From IMG/VR virus record IMGVR_UViG_3300018073_000005, positions 1 through 31,851 of that record: a DNA stretch of 31,851 bases; one strand, written 5' to 3'. A program made the position numbers and the translations under genes. Shown in pieces: positions 1 through 31,851 of the stretch (its first letter is position 1; each line of letters opens with the position of its first letter). The DNA is from a virus. The notes beneath the pieces are model-generated. The model made no database searches. It worked only from the letters and a program-made list of their open reading frames with translations, and was not told where the DNA came from.

Positions 1-123
1 CATTGTGCCGACGCCAGCCCTGAGTGAGTTCCTAGTGATTGCCGACGAAAGCGGCCCGGACTATCTGGCCGAGATCGACAAGAAGGCCGCGTTCAGCATT
101 GAGTCGTTCGATGCACGGGCGGC
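1..123. repeat. Terminal overlap copy 1 (identical to 31729-31851)
   Basis: Base-by-base hand comparison shows a 123/123 match with the last 123 nt of the window. Confidence 0.95.
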
Positions 124-245
124 GCCTCGGGCGCGTCCTCGTCGGGGGTCTCAGGGGTCTCAGGCGTATCAGGGGTCTCGTCCTCGGGCAGCTCGGGCTG
201 GTCGTCGTCGGGGTCCACGATCGTCTCGTCAGGTTTCGGGCTCAT
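93..245 (-). CDS. Small hyper-acidic Pro/Asp/Glu/Thr-rich protein (50 aa), hypothetical
   Basis: ATG at 245. Sequence is MSPKPDETIVDPDDDQPELPEDETPDTPETPETPDEDAPEAPP... Third codon positions are mostly G/C in this frame (hand check), unlike the overlapping plus frame. It overlaps the end of the upstream gene by 17 nt. Confidence 0.4.
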   Translation of the reverse strand: MSPKPDETIVDPDDDQPELPEDETPDTPETPETPDEDAPEAPPVHRTTQC

Positions 246-417
246 GGGATGCCTCCGAGGTTGCAGCTTTTTCGTCATAGACGGCGTCAGCCTGAAGTTC
301 TTTCACGTAGGGAACCGTCCGCGCTTGAACGACGACTTCGCGCCATTCAGCTTCGCTGAGCAGTCGATGGAACACCAACGTCAACGTGATCGCGTTGATC
401 GGATGATCGCTTTCCAC
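229..417 (-). CDS. Hypothetical protein (62 aa)
   Basis: GTG start at 417, one nt after the TAG stop (419-421) of the upstream gene. No recognisable motif. Confidence 0.45.
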   Translation of the reverse strand: MESDHPINAITLTLVFHRLLSEAEWREVVVQARTVPYVKELQADAVYDEKAATSEASHEPET

Positions 418-418
418 G

Positions 419-709
419 CTACGACTCGTCGGCGTCGGCGGTGCCGCCGAAGCGTTCCTGCTTCTCTTCGTCGCTGATGACTTCGATCGGCTTGCCGGTA
501 TACCGATTCGCGATCACCCACTCGGTCTCGTGCAGCTCGTACGTCTTCGTGTCGGTGAAGACGCGCGGCAGGCCGTCGGTGAACAGGTCCGGGATCAGCA
601 CCGCGCCGATCGGCAGCGGCGCCGCCGCGAGGTACTGCTCGGCGTAGACCTTGAGCGGCCGTTCGGTGTGCTGCTGCTGGTTCCCGGCCGGCGGATGCGG
701 AGGCGGCAT
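419..709 (-). CDS. Hypothetical protein (96 aa), distal end of tail operon
   Basis: ATG at 709 is preceded by AAGGAG with about 8 nt spacing. The longer listed ORF (to 1099) overlaps the preceding gene and was trimmed. Confidence 0.6.
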   Translation of the reverse strand: MPPPHPPAGNQQQHTERPLKVYAEQYLAAAPLPIGAVLIPDLFTDGLPRVFTDTKTYELHETEWVIANRYTGKPIEVISDEEKQERFGGTADADES

Positions 710-723
710 GGCGGTGATCTCCT

Positions 724-1257
724 TCAGGCGATTTCGTAGCTGCCGCGGACGGACAGCACGGCGCCCGCGGCCCAGGTGAACGGCGTCGTCGGGTTCACGA
801 GCGCGCCCGAGGACGTGGTCATGTAGACGTACGAGCCGAGGCTGTACGCCGTCATCGAGCCCTGGACGGCGCCCCCGGCGGTCATCGCGCCGCACCGCAG
901 GTTCACTTCCTGCGCCGGCCCGCCGAACGCCACGCTCGGAAAGGGGAGCCCCAGCATCCAGTACGAGCTGGTCCCGTAGGTCGTGGTCGATCCCATCCGC
1001 AGCACGATCGCGACGTCGACCCACTTGCCGATCTGGAGGTAGCGCCCCGTGATGATCCCGTTGCCCATGCCGGGCCCGGTCCCATCGGAGCCAGCCCACC
1101 CCGGGACGTACGGCGTCCAGAGGCCGGCGACGCCGGGCAAGGCGTCGATCGGATCGAGGATCACGTCCTTGATGTCTTGCTTGCCCCAGACGGTGCCGAC
1201 GGTGTTGGTGCCGTCGTCGTCGACCAGGGCGTTGTACGGACCACGGTTGATACCCAT
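724..1257 (-). CDS. Putative tail fibre / receptor-binding tip protein (177 aa)
   Basis: ATG at 1257 abuts the TAA of the 778-aa tail protein. The sequence is Gly/Thr/Ser-rich and beta-type. The assignment is positional only. Confidence 0.45.
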   Translation of the reverse strand: MGINRGPYNALVDDDGTNTVGTVWGKQDIKDVILDPIDALPGVAGLWTPYVPGWAGSDGTGPGMGNGIITGRYLQIGKWVDVAIVLRMGSTTTYGTSSYWMLGLPFPSVAFGGPAQEVNLRCGAMTAGGAVQGSMTAYSLGSYVYMTTSSGALVNPTTPFTWAAGAVLSVRGSYEIA

Positions 1258-3594
1258 TTACACCCCGAGGGCTTTCGTCAGTTTCCGCAGCAGGCTATCG
1301 AGGGAGAAGCGCGTGCTCGAGGCGGTGACCTCGAAGCGCGGGTAGAGCCCGGGCGCGATGTCGATCTCGCTGATCTGCACTTCCTGAATCACGAGGTCGG
1401 CGGTGATCGGCGGGCTGGCGAGGGCGACGGTGACCGGCTTGCCGGATTTCGTTTTCACGTCCCGGGTCGCGTAGCGCACGGTCTGAATCGGCCGAGAGAA
1501 GATCGCCAGCGTGGCATCGCACAGCGCGGTCAGCGACAGAATGCCCCGGCGTTCGTCCACCAGGATCGGCCCCTCATAGACGCCATCCGCCAGCACGCGA
1601 TTGTTCCCGACGTCGATCGCGGCCTGCGTGTCTTGCGCGGGCACGTGGTCGCGCTGCACCCAGATGTGCACGCGCGCCCCACGGGGGATTGGCACCGTCA
1701 GACCGGTCACGCCGGTCAGGGCGGGGACCGGGACCACGGTCGTGCTATACAGCACGCTCGTCCGAATGGACCCCGGCCCGTCGACCGGAATACCCGTCAA
1801 GCTATTGCCACTCACCGCCGCATACCGGACGCGGTCGCCGCTCGAGGTGATGAACCAGCCGCCCGTGGGGGCAAACGAGCCAGCCCCGGTCGTCAGGATG
1901 GACGTGGCGCCCGCGTTGTATTGGCCGGTCGCCTGCGTCAGGCCCGCCGTATCACTCGCCGGGGCATTCGCGCCGAGACTCCCGTCGGCCGTCGCATCCT
2001 GCACGCCCGCCGTCGCCGTGTTGTTCGCGATCGTCTGCTGGAGCTTCAGTTGCGAGGCATTGACGGCGGTGCGATAGACACGGCGGCTGGTCGTCCCGCT
2101 GGGACCGACGGCCACCCCTGCGATGTTGACCCGGCGGAACGCCGGAATGTTCGCGGTGCCCACACTCGGCGGGGTGGCGGCGCTGGCGATGTCCGCATCG
2201 CCTAAGTAGAGGTCATAGACAGGACTCGCAAAGCCGCCGCTTTGGCTGCCGAAGAGCCGAAACGTGCCCCCGTTCACGCTCCGGTAGAACCGGACACCCG
2301 TGATAATGCCGTGGGCGACACTCTGGCTCAGGCCGGCATACGTGAGGTAGATGTTGACCCCGAAATTCGCGTCCGCGACGATGCCCGGCGACACATTCCC
2401 GAGGACCGTCTCGCCGTAGTCCGTCACAAACGTGTACCCGTAGCGGTACGTGGCCCCAGCGGTCAGCCGATGCGGAACCGGATTGTAGTAGCCATATTCG
2501 CTCTGCTGCGGATTGGGGACTTCGATGGACGGGCCAATCGGCACCACGTCGTACGTGGTCACGCTTTGCCGAGGCCCGACCAGCGTGCTGCCCGCCGCGG
2601 TCACCCACGCGAAGGCGTACTCATAGACGCCGAGAGCTAAGCCGGCGCCGGCTGCAATCGTGACGGCCGGCGCGGTACTCGGCGTGACGCCTGGACCGAC
2701 CAGCGCGCCCCCCTCGGTGGCCTGCAGCCCGGTGTAGCCGAGGATCAGCGTCGGCGACCCGTCGGGGGTCGTCGTCACAATGGCCCGGCCGCCGAGCGGG
2801 TCGAACATCACCGCATCCTCGACGGGCAAGATCGTTTCGCCCGCGACGACATCCACGGGCACCACTTCGCCGTGGCCCCGTCCGTAGACGCGCGTGCGCA
2901 GCTGCGAGACATCCTGGCTCTCGGCGATCGGGGGATCGTTCAGGAACGGATGGCCGGCATCGATCGGATCACACGGGTCCTCGAGCAGCTCGAGGAACAA
3001 GAACGCGATGCCCTCCTCGAACTTGTAATAGCCACCAATCAAGTTGGCCATCTGCGCGAAGGCCGCGCTCATGCCCTCGGTGCCGTCGAGAAAGATGTCG
3101 ACCAGCGGCAGGCCCGCTTCAATGCCGGCGGTCGAGAGGTCGGGCGCGTAGGTCGTGATCAGTTCGATCGCGACGGCGGTCGCCGAGACCCGGTTCCAGA
3201 CGCCGAAGGGGCGGCGCCGGTTCGCGAGCGCGGTGTCATCGATGGCCGCGCACTCCCACGCGACGGTCGAGGGCCGGCCGACGTAGCTGATGGCCACCGT
3301 CTGCAGCGTGCCGGAGAAGAGCACGATCGGAAAGTCGGCGTCGAGCGTCACGACCAGCTTCTGATTCGGCTGCGGGGCCGTGGGGCCGTAGTACGTGAAC
3401 CCGCAGGTATTCGGCGCGTCGTTGAGGATGTCGGAGATCCGCAAGTTGCCGACCTTGACCGCGCCCGTGATCCGCACGCCCGAGAGATAGATCCCGACCT
3501 TGGTCGCGCGGATCGGACTCAGCGCCGCCGGCAGGTAGTTCAGCCTGAAGTTGTTCAGGCGCGCGGTGCCGAGGACGGCGGGCTGCATCGGCAT
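1258..3594 (-). CDS. Large distal-tail / host-specificity protein (778 aa)
   Basis: Its start overlaps the tape-measure stop by 1 nt (TGATG). It has internal recurring aromatic beta motifs (YEYAFAWVT, YRYGYTFVT, VRFYRSV, RRVYRTAV, RVRYAAV). It lies directly after the tape measure. Confidence 0.6.
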   Translation of the reverse strand: MPMQPAVLGTARLNNFRLNYLPAALSPIRATKVGIYLSGVRITGAVKVGNLRISDILNDAPNTCGFTYYGPTAPQPNQKLVVTLDADFPIVLFSGTLQTVAISYVGRPSTVAWECAAIDDTALANRRRPFGVWNRVSATAVAIELITTYAPDLSTAGIEAGLPLVDIFLDGTEGMSAAFAQMANLIGGYYKFEEGIAFLFLELLEDPCDPIDAGHPFLNDPPIAESQDVSQLRTRVYGRGHGEVVPVDVVAGETILPVEDAVMFDPLGGRAIVTTTPDGSPTLILGYTGLQATEGGALVGPGVTPSTAPAVTIAAGAGLALGVYEYAFAWVTAAGSTLVGPRQSVTTYDVVPIGPSIEVPNPQQSEYGYYNPVPHRLTAGATYRYGYTFVTDYGETVLGNVSPGIVADANFGVNIYLTYAGLSQSVAHGIITGVRFYRSVNGGTFRLFGSQSGGFASPVYDLYLGDADIASAATPPSVGTANIPAFRRVNIAGVAVGPSGTTSRRVYRTAVNASQLKLQQTIANNTATAGVQDATADGSLGANAPASDTAGLTQATGQYNAGATSILTTGAGSFAPTGGWFITSSGDRVRYAAVSGNSLTGIPVDGPGSIRTSVLYSTTVVPVPALTGVTGLTVPIPRGARVHIWVQRDHVPAQDTQAAIDVGNNRVLADGVYEGPILVDERRGILSLTALCDATLAIFSRPIQTVRYATRDVKTKSGKPVTVALASPPITADLVIQEVQISEIDIAPGLYPRFEVTASSTRFSLDSLLRKLTKALGV

Positions 3595-5939
3595 CAGCTC
3601 GCCCCGAACTGCTGGCCTCTCATGGCCGCTCGCATAATCTCGTCGCTCACCTGGCGGGCGACGTCGGCGGCCGTGCCGTTCACGTGAATCGCGATGTGCT
3701 GCACGACGCCGGCCCGCCCGTTCGGGACGATGCCGCCGCTCGTCGAGGGCACGAAGAGTTCCGGCCCGCGCTCGCCGACCATGTAGGGCTGGCCGCTGGT
3801 GACCGGCCCGCCCGCGGCCCTGGCGAAGATCGGCGGGGCGACGTAGATGGGGCTCTGCATGCCAGTCTTCGGGCCGCCCACGGCGGCCGCATTGCCGACG
3901 ACGTCGACCGCCATCCCTTTTTGCACCTGGTTGGCCACGATGTTGAGCAAGGCCAGCGTATCCATCCCCTTCTTGGCGACCACATCGAGGGCATCTGTCG
4001 CGGACTTGCTAATCGCGGCAGCTTCGCGCGCGGCCTGCGCCATGATGAGCCGGGAGTACTCCTCCAACTGCGCCGGTGCCCCGGCGTACGCCTTGATCTT
4101 GGCCGCCGCGGCTTCGTTGACCTTGGCGATTTGGTAGTCGGTGCTGCTCAACGTCGAGCGCAGGATGAGGTCGTGTTCGTCCTGATGGAGTTTCGTGATC
4201 TCGTCGCTCGCCTTTTTTTCGGCTTCCTTCCGCTTCTGCGAGGACTCTTGTTCGACCTTGTCGAGGCCCAAGACGCCCTGCTCGCGCTCGCGGCGGTTGT
4301 CCTTCTCGATCTTCGCGATCTCCTTCAGGGTGTCCTGAAATTCCTTCAGCGCCCGGCCGTGCAGCCCGGTCGCCGTCGTGGCCGCCTCGGTCGAGGACGT
4401 CGATTCCTTGGTCTCCTTGATGTGCGTGGTCGTAGCACCTGTCGCGGCGACCATCGCATCGCGTGTCGTGACGAGGACGCCCCCCAGCTTGTCGAGCGTC
4501 TTATCGAACTCGGAATTGCCGGTCACGCCCTTGAAGGCTTCCTGGGCTTCGGCATCGAGGGCCTTGGCCGTGCCCCACAGTTCGTCGGCCATCGTGCGCG
4601 CCGACGCGGCGGCCAGGCGCGTTTGCTCCGTCGCGAAGGGCAGGTACGTGGCGCCCTGGGCAATGCGCGCATACGCCTCGGCCGCGGCGGCCGACATGTT
4701 CACCAGGCCGGACTCCACCCCGAGCACGACCGTCTTCACGAGCGACCACGCGATGTTGAAATCGCGCGCGCCCTCGATGGCGAACCGCGCAAAGTCGACC
4801 ACGACGATCGCCGCCTTATTGACCGCGAGGGCGATCGCATCAATCAGGGCTTGCTGATTGCCCCCGAAGGCGTCGACGAGCGCCTTCTTCAGCGTCGAGA
4901 AGCCCGCCTCGAGCGTCTCCGACTCCGCGATGGTCTTCCCGAGTGCCAGGCGGAAATTCGTCCACGAGGTCTCGGCCTGGGCGACGTGTTCGCCGAGCCC
5001 ATCGGTCTGTTCGCCGAGGCGGGCCGTGGCCGCCCCGACGGCCTTGAGCATCGCCTGGCGATCGGCGTGCAGCTTCTCGTCGTCGTCCAGTTTCTCGGCC
5101 GTGGTGCCCAGGCTGGCCGCGTAATCGTCCTCAGCCGCCTTCAGATCGATCTGCCCGGTGAGCATCTCCAGCGCCCGCCCCCGGCCGCTCAACATGGCGT
5201 CGTTCATCGTCTCGAGGGCGGTCTTGACGTCGACCCCGGTGGCTTGCGCCAGCGCGAACGCGCCCTTGGCGAGCGTGTTGAACTGCGCGTCGGTGAGCGT
5301 CATGCCGGCGGCGAGGTCCCGGTTCGCCACCTGCATGAGTTCAAAATCCGTGATCGTGTTGTGCGTGCCCGTGCGCAACGCGCCGAGGAGCGTGTCCCCG
5401 AGCCGGCCCGCTTCGTCGGTGAGATGGGCGAAGTTGCCGGCGACGCCCGAGACCGTGGCGCCCTCGAGCGCCAGTTCGCCGATCTCCGTGACGAGCTTGA
5501 CGATGGCGTCGAAGGCTTTCTCCGCGCCTTTCAGAATCAGATCGGCCGTCACGAAACTGCCGACCAAGGTCGAAAAGGAGGTCGTGGCGGTCTTCGCGCC
5601 CGTATCGAGCTTCTTGAAATCCTCCGCGAGCGCGGCGATTTCCGGCGGCACGGCCTGGCCCATTGCGGTCAACTTCTCGGCGGCCTCGGTGGCGGTCGCG
5701 CCGACCTTCCGGAGTTCCTTCTCCGTGAGGTTCGAGCTGCCGCCGACGCGCTCGACGGCCTCGGCCATCAGCGTCGCATCCTGGATGATCTTGCGCCCGG
5801 TAAAGTTGTCGACCATCCGATCGAGCGACGCCTTGACCTTCTCGGAGCCGGTCTCGAAGCCCTTGAGCGACACCACGGCCTCATCGCAGGCGCGCGTGAA
5901 GTCGCTGAAATCCGCGAACAGTTCGCCAGTCAGGGCCAT
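3594..5939 (-). CDS. Tail tape measure protein (781 aa)
   Basis: A long Ala/Leu/Glu/Lys-rich helical protein directly downstream of the frameshifted chaperone pair, with a Gly-rich C-terminal segment. ATG at 5939. Confidence 0.85.
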   Translation of the reverse strand: MALTGELFADFSDFTRACDEAVVSLKGFETGSEKVKASLDRMVDNFTGRKIIQDATLMAEAVERVGGSSNLTEKELRKVGATATEAAEKLTAMGQAVPPEIAALAEDFKKLDTGAKTATTSFSTLVGSFVTADLILKGAEKAFDAIVKLVTEIGELALEGATVSGVAGNFAHLTDEAGRLGDTLLGALRTGTHNTITDFELMQVANRDLAAGMTLTDAQFNTLAKGAFALAQATGVDVKTALETMNDAMLSGRGRALEMLTGQIDLKAAEDDYAASLGTTAEKLDDDEKLHADRQAMLKAVGAATARLGEQTDGLGEHVAQAETSWTNFRLALGKTIAESETLEAGFSTLKKALVDAFGGNQQALIDAIALAVNKAAIVVVDFARFAIEGARDFNIAWSLVKTVVLGVESGLVNMSAAAAEAYARIAQGATYLPFATEQTRLAAASARTMADELWGTAKALDAEAQEAFKGVTGNSEFDKTLDKLGGVLVTTRDAMVAATGATTTHIKETKESTSSTEAATTATGLHGRALKEFQDTLKEIAKIEKDNRREREQGVLGLDKVEQESSQKRKEAEKKASDEITKLHQDEHDLILRSTLSSTDYQIAKVNEAAAAKIKAYAGAPAQLEEYSRLIMAQAAREAAAISKSATDALDVVAKKGMDTLALLNIVANQVQKGMAVDVVGNAAAVGGPKTGMQSPIYVAPPIFARAAGGPVTSGQPYMVGERGPELFVPSTSGGIVPNGRAGVVQHIAIHVNGTAADVARQVSDEIMRAAMRGQQFGAS

Positions 5940-5942
5940 GCG

Positions 5943-6424
5943 TTATCGGCTTTCCTGATTCAGCATGTCGATCAGCACGGTATAGACCTCGCGCGGGAGG
6001 GCGCGCACGTCGTCATACGTCCAGTGCATCGCGCGGCAGACATTCAGGTCGCTGCGGATGCGGGCACGCCAGCCGTCCCAGCCGGGGTCGCCTTTTTTTT
6101 TGCGAGGAGTTGCTCTTGCGCGGCTTCGTGCTTGTCGAGCGCGGCGACCAGTTCGCGCAACGTCCCCTTGTCGAGGGCGCCGATGGTGTCGCGGCGCGCG
6201 GTCTCGGGGTCATCGAGGGCGTAGGGGATCGCTTGATCCGCCTCGCCGACGAACGACCAGCCCACGACATAGGCGAGGATTTTGGCGAACTTCTGCCGGT
6301 CGGCCATCGCGGTGAGGAGGTCGTAATACTCGCCCGCGTTCAGCTCACGCTTGCAATCGATCCAGTCGCCGTCCGACAGTGGCACGCGGACCACGGCGGG
6401 CAGGACGACCCGTGAACGCCCCAT
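5943..6424 (-). CDS. Tail assembly chaperone GT-like product via programmed -1 frameshift (about 160 aa)
   Basis: I hand-translated the -1 frame after A_AAA_AAG. It reads GDPGWDGWRARIRSDLNVCRAMHWTYDDVRALPREVYTVLIDMLNQESR, 49 codons with high GC3. It ends at TAA 5945-5943, 4 nt before the tape-measure ATG. Confidence 0.65.
6044..6424 (-). CDS. Tail assembly chaperone, G-like zero-frame product (126 aa)
   Basis: ATG at 6424 with AAGGAG upstream. It sits between the tail tube and tape measure genes and contains the slippery A-run near its 3' end. Confidence 0.75.
   Translation of the reverse strand: MGRSRVVLPAVVRVPLSDGDWIDCKRELNAGEYYDLLTAMADRQKFAKILAYVVGWSFVGEADQAIPYALDDPETARRDTIGALDKGTLRELVAALDKHEAAQEQLLAKKKATPAGTAGVPASAAT
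6092..6101 (-). promoter_or_regulatory. Slippery site A_AAA_AAG (dnaX-type heptamer inside an A9 run) for the -1 frameshift
   Basis: The plus strand shows T9 at 6093-6101. The zero-frame codons are GCA AAA AAA AAG. Confidence 0.65.
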
Positions 6425-6466
6425 AGACTCGTCTCCTTTGTTGCACCCAGGGATCCCGTCGAGGTC

Positions 6467-6730
6467 TTACCGCAGCGGCGGATCGAGCCACGCCGACCAC
6501 CGATGCCCGTCTGGATGGAGCGTCATCGATCGGATCGGCCAGCGCCACTCGCCTTTGGTGTGCTTCGCGTGGAGCACGAGCGGTCGCTGGGCCATCTTGA
6601 AGGCGTCCGCGAGGACCACAATGCCGCTCGCGGACCAGCCGCTGGTCTTCGACCAGGTCACGCGATAGCCGTTGATCGCCGCCGCCGTGTAGTACTGCCA
6701 CTTGACGGCGGCGACGACGCCCTCGATCAC
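6467..6730 (-). CDS. Hypothetical protein (87 aa) in tail module
   Basis: ATGA overlap with the tail tube gene stop (6727-6730). No motif recognised. Confidence 0.5.
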   Translation of the reverse strand: MIEGVVAAVKWQYYTAAAINGYRVTWSKTSGWSASGIVVLADAFKMAQRPLVLHAKHTKGEWRWPIRSMTLHPDGHRWSAWLDPPLR

Positions 6731-7194
6731 CCCCGGCGGTCCTCGTCACGGCGTGCGCCCCGCGCGGCGAGCGGCAGCGCCGTCGGGAAGGTCCACGGGC
6801 CGGCGCCGACGAACGTGCCCGAGACCGCGACGCCGCCATTGGCGTCGACCGAAATCTTGCCGTCGATCAGGCCCTTGCCGGCCCACTTGATGTCGACGTC
6901 GGCCTCGTTCGGGTACAGCTCGAGATAGGGCTTCGTGGTGCCGAAGATCACCGAGAACACATCGAGGCCATCGACAGGGTCGAACCATCCCCCGTAGCTG
7001 CCCTTCAAATCCGGAAGACCGTCGACGTATACGTGGTTTGAATCTCCAAACGCCGTGACGCGAACGTGGTCTTTGGACATGTCCAATTCCCACTTGTCGA
7101 GGCCCGCGACCACGACCGCGCCCACGCCGCCCACCCCGGCCGGATCCATCTTCACTTGCCCGTGCGCGCCATGCAGTCGATCATCAGCAGCCAT
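6727..7194 (-). CDS. Putative major tail (tube) protein (155 aa)
   Basis: ATG at 7194 with AAGGAGAAG upstream. It sits between the neck proteins and the chaperone pair. The assignment is positional. Confidence 0.55.
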   Translation of the reverse strand: MAADDRLHGAHGQVKMDPAGVGGVGAVVVAGLDKWELDMSKDHVRVTAFGDSNHVYVDGLPDLKGSYGGWFDPVDGLDVFSVIFGTTKPYLELYPNEADVDIKWAGKGLIDGKISVDANGGVAVSGTFVGAGPWTFPTALPLAARGARRDEDRRG

Positions 7195-7218
7195 TGGCTC
7201 TTCTCCTTCGGAACCCGG

Positions 7219-7668
7219 TTACAACGTGCGCGGCGAGACCCAGACGGTGAACTCGGCGCCGCGGTGACTCCAGCGAATCGAGCGGTCGATGTCGTCGATC
7301 TCGTCGTAGCGAATGCGATCCCGGCGCCGCGCCAGCTGCAGGCGGTAGCCGGGAATGGTCAGCGCCAGCGGCGGCGCCGGGGGTGGCGGGTCGAGGATCG
7401 CGTCGATGCGCGCTGCGGCCGCCTTGATGTTCCGGGCGCCGCCCCCTGTCGACAATTCGACGGCCTTGACGGCGTACACGTACGTCTCCCACGCCCGCCC
7501 GCCGAACTCGTGCACGTCCGCGTTGTCGGCCAGCGACACCAGCACGTACCGCGTCGACTTCTCGGGCGCGAGGCCGAAGTAGACCCCGTTCGGCATCAGC
7601 GCCAGCAGCTCGGTGTCGCTCCCGAGCCGCGCGACGATCGCGTTGTCGATGTCGGAGGAATCAGACAT
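7219..7668 (-). CDS. Putative tail completion/terminator protein (149 aa)
   Basis: Follows the gp10-like gene with an 8-nt overlap. Call is based on size and position only. Confidence 0.45.
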   Translation of the reverse strand: MSDSSDIDNAIVARLGSDTELLALMPNGVYFGLAPEKSTRYVLVSLADNADVHEFGGRAWETYVYAVKAVELSTGGGARNIKAAAARIDAILDPPPPAPPLALTIPGYRLQLARRRDRIRYDEIDDIDRSIRWSHRGAEFTVWVSPRTL

Positions 7669-8071
7669 GCCCCCGCACCTTTAGGCCGGCGCGCTCGAGT
7701 AGCTCCTCGATCTCGCCCCACATCTCCCGCCGATTCCGCGCCATCGTCTTGCCGTACGTATGCTTGGGCTCCATGCGCTTCAGCTTCCGGAGGCCGAAGT
7801 GCCGCGCCTCGGTCCCGTATTCATAGAGGTGCGCATGGGGCGCGCGGGTCTGCACGCGCGCCTTCGCGCCGAACGGACTCTTCGTGAACGTGACCTGCAC
7901 GCCCGCCCGCAGGTTCCCCGTCACCTTTGGATACGCGCGGCGCAGGTCCAGCACGGCGCGATTGCCTTGGGCCTCGATGATCTTGGCGGCCTCGCCCGCC
8001 AGTTCCGCCGGCAGGTTGCGGAGCGACGCCTTCAGCTCGTCGAGGCCGTCGATTTCAAACCAGGCACTCAT
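7661..8071 (-). CDS. HK97 gp10-family neck/tail-attachment protein (about 136 aa)
   Basis: ATG at 8071 forms an ATGA overlap with the upstream stop. Motifs TGNLRAGV and HLYEYGTE are typical of the gp10 family as I recall it. Confidence 0.65.
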   Translation of the reverse strand: MSAWFEIDGLDELKASLRNLPAELAGEAAKIIEAQGNRAVLDLRRAYPKVTGNLRAGVQVTFTKSPFGAKARVQTRAPHAHLYEYGTEARHFGLRKLKRMEPKHTYGKTMARNRREMWGEIEELLERAGLKVRGHV

Positions 8072-8421
8072 GGCGCGACCTCGACGCACAGCAGCACGAG
8101 TTCCACGTTCCGCTCGTCGGTATTCACCAAACTGATCACGCTGAACGTCCGGCCGTTGAAGTGCAGCCGCGTCTGGAGCGTGACCTGCGCGTGATAGGGC
8201 ATCGTCACGCGGTGCGTGGCCTGCGCGATGACGGTGCCGCCTTCGGCGCGCTCGCCCCCGCGCTCGAGCACCGGCAGGATGTTGGCGAACATCGCCGACG
8301 GCTGCAGCGGCACGGTCGTCTCGGTGAAGCTGCCATCGCTCGTCGGCACGGGCGGCCCCGGGTTGTCGAGCGTCACCCGGTGCGGCCGGAGACCCGCGGG
8401 CATCTGCATCAGCACGGGCAT
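8068..8421 (-). CDS. Head closure / head-tail adaptor protein (117 aa)
   Basis: The pattern HRVTL...DGSF...W...ANILP...HRVTMPY...RLHFNGRTFSVISLVN resembles SPP1 gp16/HK97-type head-tail joining proteins. Confidence 0.7.
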   Translation of the reverse strand: MPVLMQMPAGLRPHRVTLDNPGPPVPTSDGSFTETTVPLQPSAMFANILPVLERGGERAEGGTVIAQATHRVTMPYHAQVTLQTRLHFNGRTFSVISLVNTDERNVELVLLCVEVAP

Positions 8422-8425
8422 CGGC

Positions 8426-8761
8426 TTACACCAGCGTCGGGTCGCGCTTACGTTGCAGCAGCGCGGTAATCACCGGCGACAGGTACCCCTGCTCGCCCTG
8501 GTAGCCTTCGGACGCCCGCGCCGCGAGGGTTTCGGGGTCATCGCCGCGCCAGCGGTAGAGCGCCCCGAACTGCAGCAGGATCGCCTGCTGGACAATCCGA
8601 TCGCCGGTGAACAGCGTCGGGTCGGCGACCTTGAGGTAGTCCACGATGATGGCTTCCGCGGCGTCGAGCTTCAGCTGCAGATCGGGATCGCCCGCATCGC
8701 CGGCCGGCGTCGTCAGCCGCAGATGGTCTTTGCCTTCCTGCAAGGTCACCAGAACGCCCAT
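8426..8761 (-). CDS. gp6-like head-tail connector protein (about 111 aa)
   Basis: ATG at 8761 overlaps the upstream TGA by 1 nt. The N-terminal motif TLQEGKDHLRL...D...LKLDAAEAIIVDY is typical of the family. Confidence 0.7.
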   Translation of the reverse strand: MGVLVTLQEGKDHLRLTTPAGDAGDPDLQLKLDAAEAIIVDYLKVADPTLFTGDRIVQQAILLQFGALYRWRGDDPETLAARASEGYQGEQGYLSPVITALLQRKRDPTLV

Positions 8762-9318
8762 CACTTGTAACTCTTGGGATGCATCAGCAGGCGCCAGGGC
8801 GTCGCCCCGTTGCCGGGCCGGATCCCTTTGGTGACCGCTTTCGCCGTCCAGTACCCGCCGTCGTTCACGCAGGCGCCCTTGCCGTACGTCTCGTCGGCCT
8901 TGAACGTGCCGCGGTCATACGGAATCGGCAGGGGAAAGCTCTTGACCTGGTCGCCACGGCGGAAGGCCAGCGCGACCCCCGTGCCGTCGTCGGCGACGTC
9001 GAGGTCGTCAAACCCCAGCCCGTCGATCCCGTCCTTCCCGGGCGGTCCCGGCGGGCCAGGCTGCAAGGTTTTCACTTCCACGGCGGCGATCCGCTCTCGG
9101 ACGGTCCCCACGTCCACCAGGAGCGCCTCCACGCGGCGATCGAGCGCCGGGACGTCCTTGGCCTCGACCTGGGCGACCGTCGCCCTGAGGGCCACCAGGG
9201 CCGTCTCCGTGGCAGCCAGGGCGGCTTTCGTCGCGGCGAGTTCGGCCAGCACTGGCCCCATCGCGCCCTTCACCGTCCGGGCGAGGATCCGACCGACGTC
9301 GCCGGGGTTAGCCGACAC
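8761..9318 (-). CDS. Coiled-coil protein with short collagen-like Gly-X-Y stretch (185 aa)
   Basis: GTG start at 9318 overlaps the portal end. It has an Ala/Leu-rich heptad region, then GPPGPPGKDGIDG, then a C-terminal globular part. Confidence 0.6.
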   Translation of the reverse strand: MSANPGDVGRILARTVKGAMGPVLAELAATKAALAATETALVALRATVAQVEAKDVPALDRRVEALLVDVGTVRERIAAVEVKTLQPGPPGPPGKDGIDGLGFDDLDVADDGTGVALAFRRGDQVKSFPLPIPYDRGTFKADETYGKGACVNDGGYWTAKAVTKGIRPGNGATPWRLLMHPKSYK

Positions 9319-10699
9319 CGAGTTCCTCCTCGAAGGCGACCAGGAACGCCTGCTCGTCCTCGGCCGTCCAGCCCTTCGCCGCGACCTCGGGCGGCACCGC
9401 AGCCGGCCCCGGCGCGGGCTTGGCGAACGGCTGGTCGGCGTCGCGCGCCGCCAGCGCCTCGAGGGAGTAGTACTGCTGCTGCAGGTACGGCGAGTCGCCG
9501 CCCGGCACCGAGCCGACGCCGAAGTACTTCTTGCGGGCCTCGTTCGGCGCCAGCGCGCCCGACCCGATCGACTCGTTGGCGGCCTTCGTCCGGCTCATGG
9601 CGTCCATGTAGAACAGGTCTTCGACGTAGAACTCGGTCCCGTAGGCGTTGCCGAACTCCGGCCCGAGGCTGAGGCCGTGATCGAGCAGGGTCTCGATGCT
9701 GACGATCAGGGCCTGCAAACACTGACTGTGAAACTGGAGCGTCAACTGCTCGACGTTCCCGTACGCGGGCGTCTTGGTCGAATCGATCATGAACACCGGC
9801 ATCCGGAAACAGCCGCAGATCGGGACGGCCGTCCAGCCCAGTTGTTCGATCAGCTGCGCATCCTGGGCGTTCATCGCCAGGCCTTCGTACTTCAACCCGT
9901 CCGAGACGACGAGCAGCTTGCCGGCGTTCGGGCCGCTGTATTCGCGCGTGAACGTCTCCTTGAGCCGCGCCGCCTGCTCCTCGGTGATCGCGCCGGGCGC
10001 GATGAGAATGCCGCCGGGCCGGGACCCGTTGGCGAAGAAGTTGGCGGCGCCCTCGAGGATCTTGCTGCCCTGCAGGACCGCCATGGCGCAGGCGTAGATC
10101 GGCGTCACGCCGACCAGGGGATGAAACAGCGGCACCATCACGTCATGGATGATTTCGCTGGCCGGCACCACGGGCGTCGCCGCGACCTCCTCGGCCGTGA
10201 GCCCCGCCAGGTCATCCCGCCCGAGCTGGTAGTAGACAGCACCGTCCGGGGCCACGAGCGGCGTCACCTGGGTCGGATTGAGCACGTGCAGCGAGACGAC
10301 GACCCGGCGGTCATCGCGCACCTTGAGCACGTACGTATTGCCGTGCAGCAGTTTGCTCACGATCCACTGCTCGATAAACTGGCCCTGCGTCTGGTAGCGG
10401 TTCGGCTTGCGCAGCACCGGGGAGTAGGCAGAATTCGTCGTCTCGGACCAGATGCCCTCGGCGTCTTGCGCCACCAGGCACAGCGGGAGTTTGGCGATGT
10501 TGCTGGCGATCTGCGTGACGCACGCGAACACGGCCCAGTACGAGAGGGCCGTGTCCGTCGTGATCTCCTCGTTCTTCTGCCAGGCGCCCGTATACGGCTC
10601 GCGCACGACCGGCACCCAGCCGCCGGAGCCCCGCACGGGGACGGCCGAGGGCGCGGTCGGGCGCGCGAACAGCGAACGGATGGTCGCCAGCACGCCCAT
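9308..10699 (-). CDS. Portal protein, HK97 family (463 aa)
   Basis: ATG at 10699 (MGVLATIRSLF...). The 50-aa Arg-rich extension to 10849 overlaps the capsid gene and was trimmed. The sequence looks portal-like throughout (WQKNEE...YWAVFACV...PVLRKPN...GNTYV). Confidence 0.9.
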   Translation of the reverse strand: MGVLATIRSLFARPTAPSAVPVRGSGGWVPVVREPYTGAWQKNEEITTDTALSYWAVFACVTQIASNIAKLPLCLVAQDAEGIWSETTNSAYSPVLRKPNRYQTQGQFIEQWIVSKLLHGNTYVLKVRDDRRVVVSLHVLNPTQVTPLVAPDGAVYYQLGRDDLAGLTAEEVAATPVVPASEIIHDVMVPLFHPLVGVTPIYACAMAVLQGSKILEGAANFFANGSRPGGILIAPGAITEEQAARLKETFTREYSGPNAGKLLVVSDGLKYEGLAMNAQDAQLIEQLGWTAVPICGCFRMPVFMIDSTKTPAYGNVEQLTLQFHSQCLQALIVSIETLLDHGLSLGPEFGNAYGTEFYVEDLFYMDAMSRTKAANESIGSGALAPNEARKKYFGVGSVPGGDSPYLQQQYYSLEALAARDADQPFAKPAPGPAAVPPEVAAKGWTAEDEQAFLVAFEEELGVG

Positions 10700-10704
10700 C
10701 GGCG

Positions 10705-12591
10705 TTACTTGCCGTCGCGACGCGCGGGCGCCTCGAGCGCGGACGGCGCGGGATAGTTCACCGCCGTCAGGTAGTACACCGCGTTGGTGTTGATGCGCTT
10801 CCAGTTGATGAACCGCTCGGCGCGGAGGCCGACCAGGTTGTGCTGCCACAACGAGATCGTCACCGTGGTGGCATCGGCCGGGCTGGCCGGCGCCGAGTCC
10901 ATCTGCAACGAGGCCTCGCGCGACACGTCGATCGTCACGCCACCCTCGTCGGCCATCAGCACATACGAGGGCTGCACGCCGATCACATTCGTGCCGGCTG
11001 CCTGCGAGGTGACCACGTTGATCCCCTCGATGGTCCCGCCCGCCGCCGTCATCTCGGGGAAGAGGCGATCACCGCCCGCGTTCCGCCGGAACGCCAGGGC
11101 GAGGCCGTTGCCTTCGGACATGATCAGCGCGGCGCCGTTGATCGGGATGTTGTTCGTCGCGAACACCCGCAGGATCGTGAGGACGTCCGCGAGGGGGTCG
11201 GCGGTGCCCGCCGCCGTGCCGGCGCCATTCGTGATCGATGCTGGGTTCACGCCCGTGACCGCCGCGACCGCGGGGTCAATCAGCTGCGCATCGAGAAACT
11301 GCGCGATGCCCGCGACCATGTCGGCGCGCACCAGCGCCTCGGCCGAGGGATTCGACAAACGAACCAGCTCCTCGGTGAGGACCACGATCCCGGCGACCTT
11401 GGTGATGGCGAGCGTCTCGGCCGAGAACGCCAGCTTGGTCAACGGTTTCGGTTTCGCCTCGCCGACCCACCCGTAGGTCCCGCCGGCCGTCTGACTGGGC
11501 ACTTTGCACATGAACGGCACGTTCCGCCAGTTGGGGATCTTCCCCATGATCGTGGCGGGCCTCAACAACTCGATGAAGTCGTTCACGATCGTCTGATTGA
11601 CGAGCGGGGCGGCCCACGTGGTGTCGGTGGTGTTGCCCGCGGCCACGGCGGCCTTGAGGTAGAGACTCACCTCGGGTGTCGAGTCGGCCCACCGACGCGC
11701 ATACTCGGCCGCTTCGTATGTGTTGCCCTTGCAGACGAGCATCGCGCACGCGGCGCGCACAAACGCGGTGCCCTTGGGCACGTTCGCCTGGACGGTGATC
11801 AGCGGCGTGGCCTTCGTCACCGTGGGCGGCGTCACGGCGACGGCTTTGGTGATGTTGAGCCGGTCCATCTCGCGCGCGTCGACCAGTTCCGCGTCGATCG
11901 TCTTGACGTCGGTCGACAGGGTCGTGAATTCTGCGCGCTCGGCGTCGTCCTTCGACCGACCATCTTCCGCGCACTTGGTTTGGATCGCGTTCAGCCGCGC
12001 GACGTGGGCCGCGCGCTTGTTCTCGAGCGCCGTAATTTGTTCGGTAGTCGTCATGGGGAGCGTGCCCTTTGTCACGCGCACAATCGGGTGAAGGTCCCCA
12101 GCGCGGGACGGGTCAGGGCCTGACGCGGCCAGGTCGAGCGACTTGATGCTGTGAATCGTCGCAGCGGCATTCGCCGGAATCGCGACGAGGCTCAATTCGA
12201 GGATTTCGGTTTTCAGGAAGCGCAGGCCGCCGGTCGCCAGGGCGCTGTGCTCAAGCGCGCGAAAGCCCACCGAGACGCCCGCCAGCAGGCCCGCCTTGAT
12301 GCTCTGCCACGCCTCGTCGATGCGTTCGCGCAGGGCGCCGGGTTCGGCGACCGTGGGCAACGTGGCCTCAAAGGCCAGCCCCTCCGCGGTCGGTGTCGCG
12401 AACGTGACCGTCCCGACCGGCTTCTTGGTGTCGTGGTACAGCAGCAGCGGCAGCGGATTCTTATAGGTAATCCCGAGGGGCTCGACGACGTCGCCCATGC
12501 GGTCGGGCTCGGGCGTCGACGCGATCCCGGTGATCGTGCGACGCTCGGCGTCCAGGGCCTTGACGGTCAGGAGGGCGTAGGCGCGATTCAT
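10705..12591 (-). CDS. Fused prohead protease (S78/U35-type) - scaffold-like delta region - HK97-fold major capsid protein (628 aa)
   Basis: ATG at 12591 (MNRAYALLTVKA...). The N-terminal part has protease motifs (PLLLYHD..PVG, LAGVSVGF). The middle is a coiled-coil (TTEQITALENKRAAH...). The C-terminal part is HK97-type capsid sequence. Confidence 0.88.
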   Translation of the reverse strand: MNRAYALLTVKALDAERRTITGIASTPEPDRMGDVVEPLGITYKNPLPLLLYHDTKKPVGTVTFATPTAEGLAFEATLPTVAEPGALRERIDEAWQSIKAGLLAGVSVGFRALEHSALATGGLRFLKTEILELSLVAIPANAAATIHSIKSLDLAASGPDPSRAGDLHPIVRVTKGTLPMTTTEQITALENKRAAHVARLNAIQTKCAEDGRSKDDAERAEFTTLSTDVKTIDAELVDAREMDRLNITKAVAVTPPTVTKATPLITVQANVPKGTAFVRAACAMLVCKGNTYEAAEYARRWADSTPEVSLYLKAAVAAGNTTDTTWAAPLVNQTIVNDFIELLRPATIMGKIPNWRNVPFMCKVPSQTAGGTYGWVGEAKPKPLTKLAFSAETLAITKVAGIVVLTEELVRLSNPSAEALVRADMVAGIAQFLDAQLIDPAVAAVTGVNPASITNGAGTAAGTADPLADVLTILRVFATNNIPINGAALIMSEGNGLALAFRRNAGGDRLFPEMTAAGGTIEGINVVTSQAAGTNVIGVQPSYVLMADEGGVTIDVSREASLQMDSAPASPADATTVTISLWQHNLVGLRAERFINWKRINTNAVYYLTAVNYPAPSALEAPARRDGK

Positions 12592-12607
12592 TCGGGCGTG
12601 CGCCCGA
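12592..12607. promoter_or_regulatory. 16-bp palindrome TCGGGCG-TG-CGCCCGA abutting the capsid ATG
   Basis: The arms are perfect 7-bp inverted repeats at 12592-12598 and 12601-12607. It lies in the 29-nt gap between the RHH gene stop and the capsid start. Confidence 0.4.
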
Positions 12608-12620
12608 GTGTGCGCGCGGG

Positions 12621-12836
12621 CTAGCGTTTGGTTCGCCCGAAAGGCCGACGTTCGCCGTAATCGTTGCAGAAGGCGTTGACCGCTTCGCGGATGATGCCGG
12701 ACATGCCGGTGCGATTGTCGCTCGCCACGCGCCTGAGTTCGAGGCGTTGCGCCGGCGTGACCTTGACATAGATCCGCTGTGAGGCCGGCTCCTCGTAGAG
12801 CGGCGGGCGGCCGGTCGGCCGTTTCGGCGTGCTCAT
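12621..12836 (-). CDS. Ribbon-helix-helix (CopG/Arc-like) DNA-binding protein (71 aa)
   Basis: The motif QRIYVKVTPAQRLELRRVASDNRTGMSGIIREAVNAF fits a beta-strand plus two helices as in RHH proteins. ATGA overlap with the upstream gene. Confidence 0.7.
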   Translation of the reverse strand: MSTPKRPTGRPPLYEEPASQRIYVKVTPAQRLELRRVASDNRTGMSGIIREAVNAFCNDYGERRPFGRTKR

Positions 12837-13231
12837 GGCGGTGCCACGACACGCATGCCGGTCCCGCGTTGCTTGAACCGATCCGAACAGCCCACGAACG
12901 CGGCAATCTCGTTGATGGTCGTTACGCCACAGTTCCTCTGCGCACCAATGGTCAAGAGGTCGACCGTCTGAATCCGCGCGACGAGTTCGTCGCGGGTGAT
13001 GCGATCGAACTCATCCTGTCGACGCAGCACACCCAGATTCACCAAGATGTTCCACGCACGGACGGACAGCCCGAACGCCCGGAACTGCTGGCGCCGGTGA
13101 GTCTTCTTGAGAAGCTGATAAATGCGCTTCCGACTCAGTCCATAGCGCAGCGCCAGGGATCCCACGCCTTCGCCAGCGGCGTGACTGGTATATATCTCGT
13201 CGTTGCGCGCGTCCGTGGCGCCGTTCGTCAT
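12833..13231 (-). CDS. DNA-binding protein with an N-terminal HTH and an RNA-polymerase-alpha-CTD-like helix-hairpin-helix region (132 aa); possible small-terminase surrogate
   Basis: The HTH is GSLALRYGLSRKRIYQLLKK. GLSVRAWNILVNLGV....NCGVTTINEIAAFV resembles alpha-CTD. ATG at 13231 is 4 nt after the TerL stop. Confidence 0.5.
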   Translation of the reverse strand: MTNGATDARNDEIYTSHAAGEGVGSLALRYGLSRKRIYQLLKKTHRRQQFRAFGLSVRAWNILVNLGVLRRQDEFDRITRDELVARIQTVDLLTIGAQRNCGVTTINEIAAFVGCSDRFKQRGTGMRVVAPP

Positions 13232-13235
13232 GCCT

Positions 13236-15047
13236 TCACCCGAGCACCAGCATCTGATACACCGGCGGCGCCGCCGCGACGGCCGTGGATTGCCGGAGCA
13301 CGCCGCTGATCGCCAGCAGCAGCGCGTCGATCGCGTCGATCTTGTTCGCCGACTCGGGCGATTCCTTCTTCGGCAGGATCGAATCGTCGATCCGCCGGCT
13401 GACCACCACGTTGCTGGCCTGCCACTTGAGGCAGGCGTTGCCGTCGTGTTTAAACCGCCGATGCTTCACGCGGGCCTCGAGTTCCCGGGCGGGCGGCGTG
13501 AAGGATCGCGCGTTCTTTGGCTCCTGCCGGGCTGGCAGGCCGGCATTGAACAGGCTCCCCACCAGCTGCATCGAGCCGAACTGGTCGAACACGATGTCGC
13601 GCACGTCGAACATTGAACACCAGGCGCGCACGTCGGCTTCGATCTTCCCGTAGTCGATCATCGTGCCCTCAGTCAGCGTCAGCAGCCCGGCCTCGGCCCA
13701 GAGGCGATACTCGGGTACGGCGCGGGCGCGCTCGTGCACGACCTGCTCGGGCAGATAGCACCGCACGAACCCGACGAGTTGCTCGCCGTCGCGAAACACG
13801 AGCGCCACGGCCGCCAGGTCGTCGACCTGCGCGAGGTCGCCGCCAATCCAGCAAGGCCGGCCCGCGAACGCCTCAAGCGTCAGCTCCGGATCCGCGCACG
13901 CATCCCACGCCGCCATCGACAACCAGGAGGCGTGACTGTGCAGCCACCGGTTGCAGATCTTCGTTTGAAACTCGCCCTCGAGGCCGGGCGCCTGCTGGGC
14001 GTCGCGGCAGTACTGCTCGACCCATTCCCGCTTCGGCGTGATCCCGATCATCGGGTTCGCCTTCTGCCACACGCGCGGGTCGCGCCAATCGTCTTCGTCA
14101 TCAAGCGTAAAAATGAGGCCGCAGAGGTGATCCGCCTCGAACACGCCCTCGAGGACCTTCGTCAATTGCGTCCGCAGGGCATACCCGACCGACAGCATGT
14201 CGTAGCCGGCGGTCGTCGGGCAGAGCAGCAGGGGATTGCGGCGGGCGCCCTGGGCGCTCTTGAGCACGTCGTGCAGTTCAAACGTCTGCGCGTGCGATTC
14301 GTCGAGGATGATGCAGCTCGGGTTCAAACCGTCGAGCGTCGACGCCTTCGCGTTGACCGGCTGAATCGTCCCCGTCGCATCGGTGACGGCGTTCGCGTAG
14401 ACCTTGAGGCCGTGCGTCTCCTGCAGCCACCGCGAGCGGCGCACCATCCGCTGCAGGATCCGAAAGACGATCCGCGCCTGCTGCCCGGTGGTCGCGCCGC
14501 AGACAATCCACGCGCCGGCCTCCATCTCGTGCCGCATGTGGTAGAGCGCGATCGTCGCCATCAGCGTCGACTTCGCCGCCTTGCGCCCGACCTCGAGGTA
14601 ACACACCGTGGCACGCCGCAGGGTGGGATCGCGCCGCTGGCGCCAGCCGAACAGCGTCGTGACGAGGAAGATCTGCCAGGGCTCGAGGTGAATCAGCGCC
14701 GTCGGCCAGCTGCCCTCGACGTGCGGACACTGCTCGATGAACCGGCAGGCCTTGCGCGCGTGCGCGTCGCTCCAGACGTACGGCCAGGCCGGATCGGTCG
14801 TTGCCCGCGCCACGTCGCGCTGCTGCCGCGCGCAGCTGCGTTGCAACCACTTGCCCGCGACGACGCGGCCGCCCAGGACATCCGCCACGTACCGCCGTGC
14901 GATGCCGACGTAATCCCGCGCCGACCCCTTGGCCTTCGGTACGGGATCCCTCTTCGAACCGGTCTTGACCTGGCGCTTACGTTCGCGCCCCACCACGAGC
15001 GTGCCGCGGCGCTCTTTCTCGGTGAGAGGCAGATGTGGATTCGGCAT
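13236..15047 (-). CDS. terL: Terminase large subunit (603 aa)
   Basis: ATG at 15047. Size and sequence are typical of Terminase_1/HK97-like TerL (an ATPase region, then IILDESHA, then a nuclease C-terminal half). Confidence 0.92.
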   Translation of the reverse strand: MPNPHLPLTEKERRGTLVVGRERKRQVKTGSKRDPVPKAKGSARDYVGIARRYVADVLGGRVVAGKWLQRSCARQQRDVARATTDPAWPYVWSDAHARKACRFIEQCPHVEGSWPTALIHLEPWQIFLVTTLFGWRQRRDPTLRRATVCYLEVGRKAAKSTLMATIALYHMRHEMEAGAWIVCGATTGQQARIVFRILQRMVRRSRWLQETHGLKVYANAVTDATGTIQPVNAKASTLDGLNPSCIILDESHAQTFELHDVLKSAQGARRNPLLLCPTTAGYDMLSVGYALRTQLTKVLEGVFEADHLCGLIFTLDDEDDWRDPRVWQKANPMIGITPKREWVEQYCRDAQQAPGLEGEFQTKICNRWLHSHASWLSMAAWDACADPELTLEAFAGRPCWIGGDLAQVDDLAAVALVFRDGEQLVGFVRCYLPEQVVHERARAVPEYRLWAEAGLLTLTEGTMIDYGKIEADVRAWCSMFDVRDIVFDQFGSMQLVGSLFNAGLPARQEPKNARSFTPPARELEARVKHRRFKHDGNACLKWQASNVVVSRRIDDSILPKKESPESANKIDAIDALLLAISGVLRQSTAVAAAPPVYQMLVLG

Positions 15048-15090
15048 CAGGATGGATTACGAATTGCACGACTGACGAAGTGTCACTGCG

Positions 15091-15120
15091 AAAAAAAGCC
15101 AGGCCGCAGCGGTTTGGGTA
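15091..15120 (-). terminator. Weak hairpin followed by a T7 run (minus strand) between HNH and TerL
   Basis: The minus strand reads CCAAACCGCTGCGGCCTGG CTTTTTTT. The stem is imperfect. Confidence 0.25.
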
Positions 15121-15159
15121 GCAAGTCCTTGCGCAACATGGAGATACCCCCCCTAGGCA

Positions 15160-15570
15160 TCATTGCCCCATCGCCGTCTTCCGCGCATGACAGGCGGCGC
15201 AGAGGGTTTGCCAGTTGTCCGCATCATCGAACAACACCCGATCGCCGCGATGCGGCACGACGTGATCGACGTGCGCGCCGGCGGTCGTCCGTCCTTCATC
15301 CGCGCAGAGACTGAGCACCGGAGGGCGGCCACCCGCGCGCATGCCGCAGAGCGGGTACTGCCGCAGGAACTGGGCACGCCGCCGATGCCAGCGCCACGTA
15401 TACCCGCGCGCGTTGCTGTTCGCGCGTCGGTCGTCGAACGCCTGCTGTGCACGGAGCACGATCGGCCGCGCATGCTGGGCACAGTGGCCACGCCGCACCC
15501 GAGCGGCACAGCCGGGCGTGGCGCAGGCGCGCTGCGGGGCTAGTGGCACGGTCCTACCTCGACCGCCCAC
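15160..15570 (-). CDS. Packaging-associated HNH endonuclease (up to 136 aa; start uncertain)
   Basis: The HNH core is HVDHVVPHRGD...NWQTLCAACHARKT, with an upstream Cys pair (CATPGC). The listed start at 15570 is GTG. The gene sits directly upstream of TerL, as in HK97-like cos phages. Confidence 0.85.
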   Translation of the reverse strand: MGGRGRTVPLAPQRACATPGCAARVRRGHCAQHARPIVLRAQQAFDDRRANSNARGYTWRWHRRRAQFLRQYPLCGMRAGGRPPVLSLCADEGRTTAGAHVDHVVPHRGDRVLFDDADNWQTLCAACHARKTAMGQ

Positions 15571-15577
15571 GGCGTCA

Positions 15578-15583
15578 TATAAT
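15578..15583 (+). promoter_or_regulatory. TATAAT hexamer 7 nt upstream of the ATG at 15591 (possible leaderless promoter)
   Basis: An exact TATAAT in a GC-rich context. I found no convincing -35 element. Confidence 0.3.
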
Positions 15584-15590
15584 CGCCCGC

Positions 15591-15857
15591 ATGGCTGACT
15601 CGTTCCGCCCCGTGTTCGAGACTATGAAGCAGGTCGCGGATGGCCTCATCCGGGCCAATGAAGGCCTCATCCAAGCCAGCGAAGGTCTCAAGAAGATGGC
15701 CGATGCCGTCCTCGAGGCCCACGACGAACACGAGGACCGGAACGAAACCATTGCCCGCCTCGAGAGTCTCGTCGTCACCCAAGGTGAGGACCTCCAGACG
15801 CTGCGCGCCGACGTCAAGGCGTTGCGCAAGCACCTCGGCGGCGACGCCCCAGCCTGA
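15591..15857 (+). CDS. Small coiled-coil protein (88 aa), hypothetical, opposite strand to its neighbours
   Basis: MADSFRPVFETMKQVADGLIRANEGLIQASEGLKK... looks like a natural helical protein. The overlapping minus-strand ORFs translate to low-complexity junk. Confidence 0.55.
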   Translation: MADSFRPVFETMKQVADGLIRANEGLIQASEGLKKMADAVLEAHDEHEDRNETIARLESLVVTQGEDLQTLRADVKALRKHLGGDAPA

Positions 15858-15861
15858 CCGC

Positions 15862-16785
15862 TCAGCCACTGACCACGATCCAGGCGGTCCCGTTCCAGCG
15901 GGCCAGCACGTTGAACGTCCCGCCGCCGACAATGACTGACCCAGCCGTGTTGACGGTGCTGTCGTCGATGGTGACCAACCGACCGAGCACCCGGTGCCCG
16001 GTATGGGCGGCCACGGGGGCGGCCACTGGGTGGAGGTAGCCGCCCTGCAGACCGCCACCCGTCGCGTCGAAGCTGGCCCCGGGGCTGAGGCTGATGCCGC
16101 CGTTGAACGCGCTGATATAGACCTTTCGGCCCAGCGAGGCTCCCGCGTCGTTCTGGCAGTCGATGACGAAGTCGGTGCCGGTGCTGCTGATCTGCCAGCG
16201 CCGTTGACCGGCCGGCCCCGTGGGATTGATCAACAACACATGCGGCAGGAACACGGGATCGGCGCCGTCGCCTTGCGAACTGAGGACCTGCCCGAGCGGG
16301 GCGGTCGGTAACGCCGCGCCGCCCTCGCCGGCCACCAGCAGCACGGCGACGTTCTGGTTATGCGAGAAGCCGCCGGCCATCGTCGACGACACGAACGAGA
16401 CCGGCACCGCAAACCAATCAGGCCCGTTGACCGCGGGTCCGGTGATCTCCCACACCTGGTAGTTCACCGCCAGGTCTTTGTCTTGAATCACGAGGCGACT
16501 GGCGACCGTCACTAGTTCGAAATACAAGTGGGCATCGAAACCATCGGCGGTCAGCCAGTCGATGTAGAAGGCGGTCGCATCCGCTTGCACGGCCGCGTTG
16601 TAACGCAACTTGCCCGCGCCTGGATCAGCGGCGGTGATCGAATTCGCATCGACGCGGTAGAAGAACACCGAGGACGAGGGGCCGGGCGGGCCAGGCGGCC
16701 CCGTGTCGCCCTTGACACCCGTGACCACTTCGATCACGGACGTCGGCGGGACGATGATGTCGATGACGGCGATGTCTTCGGCCAT
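15862..16785 (-). CDS. Tail fibre-like protein with a collagen-type GDTGPPGPPGP motif (307 aa)
   Basis: The N-terminal Gly-X-Y stretch is followed by a beta-rich Gly/Ala/Val C-terminal region. It lies downstream of the BppU-like gene. Confidence 0.65.
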   Translation of the reverse strand: MAEDIAVIDIIVPPTSVIEVVTGVKGDTGPPGPPGPSSSVFFYRVDANSITAADPGAGKLRYNAAVQADATAFYIDWLTADGFDAHLYFELVTVASRLVIQDKDLAVNYQVWEITGPAVNGPDWFAVPVSFVSSTMAGGFSHNQNVAVLLVAGEGGAALPTAPLGQVLSSQGDGADPVFLPHVLLINPTGPAGQRRWQISSTGTDFVIDCQNDAGASLGRKVYISAFNGGISLSPGASFDATGGGLQGGYLHPVAAPVAAHTGHRVLGRLVTIDDSTVNTAGSVIVGGGTFNVLARWNGTAWIVVSG

Positions 16786-16789
16786 AGGC

Positions 16790-17119
16790 TTATACCGTCA
16801 CGTCTTGTTGCAGGGTGACCGCGCCCGCGACGGGCGTCTGCACGTCGCCCGACTCCCAGGTGAGTTGCAAATCCCAGTGGGCCGGCGCCGTCGTCAGGGT
16901 CGACGACAAGACCGCCGAGAGTTCGACCTCGATGGTATTCGGCAGCGTGACCGCACACAGCAGGGGCGTCACGACGCTGCCACTGTTCGAGCGGATCTCG
17001 GATTTGACGGTGGCCTCAGTCAAGTCGACCGGGGAGGTCTTCGCCGCATCGGCCCAGAGGCGGAACTGCCAGCGGGCGGTGTCGCCCCTGTAAATCGTCA
17101 ATGGATAGGTACTCGGCAC
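16790..17119 (-). CDS. Ig-like BppU_N-type baseplate/fibre-associated protein (109 aa)
   Basis: GTG at 17119 with AGGAGGG upstream. The pattern YPLTIYRGDTARWQFRLW...PVDLTEATVKSEIR is typical of BppU N-terminal domains as I recall them. Confidence 0.5.
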   Translation of the reverse strand: MPSTYPLTIYRGDTARWQFRLWADAAKTSPVDLTEATVKSEIRSNSGSVVTPLLCAVTLPNTIEVELSAVLSSTLTTAPAHWDLQLTWESGDVQTPVAGAVTLQQDVTV

Positions 17120-17137
17120 CAGCGTCCCTCCTGCGCG

Positions 17138-17224
17138 TCAGCGGTTGCGGCGCGCGACCACGTAGATCACCAGGCTGAAGACCACCAGGATGATCGCGAG
17201 GTTCTGGGTTTGGTCGACGTTCAT
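17138..17224 (-). CDS. 28-aa single-TM peptide (MNVDQTQNLAIILVVFSLVIYVVARRNR)
   Basis: Hand translation. It is below the ORF-track cutoff. It has a hydrophobic core and a basic C-terminus. Confidence 0.35.
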   Translation of the reverse strand: MNVDQTQNLAIILVVFSLVIYVVARRNR

Positions 17225-17246
17225 CGTAGTTCCGTGCGTGTTCGCA

Positions 17247-17280
17247 TGTGTGTTACGCCGTGTTACGCCGTGTTACACGA
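17247..17280. repeat. Three tandem 10-bp repeats (minus strand GTAACACGGC GTAACACGGC GTAACACACA)
   Basis: The plus strand reads tgtgtgttac gccgtgttac gccgtgttac. The repeats lie between two small membrane ORFs, and the TAA stop of the 46-aa ORF is inside the first copy. Confidence 0.85.
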
Positions 17281-17413
17281 GGAACAGCGAGCCCACCCAG
17301 CACGCGAGCCCCGCCGATTGCAGGTTGCACCGCGGCGGCGACGGCACGCCCAGCGCACTCAGCACGAAGCACACGAACGCGAACACCAGCAGCAGTAAGC
17401 GAAGGGTCGGCAT
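17273..17413 (-). CDS. 46-aa hydrophobic membrane/secreted peptide
   Basis: Hand translation gives MPTLRLLLLVFAFVCFVLSALGVPSPPRCNLQSAGLACWVGSLFLV. The ATG overlaps the upstream TGA by 1 nt. No canonical lipobox. Confidence 0.4.
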   Translation of the reverse strand: MPTLRLLLLVFAFVCFVLSALGVPSPPRCNLQSAGLACWVGSLFLV

Positions 17414-17643
17414 CATGGGACCTTCTTCCTTTCGGGCGGCTTCGGATCCGACACGGCCAGCGACGGGAACACGTGCTCCCCGTTGCCAGGCCGACGCCGC
17501 ACCGCGCGCCTAGTTTCCGCGTCGATCACGTCCCGCAGTTCGCGCGCGTGCCGTTCCTGCCGGACGCCGCGCACGTAGGCCACGACCAGGGCGACGACGA
17601 TGGCGATGACGAAGACCGCGAGGCCGAGTTCGTTCAGGCTCAT
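17413..17643 (-). CDS. Membrane protein with an N-terminal TM helix and a charged C-terminal tail (76 aa); possible holin/spanin-like lysis component
   Basis: The TM segment is LGLAVFVIAIVVALVVAYV, followed by an Arg/Glu-rich tail. ATGA overlap with the RusA stop. Confidence 0.5.
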   Translation of the reverse strand: MSLNELGLAVFVIAIVVALVVAYVRGVRQERHARELRDVIDAETRRAVRRRPGNGEHVFPSLAVSDPKPPERKKVP

Positions 17644-18131
17644 GCCAAGGCCTCGGCGAACAGCGGCAGCGGCGCCGGACGCACCGCCATAGGCCTGACG
17701 CCGCCCGTGGACTCGACGCGCACGGTGACGTGCGGCGGTTCCCCGATGCCGGCGTAGAACTTCCCGACGACGGCCTCGACGACTTGTTTGTCATCCCGAT
17801 AACAGACATGCGTGAGCGAGTCACCGACGCATCGAGCCAACTTGTCCCAGTCCGGCGCGGTGAGGTGCGCCGCGTCCGCGCGCTTCGCGAACTTCTTCGG
17901 CCGCGGCAGGTAGAACGCCATCGACAGTCGCACCGGCCCCTCGAGCACGCCGCGGTCCGCCGGCGGCAGCTGCGCGAGCGCATGGTTGGCGCCCTCGGCG
18001 ACGAGTTGCGCCCACGACTTCGCCGAGCGGTTGCTGTCGGTCACGATCGGAAACTTCATCCCGGGGCGATAGAACGCCTTCATGCTGCCTTTTGGCTGCG
18101 CCACGCCCCAGACCTGGAATTCGAGTGTCAT
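17640..18131 (-). CDS. rusA: RusA-family Holliday junction resolvase (163 aa)
   Basis: ATG at 18131 (MTLEFQVWGVAQPKGS...). It carries the motifs PVRLSMAFYLPRP and PDWDKLARCVGDSL...YRDDKQV. The listed 86-aa N-terminal extension is antisense to the HNH gene and was trimmed. Confidence 0.85.
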   Translation of the reverse strand: MTLEFQVWGVAQPKGSMKAFYRPGMKFPIVTDSNRSAKSWAQLVAEGANHALAQLPPADRGVLEGPVRLSMAFYLPRPKKFAKRADAAHLTAPDWDKLARCVGDSLTHVCYRDDKQVVEAVVGKFYAGIGEPPHVTVRVESTGGVRPMAVRPAPLPLFAEALA

Positions 18132-18183
18132 GTCAGAGCGGCGTGCCGTCCGGACGCCGGCCTCCGTAGTAAAATTGCGTTCT

Positions 18184-18759
18184 ATGGTGACGGTCTCCTG
18201 CGAAATCTGTGGGCAGCCATTCCAAACGAAACCCTCGAAATTGAACAGCGGAGGGGGCCGTTTCTGTTCGCGCTCTTGCTTTGCTAAACATCGCAATCGT
18301 TCATCGATTGAAGCGTGTCGTGTCTGTGGCACACGCTTCGAGGTCGCCAGAAGTACGAGGGCACGCAGGGAGGGTTTCTTTTGTTCCAAGCAGTGCCACT
18401 ACGATGCGCGACGACAGCATCCCGCTGATCGATTTTGGTCGAAGGTGATCACTGGCGATGGCTGCTGGATGTGGACTGCAGCTACAAACGGATCGATACC
18501 AGGCTACGCATATGGCAACTTCTGCTGGACGAAGCACAGCCGGGAAGCTGCCCATCGCGTCGCGTGGATTCTGACCAATGGACCGATTCCAGCGGGCATG
18601 CGTGTTTGTCATCGCTGCGATACTCCCCTATGCGTCCGACCGGATCATCTCTTCCTCGGTACCGCCAGCGACAACACGCAGGATGCGATTCATAAGCGCC
18701 GACTCCAACGAGACGTGGCAAGTGGCCACTTCACAGAGGGGATCCATCAGGACGCCTAG
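18184..18759 (+). CDS. Free-standing HNH (HNH_3-type) homing endonuclease with two N-terminal zinc-ribbon repeats (about 191 aa; alternative ATG at 18130)
   Basis: The two ribbons are CEICG...FCSRSC and CRVCG...FCSKQC. These are followed by GCWMWT...GYAYG...AHRVAW...VCHRCDTPLCVRPDHLFLGT..DN. Local GC is about 52% by hand count over 18181-18300. Confidence 0.8.
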   Translation: MVTVSCEICGQPFQTKPSKLNSGGGRFCSRSCFAKHRNRSSIEACRVCGTRFEVARSTRARREGFFCSKQCHYDARRQHPADRFWSKVITGDGCWMWTAATNGSIPGYAYGNFCWTKHSREAAHRVAWILTNGPIPAGMRVCHRCDTPLCVRPDHLFLGTASDNTQDAIHKRRLQRDVASGHFTEGIHQDA

Positions 18760-19777
18760 CTCCCCCGCCGTACCCTTTCACGGTCATCATGCCCGGGCTG
18801 CACGTGCACTCGAAACCTTTTAAGCAGCCCATGTCCTCATCCGCGAGGCGTCCATCGCCATCGACGCCGTTGTTGAATTGGCACGTCGCGATCGTCTCCC
18901 ACACCGTGAGATCGATCGGATGACCACGGCCCGAATCACCAAGGCCCCACAGCCCACCAGGCGCGAGGCGATCGAGGCAGTCGGTCGTGCGCGCGGCCAT
19001 CATGCCGGCCGTCCATGCCGGGTCGCACTGATACAGCACGCCGTCGACCTTGCCATAGTTCGCGCGCCAGAAATCCGTCGGCGTCTCGTCGTTCGCCTGC
19101 CACGAAATGTAATGCGGGAAGAAGTGCAGCATGATGCGGCACCGCAGCCCAATCACCGCCGCGTCGTGGTCGATCATCGCGCGCACGATCGACGGGCTCC
19201 AGTGATTGCACTCCCACGCGGGCGTCTCGACTTGCATCGCGCCTTCGTGCAGCAACCGCTCGATCAGCGCGGTCGGATCGCTCAGGTCCGGATCGGTCGG
19301 CGTGTAGTACTTCGAGCGCATCAGGTGGTGCACGAAGAGCCCGGCCTCGCGGCAGCGTACCGCCATCCGCACGTAATCGTCCTCGCTCTGGCCGTGCGCG
19401 AAGCTGTCCTGCGGCGACAGCGAAATATGCGAATAGCCATAGTCGCGGTGCAGGCGCAGGATCGTCGCTTCCCAGTCGCGCCCGTAGCGGTCGAGGAAGT
19501 AGGTCAGCACCCGCGACTGCGCCGGGCCATCGGCGCCGCCCTCGACCCGCGGCAGGCCCGGCAGCGTCAGCCCCCACGCATCGCCGCGCCACCAGCGGAC
19601 GTCGGCTTTCGCCGGCGGGGCCTCGCGCAGCTCGGTGTAGACCGGCAGCGGGGCGCCCGTGTCCGGGTCCGTGGTGTCCGTGTCGAAGGGCGGCAGCGGC
19701 GGCCGCACGACGGGCTCGATCAGGGGCGGGCCCGACGGCGCGGACGAGAGCAGCGGCCAGGTGGTGGCGTAGGTCAT
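18731..19777 (-). CDS. Hypothetical protein (348 aa); possibly a hydrolase-type enzyme, function unassigned
   Basis: ATGA overlap with the upstream gene. The sequence looks natural and globular, with a Pro-rich N-terminus. No motif I can name with confidence. Confidence 0.6.
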   Translation of the reverse strand: MTYATTWPLLSSAPSGPPLIEPVVRPPLPPFDTDTTDPDTGAPLPVYTELREAPPAKADVRWWRGDAWGLTLPGLPRVEGGADGPAQSRVLTYFLDRYGRDWEATILRLHRDYGYSHISLSPQDSFAHGQSEDDYVRMAVRCREAGLFVHHLMRSKYYTPTDPDLSDPTALIERLLHEGAMQVETPAWECNHWSPSIVRAMIDHDAAVIGLRCRIMLHFFPHYISWQANDETPTDFWRANYGKVDGVLYQCDPAWTAGMMAARTTDCLDRLAPGGLWGLGDSGRGHPIDLTVWETIATCQFNNGVDGDGRLADEDMGCLKGFECTCSPGMMTVKGYGGGARRPDGSPL

Positions 19778-19998
19778 GGCTCAACCTCGCAGCAGCGGCA
19801 ACGACCAGTGCAATCAACCCTCGGCGCGTGACAGTGTCGATGCGCCTTGAGGGCATCGCGCTCGGCGAGGAGGGCGAGGCAGCCTCTAGCGAGGGCCAGA
19901 AAGACATGTGCGTAGGCACCAAGGATGCCGCCTCGCGGAGGATCCGCGACCACTGCCTGCGCCAGCGTCGTGAGTTCCTTCAGATCGTCAGGCGTCAC
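19774..19998 (-). CDS. Hypothetical Cys/His-rich small protein (74 aa)
   Basis: GTG at 19998. The C-terminus is HRHCHAPRVDCTGRCRCCE. Confidence 0.45.
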   Translation of the reverse strand: MTPDDLKELTTLAQAVVADPPRGGILGAYAHVFLALARGCLALLAERDALKAHRHCHAPRVDCTGRCRCCEVEP

Positions 19999-20001
19999 GG
20001 C

Positions 20002-20439
20002 TCACTCCGGATTCGGCAACTGATCCGCGTAGGGCACGAGATACACCGCCCCGGCCGGCCCCACCGGCGCGTAGATCAGCCGGTCGCTCTTCAACACCGC
20101 CCGCTCGTACGGCCCGTTCGCCCCCGCCGGCCGCGTCTCGATCCGCCCGTCCGGCTGCACCGACAGCACCGTCGTCGTCCCCGCCGGATACGTCACCGTC
20201 ACCAGCGCGTCGCCGTCGAGGCGCGTGATCTGGTGCGGCCCGATCGCGGCCACGTCGAGGCGCTGCGCCTGGGCGTCGTCGTCGGGATCCGCGCTCTGGC
20301 CTTCGACGGTCGCCAGCGCGGCGCGAATGGCGGCGGCCAGCACGCTCCCCGTGGGGTGCGGCCGCGCGTGGTCGTAGGGCACGCGCACGATCACCGCGAT
20401 CGCGGACGGCGGCCGGCAGCGAGCAGTCTCAGAATCCAT
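20002..20439 (-). CDS. Hypothetical protein (145 aa)
   Basis: ATG at 20439 (MDSETARC...). The listed longer ORF overlaps the upstream gene and was trimmed. Confidence 0.5.
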   Translation of the reverse strand: MDSETARCRPPSAIAVIVRVPYDHARPHPTGSVLAAAIRAALATVEGQSADPDDDAQAQRLDVAAIGPHQITRLDGDALVTVTYPAGTTTVLSVQPDGRIETRPAGANGPYERAVLKSDRLIYAPVGPAGAVYLVPYADQLPNPE

Positions 20440-20443
20440 AGGG

Positions 20444-21037
20444 TCAGCCTTCCATTCCAGGAACACGTTCACCGACGATGATCGCGACCGCATCGAACAA
20501 CGTCCGCGGCGCCCGCTTCGCCAGCGCGAAGAACGCGTCCCGCGCACAGTACCACCGCGCCAGCTCCTCGCCGTGCGCCCAATGTCCCACAATTTCCACC
20601 ACGCCGCGGCGCGGATTAAAGGCTTGCTCGAGGTCGTCAGGGCCGAATTCGGTGGGCACATACCGAATCGGGCGATGAGAGATACCAGCCGACTGGCAGA
20701 GGAAGCATGCACAGGGCTCGTCCTCGTAGCCGAGGGCGGCGGCCCGGGCGAGCTCGTCGGCCTCGTCGACGCGCATCGTGCGCCGGTCGGCCGGGCACGT
20801 CGCGGTCATCGTCCTGGGCGTCAGTTCCGCGAGCCAGTCCGCGGCCTTGGGAAACACGCGGAGCTTCTCGATGCAGCGTTTGCCGGCGCCCATGACGTCG
20901 TCGATGGGGTGCGCCGCGAGCACGGCGAAATACGTCCGCGTCAGCGCCTCCCGTTCGGGGACGGGCAGCCGCACGCGAAACGCGGTGAGGACCACGCCGA
21001 AGGCCTTCTCGAAGGTGACGAAATCGAAATCCGTCAC
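20444..21037 (-). CDS. Hypothetical protein (197 aa), downstream partner of the replication-organizer-like gene
   Basis: ATGA-type overlap with the upstream gene. No Walker motif seen. Confidence 0.55.
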   Translation of the reverse strand: MTDFDFVTFEKAFGVVLTAFRVRLPVPEREALTRTYFAVLAAHPIDDVMGAGKRCIEKLRVFPKAADWLAELTPRTMTATCPADRRTMRVDEADELARAAALGYEDEPCACFLCQSAGISHRPIRYVPTEFGPDDLEQAFNPRRGVVEIVGHWAHGEELARWYCARDAFFALAKRAPRTLFDAVAIIVGERVPGMEG

Positions 21038-21651
21038 CGGCGTCGGGCTCCAAAATGTTTCGCCAACAACGCCTCGTCGACGGGCGCGGAGGCGCCACGC
21101 GCAGCGTGAGCGACCGCAGCGACCCGTCTTCGTTGCTTCTGATGTACACCGCCGCGCGGGTCGGAGGCGCGCGCTTTAGGCGCGCTCTCCTCGCGCGCAG
21201 CGCGAGTCTTACTATCAGAGGTAGAGGTAGAAATAGAAACAGAATCAGAAGTAGAAACAGAAGTAGTAACCGCCTGATTGGTTCCTGTCGGTTTCCTGAG
21301 TCGCTCGGGAACTTGGGCCGACTCAATCAGGGAAATATCCGGAAACTTACTCGGCTTCTCATTTGGGTGAATATGCTGGTATTTCAGCAGGTTCACGACC
21401 TGGATGACCGGCCCAGCGGCCGTGCGATAGCGCCGGATCCGGCCCGCGGCGGCCAGTTCATTGAGCGCCGCCGCGCACGATCGCGCATCGAGCGGCAGGA
21501 TCGCCCCGTCGATCATCTTGACCGAGTCGAGCAGCCTACCCTCCCGGTCGGCAATCAGCCAGAGCCCGGCGAAGACCAGGCGGGTGAAATCGGAGAGCGC
21601 GGCCAGGGTGGGGTCGCTGAAAAACTCGGGGTGCAGGAGTCGCGTGCGCAT
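21034..21651 (-). CDS. Putative replication initiator / replisome-organizer-like protein (205 aa)
   Basis: The N-terminal winged-helix-like region LHPEFFSDPTLAALSDFTRLVFAGLWLIADREGRL is typical of phage replisome organizers as I recall them. It has a central Ser/Thr linker and a basic C-terminus. Confidence 0.5.
   Translation of the reverse strand: MRTRLLHPEFFSDPTLAALSDFTRLVFAGLWLIADREGRLLDSVKMIDGAILPLDARSCAAALNELAAAGRIRRYRTAAGPVIQVVNLLKYQHIHPNEKPSKFPDISLIESAQVPERLRKPTGTNQAVTTSVSTSDSVSISTSTSDSKTRAAREESAPKARASDPRGGVHQKQRRRVAAVAHAARGASAPVDEALLAKHFGARRR
21217..21264. repeat. (AGA NNN)x8 hexamer repeat within a 35% GC island
   Basis: The plus strand reads aga ggt aga ggt aga aat aga aac aga atc aga agt aga aac aga agt. 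It encodes (X-Ser)n with eight consecutive TCT codons. Hand count gives 21/60 G+C over 21211-21270. Confidence 0.8.
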
Positions 21652-21666
21652 AGGTCGCGGGGTCCT

Positions 21667-22338
21667 CTAACGAATGGGGTCATCGATCGAGAAGAAACGC
21701 ACGCCGGGGACTTGGCCGGAGCCCTTCATGGCGCTGGCGTACCGGCCCAACTTCACGGTGTCGATCGTCATGAAGTCGCGCGGCACTTCGGATTCAATAA
21801 CGACCTCGAACGTCCAGCGGCGCCGGAAGGTCTGGCCGGCAGCCTTGACGTCGTTCGGCAAGATGACCATCGGGGGCGGCGCCGCCAGCTGCTCGGCCAC
21901 GACGGCCGCGGCGAGTTGGTGTTCGCCGGCCCGCTCGAGGGCCGCGGCCTCCGCGGTGGCGCGCGCTTCATCCGCCAGGCGCCGGGCCTCGGCGAGCTCG
22001 CGTTCGCGCGCTTCACGCTGGCGGGTCTGTTCGTCGTTGAACGCGCGGATCTGCTCCTTCTCAAAATTATCGAGATTCGTGAGCGGTGCCAGCGCAGCGC
22101 GCTCGAGGGTGCAAAACCATTGATGTAAGGAATGCGCCCACGATTTGGGGCGCGCGAGTTGATCCGCGATCTGTTTCTGCCGGACGCCGATCTGGACCCG
22201 GACGTCCCGCGCGCGCGCCAGCGTCGCCAAGTCCGTGACAAGGACTTTGTTGAGTTCGACGAAGCTGATAACTTCTTTCGTCGTCGTGTTCATTTCTTCT
22301 TGCACGAGTTGCGGTGAGACGTCTTGCACCATCGTCAT
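21667..22338 (-). CDS. Hypothetical coiled-coil protein (223 aa)
   Basis: ATG at 22338 with GAGGG upstream. The central region is an Arg/Glu/Ala-rich helix. Confidence 0.6.
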   Translation of the reverse strand: MTMVQDVSPQLVQEEMNTTTKEVISFVELNKVLVTDLATLARARDVRVQIGVRQKQIADQLARPKSWAHSLHQWFCTLERAALAPLTNLDNFEKEQIRAFNDEQTRQREARERELAEARRLADEARATAEAAALERAGEHQLAAAVVAEQLAAPPPMVILPNDVKAAGQTFRRRWTFEVVIESEVPRDFMTIDTVKLGRYASAMKGSGQVPGVRFFSIDDPIR

Positions 22339-22362
22339 GTGCCCTCACGTTCAAAAACGGCA

Positions 22363-23280
22363 GGCCTCGCCTCGCCTCGTCACGCCGCTGCTCGCCGTGC
22401 CCTGCCTGCGCTCCCGAGCCCCGCCGTGCCTTACCAGTCCGTGCCCTGGCGTGCCACGCCTGCCGTGCCTTCCCCTGCCTTTCCAAGCCAGTCCCCGCCA
22501 CCCGTGCGAGGCCTGCCGTGCCGGTGCGTGCCCAGCCGGCCCAATCCGTGCCCGTCCGTGCCATGCCTGCCGCGCCGGTCCACGCCTTACCGCACCGATC
22601 CTCTACTTGCCATCCGCTCCACGTCGCGCCTAACCTGCTATGCCTCTCCAACGCGCGCCATTCCCCGTCGCGCCTCGCCAGTCGACGCCGGTGCACGCCT
22701 TACCCCGCTCGGCCTTGCCTGCCGCACCGTTCCATCCCTTTCCGCACCGCTCGAGTCCGTACCTAGCCTGCCGACGCTCGCCAATCCACACCTACCCAAA
22801 CCGTGCCCCTCTGCGCCATGCCGGACCTGCCGTGCCTCTTCCCGCCTCGCCTTGCCATCCGCCCCGTGCCGCGCGAAACCTGCCGCGCCAGTCCGCGCCG
22901 GTCGTTGCCACCCCCGGCCTAGCCGTTCCTCGCCCCGCCTCGCCGGTCCATGCCGGAGCTTGCGGCGCCTGCCGTGCCGCTTCATGCCGTAGCGCTCCAG
23001 TCCGTGCCTTTCCTGGCCCGCCCATGCGATGCCCAGCCTGCCGCGCCAGTCCCAACCGTGCTAGTCCATGCCCACCATCGCCACACCCGTCCATAGCCCG
23101 CCGTTCCAGTCCTTGCCGTGCCTGTCCCATCCAAGCCTGCCGTGCCGTCCCTCTCCGGGCTCGCCCAGGCCATCCCCGGCCATCCGCCGCCCCGCCGGCG
23201 CCGGGCCGGTTCGATCCGTGCCTCGCCTGCCGCGCGTGCCTCGCCCGGCGCAGCCCAGCCGCCCCACGTCGCGCCTAGCC
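22363..23280. repeat. Non-coding tract of about 180 phased pentamers (NNNCC on plus / GGNNN on minus) with embedded CCTGCCGYGCC and CCAGTCC motifs
   Basis: By hand parsing, roughly four of five consecutive 5-nt units end in CC. There are 11 same-orientation copies of CCTGCCG. All six frames give only short overlapping Arg/Gly/Ala/Pro ORFs. Confidence 0.85.
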
Positions 23281-23856
23281 CGCGCTACCGAGCGTCGATG
23301 CGTCGCCGCCAAGGGCAGACGACGACGCGTCTCCAGAGAGATCCGCGCGCGCCTCATCGAGCGCGAACCACACCGGCTGGAGTTCGGACAGTTCCGCATA
23401 CCGGCGGCGATACGCGGTCAGCTCCGCGATCACCTGCGCGAGGAGCTCCCCGCGCTTCTCGGGATCGGACAGGATCGCGGTGACGGGTTCATAGCCACCG
23501 TGTTCCTTGCGCATGCTCGGCCGGCTCTGGTAGCCACGGGTCGTCGAGATCGCGACCTGCCGCGTCGCCGGATCGGCCCGCACCACCGTGAAGCGCACGT
23601 GCCGCACGAGCGCGCCGACTTGCAAGAGGCGGTAGGCCTCTGCGGCGTCCCCGTCGTTCCACTCGAAGTACCGGTGGAGTACGTGCGTTGGGTCGCGCGC
23701 CACGTCGACCACCCGGCGGGGATTCAGGACCCCGTTGTTGCCTTCCACGATGGCGTGGAGGGCGGCGCTGAGTTGTTCGCGCTCGAGGTCGGCCGCCGTG
23801 GCTTTCATCTCCGGCGCGGTCTCGGCCTTCTCGGTCTTCTTCGCCTTTTTGCTCAT
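23275..23856 (-). CDS. Hypothetical protein (193 aa)
   Basis: ATG at 23856 (MSKKAKKTEK...) forms an ATGA overlap with the upstream gene. The conserved-looking core is THVLHRYFEWNDGDAAEAYRLLQ. The stop TAG is at 23275-23277. Confidence 0.6.
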   Translation of the reverse strand: MSKKAKKTEKAETAPEMKATAADLEREQLSAALHAIVEGNNGVLNPRRVVDVARDPTHVLHRYFEWNDGDAAEAYRLLQVGALVRHVRFTVVRADPATRQVAISTTRGYQSRPSMRKEHGGYEPVTAILSDPEKRGELLAQVIAELTAYRRRYAELSELQPVWFALDEARADLSGDASSSALGGDASTLGSAG

Positions 23857-24506
23857 GCTGCTCGCTCCTTTTCGGTGACGACGGTGAACGTGCCCCAGCC
23901 CATGCCCACAGAGTTCTTCGAGAATGGACGCCCTTCTCCCACACCCACCTGGCGTCCCGCGCGATCGAGCAGGTTGACGACCGACTCGAGCGTGATCATG
24001 TCCGCGTCGAATTCGACGGTGATGTTCGCCGCCCAGTCGCGCCAGAGCGGACGGATCCGGATGTCCGCGCTGCCGTTGTCGTTCCGCACGAGCATCTCCG
24101 TGCGCTCGGGCGGCGTCGGCGACTCGAGCTTGACGAGCGGCGTGCCGTCGGCCTTGTCGAATCCGTCGGCCACGACGAAGACGGCCATCTTGGCCTTCGT
24201 CATCACGAGATTCACCGTGCGGCAGGCGTCGATCATCGCCTTCCGAAACGCCGAGCACGGGATCCCGTTCCACCCCGCCACCGACACGTGCTGCGCCTGC
24301 TTGAAGTCCTCGTCGAAGTTCCGCGGCGGCCGCGCCGTCTTCGCTTTGCGCTCGGCCTTCGACGTCGACATGGCGGCCATCATCTGTTCCTTCGCCTTCT
24401 GCGAAAACGCGCACTGCACGAACGGGGATCGACCGACGATACGGAGCGTGACGGTGACGATGTTCGCCGGCTGAATGATCGCGACGCCTTCATCCTTCGG
24501 TGCCAT
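23853..24506 (-). CDS. Hypothetical protein (217 aa)
   Basis: ATG at 24506. Natural-looking sequence downstream of the nuclease gene. No motif assigned. Confidence 0.6.
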   Translation of the reverse strand: MAPKDEGVAIIQPANIVTVTLRIVGRSPFVQCAFSQKAKEQMMAAMSTSKAERKAKTARPPRNFDEDFKQAQHVSVAGWNGIPCSAFRKAMIDACRTVNLVMTKAKMAVFVVADGFDKADGTPLVKLESPTPPERTEMLVRNDNGSADIRIRPLWRDWAANITVEFDADMITLESVVNLLDRAGRQVGVGEGRPFSKNSVGMGWGTFTVVTEKERAA

Positions 24507-24588
24507 GGGATACCTGCCCTTCTATCGGGTCCACTGTTAGAGGGGTCGTGGACGATTCACCCCTTGCCGCCGTAAGCGGCCCGTCAGT

Positions 24589-25239
24589 TCATGTGACCTC
24601 GACGCGCCGCGCTCGCACGATGCGTTGGGCCTCCGCGAGCGCGAGAAATTTTCTAAAGTCGCCGGGGTCGTCGTAGCGGTGCAGCCCGAAGCTGCCATCC
24701 CGGTTCAGCGACACGGCGTACCGCCGGATGAGCGCGTGCCGTTGGAAGAAGGCGACCAGGCGGGGATCGGCGTCGGCGTCGATCGACATGTCGAGCGCGA
24801 AGCTGAGATACGCCGCGGTCTGCAAATCTTTGGCGGCGTCCTGGGGGCGGCCCGTGGCGTAATCAATCAACACGGCTTGGCCGTCGAGCTCGCCGAGGCA
24901 GTCGATCGTGCCCGCGATCTGGTGGCGCCGCGAGGCGATGCGGCACTCGTTCAAGATCGGCGTGAAGTTGCGCTGCCGACAGAACGAGAGCCAGCCTTCG
25001 AGGTAGCCGACGTAATCCGGGAAGTCGTGCTCGAACAGCTCGAGGTCGAGGTCGCCGTCGTTGAAGTACGCGATGGCCTGGTGCACCGTCGTGCCGCGGA
25101 CGCGTGCCGCCTCGAGGATCGACTCTGGGATCCCCGTGAAGTCGATCAGGCCGCTCGCCTTGAGGATGCCGGTGACCGAGGGCACGATGACGCCGTCGAG
25201 CGTGTAGGTGTGCGTCGCGTCGTCGAAGGTCAGGCTCAT
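24589..25239 (-). CDS. PD-(D/E)XK (RecB/Cas4-like) exonuclease (216 aa)
   Basis: It has the N-terminal HTYTLDG..VPSVTGIL motif and the core GTIDCLGELDGQAVLIDYATG (D...D-Y-x-T). It lies in a recombination module with RecT. Confidence 0.75.
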   Translation of the reverse strand: MSLTFDDATHTYTLDGVIVPSVTGILKASGLIDFTGIPESILEAARVRGTTVHQAIAYFNDGDLDLELFEHDFPDYVGYLEGWLSFCRQRNFTPILNECRIASRRHQIAGTIDCLGELDGQAVLIDYATGRPQDAAKDLQTAAYLSFALDMSIDADADPRLVAFFQRHALIRRYAVSLNRDGSFGLHRYDDPGDFRKFLALAEAQRIVRARRVEVT

Positions 25240-25466
25240 GGCTTCCCCAGGTCAGTCGGGATGTCGATCGCCGCGGTCCCGTACAGGTGATCCGCCACGA
25301 CATGAAACGTCAGCTTCCGCGCCCAGGGCGCGTCCCCGGTCAGCAAGCTGTGCTGAATCAGTTTGCTGATGACGTCGTTGGCGATCCGCCGGCAGCGGTC
25401 CCCGCGCTCCCCCGCTCGGGCGTGGTCGTGGGCCTCGGCGGCGCGCAGCTCCTCGTCGCGCGTCAT
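25236..25466 (-). CDS. Hypothetical protein (76 aa)
   Basis: ATG at 25466, with ATGA overlaps at both ends. Confidence 0.45.
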   Translation of the reverse strand: MTRDEELRAAEAHDHARAGERGDRCRRIANDVISKLIQHSLLTGDAPWARKLTFHVVADHLYGTAAIDIPTDLGKP

Positions 25467-25654
25467 GCCGGGTCCTTGATCTGCTCGGGGTGCCGCTCGA
25501 CCAGGTGGCGCATCAGCAACTCGCGCAGGAGGGCGCTGATCTCGAGCGCGTTGCCGCCGGTCTGGGTCGCGCCCCAGGCGCAGAAGACGCACGTGACGGA
25601 GGCCTGGATCGCCGTCGGGCGGGGCCGCGCGAACCGCAGGACCACGGGGCTCAT
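25463..25654 (-). CDS. Hypothetical protein (63 aa)
   Basis: ATG at 25654, 4 nt after the RecT stop. Confidence 0.4.
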   Translation of the reverse strand: MSPVVLRFARPRPTAIQASVTCVFCAWGATQTGGNALEISALLRELLMRHLVERHPEQIKDPA

Positions 25655-25657
25655 GGC

Positions 25658-26542
25658 TCAGAACGGGATGTCGCCAGCGGTCGGCATCGGCGAGCCCGCG
25701 CCGTCGACCACCCTGAACTTCAGGAGGTTGTGATAGGTCTTGCCCTTGAAGTCGCGGTCCTCGAATGTGATCTCGATCCGGTGATCCGTGCCCTTGAACT
25801 TCTCCAGTTCCAGGGCGATGGCCGCGTCCTTGGTCGTGTACTCCCAGCTGTCAGTCACGAGGGTAATCGCGTAGTTGTCCTTGTTCGTGCCGAAGACACG
25901 GACGTCCTTCACGGCGGCGGGCGTGGTCACAAAGTGCGTGCTCGCGGCCGGCGCCGACGGCGGGGGCGGCATCGGCTTCTTCTCGGAGGCCCGCTTGACC
26001 GTCTTCGGCTGGCCGTCGCCGTCGAGGTTCTGCATCTCGTCGACGATATGCAGGCCTTCGAGTTCCAGCGGGAACCCCTTCCGCAGCGCCTGCGCCTCGG
26101 CACACTTCGCGAGCTGGTTGTGCGGCATCCGCTGCCACATGAAGTTGTTCGGCGGCGGCGGCGCGAACTCCGCGAACCGGGCGGTGGCCGTGAAGGCGCA
26201 CTTCTCCAGCTGCACCTGGCGGTAGACGGTGACGGTGGCGGCGAAGTCGAGGTCACCCGGCTGGCCCGTGTAGACCGCATCGTCGGTGCCCATGTGCTCG
26301 CGCGTCGCGCCCGCCCGGGAGCGGAAGAAGTCGATTGACGTGACCGGGGTGTACTTGCCCTGGCGCTTGGTGAAGTGAATGAGCTTGTCGAGCGGATGGA
26401 CGCCGCGGCGCCGGCAGTCATAGAAGAACAGCTCCAGCTCGGCGTCCGTCGCATCGGGCGCGACCGTGGCCTTGATGAGCGCGACTTGGTCCGAGGTGAT
26501 CACCACGGGAGCACGGTCGACGACCGCGAGGTCGGTAGACAT
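25658..26542 (-). CDS. recT: RecT/Bet-family single-strand annealing recombinase with an extra C-terminal domain ending in GDIPF (294 aa)
   Basis: ATG at 26542 with AGGAGG upstream. Motifs include LELFFYDCRRRGVHPL and QLAKCAEAQALRKGFP. The C-terminal ~95 aa are beta-rich and the last residues are D-I-P-F. Confidence 0.85.
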   Translation of the reverse strand: MSTDLAVVDRAPVVITSDQVALIKATVAPDATDAELELFFYDCRRRGVHPLDKLIHFTKRQGKYTPVTSIDFFRSRAGATREHMGTDDAVYTGQPGDLDFAATVTVYRQVQLEKCAFTATARFAEFAPPPPNNFMWQRMPHNQLAKCAEAQALRKGFPLELEGLHIVDEMQNLDGDGQPKTVKRASEKKPMPPPPSAPAASTHFVTTPAAVKDVRVFGTNKDNYAITLVTDSWEYTTKDAAIALELEKFKGTDHRIEITFEDRDFKGKTYHNLLKFRVVDGAGSPMPTAGDIPF

Positions 26543-26554
26543 CAGCGCCTCCTG

Positions 26555-26926
26555 TTACGAATTGGGTTTGAGGGTCCAGCGCGTGCGATGCGTCGTACGG
26601 GTGCGGCCGCCGGCGTCGACGAACGTGTGCGCCTCGTCCCCAGCTTCGACCACGTCTGGGCCGAGAGCCGCGCGGACTGAGTTCACGGAGCAGAGCTGCC
26701 AGGCCAGCGCGGCGGCCGCGGCCTGGTCGGTCAGCGGCCCCTGCTGCGCGAGCAGTTGCAGGTAGCGCCGCTGCCGGATCGAGAAGGTCGGGCCGACCGC
26801 CAGGGCGCCTGACTGCGAGGCCCGCCGGGCGGTCGGGGTCCGGCCACTGACCGGCACGCCGGTCGGCGACGTCGTCCGCACATCCGCCACCGGCGGCGCG
26901 AAGTCGAAGAGGAAGCCGTCGCTCAT
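26555..26926 (-). CDS. Hypothetical protein (123 aa)
   Basis: ATGA overlap with the upstream gene. Possible winged-helix region (RRYLQLLAQQGPLTDQAAA). Confidence 0.5.
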   Translation of the reverse strand: MSDGFLFDFAPPVADVRTTSPTGVPVSGRTPTARRASQSGALAVGPTFSIRQRRYLQLLAQQGPLTDQAAAAALAWQLCSVNSVRAALGPDVVEAGDEAHTFVDAGGRTRTTHRTRWTLKPNS

Positions 26927-27156
26927 GGCTTCCCTTTCCGGCCGACGAGGCGCAGCCGCTCGGCGACGGGTTGCCCCGACTGAATGCGCGCGGCTTGGCG
27001 CAGCTTCTCCTCGGCCGCCAGGCGCCGACGCTCGGCCGCGGCGAGGATCGATTCGTATTCGGGGGTGGTGACCTTGCCGTGCATCGGGCGCGGCGGCGTG
27101 ATCAGGTCGTCGATCAGCGGGTCGCGCCGGAACCAGCGGCGAAGGAACCGCGTCAC
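26923..27156 (-). CDS. Hypothetical protein (77 aa)
   Basis: GTG at 27156 forms a GTGA overlap with the Xis-like stop. The longer listed ORF would overlap the upstream gene by 79 nt. Confidence 0.45.
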   Translation of the reverse strand: MTRFLRRWFRRDPLIDDLITPPRPMHGKVTTPEYESILAAAERRRLAAEEKLRQAARIQSGQPVAERLRLVGRKGKP

Positions 27157-27416
27157 TTCACGCCTCGCAACGCTCTGCGGCCGGCTTTGAAGTAGCGTGA
27201 CTCGACGGCATCGTCCTCGCCATCCAGCCACGCCTGCACCTTCTTGCCACTGAAGCGCGGACGATTTCCCATGCGCGGGAGCAGCTCGAACCGGGCGAAC
27301 TCACCCTGCTTGTAGAGGTCATACGTGCGAGAGGTGCCCCACCCGAAGATGTCGCCCATATCGCGCAGCACGAGCACCGCCGGTAGCGTGTCGCCGGCCA
27401 GAAACCGGGCACTCAC
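27153..27416 (-). CDS. Excisionase/AlpA-like HTH DNA-binding protein (87 aa)
   Basis: GTG at 27416 forms a GTGA overlap with the Cro-like stop. The pattern LRDMGDIFGWGTSRTYDLYKQGEF...RFSGKKVQAWL fits the excisionase-type HTH. Confidence 0.55.
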   Translation of the reverse strand: MSARFLAGDTLPAVLVLRDMGDIFGWGTSRTYDLYKQGEFARFELLPRMGNRPRFSGKKVQAWLDGEDDAVESRYFKAGRRALRGVK

Positions 27417-27736
27417 GCCCGCCCCGCGTTCATCGACTCGGCCATCCGGCGTCGTTCCTCGCGCGCCGCCGCCCGCGTGACCTGGAGCTGCGTAGGCTTC
27501 ATCTCCGGCCAAGCGATGTCGTGGGGGGCGACCTCGAGAACGCGCGCGATGGCCAGCCGCTCCTCCTTGCGAAGCGGGGCTCCTTCGCCATGCTCGATTT
27601 GCCAATACCGGGTCTGGGTCGTGTTCGCCCTGGCGGCGATAACGGTCTGGGTGATTTCACGTTCGGCGCGCAGGACGCGCAGCGTCCGGGGGCGGGGTCG
27701 GCTGGACGGTCGAGCTTGCTGGATGAGCTTCGCCAT
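27413..27736 (-). CDS. XRE-family HTH regulator, Cro-like, first gene of the leftward early operon (107 aa)
   Basis: HTH is LRAEREITQTVIAARANTTQTRYWQIEHG. The gene is divergent from the CI-like gene across an AT-rich gap. Confidence 0.72.
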   Translation of the reverse strand: MAKLIQQARPSSRPRPRTLRVLRAEREITQTVIAARANTTQTRYWQIEHGEGAPLRKEERLAIARVLEVAPHDIAWPEMKPTQLQVTRAAAREERRRMAESMNAGRA

Positions 27737-27792
27737 AACGCGCCGATTGTTATTCCACCATTAGGGGTTTGACAATATAATAAAAAATCCAA
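27737..27792. promoter_or_regulatory. AT-rich divergent promoter/operator region of the lysis-lysogeny switch
   Basis: A 56-bp gap between divergent HTH genes. It contains TATAAT at 27776-27781 (11 nt before the plus-strand ATG), TTGACA at 27769-27774, and ATTGT/ACAAT arms at 27746 and 27772. Confidence 0.5.
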
Positions 27793-28230
27793 ATGGAAAG
27801 ACGGCGGCTGAGGCGGATACTAAGCCGCTACGATCGCAGGCAGATGGACACGCCTGTAACACACCCCCTCGATGCCGCCCTGCGCAAGCACCTGCGGGCG
27901 CTCAAGCCCAATCAGAAAGAGCTTGCGAAACGGATCGGCCGCAGTCAGGGCTGGATGAACAAGTACCTGAATGGCGTCGGGAAGGCCACGCTCGACGACA
28001 TCATCCGACTGGTCGCCATCCTCGTGCTGCGCGTCGAGAGCCCCCCCTTGACGGTCGAGCAGCGGCGGTTGCTGCGTGACTGGGAGACGTTGTCGCCGAG
28101 CGCCCGGAAGCATGTGAAGGCTTTGGTCGCGGCCTGGAGCGGGCGTCGTCCCGAGCCGCGCTCAAAACCACCCGCGCGATCGGAACAAAAAAATCACGGG
28201 ACAGCCGGCAAAGCGCCCGGCACACGCTGA
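27793..28230 (+). CDS. HTH regulator, CI-like repressor candidate (145 aa; alternative ATG at 27844)
   Basis: The HTH is QKELAKRIGRSQGWMNKYLNG. It is on the same strand as the integrase and directly upstream of it. Confidence 0.62.
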   Translation: MERRRLRRILSRYDRRQMDTPVTHPLDAALRKHLRALKPNQKELAKRIGRSQGWMNKYLNGVGKATLDDIIRLVAILVLRVESPPLTVEQRRLLRDWETLSPSARKHVKALVAAWSGRRPEPRSKPPARSEQKNHGTAGKAPGTR

Positions 28231-28365
28231 GACGACTGGGCACGGTGGGCATGAAGCCTCCTGAGCGGTCGCAAGTAAAGAAGCTATTGTGCCTATTCCA
28301 AAAACACCGCAATTAGAAATTCTGCGCAAATCCATTTCTCTGTGCAACCTGAACGGTAAGCAACC

Positions 28366-29592
28366 ATGAAGAAGATGAGCACGCCGCGCGGCCGCCGCCA
28401 GCGCGTCGCCCACGGCATTTATCAAGACGCGCACGGCTTCAGCGTGATGGCCTCCGTCGGGAGCGGGACTAGGCGCATCAGCAGCCCGGAGATCCGCTTT
28501 CCGCCGGAGACGCCGTTGCCGACGATGGTGGCGCGGTGGCACCGCGAGAAGATGCGCCTCACGGACGAGATCACCAAAGCAGGCGACGGCCCGGTGTCAC
28601 GCGGCACGCTCGCCGCGGACGTCCGCACCTATCTCGAGACGGCGACGCTGACGCGGCAGCGCAAGACCGAACGCGCGGATCAGTTGAAGTGGTGGTGTGA
28701 ATCCTTCGGGACGAGGCGGCGAGCCGAACTCCAGGCACCGGACATCCGACGCGCGTTGAACGGGTTGAGCCACCGAGGCCGCGATGGGAAGACGCCGATG
28801 GCGGCGTCGACAGTGAACAAGTACCGCTTTGCGCTGTCGCACGTCTATACCGTCCTCGACGGGAAACATGCGGCGAATCCACTGTACGACGTGCCGAAGT
28901 ACACCGAGCCCGATCCAGAGGCCCGTGACGTCTCGTACGAGATCATCGAGCGGATCATCGACGAGGTCCGCGACCGCGGCGCGACCCTCGAGTCGGTATC
29001 GCTCACGAAGGCGCGGATTCGCGTCTTCGCCTACGCGCCGGTGACGCCGGCGCAGTTGCGCCTGATGAAGCGATCCGATGTTGACTGGCACGGGACGCCC
29101 CCGACCATGATCACACCCGGGCGCAAGAAGGGCCGCGGCACCAAGCCCCAACAGAAGCGGCTCACGACGCTCGGTCTGGCGGCCTTCCTGGCCTTCGACG
29201 CCGCCGACGGCTGGGAGAAACCGTTTGCGCGATCGTCGTTGCACCGCACCTTCACGGCCGCCCGCGATCGCGCCGTGGCGGCCCTCCGCCAGGAGCGGCC
29301 CGATCTCGATCTCGAGCGCGCTGAGACGATGCGCCCCTATGACCTTCGGCACAGTTTCGCGACGGTGGCGTCACGCGCGATCGGCGACGAGGCCATCATC
29401 GCCGTGTACCTCGATCATGGAGACCAACGCACCACGAAGCGGTATACGCGAGGCTCCATCCCGCACCACCTGCGAGTTGCCGGCGACGCGCTGGAGGCCG
29501 CCTTCGCGGCGCCCCATCCCAAGCCGGCCGAGCTGCCGAAGTCGGCCGCGCCCAGGTTGCGGAAGAGAAGCGGGGATGGGTCCAATGGCTAA
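28366..29592 (+). CDS. int: Tyrosine integrase (408 aa)
   Basis: The C-terminal catalytic region is RPYDLRHSFAT...YLDHGDQRTTKRYTRG (an R, H-x-x-R, Y pattern). It is adjacent to a tRNA-derived attP. Confidence 0.9.
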   Translation: MKKMSTPRGRRQRVAHGIYQDAHGFSVMASVGSGTRRISSPEIRFPPETPLPTMVARWHREKMRLTDEITKAGDGPVSRGTLAADVRTYLETATLTRQRKTERADQLKWWCESFGTRRRAELQAPDIRRALNGLSHRGRDGKTPMAASTVNKYRFALSHVYTVLDGKHAANPLYDVPKYTEPDPEARDVSYEIIERIIDEVRDRGATLESVSLTKARIRVFAYAPVTPAQLRLMKRSDVDWHGTPPTMITPGRKKGRGTKPQQKRLTTLGLAAFLAFDAADGWEKPFARSSLHRTFTAARDRAVAALRQERPDLDLERAETMRPYDLRHSFATVASRAIGDEAIIAVYLDHGDQRTTKRYTRGSIPHHLRVAGDALEAAFAAPHPKPAELPKSAAPRLRKRSGDGSNG

Positions 29593-29944
29593 ACCGATCA
29601 CGTTCGTCAAGCGGAGCAAGGACACGAACGCGCCAGCCGGGCCGCAGGTGCACCGCTACCCAGAGCTTGCGCAATTATTCGCGACCGCCTTTGTTTCCTA
29701 TCTCATGGACGTTCGCTTTCAGACGGCGCTGAAACGCTACGGCCAGACGCCCGCGAACACGTACTGGCTGGACCTCGCCGACCGCGTCTGTGCCGATTAC
29801 AGCGCCAGCCCATGGCCGGGCGACTTCCAACCACGACTTCCAACCACTCCCGTGGCAAGGAGTGGAAATGGCAGGAAAAAGGCGGAGTTTTCAAAACAGC
29901 GATCGGCGGGAAAACAGGGCAAACGACGGCCCAAAAAGCCCTAA
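29585..29944 (+). CDS. Hypothetical protein with a basic C-terminal tail (119 aa; alternative ATG at 29576)
   Basis: It overlaps the int stop. The left pair of arm-type repeats lies inside it (encoding GDFQPRLPTTP). Confidence 0.45.
   Translation: MAKPITFVKRSKDTNAPAGPQVHRYPELAQLFATAFVSYLMDVRFQTALKRYGQTPANTYWLDLADRVCADYSASPWPGDFQPRLPTTPVARSGNGRKKAEFSKQRSAGKQGKRRPKKP
29821..29846 (+). repeat. Tandem 13-bp direct repeat CGACTTCCAACCA x2 (candidate integrase arm-type sites, P arm)
   Basis: An exact duplication at 29821-29833 and 29834-29846. Both copies share GACTTCCAWCCA with the pair at 30061-30086. Confidence 0.6.
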
Positions 29945-29970
29945 ATCAAACGAATTGCTTAATGTTTTTG

Positions 29971-30020
29971 TGGTGCGCCCGGGCAGATTTGAACTGCCGG
30001 CCCCCCGCTTAGGAGGCGGG
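29971..30020 (-). other. attP core candidate: 3' portion (anticodon arm to CCA) of a tRNA-Arg(CCU)
   Basis: The minus strand reads CCCGC CTCCTAA GCGGG GGGCC GGCAG TTCAAAT CTGCC CGGGCGC A CCA. That is an anticodon stem-loop with U33 and anticodon CCT, a T arm, a 3' acceptor strand and CCA. There is no matching 5' acceptor strand or D arm upstream. Confidence 0.75.
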
Positions 30021-30060
30021 TTTCCCATTCTGTAACACGGCCTCTGTCAGTAGTTTGCGC

Positions 30061-30086
30061 AGACTTCCATCCAAGACTTCCATCCG
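30061..30086 (+). repeat. Tandem 13-bp direct repeat AGACTTCCATCCA/AGACTTCCATCCG (candidate arm-type sites, P' arm)
   Basis: A 12/12 identical core is repeated with a 13-bp period, in the same orientation as the 29821 pair, about 40 bp from the tRNA fragment. Confidence 0.6.
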
Positions 30087-30153
30087 ACACGTGGTTTCGG
30101 TAGCCCCTCTCGCGTAAACTGCACGCCCGTATGACACTTCCGGAGATCAAACC

Positions 30154-30492
30154 ATGATCTTTCGCCTGCGATTCCAGCAGAAGGGCGGTCACATCCACGG
30201 CCGGCTGTTTCAGGCCACGGCGCCCGGCCACACGTGGCAGAAGAACGGCGACCTGGTGTTCGACGAGGCCGGCTGGGGGGCGTTCTCGGCGTTGGCGGCG
30301 CTGGGACCGTTGCACATCGAGCTGCTGCCGGAGGGCGACACGACGCTCGAGCGGGAGCGGTGGATCGCTCAATCCATTCCCGACTGCGAGTGCCGGAATT
30401 CTCGCTGCGGCCACAAGGCTTCGGTGCACGTCGGTCCGGCCGGCGCCTGCATCGTGGATGGCTGTACCTGCGGCCCAGGAGGCTGGACATGA
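30154..30492 (+). CDS. Hypothetical protein with a C-terminal Cys/His cluster (112 aa)
   Basis: GGAG lies 8 nt upstream of the ATG. The C-terminus is CECRNSRCGHKASVHVGPAGACIVDGCTC. Confidence 0.55.
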   Translation: MIFRLRFQQKGGHIHGRLFQATAPGHTWQKNGDLVFDEAGWGAFSALAALGPLHIELLPEGDTTLERERWIAQSIPDCECRNSRCGHKASVHVGPAGACIVDGCTCGPGGWT

Positions 30493-30662
30493 CCGACGAC
30501 GAGTCCGTGTTTGATCGCGCCCATCGCCTCGAGCACGAACGCGCCCAGGCGCAGCGGCGGCCGGACCCCGACGATCTGGCGTCCCGTCTCGCGCGCATCG
30601 AAACCCTGCTCGTCACCCTGTTGCACGAACTGCGGGCGCTCGCGTCAGCACCCCGCGACTGA
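30489..30662 (+). CDS. Small helical protein (57 aa), hypothetical
   Basis: ATGA overlap with the upstream gene. Sequence is MTDDESVFDRAHRLEHERAQAQRR... Confidence 0.5.
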   Translation: MTDDESVFDRAHRLEHERAQAQRRPDPDDLASRLARIETLLVTLLHELRALASAPRD

Positions 30663-30811
30663 GCCCCACCGCCTCCTGCGCCCGTTCTGGCGGTCCTGGC
30701 CGGCCTCCTGCATCGCCGCCTCATCTGAGGGCGCGAAACCGGATGTGGCCACTACATCTTGTGCGAGTTGCGTTCCCCGAGCAGACCGCCGTACAACTGC
30801 AGGCAGAAACC

Positions 30812-31567
30812 ATGAGTGGCCAGCGACGCCGCTATCGATTTGTCGTCGATGAGTCGTTCACGCCGGACACGTTGCCGATGTGGCGCCTCGCTGAATACAT
30901 GTCCGACCTAGCGGATCTGCTCGGTGAAAAGCCGTACGTACATTTCGTCGAGATCGAACCGGGCAGCGCGGTGCTCGTACAGGATGTGGAGCATGAAGCC
31001 TATCCAAAAGTCCGCACGCGCGTCCACGACGTGAAGCGCGGGGAAGGCGCAGCTGATGCGCGCCGAGCCTATGAGGCGCTGAACCGTAGGCTCGCGACGG
31101 ACAATGCGTCGGGCGTGCTCCTTGAAGAGTTGGAGTCGTCCACGCCCCCCGCGCGCGTGTTGGACTTTCCCGGCCGCCGGACGTTCGTGGAATCCGAGTA
31201 TGGACCGTTCACCCAGGCCGGGACACTACAAGGGACCGTGATTGTGGTCGGCGGCGAAAGCGATCCGGTGCCCGTGCACCTCGAAGATGGGCCGCACATC
31301 TATGTGTGCCGCGCCAAGCGCCAGATCGCCCAGGCGCTGGCCGCGCAGATCTTCGCGCTCCCGGTGCGCGTCGAAGGCCAGGGCCGGTGGTTTCGGGATG
31401 CCCTCGGCACCTGGGTGATGAAATCGTTCCACATTGCCTCATTCGTCGTGTTGGACGATACGACGTTAAGCCAGGTGATTGCGACGTTGAGACACGTGCC
31501 CGCCGCGTGGACGGATCGGCCGAATGCGCTGACCACGCTGAAGGCGCTTCGGAACGGTGACGACTAG
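30812..31567 (+). CDS. Hypothetical protein (251 aa), upstream partner of the PIN-like ORF
   Basis: ATG at 30812 (MSGQRRRYRFVVDESF...). The earlier listed start adds 23 poorly coding residues. No motif recognised. Confidence 0.6.
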   Translation: MSGQRRRYRFVVDESFTPDTLPMWRLAEYMSDLADLLGEKPYVHFVEIEPGSAVLVQDVEHEAYPKVRTRVHDVKRGEGAADARRAYEALNRRLATDNASGVLLEELESSTPPARVLDFPGRRTFVESEYGPFTQAGTLQGTVIVVGGESDPVPVHLEDGPHIYVCRAKRQIAQALAAQIFALPVRVEGQGRWFRDALGTWVMKSFHIASFVVLDDTTLSQVIATLRHVPAAWTDRPNALTTLKALRNGDD

Positions 31568-31576
31568 GCGCGCATC

Positions 31577-31851
31577 ATGTCTGTGGCCTTTGATAGCGAC
31601 ATGCTCTCACTAGCGCTGAATCCGTCGCTCCCTCCACCGATTGATCCGAAGACGGGCGAGCCGGTCGTGAAGGCAGCCGAGCGGCTGGAGTACCTGATCG
31701 CGGACCTGGAGAAAACGCGCACACGCGTCATTGTGCCGACGCCAGCCCTGAGTGAGTTCCTAGTGATTGCCGACGAAAGCGGCCCGGACTATCTGGCCGA
31801 GATCGACAAGAAGGCCGCGTTCAGCATTGAGTCGTTCGATGCACGGGCGGC
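31577..31851 (+). CDS. PIN-like nuclease domain ORF, N-terminal part; runs off the window end and continues at 124 after circularisation (nominal stop at 280)
   Basis: Sequence is MSVAFDSDMLSLAL...RVIVPTPALSEFLVIAD...FSIESFDARAA. This fits the first acidic strand, the S/T-E-hydrophobic motif and the F-D-x-x-A motif of PIN/VapC folds. GC3 is coding-like up to about position 123. It is in frame with the listed ORF 5..280. Confidence 0.45.
   Translation, partial: MSVAFDSDMLSLALNPSLPPPIDPKTGEPVVKAAERLEYLIADLEKTRTRVIVPTPALSEFLVIADESGPDYLAEIDKKAAFSIESFDARA
31729..31851. repeat. Terminal overlap copy 2 (identical to 1-123)
   Basis: 123/123 identity by hand comparison. Confidence 0.95.

Follow-up and report, generated by a model that had tools for sequence, protein, structure and literature searches.

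A phased pentamer tract in a viral genome is probably the guide-RNA array of a VIPR system

Introduction

What does a non-coding tract of almost 1 kb, built of phased five-nucleotide units and lying between two small genes, do in a viral genome? The original prediction, made from the letters alone, raised this question for positions 22363-23280 of a 31,851-nt stretch of viral DNA (hereafter the window, meaning that stretch at its full length). It put forward four hypotheses, namely (i) a binding array for a ring- or filament-forming protein, possibly encoded next to the tract, (ii) an R-loop origin or partition-like site, (iii) a rut-like Rho loading zone and (iv) a protein-sponge RNA, and held that no phage element of this form had been described. 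That last statement is outdated. Systems named VIPR (Viral Interference Programmable Repeat), a phage-encoded and CRISPR-like form of RNA-guided DNA silencing, were first described in two 2026 preprints (10.64898/2026.04.26.720920; 10.64898/2026.04.26.720927), which we reached through the name of PDB entry 36pp.

A VIPR system consists of a Vipr protein, which is a minimal RAMP with an RRM core, a G-loop and a thumb, and of vrRNAs with 9-16 YNNGG repeats, in which GGY is conserved and NN is hypervariable; a relaxed NNNGG consensus is allowed and internal degeneracy of vrRNAs is frequent (10.64898/2026.04.26.720920). Cryo-EM of Vipr on RNA showed a right-handed helical filament with one protomer per repeat, which sequesters GGY and presents NN (10.64898/2026.04.26.720927). 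The target is double-stranded DNA, in which one base per dinucleotide, usually the codon wobble, is passed over during reading; competing phages and satellites serve as natural targets (10.64898/2026.04.26.720920). Expression of vrRNA, the Vipr-vrRNA ribonucleoprotein, the binding of one protomer per repeat, the 1-nt-skip rule and target repression were shown for the SUSP1 and P. fulva systems, and transcriptional repression by the bound filament for type II systems (10.64898/2026.04.26.720920). In 'staggered arrays', successive vrRNAs overlap by 1 nt (fig. S18 legend; 10.64898/2026.04.26.720920). Besides such a stagger, a tail or a ribozyme may delimit single vrRNAs; the array is found on the strand of vipr, in intergenic DNA beside it, and the operon also holds an accessory vap gene.

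Here we propose, from sequence comparison and structure modelling, that the tract serves such a system as its guide-RNA (vrRNA) array, forming a co-oriented module with vipr (217 aa) and a vap-like gene (193 aa); we put the probability of this reading at about 0.9. The window array is a further example of an element class already described and no new category.

Results

A phased, non-coding tract of GGYNN units

Periodicity and a parse into units place the tract as follows.

22353..23285, minus strand: pentamer tract, putative vrRNA array, about 190 GGYNN units

The Fourier spectrum of CC positions across 22363-23280 peaked at a period of 4.90 nt with a power of 39.3, whereas 300 dinucleotide-preserving shuffles gave a mean of 5.4 (sd 1.5) and a maximum of 11.2. 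In 300-nt sliding windows along the whole 31.8 kb, the signal was confined to approximately 22200-23300. The predicted phasing is therefore real, with a mean period of 4.90 nt and not the 5.0 nt that had been assumed. Within the tract the G+C period-3 signal of coding DNA collapsed to 0.1-6, compared with 15-25 in the flanking genes, and stops occurred in all six frames (4-5 per sense frame, 1-3 per antisense frame). Protein coding was rejected on these two grounds, in agreement with the view that the tract is non-coding.

A dynamic-programming parse divided the tract into 187 units, comprising 164 of 5 nt, 20 of 4 nt and three of 6 nt. The units read NNRCC on the plus strand, which corresponds to GGYNN on the transcribed minus strand; 155 of the 187 (83%) end in CC, as the earlier figure of four in five had suggested, and plus-strand position 3 is biased towards G (92/164 of the 5-nt units). 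When the sense strand was parsed, GG opened 135 of 168 five-nucleotide units, leaving 33/168 without it. Position 3 of the GG-units was C or T in 95/135 and A (GGA) in 29/135 (21%), and positions 4-5 (NN) were near-uniform in base composition. More than 25 distinct unit types are present, only the CC/GG positions being fixed. The array begins at the stop codon of the 193-aa gene, which its first units overlap (GGC-TAG-GCG).

Longer motifs recur on this scaffold. The 16-mer CCTGCCGCGCCAGTCC was found twice, at 22879 and 23037, exactly as reported earlier. Of the 11 sites listed for CCTGCCG(Y)GCC, eight carry the strict motif CCTGCCG[CT]GCC (22459, 22512, 22566, 22826, 22879, 22968, 23037 and 23136), while 22718, 22767 and 23226 have the core CCTGCCG only. 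Tandem Repeats Finder (TRF) returned only short patches, with periods of 5-15 nt. A CRISPR array has direct repeats of about 25-40 nt and unique spacers of similar length, usually with cas1/cas2 close by. Such an array was rejected here, given the TRF periods of only 5-15 nt and an annotated tract neighbourhood that holds neither cas1/cas2 nor any other cas gene. The Rfam check that had been advised gave no family, either at the gathering threshold for the whole window or at E≤1 for the tract.

The tract lies downstream of a Vipr homologue

All neighbouring genes are on the minus strand, and the transcript of the tract would therefore read (GGYNN)n. In transcription order, the tract and its neighbours are RecT, exonuclease, the 217-aa and 193-aa proteins, the tract, a 223-aa protein and a replication initiator:

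25658-26542, minus strand: RecT (annotation)
24589-25239, minus strand: PD-(D/E)XK exonuclease (annotation)
23853..24506, minus strand: vipr, 217 aa, RAMP/Cas7-like (Vipr homology; phrog_4652 match)
23275..23856, minus strand: 193-aa vap-like accessory gene, flanked by vipr and the array (phrog_15946 match)
21667-22338, minus strand: 223-aa protein, next gene after the tract
21034-21651, minus strand: replication-initiation protein (annotation)

The 217-aa protein is a member of the Vipr family, as judged by sequence and model comparison. In a phmmer search it matched a single PDB entry, 36pp_D, 'SUSP1 Vipr protein' (E=9e-6), and a profile built from 29 diverse tract-adjacent homologues matched the same chain over residues 2-188 of 202 (E=7e-30). 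An AlphaFold2 model (pLDDT 79.4) was searched with Foldseek, and the top 50 PDB matches were all Cas7-type RAMP subunits (Csm3/Cas7/Cmr4, from type III and type VII effectors), the best being Csm3 with E down to 8e-6. In SUSP1 Vipr, H17, R138, D177, W178 and R179 contact GGY. The two arginines among them, R138 in the thumb and R179 in the G-loop, correspond to R152 and R193 of the window protein and are invariant in 30/30 sequences; the C-terminal G-loop GVGEGRP is also present. Overall identity to SUSP1 Vipr is 18%, and in an alignment at that level D177 is replaced by Glu, W178 by Gly, and H17 aligns to Cys32, beside Gln31. In SUSP1 Vipr, W178 stacks on G2 and the pocket excludes purines at repeat position 3 (10.64898/2026.04.26.720927).

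The 193-aa protein carries a conserved PLHxxFEWDDxxAAxxYRxxQARxLIR motif. Its homologues hold the same place in the module in 23 tract-bearing loci among the matches listed; they occur in the close relatives L123, L125, L127 and L130 and adjoin Vipr homologues in Mycobacterium and Gordonia phages. The family was not found beside the Vipr genes of Felixounavirus (SUSP1-like) phages. Because phrog_15946 is common to Mycobacterium cluster F and Gordonia phages and is not found beside Felixounavirus Vipr, the distribution of the accessory gene suggests a VIPR type other than II. Pfam gave no family for the 193-aa or the 223-aa neighbour, and a tblastn search of isolated phages with the 223-aa protein returned no match.

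Neither a sigma-70-like promoter nor a sense-strand terminator-like site was found in 22200-24700, a region covering the array and the gaps between vipr, the vap-like gene and the array. Co-transcription of the array with vipr and the vap-like gene would follow, because no promoter or terminator consensus separates them. On the plus strand, two overlapping terminator-like sites lie within vipr (24323-24339), a number within shuffle expectation.

Similar tracts follow vipr genes in other phages

The original prediction had advised a search for similar tracts in other phages, and such tracts were found. In a low-stringency blastn search of isolated phages, the tract itself matched Mycobacterium phages (Saal and relatives) and Gordonia phage UmaThurman. 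These loci obey the same pentamer grammar, in which a 4-nt TGCC unit recurs at intervals of 9-13 units. When IMG/VR was scanned for exact (GCCNN)x8, at least 120 stretches emerged; among the matches listed, tracts measure between 70 nt (14 units) and 1650 nt, and their contigs have a GC content of 39-75%. We then collected the ORFs lying no more than 2.5 kb from 142 clean tracts, which came from 94 viral-contig loci picked by the pattern (GCCNN)x8 alone, and clustered them by all-against-all BLASTP. A Vipr-family ORF (approximately 185-260 aa) lay within 2.5 kb in 69/94 loci, and 104/105 Vipr-family ORFs were on the strand on which the tract reads GGYNN (both among the matches listed). The tract often starts no more than 10 nt from the Vipr-family stop, or one gene further downstream.

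A plain pentanucleotide microsatellite, which would have one repeated unit, variation due to slippage and no conserved partner protein, was rejected in view of the more than 25 unit types, the short TRF patches and the linkage to Vipr across contigs of 39-75% GC. Elsewhere in the collection, the (GCCCC)n stretch of L031 is a true microsatellite, unlike the window tract. A compositional artefact of high GC was likewise rejected, as similar tracts are present in contigs of 39-47% GC; tract edges are sharp in low-GC contigs, and high GC therefore does not explain the tracts.

An origin prone to form R-loops or G-quadruplexes, or else a partition-like site, acting at the level of DNA or coupled to transcription, would suit a G-rich transcript over a C-rich template and a tract flanked by recombination genes (RecT, exonuclease) on one side and a replication-initiation gene on the other; immunoglobulin switch regions offer a pentamer-repeat analogue. 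In other phages, however, the tract follows Vipr and not replication genes, that of Saal sitting in the immunity-proximal early region, and single 14-unit tracts occur in 39%-GC contigs. Nor would such a site be expected to combine conserved GG with variable NN, or to match a foreign gene in codon phase as described below. Our search produced nothing in support of an R-loop origin or partition site, which the Vipr association makes unnecessary, and we consider it highly improbable.

Strand composition had also been noted as strongly skewed. The plus strand of the tract contains 445 C, 228 G, 159 T and 86 A, and the counts given for a 40-nt sample (19 C, 11 G) were reproduced. Antisense RNA would thus be C-rich and G-poor with YC every 5 nt or so, which would suit a rut-like Rho loading zone; alternatively, the RNA might act as a sponge for a host RNA-binding protein. 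Yet orientation is tied to vipr in the 104/105 cases above, lengths of 70-1650 nt go far beyond the needs of a rut site, and the strict 5-nt phase with its 4-nt boundaries would be left unexplained. Nothing was found in favour of a Rho loading zone or a sponge RNA; with the Vipr association at hand neither is needed, and both seem scarcely credible. The earlier view of the G-rich sense transcript as the RNA that matters also appears right.

Close relatives of the window locus, whose Vipr proteins are 70-88% identical, keep the vipr-vap-array synteny and the GG scaffold, with NN free to vary. Their arrays have no 20-mers in common with the window or with each other, with the exception of one stretch, a boundary plus two units, which the window shares with L123.

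Four-nucleotide units probably delimit candidate guides

A recurrent 4-nt phase slip had been noticed before. It is present as the sense-strand unit GGCA, and what had been missed is its likely role as a guide boundary. The sense-strand parse gave the following units:

23228..23231, minus strand: 4-nt GGCA register-break unit (example)
ends at 23138, 23039, 22970, 22881, 22828, 22769, 22720, 22568, 22514 and 22461, minus strand: further GGCA units
end at 22636, minus strand: variant break unit AGCA

The extended boundary form GG[CT]NNGGCAGG has nine copies in the tract. With one 4-nt unit per approximately 11 units, the expected mean period is (10x5+4)/11 = 4.91 nt, which accounts for the value of 4.90 rather than 5.0. 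A 4-nt unit in a 5-nt lattice is the DNA form of a 1-nt overlap between adjacent pentamer-phased RNAs, and GGCA most likely marks guide boundaries, in line with the published staggered arrays. By this parse the GGCA units divide the tract into about 14 candidate guides of 10-20 units each. Four of these segments exceed the published range of 9-16 repeats, with 17-20 units. Additional 4- and 6-nt slips also occur in the tract (GGAT, GGTG, GGCGAT). In L123, L125 and L127, nearly every segment of 8-13 units closes with GGCA, and these segments are cleaner than those of the window.

A candidate guide matches the portal gene of a satellite-like element

The earlier reading had overlooked the variable NN positions as a possible guide code for DNA targets. 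We searched with the published 1-nt-skip rule (NN x NN x ..., passing over one base after each dinucleotide). Two candidate guides are relevant here:

22881..22969, minus strand: candidate guide S5, 18 units, of which units 2-16 (22964-22890) match a putative natural target
22636..22719, minus strand: candidate guide S9 of 17 units, matching the portal gene family of the S5 target less well

Over 15 consecutive units of S5, 29/30 NN positions match positions 1658-1701 of L135 (IMG/VR contig UViG_3300009610_000181), including 12 perfect contiguous units. The skipped bases all fall on wobble (third) codon bases, phase 0, at the 3' end of a 395-aa ORF, which encodes a portal protein (phrog_12, E=1.5e-98). 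The 10-unit core of S5 (20 bases) returned five matches, two of them the identical sequence in L135 and in L131, a Vicinamibacterales MAG contig. The other three (two Firmicutes, one Pseudomonas viridiflava) were rejected, as their 3-4/14 flanking matches are at chance level. By contrast, we estimate that 9/10 flanking matches would arise by chance at approximately 1e-4 per core match, at about 0.3 per base. A portal homologue that is 90% identical (L137) retains 26/36 of the S5 positions.

The element that carries this portal gene is approximately 10.3 kb long, and its end carries a 75-nt repeat of the start region, a sign that the assembly may be circular. Among its products are an integrase, a replication initiator, an HNH endonuclease, a large terminase, the portal, a head protease and a major head protein; none of the ten ORFs scanned was recognised as a tail gene. 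We take this gene set to be that of a capsid-forming satellite. Over the longest aligned segment, 346 aa, the large terminase of the element shares 56% identity with that of the window (13335-14918). Because the guide would be aimed at the portal gene of an element with a related terminase, the system most likely serves the phage and the satellite in competing with each other.

S9 also matches the L135 portal gene, at position 1253 (17/20) and in the codon phase of S5, and its first 14 units match the portal homologue of L138 (72% identical) at 23/28 positions, again in that phase. As the 17/20 threshold was met twice in 326 kb of control loci, the S9 match alone is only suggestive. The guides of SUSP1 converge on a satellite with structural-gene homology to its helper (10.64898/2026.04.26.720920), and the convergence of S5 and S9 on one portal gene family in the window would parallel this.

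When all guides were scanned with mismatches allowed over the window and approximately 1.2 Mb of unrelated loci, no match exceeded the shuffled-guide controls; there is therefore no self-targeting within the window. Exact 1-nt-skip scans gave zero matches for S7, S11, S4, S9 and S14 in viral contigs, for S4 in genomes, and for S7 and S3a in metagenomes. By exact pattern, S5 alone yielded a target among S3a, S4, S5, S7, S9, S11 and S14.

Is the array decaying?

The window array could instead be a decaying and largely non-functional VIPR derivative, expanded by slippage and duplication, in which most segments hold no working guide. Its length, approximately 930 nt, is about double that of the arrays in close relatives (460-730 nt). 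The array is also more degenerate than those of L123, L125 and L127, with extra 4- and 6-nt slips, the 33/168 units that have no GG, and 29 GGA units compared with 1-3 in these three relatives; degeneracy in L130 is comparable (95/128). A convincing target, moreover, was obtained for one guide only. Nevertheless, phase is held along the entire tract, and 12 contiguous units of S5 match a plausible competitor perfectly. Phage genomes seldom keep 0.9 kb of useless DNA, and frequent internal degeneracy is a feature of published vrRNAs (10.64898/2026.04.26.720920). We therefore regard decay as improbable and retain the VIPR array as the preferred reading.

Discussion

Taken together, hypothesis (i), a binding array for a filament-forming protein encoded in the flank, appears right in substance, the 217-aa neighbour being a Vipr homologue. 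The array would probably be transcribed with, or just downstream of, vipr and the vap-like gene as a G-rich (GGYNN)n RNA. By homology, Vipr protomers would bind this RNA one per pentamer, sequester GGY and present the two variable bases. The GGCA units would shift the register by 1 nt every 10-20 repeats or so and thereby delimit the approximately 14 guides. The resulting filament is predicted to read double-stranded DNA through NN, skipping every third target base, and its binding would repress transcription of the bound gene. The divergent window Vipr may be active on GGA units, and at least one guide would be aimed at the portal gene of the 10.3-kb integrase-bearing element, with genes for head and packaging but none recognised for a tail. 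Against the VIPR reading count the degenerate array, its 29 GGA units, the 18% identity to SUSP1 Vipr, the replacement of W178 by Gly, the alignment of H17 to Cys/Gln, segments of 17-20 units and the fact that, among the guides scanned by exact pattern, S5 alone has a target.

A further idea, which we consider possible yet doubtful, is that this locus and its Mycobacterium and Gordonia relatives form a VIPR subtype outside the seven published types, with long tail-less arrays in which the GGCA break alone sets guide boundaries. Such a subtype would be marked by the phrog_15946 accessory protein (FEWDD...YR..QAR), a G-loop that has no stacking Trp and tolerance of purines at position 3. Each GGCA would interrupt the filament of one protomer per 5 nt, so that processing would be measured by the protein and not by a ribozyme or structured tail. 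Hammerhead or other ribozymes were not found between the arrays in L081 and four other loci; sub-threshold twister-like matches occurred in L009 only, elsewhere than between arrays.

The locus matters in several respects. An element class was noticed from sequence alone soon after its first description, with a mechanism that was roughly right, which validates scanning of this kind. The window array is among the longer ones here, with about 14 candidate guides. It also supplies a concrete candidate guide-target pair, window 22964-22890 and the portal gene of a satellite-like element, 10.3 kb long, which was binned with a Vicinamibacterales genome. Finally, Mycobacterium cluster F and Gordonia phages, although well studied, appear to contain VIPR systems that have gone unrecognised or been annotated as proteins.

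Comparison with known systems

The TRAP (G/U)AG arrays of the Bacillus trp leader resemble the window tract in having conserved triplets, variable spacers of 2-3 nt and an oligomeric reader in which each repeat is taken by one subunit. The fold of TRAP is unrelated, and its 11 subunits close into a ring that binds 11 repeats for attenuation. In the window the reader is predicted to be an open helical filament, the repeats number about 190 and the spacers would hold the targeting information.

Class 1 CRISPR-Cas effectors (Cas7/Csm3) share the RAMP fold with the window protein, as the Foldseek matches to Csm3 indicate, and a guide array is encoded beside the protein in both. Like VIPR, they place one protomer on each fixed increment of RNA, with a thumb that flips bases from the guide-target duplex. 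The increment is 5 nt in VIPR (3 sequestered, 2 pairing) and 6 nt in Class 1 CRISPR-Cas (1 flipped). The window locus also differs in having no repeat-spacer architecture and no cas genes, and in being phage-encoded.

The characterised VIPR systems differ from the window in some respects. The window Vipr has 18% identity to that of SUSP1, with Gly in place of the G-loop Trp, and its array has neither a 3' tail nor pseudoknot modules. With about 14 candidate guides in 0.93 kb, the array is unusually long, and it is degenerate, with 21% GGA; the accessory family phrog_15946 is common to the Mycobacterium and Gordonia systems and was not found beside the SUSP1-like systems of Felixounavirus. With the staggered form of VIPR, the window shares a RAMP-like Vipr of approximately 20 kDa, a second small gene, a GGY/NN array on the same strand and, between its candidate guides, a putative 1-nt register overlap. 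Common to VIPR and the window, on sequence grounds in the latter, is a 1-nt-skip match with skips at wobble positions to a target in a competing satellite-like element.

Arrays in isolated phages

Homologs of Vipr, the RAMP/Cas7-like protein of the VIPR system, were found by tblastn (E≤1e-3) in 141 isolated phage records, among them 27 Mycobacterium phages, 7 Gordonia phages and Felixounavirus-like phages of E. coli and Salmonella. Cyanophage Cy-LDV1 encodes a Vipr homolog at 54% identity (tblastn). The pentamer arrays of two isolated phages lie as follows:

NC_031249 33362-33685 (locus L002 3981-4304), Gordonia phage UmaThurman: gp40, a hypothetical protein in the annotation, is in fact a VIPR-type array of the form (GGYNN)n
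NC_023580 (locus L001 3915-4165), Mycobacterium phage Saal: array in the gap between gp50 and gp51

The UmaThurman array is flanked by gp39, a Vipr homolog, and gp41, a vap-like gene. Equally, gp51 of Saal is a Vipr homolog and gp52 is vap-like.

The window array and its closest relatives

The window array (22353-23285) has roughly double the length of the arrays in its closest relatives, L123 (6188-6645), L125 (6185-6690) and L127 (6180-6655). GGA units are also far more frequent in it (29 of 135, compared with 1-3 of ~75 in these three loci), as are irregular 4- and 6-nt slips (GGAT three times, GGTG and GGCGAT). These differences could reflect relaxed recognition at position 3 or partial decay of the array. 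Two further features were annotated in the window:

21667-22338, minus strand: gene for a 223-aa protein, next downstream of the array; PHROG gives nothing stronger than a weak match to 'exonuclease' (phrog_10477, E=4e-9)
29974-30044, minus strand: tRNA gene (Rfam RF00005, 33 bits), the sole Rfam match within the window

In the relatives L123 and L127, the corresponding post-array position holds a gene of 216-222 aa.

Tracts in low-GC contigs

Single, sharply bounded tracts of NNGCC units were present in three contigs of 39-47% GC:

L024 381-560 and 1011-1190: 14 units
L011 5061-5250: 14 units
L075 2631-2840: 30 units

Their presence at such GC content shows that the pentamer element is independent of the base composition of the host. 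In L024, a Shine-Dalgarno sequence and an ATG lie on the same strand, 8 nt beyond the tract end. One locus collected by the (GCCNN)x8 pattern scan, L031 (6123-6330), was rejected as a VIPR-type array; it consists of a simple (GCCCC)n / GGCTC microsatellite of 87% GC and is a false positive of the scan.

A satellite-like element

L135 (IMGVR_UViG_3300009610_000181, 1-10326), the contig whose portal gene matches guide S5, is identical to L131, the contig DAIRVG010000195.1 of a Vicinamibacterales MAG. Because 75 nt of its start region recur at its end, a circular assembly of this 10.3-kb contig is suggested. It encodes an integrase, a replication initiator, an HNH endonuclease, a large terminase, a portal, a head protease and a major head protein, and no tail gene was recognised in the ten ORFs scanned. 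In its gene content, L135/L131 resembles a capsid-forming satellite. Five related elements were found in IMG/VR (L137-L141). The binning of the L135/L131 contig hints that the host of the window phage belongs to the Vicinamibacterales (Acidobacteriota).

Arrays in other contigs

On contig L009, two twister-P5 ribozyme-like matches (2001-2082 and 2663-2747, plus strand; 36.2 and 30.9 bits), both slightly under the Rfam gathering score of 37.6 bits, lie ~4 kb away from a 790-nt pentamer array. Locus L081 (4311-5180) carries three pentamer arrays in tandem, each of 30-60 units and followed by a conserved ~90-nt spacer; no ribozyme was found there with Rfam. These arrays and spacers may represent a vrRNA-plus-tail module architecture, in contrast to the window array, which is staggered and has no tails.
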